This document shows positions 1 through 64,000 of a stretch of DNA of 64,000 bases, in pieces. Below the pieces are notes generated by a model, which ran no database searches, was not told the origin of the DNA, and saw only the letters and a program-made list of their open reading frames with translations. A program made the translations under genes and the position numbers. The first letter of the stretch is position 1. Each line of letters begins with the position of its first letter. The DNA comes from Escherichia phage phiP4, in the sequence record PP993145.1; one strand, given 5' to 3'.

Positions 1-12
1 ATTTCATCACGA

Positions 13-150
13 TTAAACTGCACAAAAGAACCCCCCAATCCCCACAGAAGAAACTATTCTCTTTTTAACATACTTATATGGTTTCTTTCTGCTATTAAGA
101 AGTGCAGCTCTATTTATCCTGGCTAAACGTTTTGCTTGTTCCGCTAACAT
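13..150 (-). CDS. small hypothetical protein (about 46 aa)
   Basis: ATG preceded by GGAGG-type RBS; sits directly downstream of a TTGCTA-N17-TATAAT promoter (minus strand, 155-200). Below ORF-track size cutoff. Confidence 0.3.
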   Translation of the reverse strand: MLAEQAKRLARINRAALLNSRKKPYKYVKKRIVSSVGIGGFFCAV

Positions 151-212
151 TTAATCCTCCAATCAATTTATATAACTATTATACCAAAATTTTTAGCAAA
201 AAGCAAGTAAAA

Positions 213-245
213 TAAAAGCCTGATCAGCTAAGATCAGGCTTTGTT
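213..245 (-). terminator. rho-independent terminator
   Basis: Perfect hairpin agcctgatc/gatcaggct followed on minus strand by a T-run; lies just downstream of gene 248..538. Confidence 0.6.
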
Positions 246-247
246 TA

Positions 248-538
248 TTAGTCCTCTGGATTATCATCCAGGAAATTTTTAATAGCTTCGTGCATAGTTT
301 CTTTACGAAGCTGACGTCCAATCAGAATATGATTAGCTTCTACTCGACCATTGGGTAAACGATCCGCCAGAACTACTACAGGAACTTGGCGCACACCAAA
401 TTTCTGCATTAATTCTGTATTATCAGTCTCTTTATGGATTTCCAAATTATAGTCACTGACTACTTTATCAAATACTGGCTCAAACATTTTGCAAGGGTTG
501 CAAGTGGAACCTTTCAATAGATATACTAATTTACTCAT
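248..538 (-). CDS. thioredoxin/glutaredoxin-like redoxin
   Basis: 96 aa; CNPC (CxxC) near N-terminus followed by a VPVVV segment as in the thioredoxin fold. Confidence 0.5.
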   Translation of the reverse strand: MSKLVYLLKGSTCNPCKMFEPVFDKVVSDYNLEIHKETDNTELMQKFGVRQVPVVVLADRLPNGRVEANHILIGRQLRKETMHEAIKNFLDDNPED

Positions 539-962
539 AGTTATTAATGGCCTCTAAGAAGTTTTTCATAGTTTTTACGGTTGCGGTGCTTAGATCAAGA
601 TTTACACCCAAACACTCGGTTAATGCTTCCTGATAAGGAGCCTTCAATCTGCCTTCTGGGACTTCTACCTTTTTATACTCTTTATTTTTGACCTTTTTAA
701 TCATAGTCTCTAGTACAAGAAGCGGTAATTTAGCACCTTCAATATCAGTACCCAAAAGTTCAGTTAAAATTTTATTAAGATCAAGACGAGTTAACTTTTT
801 GCCCTTAGACATAGATGCACCTACCTTTGTATCAATAGATTTTTCCGCTTTCTTTTCGAGCTTTTTGTACTCAGGAGAGTCATGATCACGGAGTGCAATG
901 TTTAGCTCGTAATGTGGTATACGAAAATGTTCCGCCATTTGAGTATAGAAACGATCAGACAT
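531..962 (-). CDS. hypothetical protein
   Basis: 143-aa ORF, ATGA overlap with downstream gene, phage-like codon usage. Confidence 0.5.
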   Translation of the reverse strand: MSDRFYTQMAEHFRIPHYELNIALRDHDSPEYKKLEKKAEKSIDTKVGASMSKGKKLTRLDLNKILTELLGTDIEGAKLPLLVLETMIKKVKNKEYKKVEVPEGRLKAPYQEALTECLGVNLDLSTATVKTMKNFLEAINNYE

Positions 963-1037
963 AATATATACCTCTCTTAACTAATTTATGTATATATTAT
1001 ATAATAACTAGGGCTAAAAGTCAACTACTTTTTTATC

Positions 1038-1454
1038 TTAATCTACTACATGTATAAATCTTTTCCTAACTAGATACATAGTTATTGGGTAAATTGAGTA
1101 CATAAGTATCGGGGAGAAAAGGGTGAAATACGCTGTAACTCCCCCAGCTAACATCAAAGGTATTAATGCTAGAGTAAGGGCCATAAGAATCATGCCGAAT
1201 GAAACAGCCAAAGCTATGGATATAGGATTCTCTAGTTCCATCCATAACCAACAATATTTCGTATCTCTATGGCAATTGCATTTACAAACGCCGAATGAAC
1301 CCATAATTATATACTCTAGTCCGTGAATAACCTTTATTAATAAGCTATTTCGGGTAGTTAATGCAAGGATAGTAAAGACTATCATTAAAACGAATACTAC
1401 TAGACTTATTTTCCAGATACCTAGCAGCATCATAGTGAATAGTTCTGCAAACAT
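1038..1454 (-). CDS. small multi-pass membrane protein
   Basis: 138 aa with several hydrophobic helices; adjacent to endolysin. Confidence 0.45.
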   Translation of the reverse strand: MFAELFTMMLLGIWKISLVVFVLMIVFTILALTTRNSLLIKVIHGLEYIIMGSFGVCKCNCHRDTKYCWLWMELENPISIALAVSFGMILMALTLALIPLMLAGGVTAYFTLFSPILMYSIYPITMYLVRKRFIHVVD

Positions 1455-1493
1455 GGCTTTCTCCTATCTTTAAAAATTATTAAAGCCCCCTTT

Positions 1494-1520
1494 GCCTAAA
1501 AAGGCGGGAATATTCCCGCC
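1494..1520 (-). terminator. rho-independent terminator
   Basis: Hairpin ggcggg-aatatt-cccgcc with T-run on minus strand, immediately downstream of endolysin stop. Confidence 0.55.
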
Positions 1521-1531
1521 TCAGTTATTAA

Positions 1532-1945
1532 TTAAACTAGTTCGACATGACCGCCATCATAGGTACCACGTTTTATTTCATCGTGGTAATCTCCCGAAGC
1601 ATTCCAATCAGCACCAAAACGAAGTTTAATGCCTAGTTCTTTACCAGCTTGTTCAAAAGCCTTTTTAACTGCCCAAAATGCTTCTAAATCATTCCAATCA
1701 ATTTTGCCATTAATGTATGGAGCAAAATCAAGGGCATCCCCAGTAATATGCTTGCTTTTACTAGGATCTTTTAAAAATGAAGTACCATTAGCAATATTCT
1801 GGGCACTTTGTGCTACTGTACGAATACCCTGTACGATTGTGAAATCATATGGAGATAATTCTAAAGCTCTACGAGCTACTTTTTGTAGCTCTGGCTTAAC
1901 GGTAGCTAATTGTTTTTCGCTATTTTTACCAAATTTAAAACTCAT
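1532..1945 (-). CDS. lys: endolysin, L-alanyl-D-glutamate peptidase (M15-type)
   Basis: 137 aa; resembles the zinc peptidase-type endolysin of T5 (same length as I recall); overlaps upstream holin-like gene by 4 nt. Confidence 0.8.
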   Translation of the reverse strand: MSFKFGKNSEKQLATVKPELQKVARRALELSPYDFTIVQGIRTVAQSAQNIANGTSFLKDPSKSKHITGDALDFAPYINGKIDWNDLEAFWAVKKAFEQAGKELGIKLRFGADWNASGDYHDEIKRGTYDGGHVELV

Positions 1946-2598
1946 ATTGATCTACCTAAAGATCTCTGTTGTGGGGAACAGAGCTTTGTTAAATACTCGT
2001 TAAATTTCTCAGAATCGGCTGCATCTACAGGATTATCTTTCCAAGCAATACCAATATATCCAGCATAGATATTGTTTAGATTGAAATACGGACAAGTGTA
2101 TATGTAATTAAAAGTAACGTTCTTAAACGCAGGTATATTTAACCCCATATATTTATTTACTTTTACACTTAAATCCGATGCGTAGTTAAAGCCTTCCAAG
2201 TGACGTCTATATAGCTCAGACGTTTTATTTACCGCTTTATCGGCCAAGTCAGCCCTATCTAATTGCGCATTGCTTTCCCATGCAATAATGTTAGAATAAT
2301 CATTAATGGCATCGGGTTTATACTTGACGACAAAAACAGCATCCGCACCCGTTTGAGAAAAGAGTACCATGCTCTTTTCTCTAGCTACATTAGGAAAGTT
2401 ATCTATCCTTTGAGTTTGAACATCCTGTAGAACCGCAGACGTGGAGAAAGTCTTTAAGAATGACATCACCTCGCTAGTATTACTAACAAATAAGAAAATA
2501 ATGACAGCAACTAAGATAGTTAGCAGACGTTTAAGAAGCGATGCTGGATCTTTCGCTTCTTGGAGCAGTACCGTTAATAATTGTAAGAACTTTTCCAA
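1942..2598 (-). CDS. holin-like membrane protein
   Basis: 218 aa with N-terminal hydrophobic segment; translationally coupled to the endolysin. Confidence 0.5.
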   Translation of the reverse strand: MEKFLQLLTVLLQEAKDPASLLKRLLTILVAVIIFLFVSNTSEVMSFLKTFSTSAVLQDVQTQRIDNFPNVAREKSMVLFSQTGADAVFVVKYKPDAINDYSNIIAWESNAQLDRADLADKAVNKTSELYRRHLEGFNYASDLSVKVNKYMGLNIPAFKNVTFNYIYTCPYFNLNNIYAGYIGIAWKDNPVDAADSEKFNEYLTKLCSPQQRSLGRSI

Positions 2599-2711
2599 TT
2601 GTAACCTCCTCTAACCAGTACCATTATACTAATTTTGGAGGAAAATTACAATGTGTTTTTAAAGATCACTTCTGGAGCATAAAATTTTGTCGTTGTCAAG
2701 AAGAATTTTAG

Positions 2712-2745
2712 ATAAAAGAAAAGCCAGGGTCGTTAAACCCTGGCT
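2712..2745 (-). terminator. rho-independent terminator
   Basis: Hairpin agccagggt/accctggct with T-run on minus strand downstream of 2755..3354. Confidence 0.55.
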
Positions 2746-2754
2746 TAAAACTAC

Positions 2755-3354
2755 TTACTCTTCTTTATGCTCCTCTGATTGAGGTAACTGGGCTTTATTA
2801 TATTGCTCAGATCGATATTTTGCCAAGATTTCAATACGCTTATGGATTTCTTTGCTATCTAGATAGATATTTTTGTTGTCTTTTACCATCTCGTCGATTT
2901 CGTCTATTGAGAAGAACGGATAGTAGACATCTAGCATCATATCTTCTACGAACTTGTTGTAAGATTCATAGGCTTTCTTGATTTCTTGACCCTTCTCACA
3001 GAATCCGCCAGAGAACGTGTGTCCCATTAGCGTAGCATGTGGATGTACTACCCACCCATGGCAGGATAAGAAAATTGTGCAGTAAGCAGAAGCACTAGGA
3101 CCAACCAGATGTCCTATAACTGTTCCACGGCAATTAGCAATTAAGTTAGATAACTGTGCAGCAGTATCAACATAACCACCCGGGCCATTAATCATCAGAT
3201 TAATTTCGTCGTCCTCATGTGCCTGCATAAGTACCATTGATAAATCACGGTATTCATCAGGTGGACCTAATTCTTCATCAAAGAAAAAGGTATACTCATT
3301 AGATTGGCGAATGGAGTGAAACAGGTTAGTCTTTTCTTCTTTTTTATTAGTCAT
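2755..3354 (-). CDS. ClpP-like serine protease (S14 family)
   Basis: 199 aa; INGPGG, GPSAS and HPHA..H segments resemble ClpP catalytic core. Confidence 0.55.
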   Translation of the reverse strand: MTNKKEEKTNLFHSIRQSNEYTFFFDEELGPPDEYRDLSMVLMQAHEDDEINLMINGPGGYVDTAAQLSNLIANCRGTVIGHLVGPSASAYCTIFLSCHGWVVHPHATLMGHTFSGGFCEKGQEIKKAYESYNKFVEDMMLDVYYPFFSIDEIDEMVKDNKNIYLDSKEIHKRIEILAKYRSEQYNKAQLPQSEEHKEE

Positions 3355-3366
3355 AGCGATCCTTGA

Positions 3367-4119
3367 TTATCCAACTAGTGGTTCTAGCTCTAAGTCACAG
3401 AAGTTATAAACTTCTAGTTTAAGGTTATTGATACCATCGAATTTATTAACTAATTCGTGAGTAATATATTTTGCAGGAATACCACTTTCAGATGGATGAT
3501 CTGATTTAATAGTGAACTTCTGCTCAGCGGGCACTACATTTACTATCAAAGAATCCATATCTAAATGGTTTGTTTCTCTGAGTAACTCTCCTTCATTGGG
3601 GAATCTAACATCTGTTATTACGGCGACATCTGGGTCGTCTTTAGCGATGGATTGCTCCAGAATTATGAGCCAAATGCGTTCATGCACCAGCTGCCTTCCT
3701 AGCTCTGTCCCTACGAGCTGTAACATTTTTCTCGGAGAAATAAATAAACTATAAAGTCCGTCTTCTTTATTCTCTGAGATAAGTTGTTGAGGATTAAGGT
3801 ATTTTTCCTCAAAAATAGGCCAAACGTACGAGAAGTCTTCAAACTTATCGATACCGTACTTAAACCATACATCTCTGGCTCGCTCCAATTGAGATTGTGT
3901 GACCGTAAACCATTGGTCAATCTCTTTTCCTCTGCGCTCTCCTAGAAACTCTGGAGTTACACCGAGGATTACGGATGCAAGTTCATAAACTGGCTTAGCA
4001 AAACTATAACGACGAGAAAAACACGTTGGATACGTGTCATTACACCAATCGATAATTAATTTTGCAACGGTATCTTTTCCCGAACCAGCTTCACCATGTA
4101 AACCGACTAATACTGACAT
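3367..4119 (-). CDS. dnk: deoxynucleoside monophosphate kinase
   Basis: 250 aa; N-terminal P-loop GEAGSGKDT as in T4 gp1 / T5 dNMP kinase. Confidence 0.65.
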   Translation of the reverse strand: MSVLVGLHGEAGSGKDTVAKLIIDWCNDTYPTCFSRRYSFAKPVYELASVILGVTPEFLGERRGKEIDQWFTVTQSQLERARDVWFKYGIDKFEDFSYVWPIFEEKYLNPQQLISENKEDGLYSLFISPRKMLQLVGTELGRQLVHERIWLIILEQSIAKDDPDVAVITDVRFPNEGELLRETNHLDMDSLIVNVVPAEQKFTIKSDHPSESGIPAKYITHELVNKFDGINNLKLEVYNFCDLELEPLVG

Positions 4120-4472
4120 TAATCTTTCCTATTGTTAATTGGTGGATAATATACTAAACAACGTTTTTCTTGCAAATCTTGACGATAGAAGCAAACCATA
4201 CTTGTCAGTCGTGAAATATATGAATATTCTGCCTCACGGCATTTTGCCAACATATTCCAATCTTTATATGGTACAACAACTACTACGCCATCTTCTCCAT
4301 TTGTAGCTAATTTCTTTTCAAACTTAAAGTCAAAGCTACAAGGTTGAAGTCCTTTAGGCCAATCTACATGAGCTGTTGGTAACTCATGTGAGGGTTCTGA
4401 CTCTATTTCTTGTGCACAGCCTGTGATTGTGATTGCGGCTGCGAGCAGTATTCCAAGTTTCCAGTTAAACAT
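4119..4472 (-). CDS. lipoprotein (candidate outer-membrane spanin)
   Basis: Signal peptide with lipobox ITGC; overlaps the upstream membrane coiled-coil gene. Confidence 0.4.
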   Translation of the reverse strand: MFNWKLGILLAAAITITGCAQEIESEPSHELPTAHVDWPKGLQPCSFDFKFEKKLATNGEDGVVVVVPYKDWNMLAKCREAEYSYISRLTSMVCFYRQDLQEKRCLVYYPPINNRKD

Positions 4473-4852
4473 GCTAATCTTTCCTCGAACTCTTTACTCT
4501 GCTTTTTAGCAATTAATGTTACCAATCCAGGCTTTGCAGCTATAATGTCTTGACGACTAAGTGCTTTATCAAGCTGACTAATTTTCTTATCTAAGTCTGC
4601 TTGAGAAATATTATTCATCGTGAAATACTGATTCATTCTAGTCTCACGAAGTTCACTTTCAGCTTTCACCTTATTAAGGGAAGTCTCTAGAGAAGAAATC
4701 TTTTTAGTAGCTACTGCAAGATCTCCCGCTAAAGTCTCCACTTTATCTACTAAGTGATAAGCACCGAATCCGATGCCTATCGCTAGACCTGCTCCCAGGA
4801 TATACCACTTACCGTGCCATATTCCTGAAAGAAGTTTTTGTATCAAATCCAT
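4403..4852 (-). CDS. membrane-anchored coiled-coil protein (candidate inner-membrane spanin)
   Basis: N-terminal TM helix then heptad-like coiled coil; 3' end overlaps lipoprotein gene. Confidence 0.4.
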   Translation of the reverse strand: MDLIQKLLSGIWHGKWYILGAGLAIGIGFGAYHLVDKVETLAGDLAVATKKISSLETSLNKVKAESELRETRMNQYFTMNNISQADLDKKISQLDKALSRQDIIAAKPGLVTLIAKKQSKEFEERLACLTGNLEYCSQPQSQSQAVHKK

Positions 4853-5507
4853 GCGCTGCTAACCTGTCTTTATCTGATACTTTAATCATATCAGGCTCAC
4901 CAGTTCCTAGTACACCGAAGATATACTGTTCGAGAACTTGGTGTAAACGGTATAAGTTACTTTCAATTTCCTGCCACGGAATACCTGACTGATGGAAACG
5001 AATGTTAGTCTGAATTACGAAGTTACGAACATCATCGTTATCGTTCTTTTTAATACCTTTCACATATGCAATCGGTACGCGCAGTTCGGATAAGATACGT
5101 TCTGCTTTAGGTTTTGCTTCAGCTAGCAGATCACGCATTGTTTCACGAACATCTCCACGACTCTTATCCATTAAGTAAGAGCGAGCATGCAATCCCATCT
5201 CTTCCATTTTATCGAACATAGTGTCGAGATTAAACGTTTTGAAGCTAAATGCTGGATGCCAGCAGTACAGCTCGTGTAACCAGTAAACTTCACCTGCAAC
5301 AAACAGTGGATTTACGAAGTATTCGAAATCACCACGGAAAGATAGTGAACCATCACGAAATACCTGGCGAGTATGCACAATGTTCTTTTCTGCATCATCG
5401 GTTACTTTAACCAGCAACTCCTCAGTTTTACGTTCCCACACACGATCTGGGTCGAACAAACTGTTCTGCAAATCATACACATCGGCGAACTTAGAAATAA
5501 TCCTCAT
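4809..5507 (-). CDS. hypothetical protein
   Basis: 232-aa ORF, no recognised motif. Confidence 0.5.
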   Translation of the reverse strand: MRIISKFADVYDLQNSLFDPDRVWERKTEELLVKVTDDAEKNIVHTRQVFRDGSLSFRGDFEYFVNPLFVAGEVYWLHELYCWHPAFSFKTFNLDTMFDKMEEMGLHARSYLMDKSRGDVRETMRDLLAEAKPKAERILSELRVPIAYVKGIKKNDNDDVRNFVIQTNIRFHQSGIPWQEIESNLYRLHQVLEQYIFGVLGTGEPDMIKVSDKDRLAAHGFDTKTSFRNMAR

Positions 5508-5580
5508 ATTTAATCCTCTTGCCTCAATCTATAAACATATTATACAAAAGTTTGGGCATCTAAGCAACTAAAATTTTATT

Positions 5581-5617
5581 ATAAAAATAGCCCAGTCGCA
5601 AAAGTGCAGGCTGGGCT
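5581..5617 (-). terminator. rho-independent terminator
   Basis: Hairpin agcccag...ctgggct with T-run on minus strand after gene 5662..6042. Confidence 0.55.
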
Positions 5618-5661
5618 TTGTCATTATTTGCTTTTGCTAGTAAGTTGATTTAGTATCAATC

Positions 5662-6042
5662 TTATGTAATATTAGTTTCTCTAGCTTTGCGTAGTACCCC
5701 TGCGTTTCTCCACAATTTGATGTCAGCAACTGTTTCTTTATATGGAGCAATGGTAGAACCAATTGGGCCAGCAACTAATAACCCAAAGAACCCTACAATA
5801 CGCATGTAGAACAAGCATTCTTTGGCTGTCATATTATTTACTGCTTTTTTCTGCTTTTCATCTTTAAACTTCTGTTCTTGATCATCAATACGTAGATACT
5901 TAATAAACCATTCAGCAGAATATTCGTCCAAATGTCTAATAATAGCTATCGCATATACAGCACCGATTAAAAACCAAGTTGTAACAAGAATTAGTAATAT
6001 AGTCATATTATCTCCAGTTATGGCTAGCAGCCACCTCACCAC
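5662..6042 (-). CDS. membrane protein
   Basis: 126 aa with two hydrophobic helices. Confidence 0.45.
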   Translation of the reverse strand: MVRWLLAITGDNMTILLILVTTWFLIGAVYAIAIIRHLDEYSAEWFIKYLRIDDQEQKFKDEKQKKAVNNMTAKECLFYMRIVGFFGLLVAGPIGSTIAPYKETVADIKLWRNAGVLRKARETNIT

Positions 6043-6116
6043 TTACCGCACTAAGGGGCACGACTCCCTTATCCGTAACAGTTGCAGGTGACGCAACTCG
6101 GTCCTACGCGAGTTCT

Positions 6117-6401
6117 TTAAGTATTCTGCATTTCAGCTTTAAATTTTTTCATATTACGAGTTTTTCTATAAAAGAAAAACACAGATGTTGGGCCTAGAAG
6201 AATATCTACAATAAATATCATAGATCTAGCACATCTGAGTAATGTTTTATCATCAAGAGGTGGCAGATCTAACGGTCGAGTTTTATGTATAACGTATAAT
6301 ATTACATCTTTATTCTTAGAAATATACAGATCATCAACCAAGCTGTAAATAGCAACCACAGATCCAATGACGAACCAAAGAGCAAATGGAGAGATAATCA
6401 T
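6117..6401 (-). CDS. small membrane protein
   Basis: 94-aa ORF, hydrophobic N-terminus. Confidence 0.4.
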   Translation of the reverse strand: MIISPFALWFVIGSVVAIYSLVDDLYISKNKDVILYVIHKTRPLDLPPLDDKTLLRCARSMIFIVDILLGPTSVFFFYRKTRNMKKFKAEMQNT

Positions 6402-6694
6402 TTCAGATCCTTTTCATTAATTAGAATATTAGTAAACAGTGGAGTAAATCCTAGACTCATAGTGGGTCCAAAGGTTTTCATAGCTACCCATAACTGCAGG
6501 GTAATCATCCCATCTTTAATCTCTGGATCTTTATATTCACCAATACGTTTTTTGGCAAAGGCAACTACATCTGGGTTATTTTTATTTTCCTGAATATAGT
6601 CATGCCAAAACTGAGTATTCTCACTACGTAGGAATGTTAAAACATCCTTAGTTGCTGGGATCTGCACTGTGCTGTTGATGTTTAGTCTTTTCAC
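6398..6694 (-). CDS. hypothetical protein
   Basis: 98-aa ORF in tightly packed minus-strand array. Confidence 0.4.
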   Translation of the reverse strand: MKRLNINSTVQIPATKDVLTFLRSENTQFWHDYIQENKNNPDVVAFAKKRIGEYKDPEIKDGMITLQLWVAMKTFGPTMSLGFTPLFTNILINEKDLK

Positions 6695-7091
6695 GTTCTT
6701 CTCTCCGACGTTTACTTTCTTTCATCATATGAGCTGCTACAACTTCATGGTAGTAGTCATTAATGTTACCTTCTGGCAAGAAATGCTTAATAGTCTCTAA
6801 CTGACAAATAACTCGATGAAGATGGTTATTTGGTAGACACAATTTTATACCTGCAACAAATCCTGAGAAGCCTGGAATACTGAACATGGGTTTGGCTTCT
6901 ACTCTACCTTCAGAGTTGATGTTAAGCTCAATTGAAATACCCATTTTCATGCTATAAAGCTGGCAATATTCTCCATTACCAGACCTTGACCAAACAGTGA
7001 AGTCCTCATCAATTTGATCTTGGATTTCTGTAATTGCAAATTTAATTCTAGGGTCTAAATTATTCATCTTCACCTTCAAAGTCGCAATCAT
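6648..7091 (-). CDS. hypothetical protein
   Basis: 147-aa ORF. Confidence 0.4.
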   Translation of the reverse strand: MIATLKVKMNNLDPRIKFAITEIQDQIDEDFTVWSRSGNGEYCQLYSMKMGISIELNINSEGRVEAKPMFSIPGFSGFVAGIKLCLPNNHLHRVICQLETIKHFLPEGNINDYYHEVVAAHMMKESKRRREEREKTKHQQHSADPSN

Positions 7092-7365
7092 AACGACAAG
7101 TAAAAGAATCAGAACTATTAGTACGTTGAGTGGTTATTTCACCGCGTTTGCTAATAGTAACGGCTGGAGTAGAGAAGTTTTTATTAGTATATATTTCTAC
7201 TTTACCATTACGTTCCTTAACATCACGAACTTTACCATACTCGGTAATAATGCCGTTCTGTTGGACTTTAACATTACCATTTTTCATAGAAACTTTGGTA
7301 GACGCCAGAGAACCGAAACTAACTGCGGAGATCATCAGTGCAATAATAAACTTATTCATCTTCAT
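7060..7365 (-). CDS. secreted small protein
   Basis: Signal-peptide-like start MKMNKFIIALMISAVSFGSLAS; upstream part of the listed ORF is probably not translated. Confidence 0.4.
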   Translation of the reverse strand: MKMNKFIIALMISAVSFGSLASTKVSMKNGNVKVQQNGIITEYGKVRDVKERNGKVEIYTNKNFSTPAVTISKRGEITTQRTNSSDSFTCRYDCDFEGEDE

Positions 7366-7633
7366 CCTCCCCACTACAATCACGACATACATCATAATCG
7401 TTGAAAGAACGTTCGTGGGCTTCACACCACCAAGAACAAGAATCACAGAGAAACATTTCGGTTTTCTCCAGTGCTTGACCTAAAAGATCATCAGCTTCCT
7501 CAGCAGTAATCTTCAATCCGCACACATCTGCCACACGTTCTTTAATTAAACGACCTGCTTCGTGGTAAGACATACAGGTTCCCGCAACATCATGTTCAAG
7601 AACATGAACAGCACAGTCTAGACGAGTTTTCAT
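7352..7633 (-). CDS. Cys-rich small protein (putative Zn-binding)
   Basis: 93 aa with CDSCSWWC and CRDC pairs. Confidence 0.4.
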   Translation of the reverse strand: MKTRLDCAVHVLEHDVAGTCMSYHEAGRLIKERVADVCGLKITAEEADDLLGQALEKTEMFLCDSCSWWCEAHERSFNDYDVCRDCSGEDEDE

Positions 7634-7709
7634 TTCAAACCTCTCTCATCAATTTATAAACATATTATAGCAAGAAAAGAGAGGTTTAGCAAATGAATTA
7701 TTTCAGAAT

Positions 7710-8057
7710 TTAGTCATAGCACCACCATAACCCACGTTTACGCATGTCATGATCGCGATTATAATCATAATTTTCTGGATCTTTCATCACGCGGTGGAGT
7801 TCTTGACGATTCCCTTGACGAACCATTTTATTAGAATGCCACTTAACATTCTTACTAATAGAATTCCAGTTATAACCATCCTTTTTCTCATTACGAATGG
7901 TTGCTTCCTTCATTTCTTTTTTGATGTCGTCCCAGGATTTGGCATAAATAACACGAATCCAGTAGCCATTTTCTTTGAGGAAAGAATATTCTTGAGAGAA
8001 TTGTTCTTTAGACTTCCACCACTGATCACCAGATTGTCTACGATAAGTACGGCTCAT
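7710..8057 (-). CDS. hypothetical protein
   Basis: 115-aa ORF. Confidence 0.4.
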   Translation of the reverse strand: MSRTYRRQSGDQWWKSKEQFSQEYSFLKENGYWIRVIYAKSWDDIKKEMKEATIRNEKKDGYNWNSISKNVKWHSNKMVRQGNRQELHRVMKDPENYDYNRDHDMRKRGLWWCYD

Positions 8058-8134
8058 ATTACCTCCATTAAGTCTTTTAAATTAACCTAATGTGGATGAA
8101 TTTTATTATACATATATTATGTACCTTTATACAG

Positions 8135-8168
8135 AAAAACCCCAGACTACTTATTCAATAGCTGGGGT
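8135..8168 (-). terminator. rho-independent terminator
   Basis: Hairpin ccccag...ctgggg with flanking T-run on minus strand after 8179..8484. Confidence 0.55.
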
Positions 8169-8178
8169 TTGTTATTAA

Positions 8179-8484
8179 TTACAGATCGGGGCGTTCATCT
8201 TCGAACGCTACGAAGCCATCAAATTCATCATTTGAAATACCACCAGTATAGGTGATGTCCGCAATCATCGCTTCCATTTTCCTGATCTCCGAGGTTTTCA
8301 TACCTGCTTTACTATTCTTATAATATTTGCGAGGGTTCCCACACATCCAACAAGAACAGATGCAAGGAGTAGTAGTGATAATACCTAACCGCTTAGGGCT
8401 TTCTTCATGTGGAAAGACTGTCCAATACTTCTTACGGTTGTTCTTCACACGTTGCCGGTGATGGCGTCTTAATGCTCGATCCAC
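8179..8484 (-). CDS. hypothetical protein, Cys-rich
   Basis: 101-aa ORF with CICSCWMC cluster. Confidence 0.4.
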   Translation of the reverse strand: MDRALRRHHRQRVKNNRKKYWTVFPHEESPKRLGIITTTPCICSCWMCGNPRKYYKNSKAGMKTSEIRKMEAMIADITYTGGISNDEFDGFVAFEDERPDL

Positions 8485-8565
8485 ACATTTCTCCTAAAAC
8501 TTGGGAGATAAACGGAGTTTGCTCGACTACCTTGCGTAGCTGGGAGAAATCGTATCCAAACCCCA

Positions 8566-8934
8566 TTACATCGCCTGAGTAAATGTACGACTAATAACGT
8601 CGTTCTGTTGTTCACGAGTCAGTGCATTAAATCGAACAGCGTAGCCAGAGACACGGATGGTCAACTGAGGATATTTTTCAGGATGTTTCTGCGCATCCAA
8701 AAGCTGATCACGGCTTAACACATTGACATTTAGGTGCTGACCACCTTCGATTTGAGGGACGACTTCCACCTTAACTTCACGGAAGGATTCAGGATCGAAT
8801 TGCGGTGTGATACCTTCTAGATCTTCAACTAGAACTTTCTGTTTAAGTTCACCGTTGTCGGAGTATAGCTGAATAATCTGATTTTCATGAACAAGGTTAA
8901 TTACGCCAGATTTAAGATTTTGATATGCTTTCAT
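8566..8934 (-). CDS. grcA: GrcA/YfiD-like autonomous glycyl radical cofactor
   Basis: 122 aa; C-terminal half closely resembles E. coli GrcA including the glycyl-radical motif RVSGYAV ([10 protein letters not shown]...[20 protein letters not shown]). Confidence 0.75.
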
Positions 8935-8976
8935 TAGATCTCCCCGATGTTAGAATTTGGCTCAGCTTTTTATTCT

Positions 8977-9171
8977 TTATACTTTTCCATAGTATACGGA
9001 AACTGTCTTACCAGTTTGGTTCATGACATATGCTACTTCATCTTCTTTTAAAAAGATGGCTTGGTCTACTCCAACTATAGCCAATCTTTTATTTCTAGGA
9101 TTAAAGCTTACACTTTTGCCTGTATGAATCTGTTCCCCATTCTTGGCTGACATTATTTTAATTGTTAACAT
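8977..9171 (-). CDS. hypothetical protein
   Basis: 64-aa ORF. Confidence 0.35.
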   Translation of the reverse strand: MLTIKIMSAKNGEQIHTGKSVSFNPRNKRLAIVGVDQAIFLKEDEVAYVMNQTGKTVSVYYGKV

Positions 9172-9208
9172 AGCTGCTCCTAAATTTAGCTATCTCTAGC
9201 TATTTTAA

Positions 9209-9284
9209 TGGTAGTTAGTAGTGGATTTGAACCACTGTAATCGCTCCGTATGAAGGAGGTGCATAACCGCTCTGCCAACTAACT
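9209..9284 (-). tRNA. tRNA, anticodon CAU (Met-type; could be elongator Met or Ile-lysidine)
   Basis: Hand-folded cloverleaf: 7-bp acceptor, T-arm AGTGG-TTCAAAT-CCACT, anticodon loop TTCATAC, encoded CCA. Confidence 0.55.
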
Positions 9285-9380
9285 ATTATGTTTTACTAGA
9301 CTAAGTAAGTATTCTTTATACTCTTTAGTCCAATTAGCTTTTTTAAACTTTCCTGGACGCATAGTCTTAATTCCTAAATT

Positions 9381-9457
9381 TGGTACTCCGGGAGGGATTT
9401 AAACCCCCGATCTCTCGGTTATCAGCCGAGTGCTTTAGATCGCTAAGCTACCGAAGT
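9381..9457 (-). tRNA. tRNA-Ile (GAU)
   Basis: Acceptor ACTTCGG/CCGGAGT, anticodon arm CTCGG-CTGATAA-CCGAG, encoded CCA. Confidence 0.65.
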
Positions 9458-9458
9458 A

Positions 9459-9686
9459 TTAACATTTTACAGCAGAACGTTTGCCATTTCTAGGCGCACC
9501 TGGAAGTCGTGCACGTTCTGCCATTATTCGCTTAATCTTTGAGATATTTTCTAGTGTTTGTTTTTCAGGCTTAATACCTGAAACACTACACCACTGACTA
9601 CCATCCCATGCGGTAATGATCATAACACCATTACTCATGATCTTTTCTGTGAAAGTAATCCTCATTATAGCAACTCGTCTAAGCAA
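9459..9686 (-). CDS. hypothetical protein
   Basis: 75-aa ORF between tRNAs. Confidence 0.35.
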   Translation of the reverse strand: MLRRVAIMRITFTEKIMSNGVMIITAWDGSQWCSVSGIKPEKQTLENISKIKRIMAERARLPGAPRNGKRSAVKC

Positions 9687-9958
9687 GAGGTATATTTAAG
9701 TTTACCATCTTTATCTACTTTGATTTCGACTTCCGCTCGTGGTACTTGACGAACTACACCATGAATCATCTTATAGCGAATGCCTTTAGCTGGTTCATGC
9801 TCTTTTGGAAATACTTGCTTAACCGTTACTACCTTGAAACCCTCACGCGGTGTTAACACTACTACTTGATCACCTTTTTTGATCTTCCAAGAGCTAGGAA
9901 ATTCATAGGTATAGCGTTGACCACCAGTTTGGAACACAACAGAAAGATAACGTTTCAT
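9665..9958 (-). CDS. hypothetical protein
   Basis: 97-aa ORF. Confidence 0.4.
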   Translation of the reverse strand: MKRYLSVVFQTGGQRYTYEFPSSWKIKKGDQVVVLTPREGFKVVTVKQVFPKEHEPAKGIRYKMIHGVVRQVPRAEVEIKVDKDGKLKYTSCLDELL

Positions 9959-10025
9959 TTGGTTTCCCTCTCATTAATTTATATAAATATTATAACAAGA
10001 AATAAGAGAGAAAGCAAATGAATTT

Positions 10026-10193
10026 TTAATAGAGTTTAGTCACTTCATAAACTATACTACGAGATTCTTTATTACGTTCTATTAAATTAGCGTATGCTTT
10101 TTCAGCTTCGTTTTTAGTATTAAAGTCTATAACGTGGGAGGTATTAGCTCTGTTTGATTGACTATACCAGATAACTACTAGGAGTTTAAACAT
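10026..10193 (-). CDS. hypothetical small protein
   Basis: ORF trimmed to second Met to avoid overlap with the tRNA at 10208. Confidence 0.3.
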   Translation of the reverse strand: MFKLLVVIWYSQSNRANTSHVIDFNTKNEAEKAYANLIERNKESRSIVYEVTKLY

Positions 10194-10207
10194 ACTAGTC
10201 CTTAAAT

Positions 10208-10294
10208 TGGTGCTGGGCACAGGATTCGAACCTGCAGTGGGATTACTCCTCCTGATTACAAATCAGGTGCATTCAACCATTCTGCCAACCCAGC
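10208..10294 (-). tRNA. tRNA, anticodon UGU (Thr-type) with unusually long variable region
   Basis: Acceptor GCTGGGT/GCCCAGC, T-arm GCAGG-TTCGAAT-CCTGT, anticodon arm CCTGA-TTTGTAA-TCAGG; 87 nt. Confidence 0.5.
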
Positions 10295-10459
10295 AGAACC
10301 CGTTATTTCAACGGGATTTCTTTTTCAATAACAGGAGACTTATCAGTCATAACTGTCATTGCCATTTGTTGTAGAAATTCAAAGGTGAAGGCTACACGTT
10401 CTTCACCAATCTCTACTTCTACACGTTTCTTTTGTTTATCGATCTTGACTTTTAGGTTA

Positions 10460-10681
10460 TCAGCCATCTTCGGGTTCTCGTTGCTGTGCTACTTCTAGCC
10501 AGTCTGGTAGAAGAAACTTTGTACGAAATTCTTCGTAAGTTTCTTTGGGATAAAAGCTAAAACCTCCTTTCTCATCATTCAGGATAACAGAGCCGTCCGT
10601 TTGTTCGTATGCTCGGTATGTTTCTCCAATAACAATAACTCGTTTATCGGTACTTTTATTACGAAACTCAAAAACGTGCAT
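10460..10681 (-). CDS. hypothetical protein
   Basis: 73-aa ORF. Confidence 0.35.
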   Translation of the reverse strand: MHVFEFRNKSTDKRVIVIGETYRAYEQTDGSVILNDEKGGFSFYPKETYEEFRTKFLLPDWLEVAQQREPEDG

Positions 10682-10697
10682 AACGTTTCCTTAAAGT

Positions 10698-10773
10698 TGG
10701 AGCGGCTAGAGGGAATCGAACCCTACTCAGCGAGGCTTGGAAGGCCTGCGACACAACCCGTGTGCTTAACCGC
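10698..10773 (-). tRNA. tRNA-Gly (UCC)
   Basis: Acceptor GCGGTTA/TAGCCGC, T-loop TTCGATT, anticodon loop CTTCCAA. Confidence 0.5.
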
Positions 10774-10781
10774 TTATTATT

Positions 10782-10857
10782 TGGCTGGAGAAGGAGGAAT
10801 CGAACCTACCATTAACGGAGTCAAAGGCCGTTGTGCTAACCGTTACACTACTCTCCA
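10782..10857 (-). tRNA. tRNA-Gln (UUG)
   Basis: U1-A72 acceptor TGGAGAG/TTCTCCA with G discriminator as in bacterial tRNA-Gln; anticodon loop CTTTGAC. Confidence 0.55.
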
Positions 10858-10863
10858 ATTGTT

Positions 10864-10939
10864 TGGCTGGGATGCCACGGATCGAACGTGGAACCTTCGG
10901 AGTCAGAGGCCGACGATCTGCCAATTGATCTACATCCCA
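10864..10939 (-). tRNA. tRNA-Gln (CUG)
   Basis: Acceptor TGGGATG/CATCCCA, discriminator G, D-arm GATC-AATTGGCA-GATC, anticodon loop CTCTGAC. Confidence 0.55.
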
Positions 10940-10948
10940 AGAATGCTA

Positions 10949-11185
10949 TTAGCTAGATGCTGTTTCTACTGGCTGAGAAACAGCAGGCTGTTCTAACGTA
11001 TCTGGTGCTGATACAGAGAAAAGAGCTTGTAATGCTGCAATATCACGCTCGTAAGTATCAATACGAGTAGTAAGAGTATCTACCATCTGTTTATGGTAGG
11101 ATAAGTTATTCTGAGATTCATCTCGAAGAGTTTGCAGTTCTGCAAGACGTGTTAACATAATTTCACTAATTAAAGCATTACTCAT
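10949..11185 (-). CDS. hypothetical coiled-coil protein
   Basis: 78-aa ORF. Confidence 0.35.
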   Translation of the reverse strand: MSNALISEIMLTRLAELQTLRDESQNNLSYHKQMVDTLTTRIDTYERDIAALQALFSVSAPDTLEQPAVSQPVETASS

Positions 11186-11375
11186 TTGTTTCTCCTAAGT
11201 TTTCCTGTTCTTCTAAACGTTTGCCTTCATGATCTACTCGAATAACTCCGCATCCTTCGCAAATCACAACTGCACCATAACCTTCTTTGACCTCAGCTTC
11301 TGTAATCAAACCAGAAAGATCACCAGTATCTCTGCCCCACATATCAATGGAGCATTGTTTGCAGAAATCAGCCAT
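11178..11375 (-). CDS. small Zn-ribbon-like protein
   Basis: 65 aa with CKQC ... CEGC cysteine pairs. Confidence 0.35.
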   Translation of the reverse strand: MADFCKQCSIDMWGRDTGDLSGLITEAEVKEGYGAVVICEGCGVIRVDHEGKRLEEQENLGETNE

Positions 11376-11400
11376 ATTTTATTTCCTATTTAAGTTAATT

Positions 11401-11477
11401 TGGGGTGGCTAGTGGAATTCGAATCCACATAGGCCTGATTCACAATCAGGATCATTAACCAATTATGATATAGCCAC
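11401..11477 (-). tRNA. tRNA-His (GUG)
   Basis: Acceptor GTGGCTA/TAGCCAC, discriminator C, anticodon arm CCTGA-TTGTGAA-TCAGG, T-arm GTGGA-TTCGAAT-TCCAC. Confidence 0.65.
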
Positions 11478-11704
11478 AATTGAAAACTCGCAGGGTTAGC
11501 GAAACCTTCCTCAATTAGCATGTTCTAGAATACTAATCAAGTTATCTCCTATTGCACGCAGCTCAAGACGAGTACGAATTTTCAATTGTGGCGGCTCTCA
11601 GAAACTCTTCTACTCTAGCTTTAGCAGCTTACTCCCGAACGCATGTCGGGGAAGTCTTACCAAGAGCATCAAATAGCACCGTTACACTTTGAGCCATAGA
11701 TGTA

Positions 11705-11800
11705 TCAAGAAGCAGAAGGATTTGAACCTTCACGAGATAGACCAGTTATCTCAGCCGCTTTATGAGGTATGTTGCAGGGAGTGGATGTTCCCTATAAACC
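11705..11800 (-). ncRNA. tRNA-like element, not foldable as a canonical tRNA
   Basis: Perfect T-arm GAAGG-TTCAAAT-CCTTC at 11716-11732 but no complementary 5' acceptor strand found within 100 nt; bounds are a guess. Confidence 0.25.
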
Positions 11801-12040
11801 TTTTAGGCAGCCCCGTCTACCGATTCCGGCATACTTCAAGAATTTTTTATAAACCAGCAGAAGCCTCATTTAAAGCATCAACAATAGCTTCACGTTGGGT
11901 CATTCCATACCCGGTGGAATCTAGGTGTGGCAAATAAGCCATCCATCCCTTATCTGTTTCATGAAGACATGCTTTAAATTTTTTACCATCCTTCATTGTT
12001 ACAGTAACTGTTTTGCTCATAAGATTTCCTTATAGTTAAT

Positions 12041-12130
12041 TGGCAGAAGATAATGGAGTCGAACCATCACCGTATCGCTACAGCGGGCTGGTTTTCAAGA
12101 CCAGTTACGTACCACTACGTCCTATCTTCT
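12041..12130 (-). tRNA. tRNA-Ser (UGA), type II
   Basis: Acceptor AGAAGAT/ATCTTCT, anticodon arm CTGGT-CTTGAAA-ACCAG (as in E. coli tRNA-Ser UGA), long variable arm, 90 nt. Confidence 0.65.
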
Positions 12131-12143
12131 AGTATTTATTATA

Positions 12144-12491
12144 CTAATAGTCACTCGTACTAGTGAAGTTTTCTACTTTTCCACAGATTTTACAAGTCCT
12201 ACGATGATAGTAGGTAATTTTTACTTTAGACCAGCCATCGTGATCATTACCTAGGTTTTCTGTTACTCCCCAAGTATGAGAACACTCATTTTCAATTTGC
12301 TTAGTAAGAGCGTTATAGCGAGTATAAAACTCCTCCTGAGCAATAGCAAATTCTTTCTGTAGTTTATCACGAGCAATAATAGCACGTTCCAGATATGTTA
12401 AATCAGGCATTCCAGCTTTTTCAGCAACATCTATAATCTTATCTTCATCTAAAGATGCTAAAAACTCTAGAGCTTTATCTTTTGTTAGCAT
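12144..12491 (-). CDS. hypothetical protein with C-terminal Zn-ribbon-like motif
   Basis: 115 aa; CSHTWG ... CKICGK. Confidence 0.4.
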   Translation of the reverse strand: MLTKDKALEFLASLDEDKIIDVAEKAGMPDLTYLERAIIARDKLQKEFAIAQEEFYTRYNALTKQIENECSHTWGVTENLGNDHDGWSKVKITYYHRRTCKICGKVENFTSTSDY

Positions 12492-12510
12492 TATTATTAC
12501 CTCAAGTGTT

Positions 12511-12601
12511 TGGCGGAAGAGGAGAGATTTGAACTCTCAAGCCGTTTTACCAGTCAGCCACTTTCCAAGCGGTTTTCGTCACCAATTCGATTTGCTCTTC
12601 C
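12511..12601 (-). tRNA. tRNA-Ser (GGA), type II
   Basis: Acceptor GGAAGAG/CTCTTCC, anticodon region CCGC-TTGGAAA-GTGG resembling E. coli tRNA-Ser GGA, long variable arm, 91 nt. Confidence 0.55.
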
Positions 12602-12611
12602 AATAATAAGA

Positions 12612-12706
12612 TGATGCCTCTATCACACCAGGCAGTTACGCCTCGCTGGGATTCGAACCCATTAAAACAGCTCAACCGAGATAGTAGGTTTAATTTACTC
12701 TGACCA
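12612..12706 (-). ncRNA. tRNA-like element / degenerate tRNA
   Basis: T-arm-like TGGG-TTCGAAT-CCCA at 12646-12662 without an adjacent acceptor stem; distal ends (12612-12618 and 12700-12706) are partly complementary. Confidence 0.25.
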
Positions 12707-12713
12707 TCAAATT

Positions 12714-12790
12714 TGGTGCGTGACAAGGGATTCGAACCCTCAAAACCCGACTTCTAAGGACGGTATGTATGCCAATTCCATCAATCACGC
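12714..12790 (-). tRNA. tRNA, anticodon UAG (Leu-type anticodon, short variable arm)
   Basis: Acceptor GCGTGAT/GTCACGC, T-arm GAGGG-TTCGAAT-CCCTT, anticodon loop CTTAGAA; anticodon stem has one mismatch. Confidence 0.45.
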
Positions 12791-12795
12791 ATATT

Positions 12796-12874
12796 TGGTG
12801 GAGAATAACGGAATCGAACCGTTCTGATGTCCTCGGTGCAAGCGAGGTGTCCACTCCATGCAGACCCATTCCCC
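12796..12874 (-). tRNA. tRNA-Ala (UGC)
   Basis: Acceptor GGGGAAT/ATTCTCC with G3-U70 pair, anticodon arm CCTCG-CTTGCAC-CGAGG. Confidence 0.65.
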
Positions 12875-12887
12875 AAATTCTTTAGTT

Positions 12888-13072
12888 TACTAAGGCTATT
12901 AGCTCGGCGTAACTACAGCACCTTCGCTTCGAGCGGAAGGAACTGCGTCATCTCGCAAACCCAATACACTATTCAGTTGCCGCTGAATCTAGTGGACCAA
13001 TCTAGAACTTCTCCCGAATCAGGGGGATCGTGCTTTTTGGCAGCCAGTCCTAGGTCGAGCTAATACCTTAGT
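12888..13072 (-). ncRNA. structured ORF-free element closed by terminal inverted repeat (candidate small RNA)
   Basis: About 16-nt inverted repeat taaggctattagctcg (12890-12906) / cgagctaatacctta (13055-13070) enclosing a GC-rich stretch with internal hairpins; strand not determined. Confidence 0.3.
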
Positions 13073-13159
13073 GAACTATGATGAGGATTTCTCCTCATCA
13101 ATTTATATAAATATTATAACAAGAAATTAAGCATCAAGCAACTGCGTTTTTTCTTGAAA

Positions 13160-13239
13160 TTGGTAGATCGCCTGGGACTCGAACCCAGAACCTTCCGATT
13201 AAAAGTCGGATGCTACTAAACCTATTGAGCTAGCGATCT
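13160..13239 (-). tRNA. tRNA-Lys (UUU)
   Basis: Acceptor AGATCGC/GCGATCT, anticodon arm TCCGA-CTTTTAA-TCGGA, T-arm CTGGG-TTCGAGT-CCCAG. Confidence 0.7.
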
Positions 13240-13428
13240 ATTAGTAACCATTATACACTTCTTTAATAGAGTGGACTTTTAAGTAAGGGTGATTAGTACT
13301 AAACTCTACCATTACTTCATCCCAATTTTTACCATAATGAGCAAGTAAGGATTTTGATGTATTCTTACCTAATCGTTTATCACTTACTACTAATCGAAAT
13401 ACTTTCATTTCGAAATCCTCTATTAAAA

Positions 13429-13506
13429 TGGAAGCGGGTGCAGGAATCGAACCTACCTCTTTCTAGCTTATGAGACTAGCGATCTCTACCAGAGATCTAA
13501 CCCGCG
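13429..13506 (-). tRNA. tRNA-fMet-like (CAU), initiator-type
   Basis: Anticodon loop CTCATAA; 5' end CGCGGGT with unpaired position 1-72 (C1/U72), the hallmark of bacterial initiator tRNA. Confidence 0.55.
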
Positions 13507-13512
13507 ATTATT

Positions 13513-13588
13513 TGGTCAGTGCGGCAGGACTCGAACCTGCGACCCGAAGCATCCAAGGCTCCCACGCTACCAACTGCGCTACGCACTG
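13513..13588 (-). tRNA. tRNA-Pro (UGG)
   Basis: Acceptor CAGTGCG/CGCACTG, D-arm GCGC-AGTTGGTA-GCGT, anticodon loop CTTGGAT. Confidence 0.65.
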
Positions 13589-13797
13589 TTAATTTTTGTT
13601 AACTCACTTTATAAGATATATTATACAGAGAATTAAGCAGAATAGCAAATGAATTTTTAATAAATTTACTTATTGTGTAGGCCACCTAGAGGCTATGAAC
13701 CCCACGGCTGACAAAGAAGTTTGCGAGACTTCTCTTAAATGCCAGAATAGACCCGCCGATCTATCGGAACCTACATAATAAGTAAACTTTATAGTGT

Positions 13798-13918
13798 CAT
13801 TCTAGACAGGACTCGAACCTGTTATCACTTGTGCGGACTTACGAGAACCATTCTTTCACTCGAATCGAACGAGCTTCTGCCCTCGCCAAGCTGGTTTCCC
13901 CATCAACCACGCTAGAAT
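13798..13918 (-). ncRNA. unusual tRNA-like RNA of about 120 nt (tRNA with large insertion or novel tRNA-like ncRNA)
   Basis: Perfect 7-bp acceptor pairing between 13799-13805 and 13912-13918, perfect T-arm ACAGG-TTCGAGT-CCTGT, D-arm-like TGGT-loop-ACCA, but about 45 extra nt between D-arm and T-arm including a second T-arm-like hairpin. Confidence 0.4.
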
Positions 13919-14040
13919 GTTTGATTGTTTTCAGTGCAAGAGTCCGAGTCTTGGACACGACCGCTTCGCAAGTACATAGGCAGCTTATCATGAGTCAGCA
14001 CTTCCGAATTGCTAGCTCCGTGTTCTGCACTGAAATTTTA

Positions 14041-14388
14041 TTAGTTTAACCGTAAAGTATTATCTACTTCACCATTAATTGTTCGGCATTCTTCTGGGAT
14101 TGCCGGGGTAGCCTTATATTCCCACCACTCAGCACCATCATATTCCCCACGTTCTAACCAAGTTCCATCGGCAAACCATACATTACCATAAAGTAATTGT
14201 CCACCGTATCCAGAATCATATTCAAAGTCTAGGTTATTAAGAAAATCCTCAATATCTTCTTCTGTATAACCTAAAGGTAATACCCAAACTTTTTTATCCC
14301 CATAATACCCGAATTCTATTTTAATACACTTAACTTCAGAATTAGTATTTTTTAAGGCAAGTAACAACTCTTCTTTAGCATTACGCAT
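14041..14388 (-). CDS. hypothetical protein
   Basis: 115-aa ORF. Confidence 0.4.
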   Translation of the reverse strand: MRNAKEELLLALKNTNSEVKCIKIEFGYYGDKKVWVLPLGYTEEDIEDFLNNLDFEYDSGYGGQLLYGNVWFADGTWLERGEYDGAEWWEYKATPAIPEECRTINGEVDNTLRLN

Positions 14389-14413
14389 AATATATTCTCA
14401 TACTGAATTAATT

Positions 14414-14490
14414 TGGCGCGACCGATGGGATTCGAACCCACATTCTCTCCCGTGACAGGGGAGTACCATTACCAAGCCAGCCCCGGTCGC
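14414..14490 (-). tRNA. tRNA-Asp (GUC)
   Basis: Acceptor GCGACCG/CGGTCGC, anticodon arm CTCCC-CTGTCAC-GGGAG. Confidence 0.7.
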
Positions 14491-14499
14491 ATGATCTGT

Positions 14500-14685
14500 T
14501 TATTCAGCTTTGAGTTTTTCAATAGCTGCATTAAGTTCTTTAAGAAACTCTTTTCGTACATTAAGACGATTGAGACTTACTAGTATATCATGTTTAAGTT
14601 CTTCGATGTATTTCTTCTCAACTTCAATATTGTTGATAGTGCTATCACGATGAACTTCTAACTGTGCAATTACATTCTTGGACAT
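14500..14685 (-). CDS. hypothetical coiled-coil protein
   Basis: 61-aa ORF. Confidence 0.35.
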   Translation of the reverse strand: MSKNVIAQLEVHRDSTINNIEVEKKYIEELKHDILVSLNRLNVRKEFLKELNAAIEKLKAE

Positions 14686-14787
14686 GCTTATTTCCTCAGT
14701 TATTAATGAAAATGGTATCTGTGGCTGAATTCGATGTCAGCAATGATAGCTGGTTGGCTACCGGTTTACTTAACTCTACACAGAATT

Positions 14788-14870
14788 TGGCGGGCCGTGT
14801 AGGATTCGAACCTACGTTGTCTTTCGACATGGATTAACAGTCCACCGCCAAACCGCTTGGCTAACGACCC
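14788..14870 (-). tRNA. tRNA-Asn (GUU) with extended variable arm
   Basis: Anticodon arm TGGA-CTGTTAA-TCCA as in E. coli tRNA-Asn; extra GTC-GAAA-GAC hairpin in the variable region; 83 nt. Confidence 0.55.
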
Positions 14871-15022
14871 TAAATTTATATTGCTGACTAGGATTTTCAC
14901 CTAGACGGAGTTAGCACCGTAGCGTGTAGCGGCATACCTCTCCAAACCGTGCCTCATCTTTCAATTACGGAGACAGTGTTCCTACGCGTGCCTGAATTGA
15001 TTTAACAATTCTTTCAGCAAAT

Positions 15023-15098
15023 TGGACGACCGCATGAGATTTGAACTCACATAAAAAGGATTTGCAATCCTTCGCCTAAGCCATTCAGCCAACGGTCG
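15023..15098 (-). tRNA. tRNA-Cys (GCA)
   Basis: Acceptor CGACCGT/GCGGTCG, anticodon arm AAGGA-TTGCAAA-TCCTT. Confidence 0.65.
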
Positions 15099-15165
15099 AT
15101 TTATTATCTTTCATAACGTGCAGCTACATGGTCGGAACCACAACACTTAAATCTAACTAATCGTT

Positions 15166-15408
15166 TCATTTAACACGCTCCGGTAGATCTTCTAGTTTAT
15201 ATTCAGTAGCCACATTAGCAGCATCTAAAAGTAATCCCATGTGTTTAAGGATTTTAGTGATAGATTCGCCTTTGGCTTCTTCTACGAAAGAACGTAGATG
15301 AACAAAGTCAATTCCACCGTCCATACCAGAGAAAATATTTAGTAAGCGAAGCATTACCAGCTTACGTTCATTCAATTCTTGTTCTGTCATGTTGCTTCTC
15401 CAGTTCAA
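15166..15408 (-). CDS. hypothetical protein
   Basis: 80-aa ORF. Confidence 0.35.
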   Translation of the reverse strand: MNWRSNMTEQELNERKLVMLRLLNIFSGMDGGIDFVHLRSFVEEAKGESITKILKHMGLLLDAANVATEYKLEDLPERVK

Positions 15409-15440
15409 TTTATATAATTATTATACAGAACTTTTGGAAA

Positions 15441-15728
15441 CTAAGCAACTACATTTTTTAAGAATTTGATGCCTTTCTTTTTCTTCTTATATTTCCACGT
15501 TAAGGGATTCTGTCGATTATGAACGCTTGAGATCTTCGTCTCGTCAAAGTTCTTCAATATCATGTAATCACAAGATAATTGTTCTAGTGGAATGTGATCA
15601 CCGTCAAAAGCGTATACATAAGGCTGTTGACTAGCACGATAATGATAGACTTTGTTAATTCTACGTTTCAGCGACTTATCCGCGCAGTAAATAAAGAAGT
15701 TTTCAGGATGCATCAGCAGCTCCTTCAA
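15441..15728 (-). CDS. hypothetical protein
   Basis: 95-aa ORF with TTG start. Confidence 0.35.
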   Translation of the reverse strand: MKELLMHPENFFIYCADKSLKRRINKVYHYRASQQPYVYAFDGDHIPLEQLSCDYMILKNFDETKISSVHNRQNPLTWKYKKKKKGIKFLKNVVA

Positions 15729-15730
15729 TT

Positions 15731-15805
15731 TGGTGCACCCTGTTCGTATCGAACGAACCTCTCAAGCTCTTCAGGCAAGCGCTAATCCATCTCAGCTAAA
15801 GGTGC
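15731..15805 (-). tRNA. tRNA-Phe (GAA)
   Basis: Acceptor GCACCTT/AGGGTGC, D-arm GCTG-AGATGGAT-TAGC, T-arm GTTCG-TTCGATA-CGAAC, anticodon loop CTGAAGA; anticodon stem has two U-U mismatches. Confidence 0.45.
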
Positions 15806-15812
15806 AAATTTT

Positions 15813-15888
15813 TGGCAAACCTACTAGGACTCGAACCTAGACCGTACGGTTTTGGAGACCGACATGCTGTCCAGTAACACTCTAGGAA
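15813..15888 (-). tRNA. tRNA-Trp-like (CCA anticodon arm), acceptor not resolved
   Basis: Anticodon arm TCGGT-CTCCAAA-ACCGT matches E. coli tRNA-Trp, T-arm CTAGG-TTCGAGT-CCTAG, but no complementary 5' acceptor strand; 5' bound is a guess. Confidence 0.35.
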
Positions 15889-15897
15889 TGCAGGAAT

Positions 15898-15974
15898 TGG
15901 CGTCCTGTGAGGGGATCGAACCCGCAAATCCTACCTTGAAAGGGTAGTGACTTTACCAGTTTGTCTAACAGGAC
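15898..15974 (-). tRNA. tRNA-Glu (UUC)
   Basis: Acceptor GTCCTGT/ACAGGAC, anticodon arm CTACC-CTTTCAA-GGTAG. Confidence 0.65.
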
Positions 15975-15980
15975 TTAAAT

Positions 15981-16068
15981 TGGTGGGGAAAGATGGAGTC
16001 GAACCACCCGAGTCGCAATGACAACTGATTTACAGTCAGCTCTGCTACCACTTACAGAATATTTCCCC
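15981..16068 (-). tRNA. tRNA-Tyr (GUA), type II
   Basis: Acceptor GGGGAAA/TTTCCCC, anticodon arm GCTGA-CTGTAAA-TCAGT as in E. coli tRNA-Tyr, long variable arm, 88 nt. Confidence 0.65.
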
Positions 16069-16199
16069 ATATTTAGAAGTATTCAAAAAATTCTCATTTA
16101 AACACTTTTAAATATGTTTCCAAATTAGATAAATATTATATCAAGTTTTATAGCACTGAGCAAGTCAAATTTTAAAGAACTTGCTCAGTGCTGTATTAG

Positions 16200-16475
16200 T
16201 TAGTCGAACTTAGGAGTGACAGTTAAGGAGAATGGAAGTTCGAAAACTTCTTCACCCTCATCACTAACAGTAATTACACGACCTTTAAGTTCAGACATTG
16301 AAATATCAATATCAGCTTTTGCATCTGGAGCCATGCCAGCTTCAACACATTTAGCTTTAATTTCCGGTAGAAGTTCTACATCGTAGAAATAAAGCCATTC
16401 AATCTCACCTTCCCAGCCTTCCCAGGATTTACAGATTGCACTTTCAATACCAGCTGCTATAACACGATTTTGCAT
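16200..16475 (-). CDS. hypothetical protein
   Basis: 91-aa ORF. Confidence 0.4.
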   Translation of the reverse strand: MQNRVIAAGIESAICKSWEGWEGEIEWLYFYDVELLPEIKAKCVEAGMAPDAKADIDISMSELKGRVITVSDEGEEVFELPFSLTVTPKFD

Positions 16476-16565
16476 TCGTTAACTCCTCCATCAATTTATA
16501 TAACTATTATACCAGAAATTTAAAGCAAAAGGCAAGTACATTTTTAAAAATTCTGTTTGGAAGAG

Positions 16566-16772
16566 CTAAACTCCAGACTCTTCAGCCAAGTCTAGACTAA
16601 TAAGAGATATAGCCATAATTGCTGCTCCATGTTCTTTTTCTCCAGTTTCTTTAGCTAGAGTTATAATATCAAGAAATTGCTTATGAAAATCTGCAACCTC
16701 TTGAGTTAAACCCGCCTCAGCAATCATACCTTTAAGCATGAAACGTTGTGCGGTAATTTCAGGATTAGCCAT
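16566..16772 (-). CDS. hypothetical protein
   Basis: 68-aa ORF. Confidence 0.35.
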   Translation of the reverse strand: MANPEITAQRFMLKGMIAEAGLTQEVADFHKQFLDIITLAKETGEKEHGAAIMAISLISLDLAEESGV

Positions 16773-16947
16773 GTTGTTTCTCCAGTTTCATCTTTAATAG
16801 TCTACAAATAAAATCAATGTCTTCATCCGTGCCTAGATCTCTATCTTCAAGAGTTGCCTTGAAGTTTTTAGTCAATTCCATGAGAATAACTTCTCTAGAA
16901 CGACGTGTTGGCGGAGGTGGATGTCTATACATCTTATTTCCTTAATT

Positions 16948-17024
16948 TGGTAGGGGTGGTGGGATTCGAACCCACAAAACCTGAATTTTAAGTCCAGTAC
17001 CTATGCCAATTCGATTACACCCCC
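16948..17024 (-). tRNA. tRNA, anticodon UAA (Leu-type anticodon, short variable arm)
   Basis: Acceptor GGGGGTG/CACCCCT, T-arm GTGGG-TTCGAAT-CCCAC, anticodon arm GGAGT... CTGGA-CTTAAAA-TTCAG. Confidence 0.5.
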
Positions 17025-17125
17025 ATGTAATCAGTTTATTAGTTGATACATATTATAGCCTAGTGAAAATCCTACTACTAATCCCACAAACCAACCAATA
17101 TAATAATCTTTTAGTTTCACAGGTA

Positions 17126-17311
17126 TTATCCTCGTTCAATATCTAGGGAAATACCGCAGTTAGGATTAATACCTGTACCATTGCAATTTGCGCAAACCCA
17201 GATATTGCAAAAAGTATCTCCTGCTTCTGCATCAGAACTTTCACCAATTCCCCTACACTCAGGGCAGGCACATTCCTCTAGCTCTTGCTTGAGTTCTTGA
17301 AACTTGGACAT
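17126..17311 (-). CDS. Cys-rich small protein (putative Zn-binding)
   Basis: 61 aa with CACPEC and CANCNGTG clusters. Confidence 0.35.
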   Translation of the reverse strand: MSKFQELKQELEECACPECRGIGESSDAEAGDTFCNIWVCANCNGTGINPNCGISLDIERG

Positions 17312-17319
17312 ATAGTCTC

Positions 17320-17508
17320 CTAGTTAATTACTTTTGAGGCTTCTAAAGCATTGACGTAGTAAACATCTTCTACATTATACATATAGTCTACTACTTTGTC
17401 CATAGCATGGAGTTCAGATGTAGCCTTTACTAGTCTGTACCCTTGCTTAAACTCGTCCGAATGTTCTCTATCTTGTGCAAATTTAACAGAAACTATGAAT
17501 AATTCCAT
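17320..17508 (-). CDS. hypothetical protein
   Basis: 62-aa ORF. Confidence 0.35.
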   Translation of the reverse strand: MELFIVSVKFAQDREHSDEFKQGYRLVKATSELHAMDKVVDYMYNVEDVYYVNALEASKVIN

Positions 17509-17527
17509 TAGTTGTCCTTATTTAATT

Positions 17528-17605
17528 TGGTGGCTCCCCGAGGATTCGAACCTACGTACCTTCCGGTTATGAGCCGGGTGCTCATACCATATGAGCTTGA
17601 GAACC
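17528..17605 (-). tRNA. tRNA, anticodon CAU (Met-type)
   Basis: Acceptor GGTTCTC/GGGAGCC, D-arm GCTC-ATATGGTAT-GAGC, anticodon arm CCGG-CTCATAA-CCGG; T-stem weak. Confidence 0.5.
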
Positions 17606-17611
17606 AAAATC

Positions 17612-17700
17612 TGGCGGAAGAAGTGGGAATCGAACCCACAAGGCTATATTTCAAGCCGACAGATTAGCAATCTGCTGCAATACCGTTATGCTATTCTTCC
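17612..17700 (-). tRNA. tRNA-Ser (GCU), type II
   Basis: Acceptor GGAAGAA/TTCTTCC, anticodon loop TTGCTAA, long variable arm hairpin GGCT...AGCC, 89 nt. Confidence 0.65.
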
Positions 17701-17721
17701 GAATTTATAAGATATATTATA

Positions 17722-18291
17722 TTAGAAATTTAGCTTCATAGCAAGAAAATTTTTCAAGTTTTCGGTAGACATCTCATCCACATCTACAGGAGAAACAAAG
17801 CCGTTTAATTTTCTAGCAAATTTTTCACCTGCAGGGTCATTATCCCCGACAGCTACCAATTTAAAAGGTAATAATTTCAGTTGCTTTAATAACGCTTTTC
17901 CTGGAGAAGAACCCAACATTGCCAGGGCTGGATAACCAGCGTTATGTAACGCAACTGCCTTAAATACAGATTCAGCAATCAATACTACTTTTTCATCTCC
18001 ATTGAGAGTTTCTAGTCCCCATACACACTGGATAGTAGAATAAGTAAAATATTTAGCTTCAAATGGGCACTTACCATGACCTTTTGGAGCAGAAGGATTA
18101 TACGTCTGATAGCCTCTCAACATCCCAGAGAAGTCATACAACGGGACTGTTAGCCATCCTTCCGGACTTAACCAGCAATGATATTTATCTGTATCAAATC
18201 CTCTAGATAAGAGGTGCTGTGTTAGCTCATCAACATTCATATTTGGTTCCTCTCTCAAATTTATAGATATATTATACAGAGAATTTAGCAT
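17722..18291 (-). CDS. Toprim-domain protein (primase-core-like)
   Basis: 189 aa; conserved Glu segment VVLIAESVFKAVAL and DxD segment VAVGDNDPAGE typical of Toprim folds. Confidence 0.45.
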   Translation of the reverse strand: MLNSLYNISINLREEPNMNVDELTQHLLSRGFDTDKYHCWLSPEGWLTVPLYDFSGMLRGYQTYNPSAPKGHGKCPFEAKYFTYSTIQCVWGLETLNGDEKVVLIAESVFKAVALHNAGYPALAMLGSSPGKALLKQLKLLPFKLVAVGDNDPAGEKFARKLNGFVSPVDVDEMSTENLKNFLAMKLNF

Positions 18292-18409
18292 TCAAGCAAT
18301 CAAATTTTTTAACTTTTTAGAGGAAAATCATATGGCACTTAAGGGTAGCAGATAAGTGGTGAGGACCAAAATTTGTGACCCCACTAAAAATCCGGGGGTA
18401 ATTTTTAAA

Positions 18410-18450
18410 GACCCCTTGACATTTTCTCGGGGGTAGTGTAAAGTATACGT
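18410..18450 (+). promoter_or_regulatory. sigma70-type promoter
   Basis: TTGACA (18416-18421), 17-bp spacer, TAAAGT (18439-18444), upstream of the plus-strand three-gene unit. Confidence 0.5.
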
Positions 18451-18506
18451 TATGGATGAGTGATCAAAGAGACACACATTTTCTATATACTAGGAGGTGT
18501 CAAAAA

Positions 18507-19493
18507 ATGACAGAAGAAGTAGCTAAGAGTCCTGAGACCGTCGCTAGCGTTGCAGCAGAACTGCACCGTCACGAGGAATCGGATAAGAAAAAGTGGGAGA
18601 AGGTCAGAGCCTACGAAGAGAAACATCGCGAACACGACGATGAAGAAGATGACGATGATGAACATTGTCATAAATATGGAAAACATAAAATGCAAGAACC
18701 AGTAAACGTATTCACTAGTGGCTTCCCTGGCCTACTGGGTGGTTACCCAGCAAACGCAGGTGCTTTCGGTGGTGAAGGTATGGGACTATTCGGAGCTATC
18801 CTAATCGGTGCTCTATTAACAGGCGGATTCGGTGGTTTCGGTGGATTCGGTGGACGTGGTGTAGTTGGTGATGGTACCGCAGTTGATGCAGTACTTCAGA
18901 ACCAAGATACCGCTAGTATTCTAGCAGCTATTAACACTACTCGTACAGAAGCTAACCAGGGTACTGGAGCTGTTTTAAGCGCAGTTAACAATGGTTTTAG
19001 CCAGACATCCCAAAACCAGAGCCGTGATACTCAGTCTGTACTAACTACGATCTATGGTACAGGTGCTAATCTGTCTAATCAGATCTGCCAGGAAACTCGC
19101 AACGTTATTCAGGGTCAGTTCGATCTTTCTCGCCAGATTGATCAATCTTTCGCAGCTAACCAGATAGCTCGTGCACAAGATAAGTTTGATTCTGCACAGA
19201 TCGCTTTCCAGCAGACTTTACAAACTAATAACCAGTTTGCCGCTGTTCAGGCTCAGATGTGTGCTAACCAGAACTCTCTGGAACGTCAGATCGCTGAATG
19301 TTGCTGTGAACTTCAGACTGCGATCGCTGGTGTAACTACTGCGCGTATCCAGGATGAGTTAGACGCATGTCGCCTACGTGAAGCAATCGCTGCTGGTAGC
19401 GGTGCTAACGGTCAGGTAATTAATCAAATCGCTTTAAGTCTTGGTGCTATCACTCAGACTCTGGCTGGTCTGCAGGCTAAACTGCCGGCTTAA
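18507..19493 (+). CDS. Gly-rich membrane protein with Gln/Asn-rich C-terminal region
   Basis: Start ATG after AGGAGG; charged N-terminus, glycine-zipper TM (GLFGAILIGALLTGGFGGFGGFGG), long Q/N/A/T-rich domain; host-like codon usage. Confidence 0.6.
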   Translation: MTEEVAKSPETVASVAAELHRHEESDKKKWEKVRAYEEKHREHDDEEDDDDEHCHKYGKHKMQEPVNVFTSGFPGLLGGYPANAGAFGGEGMGLFGAILIGALLTGGFGGFGGFGGRGVVGDGTAVDAVLQNQDTASILAAINTTRTEANQGTGAVLSAVNNGFSQTSQNQSRDTQSVLTTIYGTGANLSNQICQETRNVIQGQFDLSRQIDQSFAANQIARAQDKFDSAQIAFQQTLQTNNQFAAVQAQMCANQNSLERQIAECCCELQTAIAGVTTARIQDELDACRLREAIAAGSGANGQVINQIALSLGAITQTLAGLQAKLPA

Positions 19494-19514
19494 TATTAAG
19501 GGGAGGAGCCCATT

Positions 19515-19919
19515 ATGAGTAAATATGGTTTTGTAAATAACGGACTTAATCAAAGTATGGGCTCCCAGCAGCCCATGCCGGGTCTGGATAACCCCTACTT
19601 ACAACAGTTGCAACAGCGTTTAGCAGAAGCGCAACAGATGCAGCAACAACTCCAGCAAAACCCTGGAAGTGTGAGTCCTATGCAAATGATGCAGCAAATG
19701 AGCGGGCAGTCGCAAATGCCTCAACAAATGCAGCAACAGGTGCCGCAGCAGCAAACCCAACAACCGCAGGTTTCTGCGGAAGGACAGGCAGTACTAGCCC
19801 TTTTCGAAGACTTCGCAAAGACAGAGGATGGGAAACAGCTTGTATCACTTATGGGTAAGTTTAATAGCTTCTGCCAAAGCCAAGTTGCAAAAGCTCAAAA
19901 TGGTGGTAATAACTCCTAA
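19515..19919 (+). CDS. Gln-rich low-complexity protein
   Basis: 134 aa, MQQ/QQL repeats; strong RBS GGGGAGGAG. Confidence 0.5.
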   Translation: MSKYGFVNNGLNQSMGSQQPMPGLDNPYLQQLQQRLAEAQQMQQQLQQNPGSVSPMQMMQQMSGQSQMPQQMQQQVPQQQTQQPQVSAEGQAVLALFEDFAKTEDGKQLVSLMGKFNSFCQSQVAKAQNGGNNS

Positions 19920-19928
19920 GGAGGAATT

Positions 19929-20123
19929 ATGTGTTGCAGAAAATCTGTTTCGTGCTGCCCAATGCCTGTAACACGTTGTTGCTCTCCAGCAATGTTTACG
20001 CAAATACCGGCGTTCAATCCGTTTGCCTTTAAACCTATTCTTATCCTGCCCCCTAGAGTAGATTTTCAGTCAAGATTGGCCTCCCGTATGGGTGGTTGCT
20101 GTACACCGAGAGTGTGGTTCTAA
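19929..20123 (+). CDS. small Cys-rich protein
   Basis: 64 aa with CC pairs (MCCRK..CC..CC..GGCC); RBS AAGGAGG. Confidence 0.45.
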   Translation: MCCRKSVSCCPMPVTRCCSPAMFTQIPAFNPFAFKPILILPPRVDFQSRLASRMGGCCTPRVWF

Positions 20124-20137
20124 ACCAAAAAACAAAA

Positions 20138-20170
20138 GCCCCTGCCGAAAGGTAAGGGGCTTTTTCTTTT
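20138..20170 (+). terminator. rho-independent terminator (plus-strand unit)
   Basis: Hairpin gcccct-gccgaaaggta-aggggc followed by TTTTTCTTTT. Confidence 0.65.
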
Positions 20171-20184
20171 GCCTTAAATACAGA

Positions 20185-20220
20185 AAAGCCCGCGCTCTCG
20201 GAGGAAACGCGGGCTTGGTT
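20185..20220 (-). terminator. rho-independent terminator (SPFH gene)
   Basis: Hairpin agcccgcg...cgcgggct with T-run on minus strand, downstream of 20240..21187. Confidence 0.6.
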
Positions 20221-20239
20221 CGAAGATTACGTGTAACTA

Positions 20240-21187
20240 TTACTTGTTACGCATATCCATGATCATTTGACCATCGTAGCCAGTACCTACCACAGTCTGA
20301 GGCACACCACCTTGATACTTCTGAGCACGAATCATTTCAACTTCCAGTTGCTTCCAGCGAATCATCTCAGGAGTAATGGTACGTTGCAATGCGGCGTTAG
20401 CTTCAGCTTCTTTTTTAGCTGCGTACAGTTTAGCATCTGCGTCACGTTCGTTAGCAATAGCCTGGTTATTACGGGCTTCACGGTCTGCTTCTGCCTGTTT
20501 AACTTTTTGCTGTGCTTCTTGTTCAACACGAGCCAACTCAGCTTTTGCAGCATTAACTTGCTCTTCACGAACTTTGGTATTCTGTACCTGTTCCATGATT
20601 ACTGGTGGCAGAGTAATATCCTGAAGGAATACCTGCTTAACTGTGTAACCATATGGGCGTGCATACTCTTCAACTTCTTGTTGAATTGCAGTTTGCAATT
20701 GAGCCTGAATTTTAGCATCAAACAAATCTTGTGCTTTAGGTACAGACTTACCAAACTCACGAATAGTAGACAGTAATTTTTCAGTTACATATTTGTCTAA
20801 CGCTTGATCCTGAGTACCCGCATTAATACGGTTAATCGGTGCCTTAGAACCATCAAACTGCAACATAACAGTCAGGTCAACAGTGGATTTAAACTTATCC
20901 TGGCTAGGAACCTGAAGTTTATCTAATTTTACAGCAATATCTTTTGTACTAAAAGTATCGAAAGATGCAAATGGGTTTACAAGATGGAAACCCGGTAATA
21001 CTGGGTTAGGATCTACTTTACCCAGAAATGTTTGGGTTTTAACCGTACCATCAGAAACAATAGTATATGAATTAAAGGCTAGAATCAAGCCTGCTAAACC
21101 AACTACAGCACCAATACCCCAACGTTTAATAGTACGAATTACTTTCTGCTCAGAAGTCAGTTCTTTCATATTTTTAGTATTAAACAT
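20240..21187 (-). CDS. SPFH/band-7 (stomatin-prohibitin-HflK/C-like) membrane protein
   Basis: 315 aa; N-terminal TM helix, SPFH-like core, C-terminal coiled coil rich in A/E/Q/K/R (AEADREARNNQAIANERDADAKL). Confidence 0.65.
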   Translation of the reverse strand: MFNTKNMKELTSEQKVIRTIKRWGIGAVVGLAGLILAFNSYTIVSDGTVKTQTFLGKVDPNPVLPGFHLVNPFASFDTFSTKDIAVKLDKLQVPSQDKFKSTVDLTVMLQFDGSKAPINRINAGTQDQALDKYVTEKLLSTIREFGKSVPKAQDLFDAKIQAQLQTAIQQEVEEYARPYGYTVKQVFLQDITLPPVIMEQVQNTKVREEQVNAAKAELARVEQEAQQKVKQAEADREARNNQAIANERDADAKLYAAKKEAEANAALQRTITPEMIRWKQLEVEMIRAQKYQGGVPQTVVGTGYDGQMIMDMRNK

Positions 21188-21221
21188 ATATTTCCTTTGT
21201 TTTAGTTACAGTTAATAAAAT

Positions 21222-21296
21222 TGGCCGAGGTGACAGGATTCGAACCTGCATAAAGGAATTTAGAAGACTCCTGCCTCTCCCTTAGACTACACCCCG
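21222..21296 (-). tRNA. tRNA-Arg (UCU)
   Basis: Acceptor CGGGGTG/CACCTCG, T-arm GCAGG-TTCGAAT-CCTGT, anticodon arm GGAGT-CTTCTAA-ATTCC. Confidence 0.6.
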
Positions 21297-21798
21297 TTTA
21301 AGTATTTTTAAGAACTCTCGTAAAAACTCTTAAAAATACAGACGATACCGGGAGAGTCATAAGTCTCACTCATTAAGTATTTCAAGACAAAATACAGTAA
21401 CGTCTATTATTTTCCAGTTTAAGTCAAGGTGACTTAGTGGTTATGTCCTGCGGTATATTGAGGACTCGGTTAGGCTTGGGGTCATGACTTCCCGCCTTTT
21501 GCTGCTACTCAACAGGAGTTATCGCGAATTACCTGTGCTATTGTGCACCATTAGTGACATCTCTCATGTCAGCATTTCCCACTTTGTGGATAGCTTGAAA
21601 AACTACTCCGATATGGAGAAAGAACTTCACTATCCTAGAATACCTTCTAAAGTTCTTCTTTAGCCTGGACATAGTTAAATCGTAATAAAACTATTCAGCA
21701 GACTGGTTGGTTAGTCTGGAACCAACTACCGCGTGGTTTAGGCAGTGCGCAACTAACCTCGGAAGCTTTTACGTTAAAAGCATCAGTTATCCAGTTCT

Positions 21799-21870
21799 TA
21801 CCGACCGTAGGATTCGAACCTACATCTTCCACCAGTTACGGCTTGATAATACCAATTATACTAGGACGGC
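21799..21870 (-). ncRNA. tRNA-like element (possible pseudo-tRNA)
   Basis: T-arm GTAGG-TTCGAAT-CCTAC and near-complementary acceptor strands, but the anticodon arm does not fold. Confidence 0.3.
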
Positions 21871-22089
21871 AGTGTTACTACATAAGTGATTTCCACACCC
21901 CACTATTTATAAATTAGAGAAGAGTTTAAGGGAGAGGTTTCAGACGCCTCATTTTACACGTTCTAGCCACTAACCGGGATTGCCGCCCCCTGTGTACTAG
22001 TTTTACAACTAACCCACCGACTCTATTCAATGCGCTCCGGTTGGGATTCTGCACTCAGCGTAATCGGCTCGCTGTTCCCTAATTTATGA

Positions 22090-22125
22090 ATATATTATAC
22101 ATAATTTATAAGCATTTAGCAAATG
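22090..22125 (-). promoter_or_regulatory. T5-type early promoter driving leftward transcription into the tRNA region
   Basis: Minus-strand TTGCTA (22117-22122), 17-bp spacer, TATAAT (22094-22099). Confidence 0.5.
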
Positions 22126-22130
22126 AATTT

Positions 22131-22565
22131 TTAGAAAAATTCACTAGCAATCAAAGCAGTTGTTTTACCGTCATAACGTCCAGGAAATTCTGCCTTAATA
22201 GTTTTCATTAAAAGAGCTTTGGTAATTCCTGGATTTAATTTAACCAGTTCTGCAAAATACTCACGAATTTCAGTTTCAGTCAGTTGACTTGGCTGATACT
22301 CTTGCAGCATGGAATAAAGCAGTTGCTCATAGTCTACATCAGTAGGAACTTTCATACCAACTTTAATAGCGCGCTGTTTTGCATTTTCTAGAGCCTTAAT
22401 CTGAGCTTTCAGATAGGCTACGAACTCGGTTCGAGTAACAATGTCTTTATCAATACGTTGCAGATCACCAATCATGGTCTGAAGATTAAGTGCCCGCTCT
22501 TTATCACCGTGAGTACGTGCTAGACTAAGCAGTCCACGAAGGGTCATTAGGATATTTTCACCCAT
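22131..22565 (-). CDS. hypothetical protein
   Basis: 144-aa ORF. Confidence 0.45.
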   Translation of the reverse strand: MGENILMTLRGLLSLARTHGDKERALNLQTMIGDLQRIDKDIVTRTEFVAYLKAQIKALENAKQRAIKVGMKVPTDVDYEQLLYSMLQEYQPSQLTETEIREYFAELVKLNPGITKALLMKTIKAEFPGRYDGKTTALIASEFF

Positions 22566-22803
22566 TATTTCATCCCCAATGCTTGGTTAAAAGATTGTTC
22601 TGTCATAACTGCTGAGACTTTGGCGAAATCAAACTTTTTAGGGTTCGTAGTGATTTCAGCAACGTTAGAAGTTTTAACAGTTTTCGTAGTACGAATACCG
22701 CGAGTGTTAACACCAATAATTACAACTGATTTCATATTTCGCTTCCTCTCATTAATTTATGAAAGTATTATACAGAAATTTAAGTAGTTAAGCAAGTAAA
22801 TTT

Positions 22804-23271
22804 TTAAGTTTTAGTGACAACAGGTTTATAGAATGTATGTCCCTTAATCTTAGTTGTTTTCTTAAATTTCTTTGTCCAGTAAGGTTTATCTTTACCACTA
22901 TGGAAGTATAGTGCTCCATGTGTAGGATCTTGTGGTAAATCAACGTAGTATATCACTCTAGCTAAATTCTTAGCTGTTTGCCAAGCCTCATCAGTTTTAT
23001 CAACTTTTGGTCTCTTAGATACCCAAGAGAACTGGTTAGACTGATATACTACTTTACAGTAGGAATCTGGGAATTTACCGGAGTTTACACGGTTTTTAGT
23101 AACATGTGCAATCGCCGTCATTCCCTTTATGCCCTCACCACGACTTTCGAAATAGATATTTTTAGCAATGCAATCTATTTCTTTTGCATCGTGCGATGCC
23201 TGACTACTAAAGCTGAAGGTAAGGGCAGCTACTAAAAGCAAAGCTGCCTTCATTCTTTTTACTCCTGCCAA
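22804..23271 (-). CDS. secreted cell wall hydrolase (SleB/Hydrolase_2-like)
   Basis: 155 aa; signal peptide, conserved segments NIYFESRGE, AIAHVTKNR, YCKVVYQSNQFSW. Confidence 0.6.
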   Translation of the reverse strand: MAGVKRMKAALLLVAALTFSFSSQASHDAKEIDCIAKNIYFESRGEGIKGMTAIAHVTKNRVNSGKFPDSYCKVVYQSNQFSWVSKRPKVDKTDEAWQTAKNLARVIYYVDLPQDPTHGALYFHSGKDKPYWTKKFKKTTKIKGHTFYKPVVTKT

Positions 23272-23576
23272 TCATATTCAACACGATTGGGATTTTCTTT
23301 ATACCCTAAGTCAAGCAAATCATTACGCATATTTTGCTTAGCTACTGGGTTCGAGGTTACTAGTACCACTTTCTTTGGTCTCTGCCCAAATTCTAAGAGT
23401 AAACGAAGAATTTGATAACCTTCCATACCATCTACAGCCAAGTCATTATCCATATAAACGAAATGGCCTGTGGTATCAGTTTTATTCAGAAACTCTACAG
23501 CGGCTTCTGGGGTTCGAATGATAATGTCCATTCCGTGAAGATTACGCACATCATCAATCAAAATATGAAAAGTCAT
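23259..23576 (-). CDS. standalone CheY-like receiver (REC) domain protein
   Basis: 105 aa; acidic pair ILIDDV, putative phospho-acceptor context YMDNDLAVDGMEG, VVLVTS and conserved Lys region. Confidence 0.5.
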   Translation of the reverse strand: MTFHILIDDVRNLHGMDIIIRTPEAAVEFLNKTDTTGHFVYMDNDLAVDGMEGYQILRLLLEFGQRPKKVVLVTSNPVAKQNMRNDLLDLGYKENPNRVEYDWQE

Positions 23577-24018
23577 AATAGCCTCGTTTCATCAATTTAA
23601 AAATATATTATACAGATAACTTAGTAAATTAGCAAATACATTTTTAAATTGTGAAACTAGTAAACCGATAAACAGCCTAGAGGCGCCACAGGCCATATCT
23701 TATGAGCCATGTACCTTTGATCTAGGGTTTGAATCATCAACGAATACTTTGCATCTTTTAGCTTTAGAAGTTTAGAAGTTTGAGTTCTTTAAACTTTTCA
23801 GCTTTCATACTTAAATGTTGATCTTTGAAGTTGTGTCGGTAATATCAACGACGCTTTGTTTTTACGTGTCAGATTAAATGTCTGATGTAATAAACATAAT
23901 CTCCAATAGATTATACTTTATAGTATGGTCAGCGGTCTTATTTAACCTCGTATTTCAACCGCTGCTGCGAGGTAAGATGCTTGGGCTTTCGTCTACCGAT
24001 TTACTAGCTTTTAAATTA

Positions 24019-24657
24019 TTACTCTACTTCAATGAAGGTAGAGGCGTTAGACTCGGACAGAACAAAGTCAACATTTGTTGCAAAGTCCTGGTATTCCTCG
24101 TCATGCTGCTTAATCAGCTTCTCCAGTTCCAGCGGATCAATCAAGAATGGAGTATTCTTGAGTTCCAGCAGATTGAGCTGCATTTTAACTTCATCTTCGG
24201 AAGTTTTCTTATCGCGGGTAGCCATGCTATCCTGCAAACGCTCATATTTAGCATCAAACTGTGCTTTCTGCGTATTAAACTTAACCGTAGCGGCATGGAA
24301 CTGCTTACGCATGTTAGCCAGCAGTTGAGCTTTAAGCTCCATAGAACGCTTAGCTTCAATTGCTTCCGCAACAGTCATTTTACGAGAACCGATCTCAACG
24401 ATTGTTTCTGCATTGCTCTTAATCAGAGCAGACTTGATACGATCACGCTGAGACATCATATCCAGCAGAGATTGGAAATCAGTCTTAATACGAGTAGACA
24501 GGTCATCTACTTCGATTGCAGCTCCAACTACAACCTGGTTTTTATCCTTACCTTCACCAACAGCAATCAGAAGCTGCTGTTCAGTAGCTTTACGGATTTT
24601 AGCTTCCAGAGATTTGATAGTTGCCAGAGCGCGAGTTTTAGAGATACGAGTAGTCAT
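24019..24657 (-). CDS. hypothetical protein, probably highly expressed
   Basis: 212 aa; strongly E. coli-optimal codons (ctg, cgt, ggt, aaa, gaa); antisense ORF 23878..24690 judged spurious. Confidence 0.55.
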   Translation of the reverse strand: MTTRISKTRALATIKSLEAKIRKATEQQLLIAVGEGKDKNQVVVGAAIEVDDLSTRIKTDFQSLLDMMSQRDRIKSALIKSNAETIVEIGSRKMTVAEAIEAKRSMELKAQLLANMRKQFHAATVKFNTQKAQFDAKYERLQDSMATRDKKTSEDEVKMQLNLLELKNTPFLIDPLELEKLIKQHDEEYQDFATNVDFVLSESNASTFIEVE

Positions 24658-24710
24658 TATTTGCTTCCTTATATGAAGTTTGAGATTTGAATTTATTTAA
24701 AGTTGGTCTA

Positions 24711-24905
24711 TTACAGACCAATTGCCAGCAGAGTGCGCAGAACAGTATCGTTACTGTTATCAATTTTAGGATTAGCACGATTTAGCAGATCAAAGATTTT
24801 CTGGACACCTGATTGACGTTCAGCCATACGACGGATACCCAGATTACGAGTAGCTTTCTTACCATTTTTACGAACATTTTTACGAACATTTTTAGATACT
24901 GGCAT
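24711..24905 (-). CDS. small basic protein
   Basis: 64 aa, Lys/Arg-rich N-terminus with KNVRKNVRKN repeat. Confidence 0.4.
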   Translation of the reverse strand: MPVSKNVRKNVRKNGKKATRNLGIRRMAERQSGVQKIFDLLNRANPKIDNSNDTVLRTLLAIGL

Positions 24906-24975
24906 ATTTGTTTTCCTTTTATTGTTTTCTCAAATTTATGAATATATTATACAGAATTTTGGAGCCGGAAGCAAA

Positions 24976-25677
24976 TCAAATTTTCATTTTTTCGATCATA
25001 GCTGCAACACAATAGCTCTCAACTAAGGCATCGAATGCTGGATCATGCTTAACTGGATAGATTCCATAACGAATAGTGTCCATTTTCTCCATTTTAGCGG
25101 TTGCCCAGCTAATACCTTCAGCCTCTAGCTCTTTGTAACTATATCCAGCTTGCATCCAGAGATTACGAAGAGATCGAACATTGCCCAAATTCCAGAATTT
25201 CCACGGAACTACCTCTTCATTGGTTCCAGCATGGAAAGTGTTTGCAGAGTAGATAGTCATATCAAACTCTGGGCCATTGCCATAATACAAAGCATTATCG
25301 CCTAGAGCCAACTCCATAATATTTTGAGCCATAGAGTAGGCAGCATAGTTAGAGCCGAGTTTATTAGTACAATGATGTTTACCGTTTTGGAATGCAATCA
25401 GCTTTGGATTACGCTCGTTCATAGCTTGCATAATGTGGATAGCAGACGGGCTGTCTTTAGCTTGATCCATCCAGAATGCTAGAGTAGATGCTGTAACTTT
25501 AGCACCAGAGTTAAGCTGATCTTGTACATCCAAAGTAACAAATACTAGATCAGGGTCTTTATCAATTCCATGCATAGCCACAAAAGCGAAAGAAGGCATT
25601 GCGATATGAGTAGTACCACAATCTCCTGGAGTTCCTAGAGATTCAATATCTAGCATACCAAATGGTTTTACTTTCAT
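24976..25677 (-). CDS. DEDD-type 3'-5' exonuclease-like protein
   Basis: 233 aa; N-terminal DxE motif MLDIESLG and C-terminal HDPAFD (H-x4-D) motif. Confidence 0.45.
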   Translation of the reverse strand: MKVKPFGMLDIESLGTPGDCGTTHIAMPSFAFVAMHGIDKDPDLVFVTLDVQDQLNSGAKVTASTLAFWMDQAKDSPSAIHIMQAMNERNPKLIAFQNGKHHCTNKLGSNYAAYSMAQNIMELALGDNALYYGNGPEFDMTIYSANTFHAGTNEEVVPWKFWNLGNVRSLRNLWMQAGYSYKELEAEGISWATAKMEKMDTIRYGIYPVKHDPAFDALVESYCVAAMIEKMKI

Positions 25678-25705
25678 AACTTATCCTTTATTGTGTAGAA
25701 AACTA

Positions 25706-25942
25706 TTAAAGAGCTGTCTCTTTAATAGACTCCCACTTCTTGGGGTCTTTAAAACCAGGAAGCATATCCTCACTGACATCCCAGTTCTCTTCCATAGAGA
25801 AGTCGGGCCATTCATTCCAGCTACCTTCCAGCTCTTCATAACAGGTGTCCATTACCTCATGACTAGAAAGTCGTGTATAATCCCTAGCTGACTTATGGGT
25901 GCTAGCACGGTTAAAATCATTCTTTGCCACAAAATTACGCAT
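25706..25942 (-). CDS. hypothetical acidic protein
   Basis: 78-aa ORF. Confidence 0.4.
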   Translation of the reverse strand: MRNFVAKNDFNRASTHKSARDYTRLSSHEVMDTCYEELEGSWNEWPDFSMEENWDVSEDMLPGFKDPKKWESIKETAL

Positions 25943-25983
25943 AGTTTCTCCAAATAAGAGGGGCTTTCGCCCCCTGATTTAAA

Positions 25984-26199
25984 TCACTTGCCCAGCAGTT
26001 TAAAGATATTTTCCATAATAGTTTGGGCAGATTTTTCACTCTTGTTGGTTTCAGCCAACTTTAAAGCGAGTTCTTCCTGCTGTTTCTGAATATCAGCTGC
26101 GATTTTTTGATCAGCCTCAATACGAGCTTGAAGCTCATCAGTGATAGTGGTAAAGGAAGCAACGATTTCAGTAACGGAACGTGGTTTCTTAGAGAACAT
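25984..26199 (-). CDS. hypothetical protein
   Basis: 71-aa ORF. Confidence 0.4.
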   Translation of the reverse strand: MFSKKPRSVTEIVASFTTITDELQARIEADQKIAADIQKQQEELALKLAETNKSEKSAQTIMENIFKLLGK

Positions 26200-26262
26200 A
26201 AAAATATCCTTGATTAGTTAGAGAATTAGTAGATTGTAGGGGCTTCTGCCCCTATTTATCTA

Positions 26263-26778
26263 TTACTTCGCTTTACGCTTGCTAGCTGGTTTAGCAGATT
26301 TACGAGCAGAATCACCCGTGAACTTAATGCCTACACCGTAACACAGAGCGCGAACGTTATCTTTACTATACTCTACGCCAAAGATATTTGGCTTAACAGA
26401 ACCAAACTGTCCACGAGCATCACGTAGTACGTCTGCCGTTGGTTTACGCTTCTGGTTAACTGCTTTCTCATAGTCTTTCATAGCCATACCATTACGAGAG
26501 AACAATTCAGCCCCAGCGTTGAAGCTCAGGGAAACTGGGGCAGATTTGTGGCCGTAATTTTCTACATACATAACCATTTTGTAGGATTTACGGGTGGCAT
26601 TTTTAGCTTTAGGCTTCTGACGAATCGGAGCCGGATTATTCAGTGCTTGTGCAGCCTGAGCATCGGTAGGATGCTTACGCAGGTGGCGTTCCAGACGAGC
26701 TTTGCGATTAGCTTCGGTCTGCGGGAAAGTTTTAACTGCCGGAGCTGCTTGAGTTTTTGCGTTTTTCTGTTTAGCCAT
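26263..26778 (-). CDS. basic protein, probably highly expressed
   Basis: 171 aa, Lys/Arg/Ala-rich termini, host-optimal codons. Confidence 0.5.
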   Translation of the reverse strand: MAKQKNAKTQAAPAVKTFPQTEANRKARLERHLRKHPTDAQAAQALNNPAPIRQKPKAKNATRKSYKMVMYVENYGHKSAPVSLSFNAGAELFSRNGMAMKDYEKAVNQKRKPTADVLRDARGQFGSVKPNIFGVEYSKDNVRALCYGVGIKFTGDSARKSAKPASKRKAK

Positions 26779-26853
26779 TATTTGTTTTCCTTTTTGTTTA
26801 TCAATTTATGAAGTATATTATACGAGAATTTGAAGCGTTTAGCAAATGAATTT

Positions 26854-27303
26854 TTAATTTATTAACTGTAAGCTTCTTTTAATTTCAGACCTTACCTGCA
26901 TCAAAAGAACTCCTAAAGTATTATCCCCGATGCCTCGGCAAACACCCCAATATGTATCTCCCCAGGTATTTCCTTCGATCAAAGTTGCATTTTTTGTTGC
27001 TAACAGTTTGTCTCTCAAATCAGGGATTGCAAACTTTAACCGTAAAAGCTCTAGCATTACATCATCTTTTACCTTATCCCAGTCAGAGCGCAGAGTTAAT
27101 TTACGTCCTCTACGTTTGGCAACACCTGCATTTAGGGAGCGCAGTACATGAGCTACATCATCTTTTTGGTCGGATTTCATAGCCTGAAAAGCGTGTTCTA
27201 CAGTATCAGCATGCCATATTTCATTTAGATATTCGAAAGTAATTGGTGATAAATAAAAGTTTGATAAGAAACTATAAGCACCTTTAAATTCAGTAATCTT
27301 CAT
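26854..27303 (-). CDS. NADAR-domain protein (YbiA-like)
   Basis: 149 aa; FLSNFY ... EHAFQAMK ... WGVCRGIGDNTLGVLLM segments as in the NADAR/YbiA family. Confidence 0.7.
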   Translation of the reverse strand: MKITEFKGAYSFLSNFYLSPITFEYLNEIWHADTVEHAFQAMKSDQKDDVAHVLRSLNAGVAKRRGRKLTLRSDWDKVKDDVMLELLRLKFAIPDLRDKLLATKNATLIEGNTWGDTYWGVCRGIGDNTLGVLLMQVRSEIKRSLQLIN

Positions 27304-27584
27304 TTTTTACGCCCCGCATCTTTAGCCTCTTCGGCTGTATAGATATACTGATAAGCCCCTTTGGAGTAGGCTGGAGCAGTACACATTTTCTTACGCTCAA
27401 TCTCTTCTTGAGCTTTTCTTTCGCGTTCAGCTAATTCTTCGTCCAGATAAACTAAACGTTGTTCTGGAGGGGGTGGAAGACGTGTTTCTGGCTCACCAAT
27501 ATTAGCCTTTCTTATTTGACGAGGTGATTGTGCACGTTTTCTCAATGGTTTAAATCCTAATGAATTTGAGTTATAAATCCGCAT
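27300..27584 (-). CDS. hypothetical protein
   Basis: 94-aa ORF coupled to NADAR gene. Confidence 0.4.
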   Translation of the reverse strand: MRIYNSNSLGFKPLRKRAQSPRQIRKANIGEPETRLPPPPEQRLVYLDEELAERERKAQEEIERKKMCTAPAYSKGAYQYIYTAEEAKDAGRKK

Positions 27585-27661
27585 AAAGCCCTCCTCACTT
27601 TCAATACGAATATTATACTAAATTAGAGGGCTTTAAGCAAGAGAATTTTTTAATTTATTTA

Positions 27662-28150
27662 TCACATCTCAGCCATTTCAGCTTCAGTAATAACTGTATT
27701 ACATAAGGCATCTACAGCTTCATTACCACTAATACCAGAATGTCCTTTAACCTTAATAAAGGTAGGGTTAGTATTATGAAAGTTGATATACTGCTGTGTT
27801 AATTTAAATGCTTCCTGCCAAAGTTCTAGATTAAGAGGAACTTCACCATCTGCTTTCTTCCAGCCTTTCCTTTGCCAAGAAAACATCCAACTTTCCATGC
27901 CATTTTTGCAATAAGCAGAGTCAGTATAGATAGCAATTGGTCTATTATCTTTTTTAACAGACCAACGTAGAGCTTCTACAATAGCTGTGAGTTCCATCTC
28001 ATTATTTGTAGTTTTAGGACTATAACCAGATTTAGAGCCTAAACGATCGTCGTTATCATCATAGACAATAAAACCCCAAGCACCTGGACCCGGGTTAGCC
28101 TTACAAGCACCATCTGTGTAAATGTGGAAAACCGACATTATACCTCCCAA
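27662..28150 (-). CDS. rnhA: ribonuclease H
   Basis: 162 aa; N-terminal YTDGACKANPGPGAWG as in RNase HI. Confidence 0.8.
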   Translation of the reverse strand: MGGIMSVFHIYTDGACKANPGPGAWGFIVYDDNDDRLGSKSGYSPKTTNNEMELTAIVEALRWSVKKDNRPIAIYTDSAYCKNGMESWMFSWQRKGWKKADGEVPLNLELWQEAFKLTQQYINFHNTNPTFIKVKGHSGISGNEAVDALCNTVITEAEMAEM

Positions 28151-28419
28151 CTAATTTTAAGACCCATGTCTACAAAGGCGGCTTCTCGGTAGTATTGTGA
28201 GAGATGATACCCCTTATCCGATAAGGTTTTTAGTACCGATTTAGCTGCTCCTGGCATTTCTCTAGGATTATATAGCCACCTAGCGTAAGGATTATCTCGA
28301 ATAATTACTTCTGTATTTCCAGACTTAGCAGCTTCTACAATCTTTTCTTCTATAAACTTTAGAAGTGCGGGGACTTCTGTTAATCCTGCAAGTTCTTGAG
28401 CTTCTTTGGCTGAAATCAT
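28138..28419 (-). CDS. hypothetical protein
   Basis: 93-aa ORF. Confidence 0.4.
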   Translation of the reverse strand: MISAKEAQELAGLTEVPALLKFIEEKIVEAAKSGNTEVIIRDNPYARWLYNPREMPGAAKSVLKTLSDKGYHLSQYYREAAFVDMGLKISWEV

Positions 28420-28435
28420 GGCTTTTCACCTTCTG

Positions 28436-28618
28436 CTACACTTCTAGTTTTTGATGGAATGGGGGGTTAGGTTTTATAGCCTCTAATTCTCTATCTAAGA
28501 ATTCCTCTATTGCTCTATCTACAAAGTAGTCATAGGGTAAATGATAATATTCTGATAGAGTAAGAAGTTTGTGTTCTTGCCCTTCTGTTAAATAAACTTT
28601 CTTTCTAAAGAGTCCCAT
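28436..28618 (-). CDS. hypothetical protein
   Basis: 60-aa ORF. Confidence 0.35.
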   Translation of the reverse strand: MGLFRKKVYLTEGQEHKLLTLSEYYHLPYDYFVDRAIEEFLDRELEAIKPNPPFHQKLEV

Positions 28619-28712
28619 ATGTGTATCTCCAATTTATAAAATATATTATATTTAAATTTCACTAAATAAGCAAATGAAATTTAAATATAATAGCCCCGAA
28701 GGGCTACTTAAG

Positions 28713-29552
28713 TTAAGAGGACATTTTAGCTTTAAGAGCTGGATGTGGGTCATATCCTTCAAGGTGGAAGGACCAAGCCGCAGTATTATTCTCTAATAAA
28801 TCATAGAGATCTACAAATTCTGGCATTACTAGAGTTGGCAAAGGACGTGGTTTACGTTTCATTTGCTCCTCTACTTGCTCTATATGATCACTGTAAATAT
28901 GTGTATCTCCACCACTAAAGATGAGATAACGAGGTTTTAATCCAGTCAATTTTGCTAGGATATGTGTTAATAAAGCATAACTAGCAATATTGAAAGGTAG
29001 GCCTAGAAAACAGTCTACAGAACGTTGTGTCCATTTAAGATCTAAGTATCCATCATTACTTACGTAACACTGGAAACCATAGTGACATGGTGGTAATGCC
29101 ATCTTATCTAGTTCGGCAACGTTCCATGCAGATACTAGGTGTCTACGACCATGTGGATTATTCTTGAGACCCTCAATGAGTTCTAGGATCTGATCTCGTC
29201 CACCAAAGTTGCGCCATTGTTTACCATATACTGGTCCTAGATTACCGTTGTCATAGCCCATACTTATAGCTTGGTCTTCATAATTTGGAGTCCAGATAGT
29301 CCACTGTCCTTCGTCACGCCCAAATGTGAATACTCGCAGATCATGGAGATTTGTAGATCCAGATAAAAACCACAGGAGTTCTCCAACTACTGATTTCCAA
29401 GCTAGACGTTTAGTGGTTACGGCGGGGAATCCCTCACGTAGGTCGAACTTAGCATAGGAATCAAAAATTGAAACTGTGCCTGTTCCTGTACGATCGTTAC
29501 GTGGTTCACCCAGTAAAATTACATCTGTTAGAATTTTTAAATATTGTTGCAT
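28713..29552 (-). CDS. thyA: thymidylate synthase
   Basis: 279 aa; NDRTGTGT, FPAVTTKR, ELLWFLSG conserved blocks. Confidence 0.95.
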   Translation of the reverse strand: MQQYLKILTDVILLGEPRNDRTGTGTVSIFDSYAKFDLREGFPAVTTKRLAWKSVVGELLWFLSGSTNLHDLRVFTFGRDEGQWTIWTPNYEDQAISMGYDNGNLGPVYGKQWRNFGGRDQILELIEGLKNNPHGRRHLVSAWNVAELDKMALPPCHYGFQCYVSNDGYLDLKWTQRSVDCFLGLPFNIASYALLTHILAKLTGLKPRYLIFSGGDTHIYSDHIEQVEEQMKRKPRPLPTLVMPEFVDLYDLLENNTAAWSFHLEGYDPHPALKAKMSS

Positions 29553-30085
29553 TAATAAGTAACCAATTCCTGTACAAATCGCAGGCTGTTATCACTGTTT
29601 GCGCCAGTTGCGTAAACTAAACGAGTAGATTCATAGTTGTAATCTAGAATCGTATTATCTAGATGTACATCTGCCTCTAGTTTTTGATCACTAAAGATTG
29701 TGGATACAAAAGCACTTTCAATATGTCCATGAATATACATTTCGTACAGTAATGTTGCACCACCTAAAACCACTGTCTGTTGATCTTTCAGAAATGTAGG
29801 TAAAGCATCCCCAATCTTAGAAATTGGAGTGTAAATATCATGTGTAATATCGTCTGGTAGTGGACGATCAGCACGAATAAATAGGTCAGAAGCTCCAATC
29901 ATACGTTCCCTAACGGCGTATGGAAGAGCTAAATAAGTACCCGCACCAATGATGATGTTATCTGGATTCAACACGTCCAGTTGAGAATAGAAAGCATCTA
30001 GTTCTTCTTTGAAGGAACCCCATGGAAGTTTACCGCGGAGGCCGAACTCCCCATTCGGCCCAACTGCATACATTGCTGTAATCAT
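29552..30085 (-). CDS. folA: dihydrofolate reductase
   Basis: 177 aa; LPW and VLGGATLLYE segments; translationally coupled to thyA and nrdB. Confidence 0.75.
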   Translation of the reverse strand: MITAMYAVGPNGEFGLRGKLPWGSFKEELDAFYSQLDVLNPDNIIIGAGTYLALPYAVRERMIGASDLFIRADRPLPDDITHDIYTPISKIGDALPTFLKDQQTVVLGGATLLYEMYIHGHIESAFVSTIFSDQKLEADVHLDNTILDYNYESTRLVYATGANSDNSLRFVQELVTY

Positions 30086-31227
30086 AAGAAATCTCCAAAT
30101 TCATTACCCAGATCTTTCAGAGTATCAGTAGAGGTCTCAGTTACCTGACCTACACGGTAAGCTGCACCAATCTGGATTTCTTGCGGAGCAGGCTGTAGAG
30201 AAGTAGTATCCAACCAGTTCATGATCCACGGAATAGGGTTTTTGGTGATTACTGGTAAGTGACTAGGCCATTCTACACCGATGTGCATAAATGCATTACG
30301 CCCCACAAAGTACAGATATTCTTCTAGAAGTTCTGCATTCAAGCCAATCAGACTACGACCTTTGAAAATGAAATGACCCCATTCAATTTCAGTTTTCAGA
30401 GTTTTCAGGAGCTGTGCTGGTGCTTTAGCCACTGCTTCATCTACCAGATCTTTGTCAAACTGCTGGAACATAATCTGGATGATTGCTTTAGACATCTGAG
30501 TGTGTAGAGCTTCATCTTTAGCAATTAATTGTAGGTTTTTAGCAATACCTTGCAGAATATCGTTCTCTGCTAATGCAAAGGTACATGCAAAGGATGCATA
30601 AAACTGCATTGCTTCCAGACCATAGATCGCAAAGTAAGCGTCTAATAGTTTAGCCTGAGTTTCACGTTTAACTTCAGGGAACTCAGTTTCTGGATATGTA
30701 TTGTCGCCACGATGATCGCGTACTGCGATGAAATACTGACCTAACTGGTACAGTTCATCGAATAGTTCAACAGAATCAGCGATGCGTGCGAATGCTTCTT
30801 GGTTTTTGGTTACAGAATCAATAAATTCTGCTGGATCAGTTAGCACATTACGAATAATATTGCTATAAGCACGACTATGCAGATCTTCGAAGTAGCTCCA
30901 CTGCTTGAGCATACCTTCCAATTCTGGACGACTTACAAGCGGCATAATAGCTGCTTCAGGAGCACGACTGATAAAGGAATCTGTTTGAGTTTGCCATGCT
31001 AAGTTCAGGAGTGTAATTTCCTGAATTTCCCGTGGGAGATTAGGCCATTGTTTCTTATCTGCTTCCAGACTGATTTCAGTTTCAGTCCAAAATTGAGAGC
31101 GTTGCAGAAGTGCCAGACGTTCTAGTTCTGGATGTGCTACACGTACATAATCTGCGATACCGAGAGAATCGCCCAGGAAAAGATCAGCGTTAGTATGGTC
31201 CCAATTCAGGTTTAGTAAAGTAGTCAT
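30082..31227 (-). CDS. nrdB: ribonucleotide reductase class I beta subunit
   Basis: 381 aa; diiron-site EALHT and conserved C-terminal region. Confidence 0.9.
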   Translation of the reverse strand: MTTLLNLNWDHTNADLFLGDSLGIADYVRVAHPELERLALLQRSQFWTETEISLEADKKQWPNLPREIQEITLLNLAWQTQTDSFISRAPEAAIMPLVSRPELEGMLKQWSYFEDLHSRAYSNIIRNVLTDPAEFIDSVTKNQEAFARIADSVELFDELYQLGQYFIAVRDHRGDNTYPETEFPEVKRETQAKLLDAYFAIYGLEAMQFYASFACTFALAENDILQGIAKNLQLIAKDEALHTQMSKAIIQIMFQQFDKDLVDEAVAKAPAQLLKTLKTEIEWGHFIFKGRSLIGLNAELLEEYLYFVGRNAFMHIGVEWPSHLPVITKNPIPWIMNWLDTTSLQPAPQEIQIGAAYRVGQVTETSTDTLKDLGNEFGDFL

Positions 31228-31333
31228 TGATTTTCCTCTTTCTCACTATTTCAGGAATATTATAGCAAATCTGGTAGCGATTAGCAAGTAAAATTTCAAA
31301 GAAAAAGGAGACCCGAAGATCTCCTTGTTTTTA

Positions 31334-33664
31334 TTAAATAGTACAACCACCGGATGCACAACCTGCTGCTTCTTCTCCAGCACCTCCACCATTTGCAGTA
31401 TTGAAGTTAGCATAGTAGAAAGTTTTCCACCCATACTTAACAGCAGTCATGAAATCACGAACTACTACTGGGCCAGGAATGATTTCATTCTCAAACTTGG
31501 TGTAGTCATAGTACATATTCGTACTGATAGACTGGCTGAAGAATTTCTGCATAGTTGCTACCCACTTGATCCACTCGATACGATCTACATCATAAGCCAG
31601 TTTATAGCTCATTAACGTTTCCCAATCGGTTGCACCTGGAGCAATTGCAATTACTTTATTCACTGCACTACCCTTGATAGATACAATCTTACGAGGCGGT
31701 TCAATAGAGTTAGTAACACCTAACAGAACAGAAGAACTTTCTCCTGGCATCTGAGCAGTCAGAACAGAGTTACGCATACCATATTTCAGAATATCTGCAC
31801 GCAGAGACTCCCAATCCATTTCTAGACCTACGGATACCAGTTCATCAACAGTTTTCTTGTAAGTGTCGATTACCAGAATTCCTTTAGATGGTTTAGTACG
31901 ATCAAACCACTCACATGCACCCTGTTCTTTAGCTAGGCGTACAGAGGCTTTATGCAGAAAGTAAGACAGTTTTTCAGCCTCACGGTGAATCCAGTTACGG
32001 GCTTCAATACCTTCATAAGCCAGACCTTCTGCTGCCATTGCACCTGCTGCGTTCATCAGGCCAATACCAACATTACGACGTTTCTTAGCCGTATATTCCA
32101 TAGTTGGGAACGGATAATCCTGAATTTCAATAATTGTATCAACGAATTTCAGGAGGATGTAGCAAGTTTTTTCCCACTCAGCCAGAGATTCCATGCGTCC
32201 AAGTACAACACCACCTAAGTTACACAGAGATACTTCACCAATATCCTCCGGCTTCATTTGATCAAGCTGCTCTTTTGTCTTATACAGCTCTGTGATATGA
32301 TGGAACGGGCGTGTAGGCTGAGTAATTTCAACACAAAGGTTTGTCATACGGATCGGATCAAGGAAGTTACCGTGACGGTTAGATTCCCCGATGTGATGAG
32401 CGTACATACGTCCTGTTTCCATTCGGATACGTAGCCAAGTATCTAGGATTTCTTTTGCAGAGACTTTAGGAGCTGCAGGAACTGTTTTTCCTTCGTGGTC
32501 GATCTTTGTAAGAGATGCCACACGTTTCTCCGCTGCCACGTAGATTTCTTCAAATTTAGCCTCGTCATCACTATAAAACGCTTCATGAACTTCTGGAGCA
32601 TAGAAGTATGACATTAGCGTAATATCTTCGTTTTTAAGATAACGTTTTAACAAAAGATTGTTAAAGCTCAGAGAATAATCCATCTTATCGATTTTATTCT
32701 CATCTGTAGCACGTTGTTGCTTAACCTGCATCAATTGAATGATTTCAGGGTCGAAGTACGGATAAGACACTGTGGCAGAACCACCACGAGTTTGCTGAGT
32801 ATTGGCCTTTACTGAGCGGTCAATGTGTCGATAATATGGCAGTTTTCCGGAATGCGGGAATGCCCCATTTCGCACCGGATCAGCAATTGATCGGCTTTCA
32901 AGATGATACCCGATTCCCGCTCTGGCTGCGACCATTTTGAAGACGATGTGCTCGGCGGTGTCGATTGAATCCAACGTGTCAGTGGAATCCACGAGGCAGC
33001 AACTAGCAAATCCACGGTCACTAGAGCGCAGACCAACCAGTGGCGGCGTAGGAACGTTGATTTTGTGGAGTGACATTGCATTGTAGAGGTCGATTGCATC
33101 TAGAATTGTCCAGTTAGGTTGAGATAACATCGCCATTGCCATACCCATGTAGGCAAACTGCGGGGTTTCATAAATTTCACCAGTGGCTATGTTACGACGG
33201 GAATACTTATCAAAGAACTGTTTCAGCCCACCACTAGTAAAAAGACGGTCACGATCGTGGTCTATAACCTGATTCAGAGCTTCAAATTGCTCATCGGTAA
33301 TCCATGCACTCATGTCTTCCCATGCACCTACGCTAACCATATGGTCATGGAAGAAGCGTAGAGAGGGTGGTTCGAAAGAATCATAAAGGCGTTTACGCAT
33401 TTGCGCAAGACGTAATTCCTTTGCTGGCACATCGTATGCTGGATTATCTTTGATAAGACTTTCAGCAGCTTTAATTAATGCATCCATCAGAGTGTCGGAA
33501 TCTACAACCCCTTTAGGCAGAGTTTTTTGAGCAGCCATAGTAATGGCTGACCAACTTACATCAACTGTTTTGCAACCATACTCTGCCCAACCATTGAGTT
33601 TTTCAGGAGCAAAGTCTTCTACAGTACCGTCACGTTTAATTACTTTTTCAATGCGATGGCTCAT
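31334..33664 (-). CDS. nrdA: ribonucleotide reductase class I alpha subunit
   Basis: ATP-cone start MSHRIEKVIKRDG with RBS AAGGAAA; catalytic core including NLCVEI; upstream in-frame Met codons of the 811-aa ORF probably not used. Confidence 0.9.
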   Translation of the reverse strand: MSHRIEKVIKRDGTVEDFAPEKLNGWAEYGCKTVDVSWSAITMAAQKTLPKGVVDSDTLMDALIKAAESLIKDNPAYDVPAKELRLAQMRKRLYDSFEPPSLRFFHDHMVSVGAWEDMSAWITDEQFEALNQVIDHDRDRLFTSGGLKQFFDKYSRRNIATGEIYETPQFAYMGMAMAMLSQPNWTILDAIDLYNAMSLHKINVPTPPLVGLRSSDRGFASCCLVDSTDTLDSIDTAEHIVFKMVAARAGIGYHLESRSIADPVRNGAFPHSGKLPYYRHIDRSVKANTQQTRGGSATVSYPYFDPEIIQLMQVKQQRATDENKIDKMDYSLSFNNLLLKRYLKNEDITLMSYFYAPEVHEAFYSDDEAKFEEIYVAAEKRVASLTKIDHEGKTVPAAPKVSAKEILDTWLRIRMETGRMYAHHIGESNRHGNFLDPIRMTNLCVEITQPTRPFHHITELYKTKEQLDQMKPEDIGEVSLCNLGGVVLGRMESLAEWEKTCYILLKFVDTIIEIQDYPFPTMEYTAKKRRNVGIGLMNAAGAMAAEGLAYEGIEARNWIHREAEKLSYFLHKASVRLAKEQGACEWFDRTKPSKGILVIDTYKKTVDELVSVGLEMDWESLRADILKYGMRNSVLTAQMPGESSSVLLGVTNSIEPPRKIVSIKGSAVNKVIAIAPGATDWETLMSYKLAYDVDRIEWIKWVATMQKFFSQSISTNMYYDYTKFENEIIPGPVVVRDFMTAVKYGWKTFYYANFNTANGGGAGEEAAGCASGGCTI

Positions 33665-33806
33665 TTGGCTTTCCTTTTTATAGTTATCAGGATTTAAGGA
33701 ATATTCTACTTTATTATCGGTCATTAGGCAAATAAAATTTTCTGATAGAAAAGGCCCGAGTATTTTCATACCCAGGCCCTGTATATTACCAGTCTAGCTT
33801 TTTAGC

Positions 33807-34028
33807 TTATTCAATTACTTTAGCTCTAGCTACTTCTTTTAATAGAATATCTATGGAGGTGCTCAGCTCGTTATAGTTGAATGGTTTATTTGGATTTGAG
33901 GTTACAATTTTCCACGCTAGGGTTGTCTTAGGACTTTCTTCCCCTTCCTTACGTGTAATCATATTAGCAGCACTCAGTGAAGTACGATGTATTTTAGTTT
34001 TACGGCTCAGATGAACGACGTTTCCCAT
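33807..34028 (-). CDS. hypothetical protein
   Basis: Trimmed to Met overlapping phoH stop (ATG/TAA overlap). Confidence 0.3.
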   Translation of the reverse strand: MGNVVHLSRKTKIHRTSLSAANMITRKEGEESPKTTLAWKIVTSNPNKPFNYNELSTSIDILLKEVARAKVIE

Positions 34029-34029
34029 A

Positions 34030-34791
34030 TTACACCTTCCCCATGTCTTTAAAAATATCATAGAATGCTTTAGACTCAACAGAACGAACGTTATCAATCA
34101 ATTCGATCATTGAGAATGGGGCATTTTCGTATTTTTCATAGACTTCCATAAGGAGTGCTAGACCTGAGTCACCTTTAATGTCTTTCTGAGCTATATCTCC
34201 GCAGATAATTAAACGGCAGTCTTGTCCTACACGAGTTAGGAGACAAATCATTGCCTCAACGGAAATATTCTGAGCTTCATCGACAATTACATAGGAGTTG
34301 TTGAAAGTTCTGCCACGAGCATGTTCGATAGCCAAAAATTTAATTTTCTGACGTTCGACATATCCTTTATATGCATGATCGCCGATGGCCCATTTCATAC
34401 CATCAGCTATTGGCTCCAACCAAGGCTCTAGCTTTTCCGCTAGATCACCAGGAAGCATACCAAGAGACTTACCTAGAGGTTCATTAGGACGTACGAGAAT
34501 CACTTGCTCAATATCTGAGTGAATGTCTACGAGTTCCTGAGCTGCAAGAACGGACGGAATAAAGGTTTTACCAGTACCTGGCTCGCCGATACCCACAGTC
34601 ACTGTGTTGTTCTTGATCATATTGATATATGATTTTTGCTCGCGGTTTTTACCTACTAGGGATTTAGCAACTGGGTTAGCGTAATCATTAGAAAAATCAG
34701 CCTGAATTACGTTGTTCTCATATTTGTTGCCACGCTTTCTTGAACCATTGCGGTTCTCTCTTTTTTGACGTGCTTTTCCCATAAATAACAC
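34030..34791 (-). CDS. phoH: PhoH-like ATPase
   Basis: 253 aa; Walker A GEPGTGKTF and DEAQN Walker B. Confidence 0.85.
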   Translation of the reverse strand: MLFMGKARQKRENRNGSRKRGNKYENNVIQADFSNDYANPVAKSLVGKNREQKSYINMIKNNTVTVGIGEPGTGKTFIPSVLAAQELVDIHSDIEQVILVRPNEPLGKSLGMLPGDLAEKLEPWLEPIADGMKWAIGDHAYKGYVERQKIKFLAIEHARGRTFNNSYVIVDEAQNISVEAMICLLTRVGQDCRLIICGDIAQKDIKGDSGLALLMEVYEKYENAPFSMIELIDNVRSVESKAFYDIFKDMGKV

Positions 34792-35069
34792 TCCTATAGT
34801 GTACTTCGCTAACAGAGGATCAACAAAAAGATCTTGTTTATCAACTTACAAATATATTATACCAATATATACAGTAAAAAGCAACTACAATTTTAAATAA
34901 GCCTATGATATTGCATTTAAATAAAAAATTTGCTTGCTTTTAACGTGAGATGTGTGATACTAGATAATCATTTTATATCGCGTGCACGAGTGCGTGATTA
35001 TACAATTTTTAATAGAGATTGGCAAATAAAATTTTTTGACTCAGATCATGTTACAGAACTTTATAGTAA

Positions 35070-35110
35070 AATATTGTTGACATCCGCCCTCGAATGAGTT
35101 ATAATAGTAG
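35070..35110 (+). promoter_or_regulatory. sigma70-type promoter for nrdD
   Basis: TTGACA (35077-35082), 17-bp spacer, TATAAT (35100-35105). Confidence 0.55.
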
Positions 35111-35134
35111 TCTTAGTTAGAGAAGGAGAGTATA

Positions 35135-37009
35135 ATGAATCGCAATGAAGAACTAAAGTATAAAGAAATGCAGGCGTTAATTAGAAACTGCAAAGAGATT
35201 ATCGAAGGGTCAGCAGATGAAGAGCTGCTGTTTAATAATGCTAATAAACCCTCAGAACGTTTCCCTACACAAAGGGATATGCTTGCAGGTGAGTTGAGTA
35301 AGTATCTGATTCTAGAAGAAATGCCAATTCAGATTCGAAATGCTCATATGATTGGGGATATTCATTTCCATGATGCTGATTATGCTGCATTAGGCATGAC
35401 TAACTGTTGCCTGGTAGCTCTGGAAGATATGTTAAAGAATGGTATGAAGGTTGGTAATGCTGAAATTAGCACTCCAAACTCTATCACTACTGCGGCGGCT
35501 ATCACTGCTCAGATTATCACTCAAGTTAGCTCCCATCAGTATGGTGGTACTTCTGTAGATCGCCTTGATGAAGTATTAGCCCCTTATGTTCGTAAATCCT
35601 ATGACAAAAATCATGCGTTTGCAAAACGTTGGACTAAGGATGAAGCCAAAGCATCTGTAATGGCTACGGAGATGACTGAAAAAGAAGTCTATGACGCTTG
35701 TCAGGGTTTAGAATATGAAATCAATACCATGTTTAACTCTAATGGTCAGAGTCCATTTATTACCTTTGGTTTTGGTCTAGGAACTTCCTGGGAAGCACGT
35801 CTAGTACAGAAAGCAATACTGAAAGTACGCATGGATGGTTTAGGTATCAATAAACGTACAGCTATCTTCCCAAAACTGGTATTTGTACTTCGTGATGGCG
35901 TAAATATGAAACCAGGAGATGTTAATTATGACATCAAGAAGTTAGCTATGAAATGTACTGCTGAACGTATGTATCCAGATTATATCAGCTATGACAAAGT
36001 TGTAGAAGTTACTGGAGACTACAAAGTTTCTATGGGCTGCCGTTCATTCCTAGCTGCTACAGAAGATGGTGAAACTGCCGGTCGTAATAACTTAGGTGTT
36101 GTTTCTGTAAACTTGCCTAGAATTGCTATCGAAGCTGAAGGAAATATTGACCTATTCTTTGATTTGCTTGAGCTACGTGTGGATACAGCATTAAAAGCGT
36201 TGGAGTGGAGAGTTGATCGCTTAAAATATATCCAAGCTAAAGCTGCACCCATCCTCTATATGTCAGGAGCTTTTGGGTTACGCTTGGAGCCTGATGAATA
36301 TGTATTCGATCATTTCTATAACCGTGCTTCTGTATCCCTAGGGTATATTGGTTGCCATGAAATGCTACAGTTCATGTTTGGCAAAGATGTAGACACAATG
36401 TCCGAGACCTGCATCAAGTTTGTTCAGCGTGTATTGCAGTACATGCGAGATAGGGTAGATCAGAAGAAGGAAGAAACTAAGTTAGGTTATAGCCTATATG
36501 CTACACCATCGGAATCCCTATGCGATCGTTTTTGTCGTCTAGACCGTGAGTATTTCCCGGAGCATGAAGATATTCTGTCCAAAGGATACTACACTAACTC
36601 GCACCACCTTGATGTAGAACGTAAAGTTGCTCCTAACGTCAAATTTGATTATGAATCTAACTTTACTCCGATTGCTTCTGGTGGGTGCATTTCCTATGTA
36701 GAACTACCAGATATGAAACGATTCCCAGATGCACTGGAATGGGTTATTAATTATGCCGCTAGTAAAGTTCATTACTTCGGTATCAATACTCCAGTGGATT
36801 CTTGTGGTAAATGTGGATTCTTAGGTGAAACAATAGCATCCGAGGATGGATTTAAGTGCCCTATCTGTGGTAATCATGACCCCGAAACTCTTGAAGTAAC
36901 TCGTCGAGTTTGTGGGTATCTTGGAAATCCGGGTGCTCGTCCCTTTAACCCCGGCAAACAGCACGAGGTGATGGGCAGAGTGAAACATCAGGATATTCGA
37001 GCTAAATAA
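35135..37009 (+). CDS. nrdD: anaerobic ribonucleotide reductase class III
   Basis: 624 aa; C-terminal glycyl radical motif RVCGYLG and Cys-rich Zn site. Confidence 0.9.
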   Translation: MNRNEELKYKEMQALIRNCKEIIEGSADEELLFNNANKPSERFPTQRDMLAGELSKYLILEEMPIQIRNAHMIGDIHFHDADYAALGMTNCCLVALEDMLKNGMKVGNAEISTPNSITTAAAITAQIITQVSSHQYGGTSVDRLDEVLAPYVRKSYDKNHAFAKRWTKDEAKASVMATEMTEKEVYDACQGLEYEINTMFNSNGQSPFITFGFGLGTSWEARLVQKAILKVRMDGLGINKRTAIFPKLVFVLRDGVNMKPGDVNYDIKKLAMKCTAERMYPDYISYDKVVEVTGDYKVSMGCRSFLAATEDGETAGRNNLGVVSVNLPRIAIEAEGNIDLFFDLLELRVDTALKALEWRVDRLKYIQAKAAPILYMSGAFGLRLEPDEYVFDHFYNRASVSLGYIGCHEMLQFMFGKDVDTMSETCIKFVQRVLQYMRDRVDQKKEETKLGYSLYATPSESLCDRFCRLDREYFPEHEDILSKGYYTNSHHLDVERKVAPNVKFDYESNFTPIASGGCISYVELPDMKRFPDALEWVINYAASKVHYFGINTPVDSCGKCGFLGETIASEDGFKCPICGNHDPETLEVTRRVCGYLGNPGARPFNPGKQHEVMGRVKHQDIRAK

Positions 37010-37016
37010 GCTAATC

Positions 37017-37050
37017 AGCCGGGTTGCTAGTCGACCTGGCTTTTATTTTA
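37017..37050 (+). terminator. rho-independent terminator
   Basis: Hairpin after nrdD stop followed by TTTTATTTTATTT. Confidence 0.5.
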
Positions 37051-37088
37051 TTTGCTTTCAGCCAAAAATTTATATATAATAGATTTAT
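37045..37088 (+). promoter_or_regulatory. T5-type early promoter
   Basis: TTGCTT (37052-37057), 17-bp spacer, TATAAT (37075-37080), A/T-rich upstream. Confidence 0.55.
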
Positions 37089-37108
37089 AAATTTGATGAG
37101 AGAAAGAT

Positions 37109-37321
37109 ATGAGAGTTCACAAGGTAGATAAAGAACGTATCTATTTTATTATGGATTCTGGGGCGTATGGTTCCATTCTCCGTGGGGATATAACTAAATT
37201 ATGTTTAGTAAATACTTGGATGAACGAAGGGAAGATTGATCCTAGGGTGGGATTGTGCTTATCCGAACCCGCCCTTTCTATTGCTAATGCAGAAATTGAA
37301 ATGTTTGAGGAACAAGAATGA
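37109..37321 (+). CDS. hypothetical protein
   Basis: 70-aa ORF with RBS. Confidence 0.4.
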   Translation: MRVHKVDKERIYFIMDSGAYGSILRGDITKLCLVNTWMNEGKIDPRVGLCLSEPALSIANAEIEMFEEQE

Positions 37322-37521
37322 AAAACGTAAAACATCTTAAATATCGCTTAATTTACAACGGACGTATGGAAACAGAAGATCTGGCCCAGTTAGCTATTAA
37401 TTCTAATGAGGTTACAGTGCGTGCGCTGGCAATTGAAAAGTTGCGTGCCTCTTATGAAAATCGTGTTATGGAACTAGAGGAGAAACTTTATGGCATTCTC
37501 GAAGCTGATGCTACCAGATAA
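37318..37521 (+). CDS. hypothetical protein
   Basis: 67-aa ORF, ATGA overlap. Confidence 0.4.
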   Translation: MKNVKHLKYRLIYNGRMETEDLAQLAINSNEVTVRALAIEKLRASYENRVMELEEKLYGILEADATR

Positions 37522-37711
37522 GGGTTTAAACGACGCTTTGGAAAACGCATTAATGCAGCAGTGGGAAACTGGCTATAAGGATGGTGTTGAATCCTGTGCT
37601 ACTATGCTAGAAGTTATTGCTAATACCTTAATGGAGAAAGGCAATAAAGAATTAGCTGAGCTATTAGACAGTATTGGGCAAAACTTCAGAGAACAGGTGA
37701 AAAATGCGTAG
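37490..37711 (+). CDS. hypothetical protein
   Basis: 73-aa ORF. Confidence 0.4.
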   Translation: MAFSKLMLPDKGLNDALENALMQQWETGYKDGVESCATMLEVIANTLMEKGNKELAELLDSIGQNFREQVKNA

Positions 37712-38519
37712 ATTAATTATTATTAGTGGTGCAGGTTTGAGTGTTGAAAGTGGTGTACGAGCTTTTCGTACTGATACTGCTAGTGGTAAAGCATTGTGGG
37801 ATGATTATGATCTAGAAGAGGTATGTAATATTCATGCCTTTCGTGGTAATTTTTATCATAAAACCCATATGTTTTACAACAAGCGTCGTGAAGAGCTAAA
37901 AACTGTTGAACCCAATCTTGCGCATTTGCGTATTGGTGAATGGTATAAACAATATCCAGGCCAAGTAGTAAACTTGACTACCAACGTTGATGACCTTATT
38001 GAGCGTGCTGGCGTTCCACATAGTGACATTCTGCACATTCACGGATATTTAAAAGAGGTTGTTGTAGCTGATAGCTACAATAGTAGCAATAAACGGATTA
38101 TTGATGTAGGGTACAATTCTATTGATCCAGACGATTATAAATGGGTTAAACCTAATGTAATCTTTTTTGGGGAGCATGCTCCAGCGTACGCAGAAATGTA
38201 CAATGTTTTTGATGGTATTACCAGTCAAGATATGATCGTTGTGGTTGGTTGCTCTAACCAAGTAATTAACTTCTACTGGGAATTATTTCCTGTTCTTAAT
38301 TTGACTGCTGCCAAGCTAATGGTTGTTAACTACTATGATAGTGCCCTAGCGGCGGAACCGAGCTATCAAGGTATGACTCGTAGTGAGATGTACCAGCTGG
38401 AAGAACGCGGTATCCCTTACTGGAGTAAAGGTGCGGTAGATGCTTTCAGTGATCCTGATTTTATTGCTCGTGTAGAAGCTCATTTAGAGGGTAGACCTTA
38501 TGTGTCAGGAAATAAGTAA
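37704..38519 (+). CDS. Sir2-family (sirtuin-like) NAD-dependent protein
   Basis: 271 aa; N-terminal GAGLSVESGVRAFR matches the sirtuin NAD-binding signature; HIHGYL catalytic-His context. Confidence 0.6.
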   Translation: MRRLIIISGAGLSVESGVRAFRTDTASGKALWDDYDLEEVCNIHAFRGNFYHKTHMFYNKRREELKTVEPNLAHLRIGEWYKQYPGQVVNLTTNVDDLIERAGVPHSDILHIHGYLKEVVVADSYNSSNKRIIDVGYNSIDPDDYKWVKPNVIFFGEHAPAYAEMYNVFDGITSQDMIVVVGCSNQVINFYWELFPVLNLTAAKLMVVNYYDSALAAEPSYQGMTRSEMYQLEERGIPYWSKGAVDAFSDPDFIARVEAHLEGRPYVSGNK

Positions 38520-39012
38520 TACTCCAATTATTTTTCTAGACATTGATGGGGTGCTCAATTCGAGCATCTCCCAATATCATGCGCCTGATGATGAAAAGAT
38601 TTTCTTTGGAAGTGATTGGGTTTTCAAACCGCTTCTCAAGGCTTTTCAGGACTTTATTCGTCCTTCTCCAATAATGATTGTTGGAGTATCATCTTGGTTC
38701 TCTGTCAGAAATGAGATGGAGAACGTTCAGATTATGACCGGATTAGGTCTTATCGATCGTTTTCTTGGTACAACGGATTTTACTGGGGGTGGATTATCTA
38801 GGGGTAATTCTGTTCTTCGCTTCGTTGAAAAGCATAAGCTCAAACATTGGTGTGTGCTTGATGATGCGGGTGCTATGATGTATCAGTATCCAACGGTTAT
38901 AGTCAACGGTAGGACTGGAATAAATCTTCAAGATTTAAGAGCTGTTAGCTATATGTTAGAATTTAGTCCGGATCTTGAAATGTGTAAATCCTTACAACAA
39001 TTTAAGGTGTAA
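38500..39012 (+). CDS. HAD-superfamily phosphatase-like protein
   Basis: 170 aa; N-terminal FLDIDGVLN resembles HAD motif I. Confidence 0.4.
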   Translation: MCQEISNTPIIFLDIDGVLNSSISQYHAPDDEKIFFGSDWVFKPLLKAFQDFIRPSPIMIVGVSSWFSVRNEMENVQIMTGLGLIDRFLGTTDFTGGGLSRGNSVLRFVEKHKLKHWCVLDDAGAMMYQYPTVIVNGRTGINLQDLRAVSYMLEFSPDLEMCKSLQQFKV

Positions 39013-39014
39013 AT

Positions 39015-39443
39015 ATGTTCAACAATGTATTCTCTAAAGAAGCTAACCCAATTTTGGTTAACTTTTGGCGTACTCTCCCAGCTAGCCTGTATAATGAGAC
39101 TATTAACTCTTTGAAAATATGGTGTGAGAATAACGAAATCTCCTTTGCTTTTAAAGATGATATTGATGAGGCTCCCTGTATTGGTTTAATTGTTCAGGTA
39201 GAGGAGGGTCTTGAAGAGATTGTCGGCTGGAAAGAGTTAGATGAAATGGGCTTAGTTTTTGCATTAAACTATAAGCTGTTTATGCCTGCTAAGCATCGCC
39301 TCGTTGTTAACTATAAAACTAGTGAATCTCCTGGTTTTCAGGTTAATGAACGTTATGGTTGGTCTTACTCACCGGAAGAAGTAAATGAGGGGATTCAGAA
39401 ACTTCGACGTTTCGGGTATATGATCCCAGGTTTAACTGCTTAA
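39015..39443 (+). CDS. hypothetical protein (paralog 1 of tandem pair)
   Basis: 142 aa; shares W..L.EMGL.FALN..LF.P and C-terminal G(Y/I)..PGL with the next ORF. Confidence 0.5.
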   Translation: MFNNVFSKEANPILVNFWRTLPASLYNETINSLKIWCENNEISFAFKDDIDEAPCIGLIVQVEEGLEEIVGWKELDEMGLVFALNYKLFMPAKHRLVVNYKTSESPGFQVNERYGWSYSPEEVNEGIQKLRRFGYMIPGLTA

Positions 39444-39452
39444 GGAGGCAGA

Positions 39453-39845
39453 ATGGAACAAGTATATTGGCGTCAGATTGATCCTAGTTTGGTGAAACGT
39501 GCGGAGAAGCTGCTACAACGTTGGTTGGGGGTAAGACAAGCCTCCTTCACTTTTCCGGAGCAGCAAATAGATGATCCCTGTGTTGGTGTTTTCCTATCCG
39601 GCTACGCGGGGGGATGGGAGTTGGATTGGAATGAATTGTCTGCTATGGGCTTGATTGTTGCCCTAAACTTCTCTTTGTTCCATCCACGTGGTTTGGCCAT
39701 ATGTCGTGTGCCGGATGATGGTTGTTCGCCATATCTTTTACAGGTGGAAGATGATATTTGGGAGTACACTCCAGATATTCTCGCAGAAGCTAAAGAACAA
39801 TTAAATCGTGTTGGGATTTATGTTCCGGGCCTAAATGATGAATGA
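39453..39845 (+). CDS. hypothetical protein (paralog 2 of tandem pair)
   Basis: 130 aa; same conserved blocks as 39015..39443. Confidence 0.5.
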   Translation: MEQVYWRQIDPSLVKRAEKLLQRWLGVRQASFTFPEQQIDDPCVGVFLSGYAGGWELDWNELSAMGLIVALNFSLFHPRGLAICRVPDDGCSPYLLQVEDDIWEYTPDILAEAKEQLNRVGIYVPGLNDE

Positions 39846-39875
39846 TTTTTATTAGCTCAACTCTGATTACCGAGT

Positions 39876-39906
39876 CATTTTGGCTCGGTTTTATCCGTAC
39901 TCAAGA
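39876..39906 (+). terminator. rho-independent terminator
   Basis: Hairpin accgag-tcattttgg-ctcggt followed by TTTTAT. Confidence 0.5.
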
Positions 39907-39929
39907 CCAATGATAGCACCATCCGGAAA

Positions 39930-39972
39930 ATTTTACTTGCAGGATGCCCAAAATCTTGATATAATATTTATA
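39930..39972 (+). promoter_or_regulatory. early promoter
   Basis: TTGCAG (39937-39942), 17-bp spacer, TATAAT (39960-39965). Confidence 0.5.
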
Positions 39973-39974
39973 TT

Positions 39975-40464
39975 GAATTGAGAGACATTAGTAAAAATTG
40001 ATTTTGCTAATTTTTCTTGTTTACAATCCGCGATACGGAACAGTTAGGCTGCCCCATTAAGGGTTGTTTTAACTGTTACGTGTTAGTTTTTAAACAAATA
40101 GTTAATAGAATACTTAGCGATCTACATCCCGTAGGAACCCTGGTAAGGCCTCGAAGCAACCTAGTGTGAGGTGGTTGTGAAGTGAGACGGGAGGAGTGAA
40201 AAACTCCGAGAAGTGATGACGTAAGGTATACTGCATCTAGTATGAGCTAGTACATGAAGCATTAGGTGAGCAAATCTGGCTTAGCGGCCATCCTCAAGGA
40301 TTTGTGCGGTATAGTGAAGCGGCAGTGTAGCGTGAAAGTGGAAGTTGCCACCCCACTTCAGTATTTGCAATTAATTTGTTGAGAAATTGACAGTAACAGT
40401 TGTTCTATTCTTTCTGAATAGTCCTAAAGAAAACTTATTTCATTTCCAACACAGGAGTATTGTT
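39975..40464 (+). other. long ORF-free leader with repeated GTGAAG-like motifs (candidate origin/iteron array or structured 5' UTR)
   Basis: About 490 nt without an ORF of 60 aa or more on either strand; purine-rich, GC-richer than surroundings; repeated (A)GTGAAG / GTGAAA units. Confidence 0.4.
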
Positions 40465-43254
40465 GTGTTCTCAATCCTACAAGGTCATGCAGGATTTCAT
40501 CGCGACTTAGCCACAGGCATTTGGCGAGAAGTTAAAGCAGAAGACTATCTTTTTGCTAAAAGATTTTCCTCAAAGCATCCTGAAGGTAAACCAGCTTCAA
40601 TGCCCTTCAAGTTTGATGTAATTGATGAAGTTGATCCTCAAACCCTAGTAGAAATGCTCCCTCTTATGAGACGTTTAACGTCTGACCCTCATATCGTTGC
40701 GGTACGAGGTCGATGTCTTGCACCTAAAAATAATGTGCGACGTAAGAAGGGCAACTTTAATGTATCTAATCCAAGTCATATAATTGCAATGGATGTGGAT
40801 GGTATTGTAGATACAGGTGGTTGTAACAAGTTTGATCTTGTTGGCATGGCTCGACATATTATTAGAATGTTAAATAGTATTAGTGAGGATATGTTTCCTC
40901 TTGATGCAGGGTTTATCGCTCATGCATCGTCTTCGGCTGGGCTAAAACCAGGTATCCGAATGCACTTAATACTAGAATCTAATGTTAAGGTAACTCAGGG
41001 TCAAATCAAGTTCTTATTTACATCTATCAACGAAAGTAGTAGACAAAAGTATGGCTTTGATATTGCCGACTTAGCTTATTACTCTTCCGTACAGCTCCAT
41101 TATTTCGCAGATCCGTTATTTACTGATGGTATAGTAGATCCGTTTAAAGCGGAGGGTGCTTCACGTCTGGTATTTGTTAAGGGTTCTAAAGTAAATTTAC
41201 CAAATAATCTGGTTGACTATGAAACAACTAGAGGTGAGTTTAAGGAGGAGTTTTACTCTTTACTCGATCAAATTAAAGGTAAAAAAGCTGCCTCTGATAA
41301 AGTAGAGGAAACTATCAGCGAACTAGAAGAAGCTGAGGATGGAGTGTATCTACGTATCATACCTAAACTCTATCACAGAGCTTTAGAGGATGGTGTTGAT
41401 TTTGCATGGCTAGAAAAAGAAATCCGTCCAGCCTTATCAGAATATATTGCAACTAAAGATAATAGTCGTAATATTCAAGATTACTTTAATAATGGTCGTA
41501 AACAGGCTCTGAAGGCGTTTGTTAATAATTCTAAACGCGATATACCTGATGTTTTAAAAGGTATTCCACTTAAAAAGCTAGAAACTAATTCTCTAGAAAC
41601 TGATAACTTCTTGAAATTAAATACTGTACCACCAGAAGGTTATATGACTTTTGTAAAAGCAAGTCTAGGTACAGGTAAAACTACGGCGGTTGTGCGTTGG
41701 TTAGATTCAGGAGTTATTAAAGGTAATTTCTTAGCAATTACCAACACTCGAGCACTGGTATCTTCAAATGCTAAGAAATTTAGTGCAGGACAATATGATA
41801 AGTCTGTAGATATGCTTAATTTTAAGCGTGGCGCTATTGACCGTATGTCCACAACTATTCACTCTTTGCATAAGTTCAAGAGTTTTATTGGTCAAATTGA
41901 TGCAATCTTTATCGATGAATGTGATGCTGTAATGAATGACCTATTATTCGCCCCGGTTGTTAAACAACGTCGTGAATGTATTCAGGTTCTTCGGGATATT
42001 CTTGCAACTGCAAAAATTATTATATTATCTGATGGGGATATTAGTGCAGAAACAATTGAAGCATATGGTTCTTTGATTGAGTTCGATAAACCGGTTGCAT
42101 TTTATAATCATCACCGTAAAATGCTATCAAAAGCTCATGCTTATGAGTTCCCGGATGAATCCAGTATTTGGGTTGCACTTCAGACTTCTCTAGAAATGGG
42201 TGAGAAATCTATTCTGGTATCTGATTGTGGTCCTGATGAACTGAATGAGAAGGGTATGGCACTGCGTCGTAATACGGGTGCATTAGTTAAGGAAATCCAC
42301 TCAAACTCTACGTCTGATGTAGATATTCGACGTATTCTGGATTACACAACTAATGAGCTAATTGACCAACAAATTGATTGCTTATTATGTAGTCCATCCG
42401 TAACGAGTGGTGTTGACTTCAACTACTTTGATAACGTATTCGTTATTACTAGAACTAGTAATCAAGCGCCAAACATGCGTTTCCAAGCAATCAGGCGCGA
42501 CCGTGGCGCTCAGAACATTTATTATTTTATTGATAAATCTACTAGTGGATTCTCTGCAGGTTCTGAACAATATAACATTGATGAAGGTTGGCTGGAGTTA
42601 GCACAGCAATTATACGCACGTCGTAGGGAGCTGGAGTCTAGGAACTATACTAGTACTTTACGTTATTACTTGCTTGATCAGGGTGCAACTATTGATATTT
42701 TCAGTGAAAGCTGGGGAACTATCGAAGGTGCAGGAAAAGAGTATACGGAAGAGCGAATCAAAGCTATTTTGTATTCAACTCCTGATTATTGTGCTCCACG
42801 CCATGCAGATGCGTATGAAGCTAAACTACTTCTTGTTCGCTATTATCATCTTGAGTCTATTAAAGATGTAACAGTTGAGCACGTTGAACAATATATCAAG
42901 GATAAACCGAATGATCGAGCGGCATTCTTCCATAAAATGCACGAGATGTTCTGGGAAGATATTAAGAAGTGTTCAAATGTCACTATCAAACCATTCATAG
43001 AAGCTCTGAAAGGTAAGAAGAAAGATTTCTTCCTTAAAACAGGCCAGAGTGCTAACCCAAAATATGCAAGAATGTATCTTGGTATGATGGGTATTGGTAA
43101 GGATATGAACACGGAGAATATTGTAGACTGGTACAGAACCTATTGTAAAATCGAGTGTATGCCAATCCCGTATAAGTTTATGACTGATGAGGAGAAACAT
43201 ATGCATGATGAAGCAATGGCAGAGCTAGGTGCTAGAAATGACAGTGAAGAATAA
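40465..43254 (+). CDS. putative replication origin-binding helicase with N-terminal primase-polymerase-like region
   Basis: GTG start after AGGAG (in frame with the 40387 ORF); Walker A SLGTGKTT, Walker B IFIDECD; N-terminal IIAMDVDG and SSAGLKPGIRMHLIL resemble AEP prim-pol motifs I/II. Confidence 0.55.
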   Translation: MFSILQGHAGFHRDLATGIWREVKAEDYLFAKRFSSKHPEGKPASMPFKFDVIDEVDPQTLVEMLPLMRRLTSDPHIVAVRGRCLAPKNNVRRKKGNFNVSNPSHIIAMDVDGIVDTGGCNKFDLVGMARHIIRMLNSISEDMFPLDAGFIAHASSSAGLKPGIRMHLILESNVKVTQGQIKFLFTSINESSRQKYGFDIADLAYYSSVQLHYFADPLFTDGIVDPFKAEGASRLVFVKGSKVNLPNNLVDYETTRGEFKEEFYSLLDQIKGKKAASDKVEETISELEEAEDGVYLRIIPKLYHRALEDGVDFAWLEKEIRPALSEYIATKDNSRNIQDYFNNGRKQALKAFVNNSKRDIPDVLKGIPLKKLETNSLETDNFLKLNTVPPEGYMTFVKASLGTGKTTAVVRWLDSGVIKGNFLAITNTRALVSSNAKKFSAGQYDKSVDMLNFKRGAIDRMSTTIHSLHKFKSFIGQIDAIFIDECDAVMNDLLFAPVVKQRRECIQVLRDILATAKIIILSDGDISAETIEAYGSLIEFDKPVAFYNHHRKMLSKAHAYEFPDESSIWVALQTSLEMGEKSILVSDCGPDELNEKGMALRRNTGALVKEIHSNSTSDVDIRRILDYTTNELIDQQIDCLLCSPSVTSGVDFNYFDNVFVITRTSNQAPNMRFQAIRRDRGAQNIYYFIDKSTSGFSAGSEQYNIDEGWLELAQQLYARRRELESRNYTSTLRYYLLDQGATIDIFSESWGTIEGAGKEYTEERIKAILYSTPDYCAPRHADAYEAKLLLVRYYHLESIKDVTVEHVEQYIKDKPNDRAAFFHKMHEMFWEDIKKCSNVTIKPFIEALKGKKKDFFLKTGQSANPKYARMYLGMMGIGKDMNTENIVDWYRTYCKIECMPIPYKFMTDEEKHMHDEAMAELGARNDSEE

Positions 43255-43471
43255 AAAATGGGAAACAAGGAAGTTCCCAGTAAAAGAGCGTAAAGTTCCT
43301 GTTTACGACACTTCGGAAAAGCTATGTAGGGTGGTACCACATAGATTAGCTGGCATCCCTAACATATCCGAGTGGTTACTTAAACAACGGAAAACAAACG
43401 TGTCTCTTCGCATCGGCTTTGAGTTAGATAAAGTCTATGCTGAACTTGCTTCTTTGCTCAAGGAATCGTAA
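43229..43471 (+). CDS. hypothetical protein
   Basis: 80-aa ORF overlapping the 3' end of the preceding gene. Confidence 0.3.
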   Translation: MLEMTVKNKKWETRKFPVKERKVPVYDTSEKLCRVVPHRLAGIPNISEWLLKQRKTNVSLRIGFELDKVYAELASLLKES

Positions 43472-43516
43472 AAATTTATTTGCTTTCAGGAAAATTTTTC
43501 TGTATAATAGATTCAT
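43470..43516 (+). promoter_or_regulatory. PN25-like strong early promoter
   Basis: AAAAATTTATTTGCTTTCAGGAAAATTTTTCTGTATAATAGATTCATAAATTTGAGAGAGGAG matches the T5 PN25 promoter as I recall it; TTGCTT 43480-43485, TATAAT 43503-43508. Confidence 0.8.
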
Positions 43517-43539
43517 AAATTTGAGAGAGGAGTTTAAAT

Positions 43540-44244
43540 ATGGCTGGTTCTCGTAGAAAGAAACACATTCATGAAATCCCGGATGAGGTCTTTAAAAAGG
43601 TTATAGAGCATCTGGAGAACGGGGGCACTAAGAAAGCAGCATGTGAAATGCTCGGCGTATCATCCAATCCAACTATGGAAAGGATGATTGAAGAATGGCA
43701 AGACCGCCAGATTCAAGTTGCCGAAATGAAGAAAAAGAAACGTGGCACACTTATTGAGGGCATCGAGTTAGCTAACGTTATTGAGCAGTATTTATCTGGT
43801 GATTCTTTCGAAGAAATTGCCGATCGTAATTACCGCTCTGTAGCAATGGTTAAATCTGTTCTGGAACGATATGGTGCTCTACTTCGTTTGAACGATATTG
43901 TAGATCCATTGAATCCCCCAATTATTCCTGATGATGCTGTAGCAGAAGAATTTGCAGTTGGTGAGCTTGTTTGGGTTCCTGGATACCAGTGTATCGGTGA
44001 AATCAAAAAAGCAATGGATAATCCTGTTGGTTGTTACCGTGTATGGCTTCTATCGGAAGGCAAACAACAGAACGTCCATTATATGAATTACGAGCTGGCC
44101 TCTGTTAAACATCTGGAAAAGCTAGGGGTTGACGTAAAGTCTCTGGGATATAAATGGACTCGTGAAGAAATTATTACGTTGATTAACGAAGCTGTTAAGG
44201 CTGCCCTGAAACTTGATAAAGAAAAAGGAAAACGCCGTGAGTAG
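43540..44244 (+). CDS. HTH DNA-binding protein
   Basis: 234 aa; N-terminal helix-turn-helix-like segment GGTKKAACEMLGVSSNPTMER; first gene downstream of the PN25-like promoter. Confidence 0.45.
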   Translation: MAGSRRKKHIHEIPDEVFKKVIEHLENGGTKKAACEMLGVSSNPTMERMIEEWQDRQIQVAEMKKKKRGTLIEGIELANVIEQYLSGDSFEEIADRNYRSVAMVKSVLERYGALLRLNDIVDPLNPPIIPDDAVAEEFAVGELVWVPGYQCIGEIKKAMDNPVGCYRVWLLSEGKQQNVHYMNYELASVKHLEKLGVDVKSLGYKWTREEIITLINEAVKAALKLDKEKGKRRE

Positions 44245-44488
44245 GCTAACTGATTTGCTTAAAGATGGGGAAGTAAAAACTCTCTATCGTAGAAGCTGGG
44301 ATAATGATAATAATGGCTTAGTATTACTAACTCTAGATGCTGACTCAGATGTAGTTACCCAACATACCTGGGTAGCTGGTAATTATCCCTATAGTGAGGT
44401 TGTTACGTTAACAGTATGCGAAGCTATTGCCGACGATTGGGAGGTTGCCAGCATCGATGATATGCTCGCTGTTGGCCTGGTGGAGTAA
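44213..44488 (+). CDS. hypothetical protein
   Basis: 91-aa ORF. Confidence 0.4.
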   Translation: MIKKKENAVSRLTDLLKDGEVKTLYRRSWDNDNNGLVLLTLDADSDVVTQHTWVAGNYPYSEVVTLTVCEAIADDWEVASIDDMLAVGLVE

Positions 44489-44499
44489 CTACAGAAAAA

Positions 44500-44542
44500 T
44501 TTCAGTTGCTTAATCCTATAATTCTTGATATAATATTCTCAT
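44500..44542 (+). promoter_or_regulatory. T5-type early promoter
   Basis: TTGCTT (44506-44511), 17-bp spacer, TATAAT (44529-44534). Confidence 0.55.
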
Positions 44543-44591
44543 AGTTTGAAAGAACTATTCTGTTTAATTCTTAATTAAGGAAATATAAAAT

Positions 44592-45002
44592 ATGACTACT
44601 CCAACTCAGTGGACTGATGAACTGTTCGAAAAAATGTCTTCCGAATACGTTGCTCGTATGGAGCAATTCCCCGAGGATGAACGTCCGGGTGTTAGCATGG
44701 AAATTGTTAGCGAAATTGCCCAGGAAAATGGTGTAACTCCGAACGGTTTTCGTATGAAGCTGACTAAAGCAGGTTTGTATATCAAGAAAGCTGCTGGCTC
44801 CGCTTCTAAATCTAGCGCATCTACTGGAGAAAAAGCTTCTGGTGGTTCTCGTACTTCCAAAGCTCAAGCTCATGCCGATCTTCGTTCAGCATTCTCTGAT
44901 GCTGGCCTAGCACCAGATTTTCTGGATGATGCAATTATCGACAAACTGACCGGTAAAGCGGCCGCTCATCTGGCAGAAGCAATCCGAGCTATCACTAAGT
45001 AA
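44592..45002 (+). CDS. hypothetical protein, probably highly expressed
   Basis: 136 aa; strong RBS, host-optimal codons. Confidence 0.55.
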   Translation: MTTPTQWTDELFEKMSSEYVARMEQFPEDERPGVSMEIVSEIAQENGVTPNGFRMKLTKAGLYIKKAAGSASKSSASTGEKASGGSRTSKAQAHADLRSAFSDAGLAPDFLDDAIIDKLTGKAAAHLAEAIRAITK

Positions 45003-45039
45003 TTTTTAGATAAATCCACCAACAAAAGGAACTACAGTT

Positions 45040-45336
45040 ATGACCAAAGCTGAAATTATCGCACAATGTGAAAAATTTGGTGAGTTTTATCTTCATTACG
45101 AGAAACTTCGTCAGAAAGGAACCACGTACCTTCAGGGTACGATGGAATTTGATCCAGCCCAAGATAAATATCTGGCTGAGCGTATTAAACGTGAACGTAT
45201 TCGTAAAGCGAAAGATGATGAGATCCTTGTCTTCTCTCGTACTAATGATAGCTTCCGTTTTATTCCTGTCGAGAAAGTCCGTCGTGTGACTAGCCTCCAA
45301 TCAGAGTTAGATCGTGCTTCTCCAGTAGGCCGATAA
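45040..45336 (+). CDS. hypothetical protein
   Basis: 98-aa ORF. Confidence 0.45.
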   Translation: MTKAEIIAQCEKFGEFYLHYEKLRQKGTTYLQGTMEFDPAQDKYLAERIKRERIRKAKDDEILVFSRTNDSFRFIPVEKVRRVTSLQSELDRASPVGR

Positions 45337-45345
45337 GAAACCAAT

Positions 45346-45376
45346 TAGCCCCTATATGGGGCTTTTTGTGTATTTG
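45346..45376 (+). terminator. rho-independent terminator
   Basis: Hairpin agcccc-tatat-ggggct followed by TTTTTGTGT. Confidence 0.6.
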
Positions 45377-45386
45377 GGATATGTAA

Positions 45387-45695
45387 ATGAGCGAACAGGT
45401 AAATCAAAACTATGAAGGACACGTTGATGACCAGTCCATCATACTTTGGGAGAAGGAGGGAGAACAAGTAAGATTAACAGTATCTGAATTTCGTGGGAAT
45501 CTATACATGGGTATTCGTTACTGGCTTCTTGATATTAATGATGAATGGTTTCCAACGAAATCTGGCTTCTCTTTTCCTTACACCCTAGAAACAACATCAC
45601 AGCTTTTCTACGCGTTTACACAGATTCTTAGCGAATCTGAGGTTTTGCATGAAGTACAGAAACGAGCTGAAGAACTCAAAGCCAAGAATGCCTAG
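45387..45695 (+). CDS. hypothetical protein
   Basis: 102-aa ORF. Confidence 0.45.
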   Translation: MSEQVNQNYEGHVDDQSIILWEKEGEQVRLTVSEFRGNLYMGIRYWLLDINDEWFPTKSGFSFPYTLETTSQLFYAFTQILSESEVLHEVQKRAEELKAKNA

Positions 45696-45712
45696 TTCTT
45701 GGCTTTTTCTTT
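45681..45712 (+). terminator. rho-independent terminator
   Basis: Hairpin gccaagaa...ttcttggc followed by TTTTTCTTT. Confidence 0.55.
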
Positions 45713-45714
45713 AT

Positions 45715-45760
45715 AAATGTATTTGCTTTCAACTCAGTTTTGTTATATAATATTTATATA
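45715..45760 (+). promoter_or_regulatory. T5-type early promoter
   Basis: TTGCTT (45723-45728), 17-bp spacer, TATAAT (45746-45751). Confidence 0.55.
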
Positions 45761-45782
45761 AATTAATGAGAGATATAAATAA

Positions 45783-46754
45783 ATGACTAATGTAAAAGAA
45801 TTTATTAAACGCTGTCAAGAAGCATATTATCAAGGCATGTCTTTAATCTCTGATGAAGAATATGATCGTCTTATTAAAAGATTCCCACTAGAGGAAGAGA
45901 TTGGGCCTAAGGGTGATATTCCACATCTGTATCGTATGTATTCTTTACAGAAAGTTTATTATAATCGTGGAGATAAACCTCCGTTTAACCCATTAGGTCA
46001 GGTAGAAACTGATAAGTTAGATGGTTGTGCGATTTCTCTGCTATATATTAATGGAGAATTTGTTCAAGCATTAACTCGTGGTAATGGTATTCTAGGGAAT
46101 GATGTCACAAGCAACGTAAGATTGCTGAACATCCCTAAAAAGATCTCCCAAAAAGTACCTACTCAAATCACTGGTGAAGTTCTAATTACAAAAGAAGTAG
46201 AAAATAAACGTAACTTTGCCTCTGGTGCTATTAACCTCAAAGATAGTGATGATTTCGTACAACGTATCGGAGAAGGTGGTTTAATCTTCGTTGCATACGG
46301 TATCCAGTGTTCTGCTGAATCTGTAGGTATTACAGAAGCATATTTAAAAGATATGCTTTGGCTGGAGAATGAGAACTTCTTAACAGTTGTTAATGTGCGT
46401 TCCTTCTTTAAATGGATTCCGACGGACGGTAAAGTTGTTCGTATTAATGATAACAACAAATTCTTTCGTGAAGGCTGGACTAATAAATTTCCTCGTGGCG
46501 CATTCGCTATTAAAGAAGATGAAGAAGGCGAAATTACAACTCTTACTAAAGTTGAATGGCAGGTAGGGGCTTCTGGTAAAGTAACTCCAGTTGGTTATTT
46601 CGAACCGGTAATTATTGATGATGCTACAATTGTTAAAGCGACTCTTAATAACGTTGATTATATTAACTCTCTTGATCTAGAGATCGGTTGCCAGATTCGA
46701 GTAATTCGTGCTGGTGGTGTAATCCCGTGTATAGTAGAGCGAGTATACGATTAA
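45783..46754 (+). CDS. ligA: NAD-dependent DNA ligase, N-terminal portion (adenylation and OB domains)
   Basis: 323 aa; KxDG adenylation motif DKLDGCAISLLY and TRGNGILGNDVTSNV block; ORF ends before the Zn-finger region. Confidence 0.75.
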   Translation: MTNVKEFIKRCQEAYYQGMSLISDEEYDRLIKRFPLEEEIGPKGDIPHLYRMYSLQKVYYNRGDKPPFNPLGQVETDKLDGCAISLLYINGEFVQALTRGNGILGNDVTSNVRLLNIPKKISQKVPTQITGEVLITKEVENKRNFASGAINLKDSDDFVQRIGEGGLIFVAYGIQCSAESVGITEAYLKDMLWLENENFLTVVNVRSFFKWIPTDGKVVRINDNNKFFREGWTNKFPRGAFAIKEDEEGEITTLTKVEWQVGASGKVTPVGYFEPVIIDDATIVKATLNNVDYINSLDLEIGCQIRVIRAGGVIPCIVERVYD

Positions 46755-46799
46755 TACATAACCCTTTGCTACCCATCTACCATATCGGAATTATAAAGT

Positions 46800-46842
46800 G
46801 GTTATTGACATTTTCGCCGCTTAGGTATATACTATTATCATT
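46800..46842 (+). promoter_or_regulatory. sigma70-type promoter inside the ligase gap
   Basis: TTGACA (46805-46810), 17-bp spacer, TATACT (46828-46833). Confidence 0.5.
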
Positions 46843-46889
46843 CAGTTGAGGGATAGAAAGTTATGGCGAGGGTAAGCAAAGTTAGTTAA

Positions 46890-46935
46890 AATTGTAGTTG
46901 CTAAATGCTTAAATACTTGCTATAATATTTATATA
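46890..46935 (+). promoter_or_regulatory. T5-type early promoter inside the ligase gap
   Basis: TTGCTA (46898-46903), 17-bp spacer, TATAAT (46921-46926). Confidence 0.5.
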
Positions 46936-46953
46936 AATTGATAAGGAAGAAAT

Positions 46954-47727
46954 TTGATGAAAATCGAAATTCCAACACAATGTCCCTCTTGTGGTTCTAA
47001 GCTAGATCTTGTCAACGGACAATTATTCTGTCGGAATAAGTCCAACTGTCCAGCGCAATCAAGTAAGTTAATTGAGAACTTCTGTACAAAAATGAAGTTA
47101 AAGGGCTTTGGTCCGAAAACTATTGAGAAGCTGGAGCTGACGAAGATTTCAGAACTATTTTACCTAACCGAAGAAGATTTGGTTAGAGCCGTGGGTAGCA
47201 AGGTTGCCGCTAAGTTAATTAGCGAATTAAATACTAAAGTTCGCGGAGACATTGACTTTGGTTCAGTTCTCGGTTCTTTAGGAATCCCTCTAATCGGAGA
47301 GGTTGCAGCAAAGAAATTATCCCAAAATTGCACTAGCTTCCACGATGTGAAGGCTGACGGCAAGGCTGGAGAAAACTACAAAGCCTGGCTAAATTCCCCA
47401 CAAGGCAAGGATGTTATCGAACTACCGTGGAAATTCTCAACTGGTGCTAAAGCTAAAACCGTCGTTACTGATGATTTAGTTGCCCAGCCAAATGGAATCG
47501 TGGTATGTATTACCGGATCTTTGCAAGATTTTGCAAATCGAACGGATGCAACAAACTATTTAGAAAGTCTAGGATATACGGTTAAGAAATCCGTTACCAA
47601 AGACGTCAAATACCTAATCTGTGAGGATGAATCAAAACGTTCCTCCTCATCTTATAAGAAAGCCGAAACGAATGGGATAGAAATCCTGTCGATTAAAGAA
47701 CTATTGGAGAAAAATAATAATGTCTAA
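46954..47727 (+). CDS. ligA: NAD-dependent DNA ligase, C-terminal portion (Zn finger, HhH, BRCT-like)
   Basis: 257 aa; Cys4 Zn finger CPSCGS...CRNKSNCPAQ directly at the N-terminus as in LigA domain 3. Confidence 0.7.
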   Translation: MMKIEIPTQCPSCGSKLDLVNGQLFCRNKSNCPAQSSKLIENFCTKMKLKGFGPKTIEKLELTKISELFYLTEEDLVRAVGSKVAAKLISELNTKVRGDIDFGSVLGSLGIPLIGEVAAKKLSQNCTSFHDVKADGKAGENYKAWLNSPQGKDVIELPWKFSTGAKAKTVVTDDLVAQPNGIVVCITGSLQDFANRTDATNYLESLGYTVKKSVTKDVKYLICEDESKRSSSSYKKAETNGIEILSIKELLEKNNNV

Positions 47728-48487
47728 ACTGAACTGGAACGTAGAAGGTGTAACCGAGTCTCTGAAAGCAAAAGCCACTGCTCTGGGTGTTGCTGTAATC
47801 TCTCAAGAACAAGTAGCTGCTATCGCTGCTGAACTGGCCGCTGAAACTGGCAAAGATGTTACCGCTCGCTCTGTTGGCTCTAAACTGCGTAAAGAAGGTT
47901 TTGAAGTACAGAAAGCTAATGAAGTACAGAAATCTCCGTGGACTCCTGAGCAGGAAGCTGAACTGGTTGATTTCCTGAACGCTCATGCTGGTCAGTATAC
48001 CTATGCTGAAATCGCTGCTGCTGTAGCTGGTGGTCAGTTCGGTGCTAAGCAGGTACAGGGTAAGATCCTGAGTCTGGAAATGACCGCTTCTGTTAAGCCA
48101 ACCGAAAAAGCTGCTGCTGTTCGTTCCTTCACTCCGGATGAAGAAACTGATTTTGTTAATCAGGTTGTTGCCGGTGCTACTATTGAAGCTATCGCTGCTC
48201 ACTTCGGTCGCAATATTAAGCAGATCCGTGGTAAAGCTCTGAGCCTGCTTCGTGAAGGTCGTATCGCTGCTATGCCGGTACAGGAAACTTCAAGTGCTAA
48301 AACTCGTGAAGATCTGTTAGAAGGTCTGGATCTGGTTAACATGACTGTTGCTGAGATCGCTGAGAAAACTGGTAAGTCTGAGCGTGGTGTTAAATCTATG
48401 CTGTCTCGTCGTGGTCTGGTTGCTAAGGACTATGATGGTGCCGCTAAGCGTGCTAAACTGGATGCAAAAGCTGCGGCTGCTGAATAA
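47720..48487 (+). CDS. abundant repeat-containing protein (possible DNA-binding protein)
   Basis: 255 aa; four internal repeats of an (E/A)IAxxxGxx...K.LSL..G unit; extreme host-optimal codon bias. Confidence 0.55.
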   Translation: MSKLNWNVEGVTESLKAKATALGVAVISQEQVAAIAAELAAETGKDVTARSVGSKLRKEGFEVQKANEVQKSPWTPEQEAELVDFLNAHAGQYTYAEIAAAVAGGQFGAKQVQGKILSLEMTASVKPTEKAAAVRSFTPDEETDFVNQVVAGATIEAIAAHFGRNIKQIRGKALSLLREGRIAAMPVQETSSAKTREDLLEGLDLVNMTVAEIAEKTGKSERGVKSMLSRRGLVAKDYDGAAKRAKLDAKAAAAE

Positions 48488-48503
48488 TCTGGTAAATTAA
48501 ACC

Positions 48504-48540
48504 TAAGGGGAGGGGGCTATGCTCCTTCCCCTTTTTGCAT
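48504..48540 (+). terminator. rho-independent terminator
   Basis: Hairpin aggggaggg...ccttcccct followed by TTTTGC. Confidence 0.5.
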
Positions 48541-48569
48541 TTAGAAGGCACGAAAGCGTGCAAAGGAGA

Positions 48570-50042
48570 ATGACCTTGTTTAACGTGCAAGCTGTAGTGT
48601 TGAAGATGCTTCTAGCTTCCGAACAGAAGCAAATAGCATTGGAAACATTCTCAAAACTGCATAAAGATCATTTTAATGACGCTTTCTCCTCAATTTACCA
48701 AGCCGTCCAGAATTATTATAAAAAATATAACACAATGCCGTCCATTGACGCACTTATGCTTGAAGCTAATAGGAACGCCCGCCTTTCTCAAGCCCTAGTC
48801 GTCTTAGCTAACACTCAAATTCCAGAAGTGAGCATGGAACAGGCACTTGAAGTCCTAGAGGCCGAATATACACAGGATTTATTCCTGAAGCTTCTAGAAA
48901 CAGACGTGCTTCAAGATTTAACAATGCTGGATCAGGGAGAAATTCTCAACCGAGTTGCCTCCCTTCACTTAAAATTAGAAGAGAAAGTAACGAATACTGG
49001 AAAAGTATTCAACGCAGATAACATGCGTATTTTCCAGAGAGAAGAAGATACCAAACTGAACTTAATCGCTCTTGGTATTTGTAATGAGTTCGACGCTCAA
49101 ATTGGTTTAGCTCGCACAGAAACGTTACTGCTTGGTGGTTGGCGTGGTACTGGTAAATCCATTATCTGTTCAAACATACAGGTTCAGCAATATTTGAATG
49201 GGGATATTGCTCCATACTTCTCAATTGAGATGAAAGAACATGAAGTATTTAGACGTAATCTAGCCATGTTAGCTGGTGTATCAGCATTAGCAATGCGTAA
49301 TAATACTCTAGAAGGTGCAGCTCTATTGAGATTAGCCAGAACTAGAGCTAGAATGTTTAATGGGGGTGAAGAGCTTTTCGATAACTTCGTTAAACAGTAT
49401 ACAATGGCTAAGATGAGTGATTTCTACGATATGGAGAGTAAGCTAATAGAAGGGTATGAGCTACATACTCCTATGATTATTGTTTATGACCCTGAGCTGT
49501 CTATTACAACAGTTGACGTAGAATTAAATAAATTAGTTGCTAGATATGGAGATAAAGTTACAGTAGCTTTACTGGACTATATTAACCAAACCCGACTTCC
49601 AGACTCTAAAACCATTGATATGTATGACTGGAAAGAACAGATGGTTGTTAGCTCGTCTTTCAAATCTATCTGCCAGAAACATAACGTGGCTGGTGTAGCT
49701 CCTTACCAGATCGATCAAGATGGTAGAACACGTATGTCAAAGGGGATTCTTGATTCCGCAGACATGGCTGCTAATCTTAATGCTGCAAAAGCTGATAATG
49801 GTCAAGGTGCCATTATGTTTGACTTCGTTAAGACTCGTTCTTCTGATAGCGTGAAGTTTATGCCTAAAATGAACTGGGAAACTCTGCGAATGGATAACAC
49901 TACCAACCTAGCAATGGAAGATATATCTCAAATGGAAGCTGAGTTCGTTATCCCTATTGAGAAGGATAAGCCGGCTCAACCTAAACGTGCTAAGAAAGAC
50001 AAAACTGAAAATTCAACAGGTGAACAGGCCAGCGATATATGA
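48570..50042 (+). CDS. DnaB-like replicative helicase
   Basis: Start at MTLFNVQ after AAGGAGA; RecA-like core with Walker A GWRGTGKS. Confidence 0.65.
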   Translation: MTLFNVQAVVLKMLLASEQKQIALETFSKLHKDHFNDAFSSIYQAVQNYYKKYNTMPSIDALMLEANRNARLSQALVVLANTQIPEVSMEQALEVLEAEYTQDLFLKLLETDVLQDLTMLDQGEILNRVASLHLKLEEKVTNTGKVFNADNMRIFQREEDTKLNLIALGICNEFDAQIGLARTETLLLGGWRGTGKSIICSNIQVQQYLNGDIAPYFSIEMKEHEVFRRNLAMLAGVSALAMRNNTLEGAALLRLARTRARMFNGGEELFDNFVKQYTMAKMSDFYDMESKLIEGYELHTPMIIVYDPELSITTVDVELNKLVARYGDKVTVALLDYINQTRLPDSKTIDMYDWKEQMVVSSSFKSICQKHNVAGVAPYQIDQDGRTRMSKGILDSADMAANLNAAKADNGQGAIMFDFVKTRSSDSVKFMPKMNWETLRMDNTTNLAMEDISQMEAEFVIPIEKDKPAQPKRAKKDKTENSTGEQASDI

Positions 50043-50929
50043 GTAGAATAACAGAACTACTTGATCTGAAAGGCATTGAATATAAAGACACAGGTGGGGA
50101 CATCCTCATCTGTTGTCTCAATCCAGATCATGACGATAAACACCCAAGTTTGCGTATTGATCCTGAAACAGGTATTATGCACTGCTTGAGTTGTGGCTTC
50201 GGTAAAGGTATACCGAGCATTTACCATTATTTTAATGAGACTCAGTACCGACAGTCTCCAAGACTATCGCAGGTACGTAAAAAGATTTCAGAGATTAGGA
50301 ATGGATCTACGAATCTTGCAATTCCTGAATCTGCTTACCTTTTCGAAGGTGATTTCCGAGGTATAAGTTCTAAGACCTTGAAGAAATATTTTGCTTTCCA
50401 ACATCAAGCAGACTGGGAAGGCAGAATTGTATTCCCAATCACAGATGCTGTTGGACGCAATATCCTATTTTTGGGTCGTTCTATAAACAGTTCTGCCCCT
50501 CCTAAATACTTAGTAAAACCAAAACAAGTTTCACCACCGATTTTCCCTGTACGATATAATACTCCAGTTCTTATTCTAGTTGAAGGTATCTTTGATATGC
50601 TGAACCTAGAGGATAATGGTATAGACTATGCTTCTTGCTGCTTTGGTACACATCAGTTTACTTCGGATAACATTGCAGATAAGTTCAGTCCTTATATTAT
50701 TGCTGGTGTAAAAGTTGTTGTTATCTTACTAGATAATGATGCTTCTGGTAATAAAGCTGCACAAGCATTGGCCAAGTTAATTCGTACAAAAACGCGTTTA
50801 ACACCTGTAGTTGCTAACTTTCTTCTGCCCGAAGGCAAAGATCCTGGTGATTTAAACAAAGATGAAATTGATATGTTAGCAAAACGTATTGAAATTTTAG
50901 TTGCTGAATCGCTTAAAGATTTGGTATAA
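50039..50929 (+). CDS. DnaG-like DNA primase
   Basis: 296 aa; CHC2-type Zn finger (C..H..HCLSCG) and Toprim segments LVEGIFDM / LLDNDASG. Confidence 0.8.
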   Translation: MSRITELLDLKGIEYKDTGGDILICCLNPDHDDKHPSLRIDPETGIMHCLSCGFGKGIPSIYHYFNETQYRQSPRLSQVRKKISEIRNGSTNLAIPESAYLFEGDFRGISSKTLKKYFAFQHQADWEGRIVFPITDAVGRNILFLGRSINSSAPPKYLVKPKQVSPPIFPVRYNTPVLILVEGIFDMLNLEDNGIDYASCCFGTHQFTSDNIADKFSPYIIAGVKVVVILLDNDASGNKAAQALAKLIRTKTRLTPVVANFLLPEGKDPGDLNKDEIDMLAKRIEILVAESLKDLV

Positions 50930-50991
50930 TATATTGGTAAGTTAGAGAAGAAACACTGAAGTTATACTTACTTACCAAGAGGAGATTAAAT

Positions 50992-53559
50992 TTGAAAATC
51001 GCAGTAGTTGATAAAGCTCTAAATAACACTCGTTACGATAAACATTTCCAGCTATACGGCGAGGAAGTTGATGTATTCCATATGTGTAATGAGAAGTTAT
51101 CCGGTCGTTTGCTCAAAAAGCATATTACTATCGGGACTCCGGAAAACCCATTTGATCCGAATGATTATGATTTTGTTATACTGGTAGGTGCCGAACCTTT
51201 CCTGTACTTTGCTGGTAAGAAAGGCATTGGTGACTATACTGGTAAACGTGTAGAGTATAATGGATATGCTAACTGGATTGCGAGCATCAGCCCAGCCCAG
51301 TTACACTTCAAACCTGAAATGAAACCAGTTTTCGATGCAACAGTAGAGAATATCCACGATATTATCAATGGTCGTGAGAAGATTGCAAAAGCTGGTGATT
51401 ACCGTCCTATTACTGACCCTGACGAGGCGGAAGAATATATCAAGATGGTGTATAATATGGTTATCGGACCTGTAGCATTTGACTCCGAAACCTCAGCACT
51501 ATACTGTCGAGATGGTTATCTGCTTGGTGTTTCTATGTCTCACCAAGAATATCAGGGTGTATATATCGATTCTGATTGTCTCACAGAGGTTGCAGTATAT
51601 TATCTCCAGAAAATTCTGGATAGTGAAAACCACACTATTGTTTTTCACAACCTGAAGTTTGATATGCACTTTTATAAGTACCATCTGGGACTTACTTTTG
51701 ATAAAGCACATAAAGAACGCAGGCTCCATGATACAATGTTGCAGCATTATGTTCTAGATGAGCGTCGTGGTACTCATGGCTTGAAATCTCTAGCAATGAA
51801 GTATACCGATATGGGTGACTATGATTTTGAACTAGATAAGTTCAAGGAGGATTATTGCAAAGCACATAAAATCAAGAAAGAAGATTTCACCTATGATTTA
51901 ATTCCGTTTGATATTATGTGGCCTTACGCTGCAAAAGATACCGATGCCACCATACGTTTGCACAACTTCTTCTTACCAAAAATTGAGAAGAATGAAAAAC
52001 TTTGCAGTCTGTATTATGATGTTCTAATGCCTGGTTGCGTGTTCCTGCAACGTGTTGAGGATCGTGGTGTACCTATTTCTATTGATCGTTTAAAAGAAGC
52101 TCAGTACCAGTTAACCCATAATCTGAATAAAGCTCGTGAGAAACTGTATACTTATCCAGAAGTCGTTCAGCTAGAGAAAGACCAGAACGAAGCGTTTAAC
52201 CCAAACTCTGTTAAGCAGCTACGTGTTCTTCTGTTTGATTATGTTGGGTTAACTCCAACAGGTAAATTGACAGATACTGGAGCGGACTCTACAGATGCAG
52301 AAGCTCTGAACGAATTGTCTACGCAGCATCCAATTGCTAAGACCCTACTAGAGATTCGTAAGCTGACTAAGCTGATCTCTACTTACGTTGAGAAGATTCT
52401 TCTGAGCATTGATGCTGATGGTTGCATTCGTACTGGCTTCCATGAGCATATGACTACTTCTGGTCGTCTGAGTTCTTCTGGTAAACTGAACCTGCAACAG
52501 TTACCTCGTGATGAATCCATTATCAAGGGTTGTGTAGTAGCCCCTGTAGGATACCGTGTAATTGCATGGGACTTAACAACTGCGGAAGTTTATTATGCTG
52601 CTGTTCTATCTGGTGATAGAAATATGCAACAGGTATTTATCAACATGAGAAATGAACCTGATAAATACCCTGACTTCCACTCTAACATCGCACACATGGT
52701 GTTTAAACTCCAATGCGAGCCTCGTGATGTTAAAAAGTTATTCCCAGCTCTGCGTCAGGCTGCTAAGGCAATTACCTTCGGTATTTTGTATGGTTCTGGC
52801 CCGGCTAAAGTAGCTCATTCTGTTAATGAAGCTCTTCTGGAACAAGCTGCTAAGACAGGTGAACCGTTTGTAGAGTGTACTGTTGCAGATGCTAAAGAGT
52901 ACATTGAAACTTACTTCGGTCAGTTCCCGCAGCTTAAGCGTTGGATTGATAAATGTCATGACCAGATCAAGAATCATGGGTTTATCTATAGTCACTTTGG
53001 TCGTAAACGTCGTCTGCATAATATCCATTCCGAAGACCGTGGTGTTCAGGGTGAAGAAATCCGTTCTGGATTTAACGCAATCATTCAGTCTGCTTCTTCT
53101 GACAGTCTCCTTTTAGGTGCTGTAGATGCAGATAATGAGATCATTTCTCTTGGCCTAGAACAAGAGATGAAGATTGTTATGCTGGTTCATGACTCCGTAG
53201 TTGCTATTGTTCGTGAGGATTTGATCGACCAATACAATGAAATCCTGATTCGTAATATCCAAAAAGACCGTGGTATCAGTATTCCTGGCTGTCCGATTGG
53301 TATTGATTCAGATTCTGAAGCCGGAGGTTCTCGTGACTATTCTTGTGGTAAGATGAAGAAACAGCACCCATCAATCGCTTGTATTGATGATGATGAATAT
53401 ACTCGTTATGTCAAGGGTGTATTACTTGATGCAGAGTTCGAGTATAAGAAACTAGCTGCAATGGATAAAGAGCATCCAGATCATAGCAAATACAAGGATG
53501 ATAAGTTTATTGCTGTATGTAAAGATTTGGATAACGTGAGAAGGATTCTCGGTGCTTGA
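50992..53559 (+). CDS. DNA polymerase, family A, with 3'-5' exonuclease domain
   Basis: 855 aa (TTG start); exo motif FDSETSAL, Pol A motif B RQAAKAITFGILYGSG, motif C LVHDSVV. Confidence 0.95.
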   Translation: MKIAVVDKALNNTRYDKHFQLYGEEVDVFHMCNEKLSGRLLKKHITIGTPENPFDPNDYDFVILVGAEPFLYFAGKKGIGDYTGKRVEYNGYANWIASISPAQLHFKPEMKPVFDATVENIHDIINGREKIAKAGDYRPITDPDEAEEYIKMVYNMVIGPVAFDSETSALYCRDGYLLGVSMSHQEYQGVYIDSDCLTEVAVYYLQKILDSENHTIVFHNLKFDMHFYKYHLGLTFDKAHKERRLHDTMLQHYVLDERRGTHGLKSLAMKYTDMGDYDFELDKFKEDYCKAHKIKKEDFTYDLIPFDIMWPYAAKDTDATIRLHNFFLPKIEKNEKLCSLYYDVLMPGCVFLQRVEDRGVPISIDRLKEAQYQLTHNLNKAREKLYTYPEVVQLEKDQNEAFNPNSVKQLRVLLFDYVGLTPTGKLTDTGADSTDAEALNELSTQHPIAKTLLEIRKLTKLISTYVEKILLSIDADGCIRTGFHEHMTTSGRLSSSGKLNLQQLPRDESIIKGCVVAPVGYRVIAWDLTTAEVYYAAVLSGDRNMQQVFINMRNEPDKYPDFHSNIAHMVFKLQCEPRDVKKLFPALRQAAKAITFGILYGSGPAKVAHSVNEALLEQAAKTGEPFVECTVADAKEYIETYFGQFPQLKRWIDKCHDQIKNHGFIYSHFGRKRRLHNIHSEDRGVQGEEIRSGFNAIIQSASSDSLLLGAVDADNEIISLGLEQEMKIVMLVHDSVVAIVREDLIDQYNEILIRNIQKDRGISIPGCPIGIDSDSEAGGSRDYSCGKMKKQHPSIACIDDDEYTRYVKGVLLDAEFEYKKLAAMDKEHPDHSKYKDDKFIAVCKDLDNVRRILGA

Positions 53560-54049
53560 TTTCAAATTGCCCGTATATGCTTTACGGGCGTTTGTATCAA
53601 TTGAGCAAGAAGGTGATTATTCCGTAATTACAACAAGGTATAATAAATATGTGCTAGATAACAGGAAGTTGCCCGGCACTTTTTCTCAACGTAGGCTTAT
53701 TCTATTTGAGAAACGGAAAGAATTACCATACAAGCTCTACCCTATTAGAGGTAGAATATCAATGTTGTCTCAATTAGTTGGGTCAAAGCGTAGCCAATTT
53801 ATAGATTCTGATGGAAATCTTATTAACTGGAAGAAAACTACGTTCTATGATGTTGTCACCTCTAAAGTTTTGCATTCAGCTAGAATTTATAACGGAAAAT
53901 ACCAATGCTATGTAGCTAAAGTTCCATATCCATTTGTATTATCCTATGTTCCAGCTTATATAAGCTATATTCTGGTAAATAATAGCCCTGTTATTTATCA
54001 AGTCCATCAAGAGGAGCCTGAAATTCCTAGACTTAGAATAAAATTATGA
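53552..54049 (+). CDS. hypothetical protein
   Basis: 165-aa ORF coupled to polymerase gene. Confidence 0.45.
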   Translation: MLDFKLPVYALRAFVSIEQEGDYSVITTRYNKYVLDNRKLPGTFSQRRLILFEKRKELPYKLYPIRGRISMLSQLVGSKRSQFIDSDGNLINWKKTTFYDVVTSKVLHSARIYNGKYQCYVAKVPYPFVLSYVPAYISYILVNNSPVIYQVHQEEPEIPRLRIKL

Positions 54050-55398
54050 AGGTTGTTATATCTAATAAAGCCTATTTCAAGCCCGATGATGAACTTTGGG
54101 ATTACTGTAGTAAGCAAACCACTTATCACATAGAGACAATGACTAGTAAATACCCTATTATGTATAAGAATAGTGGTGTTGTTGCTAAAGAGATTAAGTG
54201 GATTCCTATCACGCGTCTGGATTTATTAGATGCTAAAGGAGTAAAATACGAATTAGTTGATAAACGCACATTAGCTCCGGTAGATATACCAAAACCTAAG
54301 TTCAAGCTGCGTGAAGAAGACCAGCTCCCAATATATGAAGAGTGTGATGATACCTGTATTATTAATGGTAAGCCCGGATTTGGCAAAACTATCCTAGCTC
54401 TTGCACTTGCATATAAATTTGGTCAGAAAACTCTGGTAATATGTACGAATACATCCATTCGTGAGATGTGGGCAGCAGAAGTTCGTAAATGGTTTGGGTT
54501 TGAACCAGGCATCATAGGTTCTGGGAAATATAACATTGATCCACCAATTGTGGTCAGTAATATTCAAACAGTGAATAAACATGCGAATAATCTTTCTAAA
54601 GTATTCGGTACTGTTATAGTTGATGAGGTTCACCATTGTGTGGCTACAACTTTCACTAACTTCCTAGAAATATCATGTGCTCGCTATAAGATTGGATTAT
54701 CCGGTACATTAAAACGAAAAGATGGTCTACAAGTTATGTTCAAAGATTTCTTTGGATATAAGATCTTTAGCCCACCGGTTAATAATACTGTTGCACCTAC
54801 AATCCATAGGTACTCCGTACCTGTTGAGTTATCAGGAAACCAAAACGTACCGTGGGCATTACGTGCTAACGATGTGTATAATCATCCTGAATATCGAGAG
54901 ACTATTATAAATCTAGCACATTTATACGTGAATATGGGGCATAAAGTACTCATTGTAAGTGACAGAACAGAGTTAATCCAAACAGTACTAGAAGCTCTTG
55001 CACAGCGTGGTGTTACAACATATGAAATTATAGGGGCAACCCACTTGGATGACCGATTAAAAATTCAGGAAGATATAGCAAAAGGTGGCCCTTGTGTACT
55101 TGCAGCAGCTCAAAGTATCTTCTCTGAAGGTATTTCCCTTAATGAGCTGTCTTGTTTAATAATGGGAAGTCTCATTAATAATGAATCTCTCATTGAACAG
55201 CTTGCAGGACGTGTTCAACGTATTGTCGATGGTAAACTCGACCCTATTGTTGTGGATCTAATTATGAAAGGTGGCACTGGACTAAGACAGGCTTCTGGAC
55301 GTATGGCAGTATATCGTAACAACGGGTGGAAAACTATTACCATGACTCCGGAGAAAGCAGTTCAATTAGCTAAAATTGCATTTGGCAACAGCCCATAA
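54046..55398 (+). CDS. SF2 DNA helicase (DEAH-like)
   Basis: 450 aa; Walker A GKPGFGKT, motif II VIVDEVHH. Confidence 0.7.
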   Translation: MKVVISNKAYFKPDDELWDYCSKQTTYHIETMTSKYPIMYKNSGVVAKEIKWIPITRLDLLDAKGVKYELVDKRTLAPVDIPKPKFKLREEDQLPIYEECDDTCIINGKPGFGKTILALALAYKFGQKTLVICTNTSIREMWAAEVRKWFGFEPGIIGSGKYNIDPPIVVSNIQTVNKHANNLSKVFGTVIVDEVHHCVATTFTNFLEISCARYKIGLSGTLKRKDGLQVMFKDFFGYKIFSPPVNNTVAPTIHRYSVPVELSGNQNVPWALRANDVYNHPEYRETIINLAHLYVNMGHKVLIVSDRTELIQTVLEALAQRGVTTYEIIGATHLDDRLKIQEDIAKGGPCVLAAAQSIFSEGISLNELSCLIMGSLINNESLIEQLAGRVQRIVDGKLDPIVVDLIMKGGTGLRQASGRMAVYRNNGWKTITMTPEKAVQLAKIAFGNSP

Positions 55399-55475
55399 AT
55401 GATGTATAATATATACATAAATTTGAGAGAGAAAGTTTCGGATTAATAAGAAAGTCCGAAGCAGAAAAATAAAAA

Positions 55476-55520
55476 TTTTAGTTGCTAAATTCTCTCGAAA
55501 TCTAGTATAATATATACATA
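55476..55520 (+). promoter_or_regulatory. T5-type early promoter
   Basis: TTGCTA (55482-55487), 18-bp spacer, TATAAT (55506-55511); -10/leader segment is a direct repeat of 55405-55431. Confidence 0.5.
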
Positions 55521-55619
55521 AATTCGAGGAGAAAACAAAAAATTAAATTCTTCGATTATGAAAAGCTATACTTACTAGCTAGAGGAAATTCCGACCTAAT
55601 TATTAAGCTATTCAAAAGA

Positions 55620-55904
55620 ATGCTTACAGAGCCTGATGCTCACCAATTATTGGTCGGTTCCTCATTCATTTTGAATGAATCAACAATAGTTGATAATCCA
55701 AATAAATTGTCTAATAGACAACTGGCAGAATATCTAGGAATTTTAAGTCTACGAAATTATGCCGAATACAAGTTTACAAACGATCCTAGTTTGGACATAC
55801 AATATGTTCCAGTATGGATACCACGTTTAGTAATCGACACTAACCCACTAATCGCAATTAACAAATCGAAATTAATCTTTAAAGAGGAAATAAAATATGG
55901 CTAA
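55620..55904 (+). CDS. hypothetical protein
   Basis: 94-aa ORF. Confidence 0.4.
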   Translation: MLTEPDAHQLLVGSSFILNESTIVDNPNKLSNRQLAEYLGILSLRNYAEYKFTNDPSLDIQYVPVWIPRLVIDTNPLIAINKSKLIFKEEIKYG

Positions 55905-56670
55905 GTCTTGGGGCGAAACTACTGGCGGTTCTAACGATAAAATCGAATTCCTGAAGTTCAACAACGGCATCACTCGTGTTCGTATCGTTTCTGGTGTTCT
56001 TCCACGTTATGTCTATTGGCTGACTAATAAAGAGGGTAATGTAGCTCCTTTCGAATGTCTCCGTTTTAACCGTGACAAAGAGAGTTTTGTTCGTGGTAAA
56101 GCTGATCCGGTTCATGAGATGGGCTTCTTCGAGAAAGAGCTGGATAAAGATGGTAATCGTGTTCCACTGAAGCCGAAGAAAAACTATATCGCTTTTGTTA
56201 TCGACCGTTCTGATAACAAACTGAAAGTAATGGAAGTCAAGGCTACTATCCTGAAAGGCATTCAGTCTATCATGAAGCAGTTGAGTCTGGCAACTCCGTT
56301 TGATATTGATATTTCTATCGAGAAAAAAGGTAAAGGTTTCGATACTGAGTATGATGTACAGCAGATTGCTGCTATGCAGTTCCAGATTAAGCTGCAAGAT
56401 CCTAACAGTGCAGAATCTAAGCAATATGCTGCAGATGTAGATCTGATCGGTGAAGCTATGTGTGATGAAGATGGCGACATCATTAAGTTCGAAAAAGTTC
56501 CTTCTCTGGAACAAACCTATCCGGTTCCTACCTATGAAGAGCAGAAAGAAGCAATTCTAGCCTTCATGGAGGGTCGTGAGAATAAAGATGATGATGCCAA
56601 ATCTGGTAATAGCAATGCAGGTTCCCAGAAAGGTATTGACTCAGAAGCTGCAAGCGATCTGGACGACTAA
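55897..56670 (+). CDS. putative ssDNA-binding-like protein (acidic C-terminal tail)
   Basis: 257 aa; host-optimal codons; C-terminus GIDSEAASDLDD is acidic like SSB tails. Functional call is inference. Confidence 0.35.
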   Translation: MAKSWGETTGGSNDKIEFLKFNNGITRVRIVSGVLPRYVYWLTNKEGNVAPFECLRFNRDKESFVRGKADPVHEMGFFEKELDKDGNRVPLKPKKNYIAFVIDRSDNKLKVMEVKATILKGIQSIMKQLSLATPFDIDISIEKKGKGFDTEYDVQQIAAMQFQIKLQDPNSAESKQYAADVDLIGEAMCDEDGDIIKFEKVPSLEQTYPVPTYEEQKEAILAFMEGRENKDDDAKSGNSNAGSQKGIDSEAASDLDD

Positions 56671-56676
56671 TAAATA

Positions 56677-56700
56677 GAGGGGCTTCGGCCCCTTTCTTTT
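56677..56700 (+). terminator. rho-independent terminator
   Basis: Hairpin gaggggc-ttcg-gcccct followed by TTCTTTT. Confidence 0.6.
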
Positions 56701-56706
56701 TAACCA

Positions 56707-57684
56707 ATGAGAATATTATTTAGTGCTGATCATCATATCAAACTGGGACAAGATAAAGTTCCAAAGGAATGGCAGAAGCGTCGCTTCCTGATGCTAGGAG
56801 AACGGTTAAATGATATATTCCATAATCATAACTGTGATCTTCATATTGCTGGTGGTGATATACTTGATGTTGCCGACCCGTCGTCAGAAGAAATAGAACT
56901 GCTTGAACAGTTCATGTCAAGACTTGACCACCCAGGCAAAATCTTTACTGGAAATCATGAAATGTTAACTAAAACCATTTCATGTCTATATCATTATGCA
57001 GGAGTTATTAATAAAGTAACGAGTGGTAAGTGGGAAGTAATTACCAAACCATATCGTTCCCCTGAATTTGATATTGTTCCGTATGATGAAATCCATAAAT
57101 CTAAGTGGAAACCATCTGAATCAAAACTATGTTTCACGCATGTTCGTGGTGAAATCCCTCCACATGTAAAACCAGAAATTGATCTAACTAAGTATAACTG
57201 TTATGATACTGTAATTGCTGGCGATTTACATTCTTATACTAATAGCCAGACTATCGGATCTACTAGACTTCTCTACCCAGGGTCTCCATTAACTACATCG
57301 TTCCATAGAGAACGCACAAAAGGTACAAATGGTTGTTTTATCGTTGATACCGACACATTAAAAGTAGAATGGATTGAACTCGGTGATTTACCACAACTGA
57401 TTCGTAAAACAATCGGAGCCGGTGAAGAGATGGAACCTAGTGATTATGATCGTGTAGTCTATGAAGTTACTGGTGACGTTGTTCAATTAAAGTCTATCAA
57501 AGACTCTGATTTATTAGATAAGAAGATTAACCATCGAGTTACTAAAGACGCTAAGTTAAATCTTGTTGATCTTGATATGTTAGGCGAACTTGAACTTTAC
57601 TTCCGTGAAGTCGAGAAGCTATCTCAAGGCGACATTGATAGAATCTTGGCTAGAGCTGCGAAATATGTCAAAGATTACAATTAA
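56707..57684 (+). CDS. Mre11/SbcD-like nuclease
   Basis: 325 aa; calcineurin-like phosphoesterase motifs (SADHH, GDILD, GNHE). Confidence 0.75.
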   Translation: MRILFSADHHIKLGQDKVPKEWQKRRFLMLGERLNDIFHNHNCDLHIAGGDILDVADPSSEEIELLEQFMSRLDHPGKIFTGNHEMLTKTISCLYHYAGVINKVTSGKWEVITKPYRSPEFDIVPYDEIHKSKWKPSESKLCFTHVRGEIPPHVKPEIDLTKYNCYDTVIAGDLHSYTNSQTIGSTRLLYPGSPLTTSFHRERTKGTNGCFIVDTDTLKVEWIELGDLPQLIRKTIGAGEEMEPSDYDRVVYEVTGDVVQLKSIKDSDLLDKKINHRVTKDAKLNLVDLDMLGELELYFREVEKLSQGDIDRILARAAKYVKDYN

Positions 57685-59503
57685 GACACTAAAATTTAGT
57701 AACGTTATGTCTTACGGTAAGGACATCGTAATTCATTTCGATAAGAATCCAGTTACTCAACTAATTGGTGGCAATGGGTTAGGAAAATCCACCATCGCCA
57801 CTGTTATTGAAGAACTCTTTTATAATAAGAACTCACGCGGTATTAAGAAGGATGCTCTGTTCTCCTGGTCTTCTCCGAAAAAAGAATACGATATGCACGC
57901 TTACTTCTCGAAAGATGAAGATGAGTACGAACTGCATAAAGTAGTTAAATCAACTGCTAAAGTAACTCTTATTAAGAATGGAGAAGATATTAGTGGGCAT
58001 ACGGCAACCCAAACATACAAGATGATTGAAGAGATTATGGGTGGTGACTTCCAAACATTCACCAAACTAATTTATCAATCAGTGGGTTCCAACCTAGATT
58101 TTCTAAAAGCAACAGATGCAACACGTAAGGCTTTTCTTGTTAACTTGTTCAATCAAGAACAGTATAAAGAAATGTCAGAAACTATTAAGGCTGACCGTAA
58201 AGAAATAGCAAATACCTTAAATAATTTGCAAGGCCAAATGGCTGTAATTACGAAAATCCTTAATGGAAAGAATAATCTGGGAACTTTGCAGGAACCTGTA
58301 GAAGTACCAGAGTTTGATGAAGAGCCATTAGCACAAGAACTTACTGAATCGAAAATTAAGGCGGCATTAGCCAAGTCTCAAGAGGCTAATATTACTAAAT
58401 TGCGTAATTTGGACAAAGCTGTACAAGTTGCCGAACAATCTTTCGAGCCTTTCAAAAATTTACCCGCGCCCACTGACCAAAACGAAGAGATCTCAAGTGT
58501 TACGCGTGACCTAACGATTGTGACCTCACGTGCGGGAGAAGTTAAGAAACGTTATCAGAAGTTCAAGCAAGAGGCTTCAAATACTGAATGTCCTACTTGC
58601 GGTACTCATCTGGATACAACTGCTGCTCAAAAAGCAATGGATATGGCTAGAACAGAATATGATCCTCTGTTCAAAGAGAAGCAATCTCTTGAAGCTAAGT
58701 TAGAACAGTTGAAGAAAGAACAATTTGAGTACGTTGCGTATACTAGAGCAAAGGATGCTTTGGATAAAGCAGTGGTAGCTAGAGACGAGTTCAAAAATTC
58801 AATGAGTGATGCTTATTTTGAAGAACTCAATGTGCAAATCCTACAGGTGCAAATCCGACAATTAGAACAGGAAATCGCTGATGGCCGTTCTAAGGTTGCA
58901 ATTGCCAAAGAACATAATGCAAATGTAGAATTAGCCAATGCAAAATATAAAGCGAAACTAGAACAGATTGAGAAAGCTGAGGCAGAACTGTCTGAGATTA
59001 CTTCCAAACTGGATGAGGTATCAGAGGCTGTTGCTGATCTCGATATTCTGATCGCTGCACTAAAGAATCTAGTAGGATATAAACTAGAGCATAGTGTGAA
59101 AGTATTTGAAGAGCTTATCAATAAATACCTTTCCATTATGACTGGCGGTAAGTTCGCACTTGGATTCGAACTTGATGAAACGAAATTACAAGTAGTAATC
59201 TTCAATGATGGAAATCGTACCAGTATGGAGAATTGCTCTACTGGTCAGCAAAGTCGAATCAACCTAGCAACTCTGTTAGCTATTCGAATGTTACTAACAT
59301 CTATTAGTAAAGTTAATATTAATCTTCTATTCCTTGATGAAGTAATTAGCTTTATTGATACTAAAGGACTTGACACCCTTGTTGAATTATTAAATGAGGA
59401 AGAAAGTCTAAATTCTATCATTGTTTCTCATGGGCATACGCATCCATTAGCTCATAAGATTACTGTTAAAAAAGATGCAGAAGGATTTTCCTACTTAGAA
59501 TAA
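57665..59503 (+). CDS. Rad50/SbcC-like ATPase
   Basis: Start MSKITIK overlapping upstream stop; Walker A GGNGLGKST, long coiled coil, central CPTC hook-like motif, C-terminal signature and Walker B (LLFLDE). Confidence 0.75.
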   Translation: MSKITIKTLKFSNVMSYGKDIVIHFDKNPVTQLIGGNGLGKSTIATVIEELFYNKNSRGIKKDALFSWSSPKKEYDMHAYFSKDEDEYELHKVVKSTAKVTLIKNGEDISGHTATQTYKMIEEIMGGDFQTFTKLIYQSVGSNLDFLKATDATRKAFLVNLFNQEQYKEMSETIKADRKEIANTLNNLQGQMAVITKILNGKNNLGTLQEPVEVPEFDEEPLAQELTESKIKAALAKSQEANITKLRNLDKAVQVAEQSFEPFKNLPAPTDQNEEISSVTRDLTIVTSRAGEVKKRYQKFKQEASNTECPTCGTHLDTTAAQKAMDMARTEYDPLFKEKQSLEAKLEQLKKEQFEYVAYTRAKDALDKAVVARDEFKNSMSDAYFEELNVQILQVQIRQLEQEIADGRSKVAIAKEHNANVELANAKYKAKLEQIEKAEAELSEITSKLDEVSEAVADLDILIAALKNLVGYKLEHSVKVFEELINKYLSIMTGGKFALGFELDETKLQVVIFNDGNRTSMENCSTGQQSRINLATLLAIRMLLTSISKVNINLLFLDEVISFIDTKGLDTLVELLNEEESLNSIIVSHGHTHPLAHKITVKKDAEGFSYLE

Positions 59504-59506
59504 AAC

Positions 59507-59989
59507 ATGGCTGTAGATAGTAGAGAGAAAGGTAAACGTGGTGAATATCAGGTAAGAGATATTTTACGTGAACGTACAGGTCTTGAGTGGGAACGTGTTC
59601 CTGGCTCTGGTGCTTTTGGCCAGAGCCACGGGCTGAAAGGTGACATCTACCTTCCACCACAAAGTGGACACATTAGTAAATACTGCTTCGAAGTTAAGTG
59701 GTATAAAGATGATAATATATCAAGTAATTTATTTAATGTTGGTGAATCCACTCTAGAGAAGTGGTGGCAGCAATGCTCACGTGAAGGTGAGCAGATGAAC
59801 TCCAAACCTGCATTAATATTCAAGAAAGACAGAGGACAGTGGTTAATAGCTTTGGATAGCTCAGACCCGATGGTTGACAACTTAATGAGTCGTACCCATA
59901 TGGTGTTAAATAAGAAAGACATGGAAATCGTAATTGGTTTATTTGAGCCGTGGCTACATCATGCATCTGTTGAGGACTTAATTAAATAA
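59507..59989 (+). CDS. hypothetical protein
   Basis: 160-aa ORF between recombination ATPase and flap endonuclease. Confidence 0.5.
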   Translation: MAVDSREKGKRGEYQVRDILRERTGLEWERVPGSGAFGQSHGLKGDIYLPPQSGHISKYCFEVKWYKDDNISSNLFNVGESTLEKWWQQCSREGEQMNSKPALIFKKDRGQWLIALDSSDPMVDNLMSRTHMVLNKKDMEIVIGLFEPWLHHASVEDLIK

Positions 59990-60864
59990 TGAGTAAATCC
60001 TGGGGAAAATTTATTGAAGAAGAGGAAGCTGAAATGGCTTCCCGTCGTAACCTAATGATTGTCGATGGAACTAACTTAGGCTTTCGCTTCAAGCATAACA
60101 ATAGTAAAAAACCATTTGCCTCAAGTTATGTTTCCACTATTCAATCTCTTGCAAAATCTTATTCTGCTAGAACTACAATAGTTTTAGGAGATAAAGGGAA
60201 GTCCGCATTCCGCCTAGAGCATCTCCCCGAGTATAAAGGGAACCGAGATGAGAAATACTCGCAGCGTACGGAAGAGGAGAAAGCGTTAGATGAGCAGTTC
60301 TTCGAGTATTTGAAAGATGCTTTCGAGTTATGTGAAACTACATTCCCAACTTTCACTATTCGTGGTGTAGAAGCAGACGACATGGCAGCTTATATTGTTA
60401 AGCTCATCGGGCATCTATATGATCACGTTTGGTTGATTTCTACTGACGGTGACTGGGATACCTTATTAACTGATAAAGTTTCTCGCTTCTCTTTCACAAC
60501 ACGTCGTGAATATCATCTTCGTGATATGTATGAGCATCATAATGTTGACGATGTAGAGCAGTTTATCTCTCTGAAAGCAATTATGGGTGATTTAGGGGAT
60601 AATATCCGAGGTGTTGAAGGTATTGGGGCAAAACGCGGGTATAATATTATTCGTGAATTTGGTAACGTTCTGGATATTATTGATCAGCTTCCACTACCTG
60701 GAAAACAGAAATATATACAGAATTTAAATGCTTCGGAAGAATTGCTTTATCGAAATTTAATTCTGGTTGATTTACCAACCTACTGTGTAGACGCTATTGC
60801 TGCGGTAGGTCAAGACGTATTAGATAAGTTTACAAAAGATATTTTGGAGATTGCAGAACAATGA
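59989..60864 (+). CDS. 5'-3' exonuclease / flap endonuclease
   Basis: 291 aa; N-terminal LMIVDGTNLGFRF and acidic metal-binding clusters typical of FEN/5'-exo family. Confidence 0.85.
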   Translation: MSKSWGKFIEEEEAEMASRRNLMIVDGTNLGFRFKHNNSKKPFASSYVSTIQSLAKSYSARTTIVLGDKGKSAFRLEHLPEYKGNRDEKYSQRTEEEKALDEQFFEYLKDAFELCETTFPTFTIRGVEADDMAAYIVKLIGHLYDHVWLISTDGDWDTLLTDKVSRFSFTTRREYHLRDMYEHHNVDDVEQFISLKAIMGDLGDNIRGVEGIGAKRGYNIIREFGNVLDIIDQLPLPGKQKYIQNLNASEELLYRNLILVDLPTYCVDAIAAVGQDVLDKFTKDILEIAEQ

Positions 60865-61307
60865 TTAAAATTAAATTAACTCATCCAGATTGTATGCCTA
60901 AGATTGGTTCCGAAGATGCTGCAGGTATGGATCTGCGAGCATTCTTTGGTACTAATCCAGCTGCAGACTTACGCGCTATTGCACCAGGCAAATCCCTAAT
61001 GATTGACACCGGTGTCGCGGTAGAAATTCCGCGAGGTTGGTTCGGTTTGGTAGTTCCTCGTAGCTCCTTAGGTAAGCGTCATCTGATGATTGCAAACACC
61101 GCAGGAGTGATCGACTCAGACTATCGCGGAACTATTAAGATGAACCTTTATAACTATGGTTCTGAAATTCAAACTCTGGAGAATTTTGAAAGACTCTGTC
61201 AGCTAGTAGTAGTACCACACTACTCAACTCATAATTTTGAAATCGTTGACGAACTAGGGGAGACTAATCGTGGGGAAGGCGGATTTGGAAGTTCAGGAAG
61301 CAAATAA
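60861..61307 (+). CDS. dut: dUTP pyrophosphatase
   Basis: 148 aa; dUTPase motifs AGMDLR, RSSLG, GVIDSDYRG. Confidence 0.9.
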   Translation: MIKIKLTHPDCMPKIGSEDAAGMDLRAFFGTNPAADLRAIAPGKSLMIDTGVAVEIPRGWFGLVVPRSSLGKRHLMIANTAGVIDSDYRGTIKMNLYNYGSEIQTLENFERLCQLVVVPHYSTHNFEIVDELGETNRGEGGFGSSGSK

Positions 61308-61530
61308 TTTTACCGATCCTAATATAGTAGGTATTGATACTAGTACATCAACTTATCAGATTAAAACTACTAAACCAGAAACAGTTGTACTAAAAACAGA
61401 TAAAGAAGGTAATGTTATTTTCTGGGATCCTGAAGGTTTTGTAGAGCTTTGTACTAATAGCGACAATGAGCATTTAAAAATACTGTTAACCATTTATAAT
61501 CTTGGTATTATAGAGGGTTGTAGAAGCTAA
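61270..61530 (+). CDS. hypothetical protein
   Basis: 86-aa ORF. Confidence 0.4.
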   Translation: MGKADLEVQEANNFTDPNIVGIDTSTSTYQIKTTKPETVVLKTDKEGNVIFWDPEGFVELCTNSDNEHLKILLTIYNLGIIEGCRS

Positions 61531-61537
61531 TAATAGA

Positions 61538-61575
61538 AAAACCCCAGTGGATTTTGTCCACCGGGGTTTCTTTTT
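61538..61575. terminator. bidirectional rho-independent terminator
   Basis: Hairpin cccagtgg...ccaccgggg flanked by A-run and T-run, between convergent plus-strand replication genes and minus-strand tail fibre gene. Confidence 0.6.
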
Positions 61576-61580
61576 ATATT

Positions 61581-64000
61581 TTAACTATTTTTCATGGTAG
61601 TCAACAGATGCTCTACTACAGTTTTCAAGTCTTCCACATCTTTCTCAAGTTTATTAATACGTTCGGTTTTCTCCTCATCCCGTTGTGCTAATACTTTTAT
61701 AGCACATAGCGCGTCTAGTAAAAGCACGTTATTATCTAGAACAATCCTTTCCTTTGTATCAGTATACCCTTGAACAACCCCCTCATCATCAACAATAGGC
61801 TCTCCACATGGTTCATACGTATGTTTAACGTATGTAGGATCTATCTGCTCAATCTGCTGAGCAATAACCCCCCTGCGAGTACGTTTTTTCTCATCATCCT
61901 TAAATACAAAAGTAACAAGATCCATAGCCTTAATATTTTCTATGGAATGAATACCGTCATATTCTTCTATATTAGTCTTGTAGTTAATATCTGATGTACC
62001 ACTAAGTGCTAGGGTACCTCCCGCTGTAGGGAAGTGTATGATCCATTGTCCAGTAAGGTTACTTCTATTACGTCGAGCCAAGTAAAAACTATTGTCTGGT
62101 GCAACCTCAAATTGGTTACGTGCACCAACACTATCAGTTGAGGATGTTGTAATAAAAGAAATGCCACTATACCCTGAAGTAGTTACATCTACAGAACCTC
62201 TAGATGTCCAGCCTTGTTCAAATCTTGTGTTTAACGTGAAATACGAGCTTACTCCCAGCTTTAAATTGTTTTGGGATCGGCTGTAGTTAAATATTTCCGC
62301 ACCTCCAGTATTATCCCTATTAAGTCTAAAACCACCCCCATCTGCTACAAACATGTACGTAGAGTTATTCACGTCAGACTCTACAAAAGATAATGTAGGG
62401 TTTGCAGACGTAAGAGTAAGCGGATTGGCAGCACTACATAGAATATCTCCAATAAAGGTATTAGTACCAGTAAAGCGGTTATCCAGCTCCAACATAGCAG
62501 CACTTTTCCAGGGAACATCAGTTTTCGAAGTTGTAGGCTGATTAGTTGTTAGAAATCTGCTGTAGAGTCTTCCAGCGGCATCAATCCAGCTCTGCATAAT
62601 GCGGTTTTCAGCGTAACTAGACTGAAAACCCCCACCATTGCTAGGTGCCCAAGAGGTATCTCCTGCGTTATCACTGATGAAACCATCTCGTGCATCCGTA
62701 GGAATTTTAGGGGCTAATGTAGCAGTAATAAGTTTTAACCATTCTTTACTTTCCCCAGATTCGATACTTCTTACCCAAAATCTGGAATTACGTCCTGCAA
62801 GTTGAGTAGCATAACTTTCACTAAAACTGGTGTGAAAACCAGCATAAACAATTCCATTTTCCGGTGAGTTTACTTGTCCAGCAATAGGTTTAAACTTATT
62901 TACTCCATCTGTATGTTGAGTATTCCAATCTTGGTTTAAGTATGTTGCAACACCATTTGCCGGCTGGATAGTGCCATTTGCTGATATTACTGAGTAAGGA
63001 TCTCCATACTTATTACGATATGTATCAGAGCAATAAAACCCTGCTGCACCCGATGTAAAATCAAGTAAATTTCCGTATATACCTAGACCACCGTCAATGC
63101 CGTCATTTGCATCTGAGATACCCCATTTATAAACAGGAGCATCACTTGCAGTTGCTGGCGACCAATCTGCTGTAGGAATGGTGATAGTAGATCCTACTGT
63201 TGCAGCAAGTCTAATTGGAAAAGCGTCACCGCGAACATAGATCGCGTTATGTGGATAGTATGCCTTGTCAGTACCACGCACACAAAGTATAGCTACCTCA
63301 CCAGAATCATAGCAATGGTAGTGCCCAAAAGCTCCCTGACCCATATCAGACCAACCAGCATCACGAATCCACATATGTATCATGTTACAGTTTGGCTCTT
63401 GTGATCCACTAAGAGATCGTGTACGCATTGACACTTCTACAAATGCATCGCCATTCCATCCTGCCGGATGACTAATAATTACTGGGTAATATTTTTTAGC
63501 TTCAGCTCCTGCAGGGGCGTTATAGTCATACCAACGAGATAATCCAGTATTAGGAATTAATAGACTATCTTTTGTTTGTTGCAATCTTGCTTTGGGAACA
63601 GATAGGAGATTAGCCCGTACATTTGGTAAGTCAATCTGGTCATCCCTATAACTGTAACCTATTACGTATTCACCATTATACCCGTCTCCATCTTTTTGTA
63701 TACGCCAGTTACCACCATCAAAAATGAAGTTGTAGTAAGGGGCATCAGATGGACGATCACTTTCATCAAACTTAATAGTAGGATGCTGGCTTGTCAGAGT
63801 TAATGGATTATTTACATTAGACCTTAAGTTAGCACTAGAACCAATGAACTTTCCATAAGTAGCAACGTTACCATCTTCATCCAGTCCAAGATACTGATTT
63901 TTATCACCTGTTTGCAGGTGCAGTGTAGCCCACCCTCTATTATCTCCTCGAAATTCTGGGTATACTCGGAGCCGCATTCTTTGTGAACCAGCACCGTCAT
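61581..64000 (-). CDS. tail fibre protein, 3' portion (gene continues beyond window end), with C-terminal chaperone-like domain
   Basis: ORF runs to the window edge; Gly/Ser/Thr/Asn-rich beta-type sequence; C-terminal about 130 aa end in a coiled-coil segment, resembling intramolecular-chaperone domains of phage fibres. Confidence 0.6.
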   Translation of the reverse strand, partial: DGAGSQRMRLRVYPEFRGDNRGWATLHLQTGDKNQYLGLDEDGNVATYGKFIGSSANLRSNVNNPLTLTSQHPTIKFDESDRPSDAPYYNFIFDGGNWRIQKDGDGYNGEYVIGYSYRDDQIDLPNVRANLLSVPKARLQQTKDSLLIPNTGLSRWYDYNAPAGAEAKKYYPVIISHPAGWNGDAFVEVSMRTRSLSGSQEPNCNMIHMWIRDAGWSDMGQGAFGHYHCYDSGEVAILCVRGTDKAYYPHNAIYVRGDAFPIRLAATVGSTITIPTADWSPATASDAPVYKWGISDANDGIDGGLGIYGNLLDFTSGAAGFYCSDTYRNKYGDPYSVISANGTIQPANGVATYLNQDWNTQHTDGVNKFKPIAGQVNSPENGIVYAGFHTSFSESYATQLAGRNSRFWVRSIESGESKEWLKLITATLAPKIPTDARDGFISDNAGDTSWAPSNGGGFQSSYAENRIMQSWIDAAGRLYSRFLTTNQPTTSKTDVPWKSAAMLELDNRFTGTNTFIGDILCSAANPLTLTSANPTLSFVESDVNNSTYMFVADGGGFRLNRDNTGGAEIFNYSRSQNNLKLGVSSYFTLNTRFEQGWTSRGSVDVTTSGYSGISFITTSSTDSVGARNQFEVAPDNSFYLARRNRSNLTGQWIIHFPTAGGTLALSGTSDINYKTNIEEYDGIHSIENIKAMDLVTFVFKDDEKKRTRRGVIAQQIEQIDPTYVKHTYEPCGEPIVDDEGVVQGYTDTKERIVLDNNVLLLDALCAIKVLAQRDEEKTERINKLEKDVEDLKTVVEHLLTTMKNS

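What the first reader, a model, noticed from the sequence alone, without database searches (positions are those of the whole stretch)
18290..20230. Compositionally distinct plus-strand three-gene unit embedded in the minus-strand tRNA region
Surrounded by minus-strand genes, this unit has its own consensus-like promoter (TTGACA-17-TAAAGT), strong GGAGG RBSs, higher GC and host-optimal codons. It encodes a membrane protein with a glycine-zipper TM helix and a long Gln/Asn-rich domain, a Gln-rich low-complexity protein and a 64-aa Cys-rich peptide, and ends in a clean terminator. I do not recognise any of the three. The architecture looks like a moron or accessory cassette, possibly involved in superinfection exclusion, membrane remodelling or host takeover.
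Basis: partly seen in the sequence, partly recalled or inferred. Interest (0 to 1): 0.6.

Follow-up and report, generated by a model that had tools for sequence, protein, structure and literature searches.

The report
Dispensable three-gene phage T5 membrane cassette
This is a real, self-contained three-gene unit of T5-like phages (T5.077-079) that the phage can live without; its main protein belongs to a large, unstudied phage family of membrane-seeking coiled-coil proteins marked by three consecutive cysteines, and what it does is still unknown.

Summary
Window 18416-20216 carries a plus-strand unit: promoter TTGACA-17-TAAAGT, three GGAGG-led ORFs (328, 134, 64 aa) and convergent terminators. 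It equals T5.077/078/079 with promoter P12, already annotated as hypothetical. GC is high (2nd-3rd of 67 ORFs), but ORF1's GC3 is ordinary and only ORF1 has raised CAI.

New here:
- ORF1 belongs to a large uncharacterised phage family (621 cluster representatives; PHROGs 8119, 16490, 9288; no Pfam). It has a Gly-rich hydrophobic segment, a roughly 110-residue helix and a near-invariant CCC triplet.
- The whole trio recurs in N4-like and Mu-portal-type phage contigs. ORF3 always starts Met-Cys-Cys.
- The cassette is dispensable. Viable T5Mos deletes P12 and half of T5.077; phages SUT_E1620 and phiR2-01 lack it.
- P12 differs from the stereotyped T5 early promoters.

No known family, fold or defence model matches. 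A match to influenza HA2 is order-dependent but weak, and hhalign does not confirm it.

Best reading: an autonomous, horizontally mobile accessory module acting at the host envelope, possibly in superinfection exclusion. The function is inferred, not shown. "Moron-like accessory cassette" is partly supported.

The parts
18416..18444 (+). Promoter (P12 equivalent): -35 TTGACA 18416-18421, 17-nt GC-containing spacer, -10 TAAAGT 18439-18444
   Evidence: 10 of 12 consensus matches. Annotated as promoter P12 in T5 and Salmonella phage 5. Identical hexamers in the divergent relative L003. Lacks the A-tract/TTGCTT/AAATT/TATAAT/ATAAATT pattern of neighbouring early promoters.
18507..19493 (+). ORF1 (T5.077 ortholog), 328 aa: N-terminal helix, acidic/His-rich linker, Gly-rich hydrophobic segment, long helical A/Q/N/T-rich domain with a CCC triplet; RBS AGGAGG at 18492-18497
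   Evidence: phrog_8119 at E = 2.7e-204. Family alignment and profile search. AF2 model at pLDDT 69.5. dN/dS 0.15 against T5.
18783..18839 (+). ORF1 residues 93-111, GLFGAILIGALLTGGFGGF: hydrophobic glycine-zipper segment, a putative membrane-inserting or transmembrane segment, followed by GGFGG repeats
   Evidence: Kyte-Doolittle 19-residue mean 1.72. G91, G110 and G112 are invariant in the T5-type alignment. 59% of family members exceed 1.6. Topology is not resolved.
19005..19334 (+). ORF1 residues 167-276: a single predicted helix of about 110 residues (coiled-coil stalk)
   Evidence: AF2 with the 115-sequence alignment, pLDDT 85-96 over residues 170-270. Regular heptad spacing of hydrophobic residues around the CCC, read directly from the sequence.
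19299..19307 (+). Codons TGT TGC TGT = Cys265-Cys266-Cys267, the family's signature CCC triplet; the first Cys falls on a heptad core position
   Evidence: Invariant in alignment A1. Present in 124 of 147 top profile hits. Near-invariant in A3.
19515..19919 (+). ORF2 (T5.078 ortholog), 134 aa: Gln/Pro/Met-rich low-complexity N-terminal half plus a conserved C-terminal domain (about residues 87-127, nt 19773-19895; LFE-FA-TEDGKQLV--GKFN-FCQS); RBS GGAGG at 19502-19506
   Evidence: phrog_7894 at E = 4.3e-76. 118 homologs. Alignment A7 has 16 invariant columns, including one Cys. dN/dS 0.20. No Pfam or PDB match.
19929..20123 (+). ORF3 (T5.079 ortholog), 64 aa: Cys/Pro-rich peptide starting Met-Cys-Cys, with four CC pairs; RBS GGAGG at 19920-19924
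   Evidence: Equivalent ORFs directly after ORF2 in all five other cassettes examined, including N4-like and Mu-portal-type contigs. All start MCC and have a second CC pair (alignment A8). Rarely called by annotators.
20134..20170 (+). Rho-independent terminator of the cassette (GC-rich hairpin plus T-run; an A-run upstream makes it bidirectional)
   Evidence: Fold. Annotated as an 'efficient bidirectional rho-independent terminator' in T5 and 'ter1' in phage 5.
20186..20216 (-). Second hairpin: terminator of the converging SPFH/Band-7 gene. It contains GCGC (20192-20195), which corresponds to a T5 major single-strand nick site.
   Evidence: (12-bp stem, minus strand). T5 nick feature at 39746-39747, mapped by offset.

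Best explanation
The locus is an autonomous, dispensable and horizontally exchangeable accessory module of virulent phages. Host sigma-70 RNA polymerase transcribes it from its own strong promoter, which is not of the early type. Three translationally close-packed proteins result. ORF1 is proposed to insert its glycine-zipper hydrophobic segment into the host inner membrane and to oligomerise through a roughly 110-residue coiled-coil stalk, with the CCC triplet forming a ring of thiols (interchain disulfides or a metal site) in or next to the coiled-coil core. ORF2 (a flexible Gln/Pro-rich tether plus a small conserved domain with one invariant Cys) and ORF3 (an N-terminal Cys-Cys peptide) are proposed partners of that stalk. 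The complex is proposed to act on the infected cell's envelope to the phage's advantage in natural settings. The most likely role is blocking or modifying entry of competing phages (superinfection exclusion or envelope conditioning). It is not proposed to build the virion, replicate DNA or carry out lysis. Shown: gene reality, conservation, regulatory signals, family membership, dispensability, occurrence in unrelated phage backbones. Inferred: membrane insertion, oligomerisation, physical association of the three proteins, and the biological role. The descriptive part (a real, conserved, dispensable, mobile cassette) I hold at about 0.9. The stated confidence refers to the whole statement, including the envelope-directed or exclusion role.
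For: Autonomy: promoter, RBSs and terminator, the same architecture in T5, phage 5 and the 36%-identity relative L003. P12 differs from eight-plus stereotyped early promoters and resembles P-K28b and P-J5. The early-promoter consensus is described in PMC3326045 and the ATATT discriminator in PMC7472727. Reality and selection: dN/dS 0.15, 0.20 and 0.55. ORF3 is conserved as an MCC-initiated ORF in six cassettes. Dispensability: T5Mos deletion 30661-38625 is viable (PMC11464382), against P12 at 37954-38028 and T5.077 at 38064-39029. SUT_E1620 keeps only the last 43 nt. phiR2-01 has none, while relative L016 has it beside the same pnuC/nadR genes. Mobility: the full trio sits next to an N4-type virion RNA polymerase (L014) and next to a Mu-like portal and terminase (L015). 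In L015 it is bracketed by near-identical hairpins. Membrane and coiled coil: hydrophobic segment at KD 1.72; AF2 long helix with pLDDT 85-96; CCC invariant. Not lysis or structure: T5 already has an endolysin, a holin and two Rz-like spanins elsewhere. High expression signals: consensus -35, GGAGG RBSs, ORF1 CAI 0.41.
Against: There is no experimental or homology evidence for superinfection exclusion or any other envelope role. PADLOC, Pfam, NCBIfam, PDB sequence and fold searches are all empty. Topology is unresolved: K/R counts flanking the hydrophobic segment are low on both sides (0.43 against 0.65), and 41% of family members fall below a classical TM threshold. ORF2 and ORF3 lack signal peptides, so if ORF1's stalk is periplasmic they could not meet it. 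In crAss-like genomes, ORF1 relatives sit inside the head-gene block between small terminase and major capsid protein, which fits a virion-related role better. Those relatives have different downstream partners, so the trio may not be one machine. Near-universal presence (395 records against 448) is unusual for a classical exclusion moron. Expression timing of P12 was not found in the literature searched.
Confidence: 0.38

Rival explanations
1. Virion-associated or morphogenetic protein. ORF1-family proteins would be head- or ejection-associated components, for example membrane-penetrating ejection or 'cargo' proteins or a fibre. In T5 the cassette would be a non-essential relic or auxiliary particle protein.
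For: In the Steigviridae genome cr116_1 the homolog lies between small terminase and the major capsid protein, on the same strand as the head genes. crAss-type and subgroup-2 homologs are followed by a conserved small protein and DUF7841, in loci that can include CrAss_Ring_2. An extended helical, Gly-rich hydrophobic composition recalls tape-measure and ejection proteins (general knowledge). crAss homologs are annotated 'outer capsid protein/viral fiber' or 'spike protein'.
Against: T5Mos, SUT_E1620 and phiR2-01 make infectious particles without it. In T5-like phages the cassette lies in the early/tRNA region, 40 kb or more from the structural genes. The phiCrAss001 cryo-EM atlas text lists no such component, and phiCrAss001 gave no tblastn hit. 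Other subgroup-2 loci sit among replication and nucleotide-metabolism genes. The crAss labels are weak coiled-coil-type annotations.
Confidence: 0.2
2. Lysis-related accessory. ORF1 would be a spanin-like or fusogenic envelope protein (membrane anchor, coiled coil and cysteine-linked oligomers, like i-spanin Rz), or a lysis-timing regulator, with ORF3 as a proline- and cysteine-rich small partner analogous to an o-spanin.
For: The architecture resembles i-spanins: an N-proximal hydrophobic anchor, a long helix and conserved Cys. ORF3 is small and rich in Pro (14%) and Cys. Cell-wall hydrolase or holin genes lie within a few genes of some homologs: cr116_1 holin and L,D-carboxypeptidase, an L028 lysozyme four genes upstream, and Hydrolase_2 about 2 kb away in T5-like loci. 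It is dispensable in the laboratory, as some lysis accessories are.
Against: T5 already encodes an endolysin, a holin and two Rz-like spanins 15 kb or more away. ORF3 has no signal peptide or lipobox; it starts directly MCC, with no in-frame upstream extension. Adjacency to lysis genes is loose and inconsistent. Some family members come from predicted archaeal-virus records, where no outer membrane exists.
Confidence: 0.12
3. Metal- or redox-handling complex. The His-rich acidic N-terminus of ORF1 (up to HHYHHHHHEH in variants), the CCC triplet, ORF2's invariant Cys and ORF3's CC pairs would together bind a metal or Fe-S-type cluster, or act as a thiol redox relay, in the cytoplasm at the membrane.
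For: His-rich N-terminal variants appear in several lineages. Invariant cysteines occur in all three proteins. ORF2 and ORF3 lack export signals, and the slight K/R excess on the C-terminal side of the hydrophobic segment is compatible with a cytoplasmic stalk. Many crAss-type homologs carry Cys-rich C-terminal tails (GCGCG, CCN...), which may stand in for ORF3.
Against: No match to any known metal-binding or redox family. The His-rich stretch is variable and absent from most of the family. Cys parity is uninformative (53% even). This is entirely inferential.
Confidence: 0.1
4. True homolog of class I viral fusion proteins (influenza HA2-like), meaning a phage-encoded membrane fusogen.
For: The family profile hits HA2 chains at E = 8e-5 to 1e-3 against PDB sequences, covering the fusion-peptide C-half and helix A. 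Real HA2 scores 25.3 bits, against a maximum of 20.8 in 5000 composition-preserving shuffles. ORF1's hydrophobic segment starts GLFGAI, like the HA2 fusion peptide, and BLASTP gives 31% identity over 72 residues at E = 0.007 for one comparison.
Against: hhalign gives only 10% probability and aligns a different region. The T5-type profile alone scores 9.4 bits, matched by 93 of 5000 shuffles. All the HA2 hits are one redundant family, so they count as one observation. GLFGAI is confined to close T5 relatives. There is no C-terminal anchor or HR2-like element. Foldseek finds nothing.
Confidence: 0.05

Closest known systems
T5.077 / T5.078 / T5.079 with promoter P12 and the bidirectional terminator (Escherichia phage T5, NC_005859 / AY543070); ORF 327aa / 138aa / 64aa of Salmonella phage 5 (AJ604531)
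   Same: Orthologous locus: same order, strand, promoter, RBSs and terminator. ORF1 is about 81% identical to T5's and 97% identical at the DNA level to phage 5.
   Different: Nothing functional is attached to those records (all 'hypothetical protein'), and no paper in the searched library names these genes.
PHROGs 8119, 16490 and 9288 (unknown function), including Crassvirales genes labelled 'spike protein/glycoprotein' or 'outer capsid protein/viral fiber'
   Same: Shared core: a short N-terminal motif, a Gly/aromatic-rich hydrophobic segment (GGFGGFGG), a long Q/N/S/T-rich helix and a CCC triplet.
   Different: T5-type proteins add a 60-90-residue charged or His-rich N-terminal domain and come with ORF2 and ORF3. 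crAss-type and subgroup-2 proteins have other downstream partners (a ~95-140-aa protein, DUF7841) and often Cys/Gly/Tyr-rich C-terminal tails.
Phage morons and superinfection-exclusion membrane proteins (e.g. T5 Llp/Cor, T4 Imm and Sp, HK97 gp15; recalled from general knowledge)
   Same: A self-contained promoter-gene-terminator unit embedded against the local transcription direction, non-essential in the laboratory, with a predicted membrane protein.
   Different: No sequence or structural similarity. This is a lytic phage, and the unit is nearly universal in its clade and under purifying selection rather than sporadic. No exclusion phenotype has been tested.
Two-component spanins (i-spanin Rz / o-spanin Rz1 type)
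   Same: An N-proximal membrane anchor plus a coiled-coil periplasmic-type domain with conserved cysteines; a small Pro/Cys-rich second protein.
   Different: ORF3 has no lipoprotein signal. T5 has separate Rz-like spanins (T5.044/045). The cassette is not in the lysis cluster and is dispensable.
Influenza haemagglutinin HA2 (class I fusion protein)
   Same: A Gly-rich hydrophobic peptide followed by a Q/N/T-rich long helix. There is a weak, order-dependent profile match.
   Different: Not confirmed by hhalign. No C-terminal TM, HR2 or cleavage-activation context. This is best treated as analogy.

Membership tests
phrog_8119 (ORF1) and phrog_7894 (ORF2), T5-like hypothetical protein families | Full-length profile match | tested here: met
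   E = 2.7e-204 over 1-328 of 332 positions, and E = 4.3e-76 over 1-134 of 139.
Wider 'CCC' phage protein family (PHROGs 8119 + 16490 + 9288; defined here) | Gly-rich hydrophobic segment, then a long helical Q/N-rich region with a CCC triplet | tested here: met
   Profile search found 621 representatives at E <= 1e-3, and 124 of 147 top hits contain CCC. Distant members cross-hit phrog_8119 and phrog_16490.
Moron / accessory cassette | Own promoter and terminator, independent of flanking operons | tested here: met
Moron / accessory cassette | Non-essential for lytic growth | tested here: met
   From the literature and comparative data: T5Mos deletion 30661-38625 (PMC11464382); SUT_E1620 and phiR2-01 lack it.
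Moron / accessory cassette | Sporadic presence among close relatives | tested here: not met
   395 records match the cassette against 448 for DNA polymerase. 218 of 222 records carry it complete. Only two natural absences were found.
Moron / accessory cassette | Atypical nucleotide composition indicating foreign origin | tested here: inconclusive
   GC is 0.465-0.469 against about 0.39, but ORF1's GC3 is 0.344 (ordinary) while ORF2's GC3 is 0.467. The excess is mostly an amino-acid composition effect.
Two-component spanin | o-spanin: signal peptide with a lipobox Cys | tested here: not met
   ORF3 begins MCC with no upstream in-frame extension and no hydrophobic leader.
Two-component spanin | i-spanin: N-terminal TMD with a periplasmic coiled coil | tested here: inconclusive
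   A hydrophobic segment and a long helix are present. Topology is unresolved, and the segment is preceded by about 90 charged residues in the T5 type.
Two-component spanin | Located in or linked to the lysis cassette; the phage otherwise lacks spanins | tested here: not met
   T5 has lys, holin and two Rz-like spanins at 19.9-23.2 kb, while the cassette is at 38-39.7 kb.
Class I viral fusion protein (HA2-like) | Significant sequence or profile homology | tested here: inconclusive
   hmmsearch gives E = 8e-5 and beats 5000 of 5000 shuffles. But hhalign probability is 10%, and the T5-only profile is not significant.
Class I viral fusion protein (HA2-like) | C-terminal transmembrane anchor and an HR2 region forming a six-helix bundle | tested here: not met
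   There is only one hydrophobic segment, and it is N-proximal. The AF2 monomer shows no hairpin. Foldseek finds no hits.
Class I viral fusion protein (HA2-like) | Trimeric coiled coil and fusogenic activity | not testable with these tools
   No multimer prediction or assay was available.
Known anti-phage defence or counter-defence proteins (PADLOC models) | Profile match | tested here: not met
   No hits for ORF1-3.

The most novel reading that the evidence does not exclude
ORF1 would represent a large, unrecognised class of tailed-phage proteins that insert a fusion-peptide-like glycine-zipper into membranes from an oligomeric coiled-coil stalk locked by a cysteine-triplet ring. That would be a prokaryotic-virus counterpart, by convergence or very deep ancestry, of class I fusion or viroporin-type machines. 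In the T5-type module it would work with two dedicated small cysteine proteins, including peptides with an obligate N-terminal Cys-Cys. This three-part machine would be traded between unrelated virulent phage families (T5-like, N4-like, Mu-portal-type, with relatives in Crassvirales) to remodel or seal the host envelope.
Probability: 0.12. Interest if true: 0.85.

Novelty: new variant of a known kind. Interest (0 to 1): 0.55.

Why it matters
T5 is a classical model phage, and crAss-like phages dominate the human gut virome. A protein family shared by both, with more than 600 sequence clusters and no Pfam entry or known function, is a sizeable gap. The T5 cassette makes the family experimentally tractable. 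It is non-essential, sits in a well-mapped deletable region, has a defined promoter and terminator, and natural and laboratory deletion strains already exist. Comparing those strains could quickly reveal a phenotype in exclusion, host range, envelope integrity or metal and redox handling. The Met-Cys-Cys peptides and the invariant CCC in a coiled coil are unusual chemistry for phage proteins. The finding also corrects annotation: ORF3 is usually not called in GenBank records, although it is conserved across phage families.

Tried and rejected
- Family libraries: Pfam, NCBIfam and PADLOC scans of all three proteins gave nothing above noise. PHROGs gave only unknown-function families.
- PDB sequence searches with single sequences and with the ORF2 and ORF3 profiles gave nothing.
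- Structure: AF2 with a shallow alignment was poor (pLDDT 49). A deeper alignment gave a confident long helix, but Foldseek against PDB and BFVD returned no significant match. Helical stalks are uninformative for fold search.
- HA2 lead: followed with residue alignments, a shuffle control, hhalign and BLASTP. Rejected as evidence of homology and kept only as an architectural analogy.
- Spanin idea: rejected for T5 because Rz-like spanins are annotated elsewhere and ORF3 lacks a lipobox.
- Prophage or host origin: a scan of 185,579 species genomes with the subgroup-2 profile found one 2-kb MAG contig only, so this is not a prophage-borne family.
- Literature: no paper names T5.077-079. Phage essentiality screens (HIDEN-SEQ, transposon studies) do not cover T5. 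AKFV33 virion proteomics resolved only four bands. The phiR2-01 supplementary tables are not held, and that phage lacks the cassette anyway.
- Tool behaviour: the search for related loci with very diverse alignments failed for lack of a conserved stretch. The tblastn and 'distant' modes returned a fixed 222 records, fewer than megablast's 395, so presence counts rest on megablast.
- Neighbour annotation of subgroup-2 loci showed no consistent functional block.

Full report
WHAT IS THERE. The window is a T5-like phage (Markadamsvirinae). The stated interval is 97-98% identical to many Salmonella and Escherichia phages. Between minus-strand tRNA genes and small ORFs lie three plus-strand ORFs:
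- ORF1, 18507-19493 (328 aa)
- ORF2, 19515-19919 (134 aa)
- ORF3, 19929-20123 (64 aa)

They correspond to T5.077, T5.078 and T5.079 of phage T5 and to 'ORF 327aa/138aa/64aa' of Salmonella phage 5. In both records the promoter (P12), the three ribosome-binding sites and an 'efficient bidirectional rho-independent terminator' are already annotated, and all products are 'hypothetical'. The mechanical ORF1 start at 18456 is not used, because 18507 has the AGGAGG site.

SIGNALS. The promoter is TTGACA (18416), 17 nt, TAAAGT (18444), one of two 10-of-12 consensus matches in the region. Each ATG is preceded by GGAGG at 5-9 nt. After ORF3 come two hairpins: 20134-20164 with a U-run for the cassette, and 20186-20216 for the converging SPFH gene. 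The fold has z = -3.6. When aligned with eight-plus annotated T5 early promoters, P12 lacks their stereotyped A-tract/TTGCTT/AAATT/TATAAT/ATAAATT design. It resembles P-K28b (shared TTGACATTTTC) and P-J5, which lies in the late region. The literature describes that early consensus (PMC3326045) and an ATATT discriminator common to all known early promoters (PMC7472727). A T5-like metagenomic relative whose ORF1 is only 36% identical keeps the same two hexamers and the convergent terminator pair. I found no direct data on the timing of P12.

COMPOSITION. ORF1 and ORF2 have GC of 0.465 and 0.469, against about 0.39 for typical genes, ranking 2nd-3rd of 67 ORFs. ORF1's GC3 (0.344) is ordinary. CAI against E. 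coli highly expressed genes is 0.41 for ORF1 (about 7th of 67) and 0.25 for ORF2, which is average. The GC excess is therefore mostly a consequence of Gly/Ala/Gln-rich proteins. The 'host-optimal codons' claim holds only moderately, and only for ORF1.

THE PROTEINS. ORF1 has four parts:
- A conserved N-terminal helix (residues 12-45, pLDDT above 90).
- A variable acidic or His-rich linker, which reaches HHYHHHHHEH in some relatives.
- A conserved EPVNVFT motif followed by a glycine-zipper hydrophobic segment, GLFGAILIGALLTGGFGGF (Kyte-Doolittle 1.72), and GGFGG repeats.
- An Ala/Gln/Thr/Asn-rich domain predicted as one helix of about 110 residues (167-276, pLDDT 85-96), then shorter helices.

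Cys265-266-267 are invariant. The surrounding hydrophobic residues follow a 3-4 heptad spacing that puts the first Cys on a core position (read from the sequence). ORF2 is 26% Gln in its first half and has a conserved C-terminal domain of about 40 residues with one invariant Cys. ORF3 has four CC pairs and 14% Pro. None of the three matches Pfam, NCBIfam, PADLOC or PDB sequences. ORF1 and ORF2 fall in PHROGs 8119 and 7894, both of unknown function.

A LARGE FAMILY. Word-indexed search found ORF1 relatives almost only on ~110-kb T5-like contigs, down to 36% identity, plus four distant proteins. An exhaustive profile search found 621 cluster representatives at E <= 1e-3. Of the 147 top hits, 124 contain CCC. 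They link PHROGs 8119, 16490 and 9288. Typical members are 250-330 aa, with a short N-terminus, GGWGGFGGFGG-type hydrophobic segments, a long Q/N/S/T-rich helical region, '[A/S]xCCC[E/D]', and often Cys/Gly/Tyr-rich tails. Many sit in crAss-like genomes, where curators labelled them 'spike protein/glycoprotein' or 'outer capsid protein/viral fiber'. In cr116_1 the gene lies between small terminase and the major capsid protein. A second subgroup occurs in 40-90-kb viral contigs, always followed by a conserved ~95-aa protein and, further on, by a DUF7841-like protein. It sits amid mixed replication, nucleotide-metabolism and cell-wall-hydrolase genes. Bacterial genomes essentially lack the family: there was one 2-kb MAG contig.

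THE TRIO IS A MOBILE UNIT. The complete ORF1-ORF2-ORF3 set occurs in:
- divergent T5-like contigs (L003, L013);
- a contig carrying an N4-type virion RNA polymerase (L014);
- a 62-kb contig with a Mu-like portal and terminase (L015; related to Pseudomonas phage RSP).

In every case ORF2 keeps its C-terminal domain and ORF3 starts Met-Cys-Cys with a second CC pair 9-30 residues later (alignments A7 and A8). ORF3 is therefore real, although gene callers rarely report it. Between the window and T5, dN/dS is 0.15 for ORF1, 0.20 for ORF2 and 0.55 for ORF3, the last based on few substitutions. In L015 two near-identical hairpins bracket the unit.

DISPENSABILITY. The PARIS study describes T5Mos, a viable T5 whose only major difference is a deletion of 30661-38625 (PMC11464382). 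With P12 at 37954-38028 and T5.077 at 38064-39029, this removes the promoter and about half of ORF1. The end point falls inside the gene in either T5 coordinate system. Escherichia phage SUT_E1620 retains only the last 43 nt of ORF3. Yersinia phage phiR2-01 has no cassette between its nadR-like and SPFH genes, whereas relative L016 has the cassette beside the same pnuC/nadR pair. Otherwise the cassette is nearly universal: 395 records against 448 for the polymerase gene by megablast, and complete in 218 of 222 records.

WHAT IT IS NOT. It is not the lysis system, because T5 has an endolysin, a holin and two Rz-like spanins elsewhere, and ORF3 has no lipoprotein signal. It is not an essential virion part, given the deletions above. 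It is not a known defence or counter-defence protein.

THE HA2 LEAD. The family profile hit influenza HA2 chains at E about 1e-4, covering the fusion-peptide C-half plus helix A. ORF1's hydrophobic segment begins GLFGAI, as the HA2 fusion peptide does. Real HA2 (25.3 bits) beat all 5000 composition-preserving shuffles (maximum 20.8), and the reversed sequence scored -1. However:
- the T5-only profile gives 9.4 bits, and 93 of 5000 shuffles do as well;
- hhalign gives 10% probability on a different register;
- pairwise BLASTP is marginal;
- the many HA2 hits are one redundant family;
- Foldseek finds nothing.

I keep this as an architectural analogy only.

INTERPRETATION. The shown facts fit an autonomous, highly expressed, non-essential, exchangeable module whose main product is a membrane-seeking coiled-coil oligomer with a cysteine ring. 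I commit, at modest confidence, to an envelope-directed accessory role in the infected cell, with superinfection exclusion or envelope conditioning as the leading candidate. The rivals are a virion or ejection-related role (favoured by the crAss context), a lysis accessory, a metal or redox complex, and true fusion-protein homology. Topology is unresolved: flanking K/R counts are 0.43 against 0.65, and 59% of members pass a TM threshold. That matters because ORF2 and ORF3 have no export signals.

VERDICT. The 'moron/accessory' reading is partly right: the unit is autonomous, dispensable and mobile, but it is near-universal and under selection. Four results are new here:
- the size and signature of the ORF1 family;
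- the cross-family conservation of the whole trio, including the MCC peptide;
- the compiled evidence for dispensability;
- the distinct promoter class.

The function remains open.

Noticed in passing
window 20192-20195 (within hairpin 20186-20216): A GCGC motif (minus strand A|GCGCG) at the position that maps by offset to T5's annotated 'major DNA single-chain interruption' (T5 39746-39747). One of the genome's programmed nick sites therefore appears to sit inside the terminator of the converging SPFH gene, at the cassette's 3' edge.
   Followed up: partly
window 17531-17605 (-) and 21799-21870 (-): Rfam tRNA matches above the gathering score (40.3 and 35.5 bits) that ARAGORN did not list. 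The first corresponds in position to T5 tRNA-Ile2(CAU). The second lies in the region equivalent to T5's stable 'RNAX'.
   Followed up: no
window 20240-21187 (-): The converging neighbour (T5.080 ortholog, annotated 'lipoprotein') is an SPFH/Band-7 protein (Pfam E = 2e-17) under very strong purifying selection (dN/dS 0.008 against T5). It is not consistently next to the cassette in other phage backbones, so it is probably not part of the unit.
   Followed up: partly
window 17722-18291 (-): The upstream neighbour (T5.076 ortholog) is a small Toprim-like protein. Its best PADLOC match is the DnaG-like domain of a defence-associated reverse transcriptase model (E = 5.9e-7). It is truncated in SUT_E1620, where the cassette is deleted.
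   Followed up: no
window 18379-18398 and 18412-18433: Two CCCC...GGGGG inverted repeats just upstream of and around the -35 hexamer of P12. The second encloses TTGACA itself. This could be an operator or a weak upstream terminator. It is less perfect in T5.
   Followed up: no
L014 3756-3911 (-) and L015 3746-3892 (-): In both non-T5 backbones a divergently oriented ORF of about 50 aa with a zinc-ribbon-like pattern (C..CG...CPECG...RKSRR.KK) lies immediately upstream of the cassette. This conserved neighbour is absent from T5-like loci and may be a regulator travelling with the module.
   Followed up: no
L015 3651-3678 and 5639-5664: Near-identical terminator-like hairpins (GCCCTGGAG[A/T]AATCCGGGGCTT) bracket the cassette in the Mu-portal-type contig. 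This suggests insertion or exchange by recombination at repeated hairpins.
   Followed up: no
window 18507-20123 compared with T5 (L002 5065-6672): Synonymous divergence from T5 is uneven: dS is 0.47 in ORF1 but only 0.10-0.11 in ORF2 and ORF3 (0.21 and 0.35 in the flanking genes). This indicates a recombination breakpoint inside the cassette.
   Followed up: no
L016 1751-3501; phiR2-01 HE956708 37522-39256 (L040 4523-6257): Some T5-like phages carry pnuC-like and nadR-like NAD-salvage genes at the position of the Toprim-like gene, next to the cassette site. This is another variable accessory insert at the same hotspot.
   Followed up: no
Family-wide (P0152, P0154, P0027, P0030, P0159 etc.): Many crAss-type family members end in 'NTVPV.YPN' followed by Cys-, Gly- and Tyr-rich tails (GCGCG, CCNQ, GYGYGYG). 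These may be a fused counterpart of the separate Cys-rich ORF3 peptide of the T5-type module.
   Followed up: no
search_dna_similar, phages collection: The tblastn and 'distant' blastn modes returned exactly 222 records for three different queries, whereas megablast returned 395. Counts from those two modes look capped or drawn from a reduced set and should not be used for prevalence.
   Followed up: no

What the first reader, a model, noticed from the sequence alone, without database searches (positions are those of the whole stretch)
20240..21187. Phage-encoded SPFH/band-7 (prohibitin/HflK-like) membrane protein convergent with the plus-strand unit
N-terminal TM helix, SPFH-like core and a long charged coiled coil. 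SPFH proteins organise membrane microdomains and regulate membrane proteases such as FtsH; a phage copy could modulate host membrane proteolysis or lysis timing. It shares the host-like codon usage of the neighbouring plus-strand unit and is separated from it by back-to-back terminators.
Basis: partly seen in the sequence, partly recalled or inferred. Interest (0 to 1): 0.5.

Follow-up and report, generated by a model that had tools for sequence, protein, structure and literature searches.

The report
T5-type phage SPFH membrane scaffold gene
This is the already-catalogued band-7/SPFH membrane protein gene of T5-like phages (ortholog of T5.080): its identity is solid, it is strongly conserved yet dispensable in the laboratory, and what it does during infection is still unknown.

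Summary
The ORF at 20240-21187 (-) is real and encodes a 315-aa SPFH/band-7 protein: Pfam Band_7 E=2e-17, and a full-length fold match to the erlin, prohibitin, HflK/C, stomatin and QmcA cage proteins. It has one N-terminal TM helix, an SPFH core, a 76-residue charged helix and a conserved C-tail.

The window is a T5-like phage, and the gene is the ortholog of T5.080. That gene was annotated "band 7 protein" in T5 record AY587007 and is mislabelled "lipoprotein" elsewhere; the protein has no cysteine.

- **Transcription:** it appears to be made from an early promoter-like site, in one unit with a stable-RNA region and tRNA-Arg. It ends at two hairpin terminators facing the plus-strand unit.
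- **Distribution:** it occurs in about as many Markadamsvirinae records as a marker gene. Copies 30-78% identical are in T4-like, Privateervirus, Lahexavirus and T7-like phages.
- **Selection:** dN/dS against T5 is 0.008.
- **Dispensability:** T5 CRISPRi-ART scores it "Not Fit", and phages BF23 and NG_S8 carry deletions.

Not supported: host-like codon usage (GC3 0.286, phage-typical), linkage to the plus-strand unit (741 versus 223 records), and HflK/HflC membership.

The best reading is an accessory inner-membrane SPFH scaffold. Its target (FtsH, lysis, counter-defence) is untested. It is known and of modest interest.

The parts
20240..21187 (-). CDS of the 315-aa SPFH/band-7 protein, ortholog of T5.080 (ORF075 of AY587007); includes the stop codon at 20240-20242
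   Evidence: ORF list. Pfam Band_7 E=2e-17. PHROG 200 E=1.7e-86. T5 annotations. dN/dS 0.008 against T5.
21119..21187 (-). Codons 1-23: basic N-terminal tail (6 K/R, 2 D/E), inferred to be cytoplasmic
   Evidence: The orientation is an inference (control).
21059..21118 (-). Codons 24-43: the single predicted transmembrane helix
   Evidence: Hydropathy maximum 1.79. It lies inside AF2 helix 12-39.
20513..21034 (-). Codons 52-225: SPFH/Band_7 domain as matched by Pfam
   Evidence: The beta/alpha core is at 41-192 in the AF2 model.
20378..20605 (-). Codons 195-270: long charged helix, the equivalent of the coiled-coil wall of SPFH cages
   Evidence: AF2 helix 195-270. 36% charged. It aligns to the coiled-coil regions of QmcA and prohibitin.
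20243..20317 (-). Codons 291-315: conserved Gly/beta-prone C-terminal tail, a candidate cap-forming segment
   Evidence: Y291, G293, P296, T298 and G301 are nearly invariant. pLDDT is below 50 in the monomer model. The cap role is inferred by analogy.
21193..21197 (-). Shine-Dalgarno AAGGA, 5 nt before the ATG
   Evidence: Sequence. An RBS is annotated at the same place in phages Lindwurm and BF23.
21222..21296 (-). tRNA-Arg(TCT), 34 nt upstream of the ATG, inferred to be co-transcribed with the SPFH gene
   Evidence: ARAGORN. Rfam tRNA 49.3 bits. The same arrangement is in T5 and BF23.
21297..22093 (-). Untranslated 'RNAX' stable-RNA region of the same transcription unit; contains a tRNA-like element at 21799-21870
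   Evidence: T5 and BF23 records annotate RNAX here. Rfam tRNA 35.5 bits. AY587007 marks a tRNA pseudogene at the equivalent place.
22094..22122 (-). Sigma-70 promoter-like site (TTGCTA, 17 nt, TATAAT), at the position of T5 promoter P16-17
   Evidence: Scan. The T5 and BF23 records place promoter P16-17 over the 3' end of the T5.081 homologue.
20176..20216 (-). Hairpin 2 plus U-tract: the terminator reached first by the SPFH transcript. It carries the A|GCGC motif at the position where T5 and BF23 records mark a single-strand nick.
   Evidence: Terminator scan. Fold -20.7 kcal/mol, z = -3.2. Nick annotations. Motif at 20196.
20134..20164 (.). Hairpin 1: bidirectional terminator flanked by A and T runs, shared with the plus-strand unit
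   Evidence: Folds at -21.4 and -21.5 kcal/mol on the two strands. Annotated as a bidirectional terminator in T5 and BF23.

Best explanation
The gene encodes the T5.080-type phage SPFH (stomatin/prohibitin/flotillin/HflKC, band-7) protein.

Shown here:
- It is a single-pass membrane protein with the full architecture of cage-forming SPFH proteins: TM helix, SPFH core, long coiled-coil helix, short second helix and a conserved C-tail.
- It is strongly conserved.
- It is spread across several families of phages, many of them known virulent types.
- It is non-essential under laboratory conditions.

Inferred:
- It is made early in infection by host RNA polymerase, from the P16-17-type promoter, as the distal part of an RNAX / tRNA-Arg / SPFH transcript. 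tRNA processing then frees the mRNA.
- It inserts into the host inner membrane with its basic N-tail in the cytoplasm and its SPFH domain in the periplasm.
- It self-assembles into a homo-oligomeric ring or dome that fences off a patch of inner membrane.

My committed guess for its role is that the cage conditions the host inner membrane for the phage. It would do so by corralling or shielding membrane proteins, whether host proteases such as FtsH or membrane-acting stress or defence effectors. That would make it a conditionally useful accessory factor rather than a core replication or lysis component.
For: Identity:
- Pfam Band_7 E=2e-17.
- PDB sequence hits to QmcA (1.8e-6) and prohibitin-2 (8.6e-5); the family profile gives the same ranking.
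- AF2 model with mean pLDDT 76.5 and the expected order of elements.
- Foldseek full-length matches at probability 1.00 to erlin1/2, PHB1/2, HflK/C, stomatin, QmcA and flotillin cages, E down to 1e-14.
- Viral SPFH proteins in BFVD.

Orthology: T5.080, ORF075 'band 7 protein' of AY587007, and BF23 'ORF trn 1.1'.

Transcription unit:
- Promoter-like site at 22122-22094 and the terminators.
- Only 34 nt separate the tRNA-Arg from the ATG.
- The record annotations agree.

Constraint and spread:
- dN/dS 0.008.
- 438 records at 80% identity or more, against 437 for a Markadamsvirinae marker gene.
- Copies 30-78% identical in Straboviridae, Grimontviridae, Lahexavirus and a T7-like Aeromonas phage contig.

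Accessory status:
- T5.080 is 'Not Fit' in CRISPRi-ART: 7 guides, P=0.85 (PMC11879866 supplement).
- A BF23 stock lost ORF071-075 (PMC10644984).
- NG_S8 keeps only codons 1-18 fused to 274-315.

Neighbourhood: the gene lies next to Rad and the tRNA-rich 'anti-defence island'.

Orientation: the N-tail carries 6 K/R. HflK and HflC, taken as N-in from established knowledge, also have K/R in the N-flank; QmcA, taken as N-out, has none.
Against: - No experiment addresses localisation, oligomerisation or partners. A 2026 paper still calls the presence of SPFH genes in phages unexplained (PMC13239085).
- The simple flank-charge difference does not separate HflC from QmcA in my control, so the periplasmic orientation rests only on the basic N-tail.
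- By sequence the protein is closer to cytoplasm-facing QmcA than to HflK/C.
- No partner gene is conserved across phage families.
- There are no PADLOC or NCBIfam hits.
- The retron-evasion papers searched do not name this gene among the determinants; I could not tell whether their fragments covered it.
- The monomer model says nothing about cage formation.
Confidence: 0.6

Rival explanations
1. It is an HflK/HflC mimic. The phage protein builds a periplasm-facing cage that captures or re-tunes host FtsH, or co-assembles with HflKC. This would change turnover of membrane proteins, of LpxC or of phage proteins.
For: - It has the same overall fold and length as HflK/C chains in FtsH-HflKC structures (7vhq, 7wi3, 9cz2 at probability 1.0).
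- Its basic N-tail suggests the same N-in orientation as HflK/HflC.
Against: - No NCBIfam hit of any kind, so none to an HflK or HflC model if that library holds one.
- BLASTP to HflC and HflK gives E=0.13 and 0.27; the family profile scores them 18.3 and 1.1 bits against 32.9 for QmcA.
- It is a single gene, not a K/C pair.
- About 17% structural-alignment identity to HflK/C chains makes co-assembly unlikely.
- Knockdown has no fitness cost in the laboratory.
- Nothing here tests FtsH binding.
Confidence: 0.15
2. It is a counter-defence or membrane-protection factor. The cage would stabilise the inner membrane, or sequester membrane-acting abortive-infection or stress effectors. It would then matter only in hosts that carry such systems.
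For: - In T5-likes it sits beside Rad (retron anti-defence) and the tRNA-rich 'anti-defence island'.
- In phage Miller it lies next to an NMN-adenylyltransferase/Nudix gene, and in P59 and LAh_6 near RNA-repair ligases.
- Its profile fits conditional usefulness: accessory, laterally exchanged, strongly constrained and dispensable in laboratory strains.
Against: - This is pure guilt by association. These regions are mixed bags of accessory genes.
- No Rad or other shared neighbour lies within about 4 kb in the other families.
- The protein is not in PADLOC.
- The literature search returned no paper linking SPFH proteins to defence or anti-defence.
Confidence: 0.2
3. It is a regulator of lysis timing or of superinfection exclusion. 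The cage would corral holins or antiholins, or block DNA entry of competing phages at the inner membrane.
For: - In T4-like phages the gene lies in the tk-rI interval, adjacent to or 3 kb from rI (lysis inhibition).
- In the Vi01-like phage PhiSH19 an SPFH gene is next to a 'superinfection exclusion protein' (PMC3220722).
- Small single-TM ORFs follow the gene in four non-T5 contexts.
Against: - From my own knowledge, not tested here, the tk-rI region is a hyperplastic region of T4-like genomes.
- No holin or principal endolysin gene is annotated within about 3 kb of the T5 copy; a secreted SleB-type wall hydrolase labelled 'endolysin' lies about 1.6 kb away.
- Its upstream promoter is of the early type.
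- No small TM ORF follows it in T5-likes.
- No data exist.
Confidence: 0.1
4. It is a lipoprotein, as RefSeq T5, PHROG 200 and many phage records name it.
For: The label 'lipoprotein' appears in NC_005859, in PHROG 200 and in dozens of records.
Against: - The protein has no cysteine at all.
- 111 of 117 close family members have none, and none of them has a lipobox in the first 45 residues.
- The N-terminus is a basic tail plus an uncleaved TM helix.
- From the literature, the real T5 receptor-blocking lipoprotein Llp is a different gene, next to the receptor-binding protein gene.
Confidence: 0.01

Closest known systems
Phage T5 gene T5.080 (YP_006908.1), ORF075 of AY587007 ('putative transmembrane protein, IPR001107 band 7 protein'), and BF23 'ORF trn 1.1'
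   Same: - It is the ortholog: the same 948-nt length, pN 0.003 against T5, and 100% identical proteins in other T5-like phages.
- The position is the same, between tRNA-Arg/RNAX and the bidirectional terminator and nick site.
   Different: Only synonymous drift (dS 0.35 against T5). The window phage is another Markadamsvirinae isolate.
SPFH genes of T4-like and other phages: RB43 ORF139c, 44RR ORF098c, Aeh1 ORF064c (Nolan et al. 2006, PMC1524935), Citrobacter phage Miller gp141, Proteus phage P59 gp116
   Same: - The same family (PHROG 200), 61-78% identical over nearly the full length, with the same TM + SPFH + coiled-coil + C-tail layout.
- They also lie among accessory and nucleotide-metabolism genes.
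   Different: - The genomic neighbours differ: the tk-rI interval in T4-likes, RtcB and an ATPase in P59.
- Several are followed by a small TM ORF that T5-likes lack.
- None is co-transcribed with a tRNA as far as the annotations show.
E. coli QmcA (SPFH partner of the NfeD protein YbbJ; PDB 8z5g)
   Same: It is the best solved-structure sequence match (E=1.8e-6; profile 3e-7; BLASTP 23% identity, 1.8e-8). It is of similar length with an N-terminal TM anchor.
   Different: - QmcA has no N-terminal tail (its TM starts at residue 2), and from established knowledge it faces the cytoplasm. The phage protein has a 23-residue basic tail.
- qmcA is paired with ybbJ. None of the five neighbouring ORFs scanned matched an NfeD family in Pfam, and the annotated neighbours in the five other phage contexts carry no NfeD label.
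E. coli HflK/HflC, modulators of FtsH
   Same: The same superfamily and cage-type architecture by fold, and probably the same N-in orientation (inferred).
   Different: - No significant sequence similarity and no NCBIfam hit of any kind.
- A single gene rather than a heteromeric pair.
- No evidence of FtsH interaction.
Eukaryotic prohibitins, erlins and stomatin, and SPFH genes of giant viruses
   Same: The top Foldseek matches over the full length. Virus-encoded SPFH proteins are common in BFVD, including Marseillevirus, Tupanvirus, Mimivirus and Pandoravirus.
   Different: About 15-20% identity in different host membranes. The relation is at superfamily level only.

Membership tests
SPFH / Band 7 superfamily (Pfam PF01145) | Profile-HMM match above the curated gathering score | tested here: met
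   64.2 bits against a cut-off of 23.6, E=2e-17, residues 52-225, profile positions 13-176 of 176.
SPFH / Band 7 superfamily (Pfam PF01145) | Alpha/beta SPFH core followed by a long coiled-coil helix, matching solved SPFH subunits | tested here: met
   AF2 model. Foldseek probability 1.00 over about 270-320 aligned columns to erlin, prohibitin, HflK/C, stomatin, QmcA and flotillin.
SPFH / Band 7 superfamily (Pfam PF01145) | Membrane attachment through an N-terminal hydrophobic segment | tested here: met
   A single hydrophobic stretch at residues 24-43, with a TM-like segment in 249 of 254 family members examined. This is a prediction only.
SPFH / Band 7 superfamily (Pfam PF01145) | Assembly into large oligomeric rings or cages | not testable with these tools
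   Only monomer prediction was available. The conserved C-tail is compatible with assembly but is not evidence for it.
HflK/HflC regulators of FtsH | Sequence membership: a curated family-model match, or significant similarity to HflK or HflC | tested here: not met
   No NCBIfam hit of any kind at E<=0.1. BLASTP E=0.13 for HflC and 0.27 for HflK; profile scores 18.3 and 1.1 bits. No HflK/C chain appears in the PDB sequence search at E<=1.
HflK/HflC regulators of FtsH | Two adjacent paralogous genes forming a heteromer | tested here: not met
   A single SPFH gene, with tRNA-Arg upstream and a terminator downstream.
HflK/HflC regulators of FtsH | Type II topology: N-terminus in the cytoplasm, SPFH domain in the periplasm | tested here: inconclusive
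   The N-tail has 6 K/R, like HflK and HflC and unlike QmcA. However, the flank-charge difference metric fails to separate HflC from QmcA.
HflK/HflC regulators of FtsH | Physical binding to and modulation of FtsH | not testable with these tools
   This needs pull-down or degradation assays.
QmcA/stomatin-type SPFH with an NfeD partner | An adjacent NfeD-family gene in the same operon | tested here: not met
   E. coli qmcA-ybbJ are paired. The window neighbours are a tRNA and a terminator. None of the five nearby ORFs scanned matched an NfeD family in Pfam, and the annotated neighbours in the five other phage contexts carry no NfeD label. The rest of the genome was not scanned for NfeD.
Bacterial lipoproteins (the label this gene carries in many records) | Signal peptide ending in a lipobox with an invariant cysteine | tested here: not met
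   Zero cysteines in the protein. No lipobox in the close family.
PHROG 200 (phage SPFH family, named 'lipoprotein') | Full-length profile match | tested here: met
   E=1.7e-86, residues 4-314 against profile positions 66-361 of 379.

The most novel reading that the evidence does not exclude
The phage SPFH protein builds a virus-made cage on the periplasmic face of the host inner membrane. That cage would act as a counter-defence or take-over device. It might trap host FtsH as an HflKC mimic, or it might neutralise membrane-acting abortive-infection or envelope-stress effectors. Either would explain a gene that is under extreme purifying selection, is exchanged between unrelated phage families, and is dispensable on defence-poor laboratory strains.
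Probability: 0.2. Interest if true: 0.6.

Novelty: already known. Interest (0 to 1): 0.25.

Why it matters
SPFH cages are currently a very active structural topic; HflK/C-FtsH, QmcA-YbbJ, prohibitin, erlin, stomatin and flotillin structures date from 2022-2026. No function is known for the virus-encoded ones. This family is a good test case:
- It is found in about as many T5-like (Markadamsvirinae) phage records as a marker gene.
- It is highly constrained.
- It has moved laterally among phages of Enterobacteria, Aeromonas and Vibrio.
- It is non-essential in the laboratory, so clean deletions are feasible in a tractable model phage, T5.

A practical point also follows. The widespread 'lipoprotein' annotation is wrong and should read 'SPFH domain-containing membrane protein'. 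As a discovery, however, this window adds nothing new to what the databases already hold.

Tried and rejected
- **NCBIfam and PADLOC scans:** no hits, so there is no equivalog name and no defence-system link.
- **Foldseek against afdb50:** the library was unavailable.
- **Linkage to the adjacent plus-strand unit:** rejected. T5.077 homologues are in 223 records, T5-like in every sampled row, against 741 records with the SPFH gene.
- **Conserved neighbours in other phage families:** I ran tblastn of 12 window proteins against five loci. The only hit was a partial SleB-like match in P59; there was no Rad and no plus-strand genes.
- **Host-like codon usage:** rejected.
- **Positive-inside rule as a flank K/R difference:** it leans N-in in the family (61 versus 8, with 48 ties). 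It misclassifies E. coli HflC in a control, so I rely only on the presence of a basic N-tail.
- **Literature:** searches on SPFH with T5, with phage-encoded genes, with superinfection exclusion and with anti-phage defence found no functional study.
- **Retron anti-defence island:** whether the ~8 kb island deleted in T5n and SP15m includes this gene could not be settled from text alone.
- **Weak Pfam and PHROG hits** (Band_7_1, DUF4407, phrog_11227 'protease'): below threshold or probably compositional matches to the coiled coil.
Full report
**What the window is.** The 3.1 kb around the finding is 97% identical to many T5-like phages of Salmonella and Escherichia, such as PS3-1, T5_ev212, BB1 and Lindwurm. 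In all, 438 phage records match it. The window also carries 22 tRNA genes in the arrangement typical of T5. Comparison with the two annotated T5 records and an old BF23 record places the finding exactly on T5.080. That gene is ORF075 of AY587007 and 'ORF trn 1.1' of BF23.

**The observation.**
- An ATG-to-stop ORF of 315 codons lies at 20240-21187 on the minus strand. It has an AAGGA ribosome-binding site 5 nt upstream.
- Pfam Band_7 (PF01145) matches residues 52-225 at E=2e-17, 64.2 bits against a gathering score of 23.6.
- PHROG 200 matches the full length at E=1.7e-86.
- Sequence search of the PDB finds E. coli QmcA (1.8e-6) and human prohibitins. A profile built from 28 family members gives the same ranking.
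- An AlphaFold2 model (mean pLDDT 76.5) shows a helix at 12-39 that contains the only hydrophobic segment (residues 24-43). It also shows a beta/alpha core at 41-192, one 76-residue helix at 195-270, a second helix at 273-290 and an unmodelled C-tail.
- Foldseek aligns the whole model at probability 1.00 to subunits of the erlin, prohibitin, HflK/C, stomatin, QmcA and flotillin cages.
- The long helix is 36% charged.

**Convergent arrangement and terminators.** The plus-strand genes end at 20123 and the SPFH gene ends at 20240. The 116 bp between them hold two hairpins.
- Hairpin 1 (20134-20164) has an A-run on one side and a T-run on the other. It folds at -21.4 and -21.5 kcal/mol on the two strands, so it is a bidirectional terminator.
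- Hairpin 2 (20186-20216) has a U-tract only on the minus strand (-20.7 kcal/mol). It is the first terminator the SPFH transcript meets.
- T5 and BF23 records annotate the same features.

**What is wrong in the observation.** The SPFH gene does not have host-like codon usage. Its GC is 0.400 and its GC3 is 0.286. The means for 67 window ORFs are 0.393 and 0.318, and its GC3 ranks 47th of 67. Only the plus-strand genes are GC-shifted, at 0.465-0.469, and for T5.077 this is mostly not at third positions.

**The transcription unit (inferred).**
- Only 34 nt separate the 3' end of tRNA-Arg(TCT) (21222-21296) from the ATG, which leaves no room for a promoter.
- Upstream lies about 800 nt without a convincing ORF. 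T5 and BF23 records call this region 'RNAX, stable RNA'. It contains a tRNA-like element at 21799-21870 (Rfam 35.5 bits), which AY587007 marks as a tRNA pseudogene.
- A TTGCTA-17-TATAAT site at 22122-22094 coincides with the annotated T5 promoter P16-17.
- The protein is therefore most likely translated from the distal part of an early RNAX / tRNA-Arg / SPFH transcript.

**Is it a working gene?** Yes. Against T5 the gene has dS 0.35 but dN 0.003, so dN/dS is 0.008. Against the T4-like phage Miller dN/dS is about 0.07. Fifty-four columns are invariant across 28 sequences that go down to 56% identity. These include VPSQDK, several core positions and a conserved C-terminal Y-G-P-T-G pattern.

**Distribution.**
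- tblastn finds the gene in 741 phage records.
- About 438 of these are at 80% identity or more. A Markadamsvirinae marker, the T5.087 exonuclease, is found at that level in 437 records. The two counts are essentially equal, which suggests the gene is near-universal in that subfamily; record-by-record overlap was not checked.
- Copies 74-78% identical are in T4-like phages of Klebsiella, Citrobacter and Cronobacter and in Proteus Privateervirus.
- Copies 59-64% identical are in Aeromonas T4-likes. A 48% identical copy sits in the replication module of a T7-like Aeromonas phage contig.
- Copies about 30-35% identical are in Lahexavirus and Vibrio phages.
- An exhaustive profile search of 1.84 billion representative proteins returns only 2006 hits at E<=1e-3 and 85 at E<=1e-30. 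This is a small, distinct SPFH subfamily.
- In every context I inspected the gene was phage-borne. A few cluster members are filed under bacterial names, namely Aeromonas caviae, A. enteropelogenes and Vibrio makurazakiensis, and I did not look at those contexts. Other members of the Aeromonas cluster sit on contigs of up to about 47 kb. The representative I did inspect lies on a 38.8-kb T7-like phage contig.
- SPFH proteins are also common in other viruses, including giant viruses.

**No link to the neighbouring plus-strand unit.** The T5.077 homologue occurs in 223 records, and every sampled row was a T5-like genome. Roughly half of the T5-likes and all other families carry the SPFH gene without it. 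No window neighbour recurs near the gene in five other phage contexts, apart from a partial SleB-like match in P59.

**Naming.** 'Lipoprotein' (RefSeq T5, PHROG 200 and many other records) is wrong. The protein has no cysteine. Of 117 close relatives, 111 have none, and none of them has a lipobox. 'HflK-like' is also not justified.
- There is no NCBIfam match of any kind.
- E. coli HflC and HflK give BLASTP E=0.13 and 0.27, against 1.8e-8 for QmcA. The family profile scores them 18.3 and 1.1 bits, against 32.9 for QmcA.
- There is one gene rather than a K/C pair, and no NfeD partner as in qmcA-ybbJ.

The accurate name is 'SPFH domain-containing membrane protein'.

**Orientation.** The N-tail (residues 1-23) has 6 K/R and 2 D/E.
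- In the close family the N-flank has more K/R than the C-flank in 61 members, the same number in 48 and fewer in 8.
- As a control I applied the same metric to E. coli HflK and HflC (N-in and periplasmic, from established knowledge) and to QmcA (N-out and cytoplasmic, likewise).
- The flank difference does not separate them, because the first SPFH strand is basic in all three. The presence of K/R in the N-tail does separate them: HflK 2, HflC 2, QmcA 0.
- I therefore infer, with moderate confidence, that the N-terminus is in the cytoplasm and the SPFH domain is in the periplasm.

**Experimental knowledge.** I found no functional study. A 2026 paper states that the reason SPFH genes occur in phages 'remains unclear' (PMC13239085). 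The domain itself was recognised long ago: 'band 7 protein' in AY587007 and the SPFH hits of RB43, 44RR and Aeh1 ORFs in Nolan et al. 2006 (PMC1524935). Three lines show the gene is dispensable in the laboratory.
- In the genome-wide CRISPRi-ART screen of T5, T5.080 is 'Not Fit': 7 guides, fitness -4.28, P=0.85 (PMC11879866 supplement).
- The BF23 stock sequenced in 2023 has lost ORF071-075 (PMC10644984). By the AY587007 numbering this runs from the TOPRIM gene to the band-7 gene. An older BF23 record still has the region.
- The Epseptimavirus NG_S8 retains only codons 1-18 fused to 274-315.

**Neighbourhood.** The adjacent 189-aa TOPRIM gene (17722-18291) is Rad, a retron anti-defence protein. 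The tRNA-rich stretch beside it has been called an anti-defence island. In other families the SPFH gene sits among accessory genes.
- In T4-likes it lies in the tk-rI interval, next to an NMN-adenylyltransferase/Nudix gene in Miller.
- In P59 it is next to RtcB and an ATPase.
- In LAh_6 it is near an RNA ligase.

They are suggestive of an accessory, possibly counter-defence role, but it is association only.

**Most likely mechanism.**
- *Shown:* this is an SPFH membrane protein with the complete cage-type architecture. It is strongly constrained, laterally mobile and non-essential in the laboratory.
- *Inferred:* it is expressed early. It inserts into the inner membrane with a periplasmic SPFH domain. 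It assembles into a homo-oligomeric ring or dome that encloses a membrane patch.
- *Speculative:* the target. I rank membrane protection or counter-defence at about 0.2, FtsH/HflKC mimicry at about 0.15, and lysis timing or superinfection exclusion at about 0.1.

None of these targets can be tested with sequence tools.

**Verdict.** The finding is real and correctly identified at the domain level. It is already present in the public annotation of T5 and hundreds of relatives. One secondary claim (codon usage) is wrong, and two implied links (HflK membership and coupling to the plus-strand unit) are not supported. Interest is modest. The open question of what phage SPFH cages do is genuine and tractable in T5, but this window adds no new element to it.

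Noticed in passing
window 17722-18291 (-): The 189-aa TOPRIM protein (Pfam Toprim_2; PHROG 'DNA primase') corresponds to T5.076, ORF071 of AY587007. The literature identifies this as Rad, an inhibitor of retron defence (bioRxiv 10.1101/2023.03.15.532788; PMC10644984). It scores 'Semi-Fit' in T5 CRISPRi-ART. The 'primase' label is probably misleading.
   Followed up: partly
window 18456-20123 (+): A three-gene plus-strand unit with raised GC (0.465-0.469).
- T5.077-like, 345 aa: acidic N-terminus, a Gly-rich hydrophobic stretch (GLFGAILIGALLTGGFGGFGGFGG) and a Q/N/T-rich helical C-terminal half.
- T5.078-like, 134 aa: Q-rich.
- T5.079-like, 64 aa: four CC doublets.

None has a Pfam, NCBIfam or PADLOC hit above threshold. 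T5.077 homologues are in 223 records, T5-like in every sampled row. All three are 'Not Fit' in CRISPRi-ART. Function is unknown.
   Followed up: partly
window 21799-21870 (-): Rfam finds a second tRNA-like element (35.5 bits, above the gathering score of 29) inside the 'RNAX' region. ARAGORN did not report it. AY587007 marks a tRNA pseudogene at the equivalent place.
   Followed up: partly
window 20191-20196 (-), inside hairpin 2: The motif A|GCGC on the minus strand sits at the position where T5 and BF23 records annotate the major 32.6% single-strand nick. The motif alone is not rare: there are 17 RGCGC sites on this strand in the window. Whether this phage is nicked here is unknown.
   Followed up: partly
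window 22804-23271 (-): A SleB-type cell-wall hydrolase (Pfam Hydrolase_2, E=2.4e-25) with an apparent N-terminal signal peptide, labelled 'endolysin' in T5 records. It is a secreted wall hydrolase 1.6 kb from the SPFH gene. A partial homologue lies 0.7 kb from the SPFH gene in Proteus phage P59 (L004 5617-5766).
   Followed up: no
L010 6942-7034; L007 4382-4519; L006 4391-4609; L003 about 4985-5083 (unannotated): In four non-T5 phage contexts the SPFH gene is followed directly by a small ORF (30-72 aa) encoding a single hydrophobic helix. These are not alike in sequence. In Miller the ORF is not annotated. T5-likes have a terminator at that position instead. This could be chance, because small TM ORFs are common in phages.
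   Followed up: partly
L005 (Escherichia coli phage NG_S8, LC788711) 3962-4129: This isolated Epseptimavirus carries an in-frame remnant of the SPFH gene (codons 1-18 fused to 274-315). It also lacks the plus-strand unit and the Rad gene found in the window.
   Followed up: yes
window 22131-22565 (-): A YqeY/GatB-like 144-aa protein (PHROG 1460 'tRNA amidotransferase'; Pfam YqeY below threshold) ends a few bases before the promoter-like site of the SPFH unit. It sits at the edge of the tRNA region. Function is unknown.
   Followed up: no
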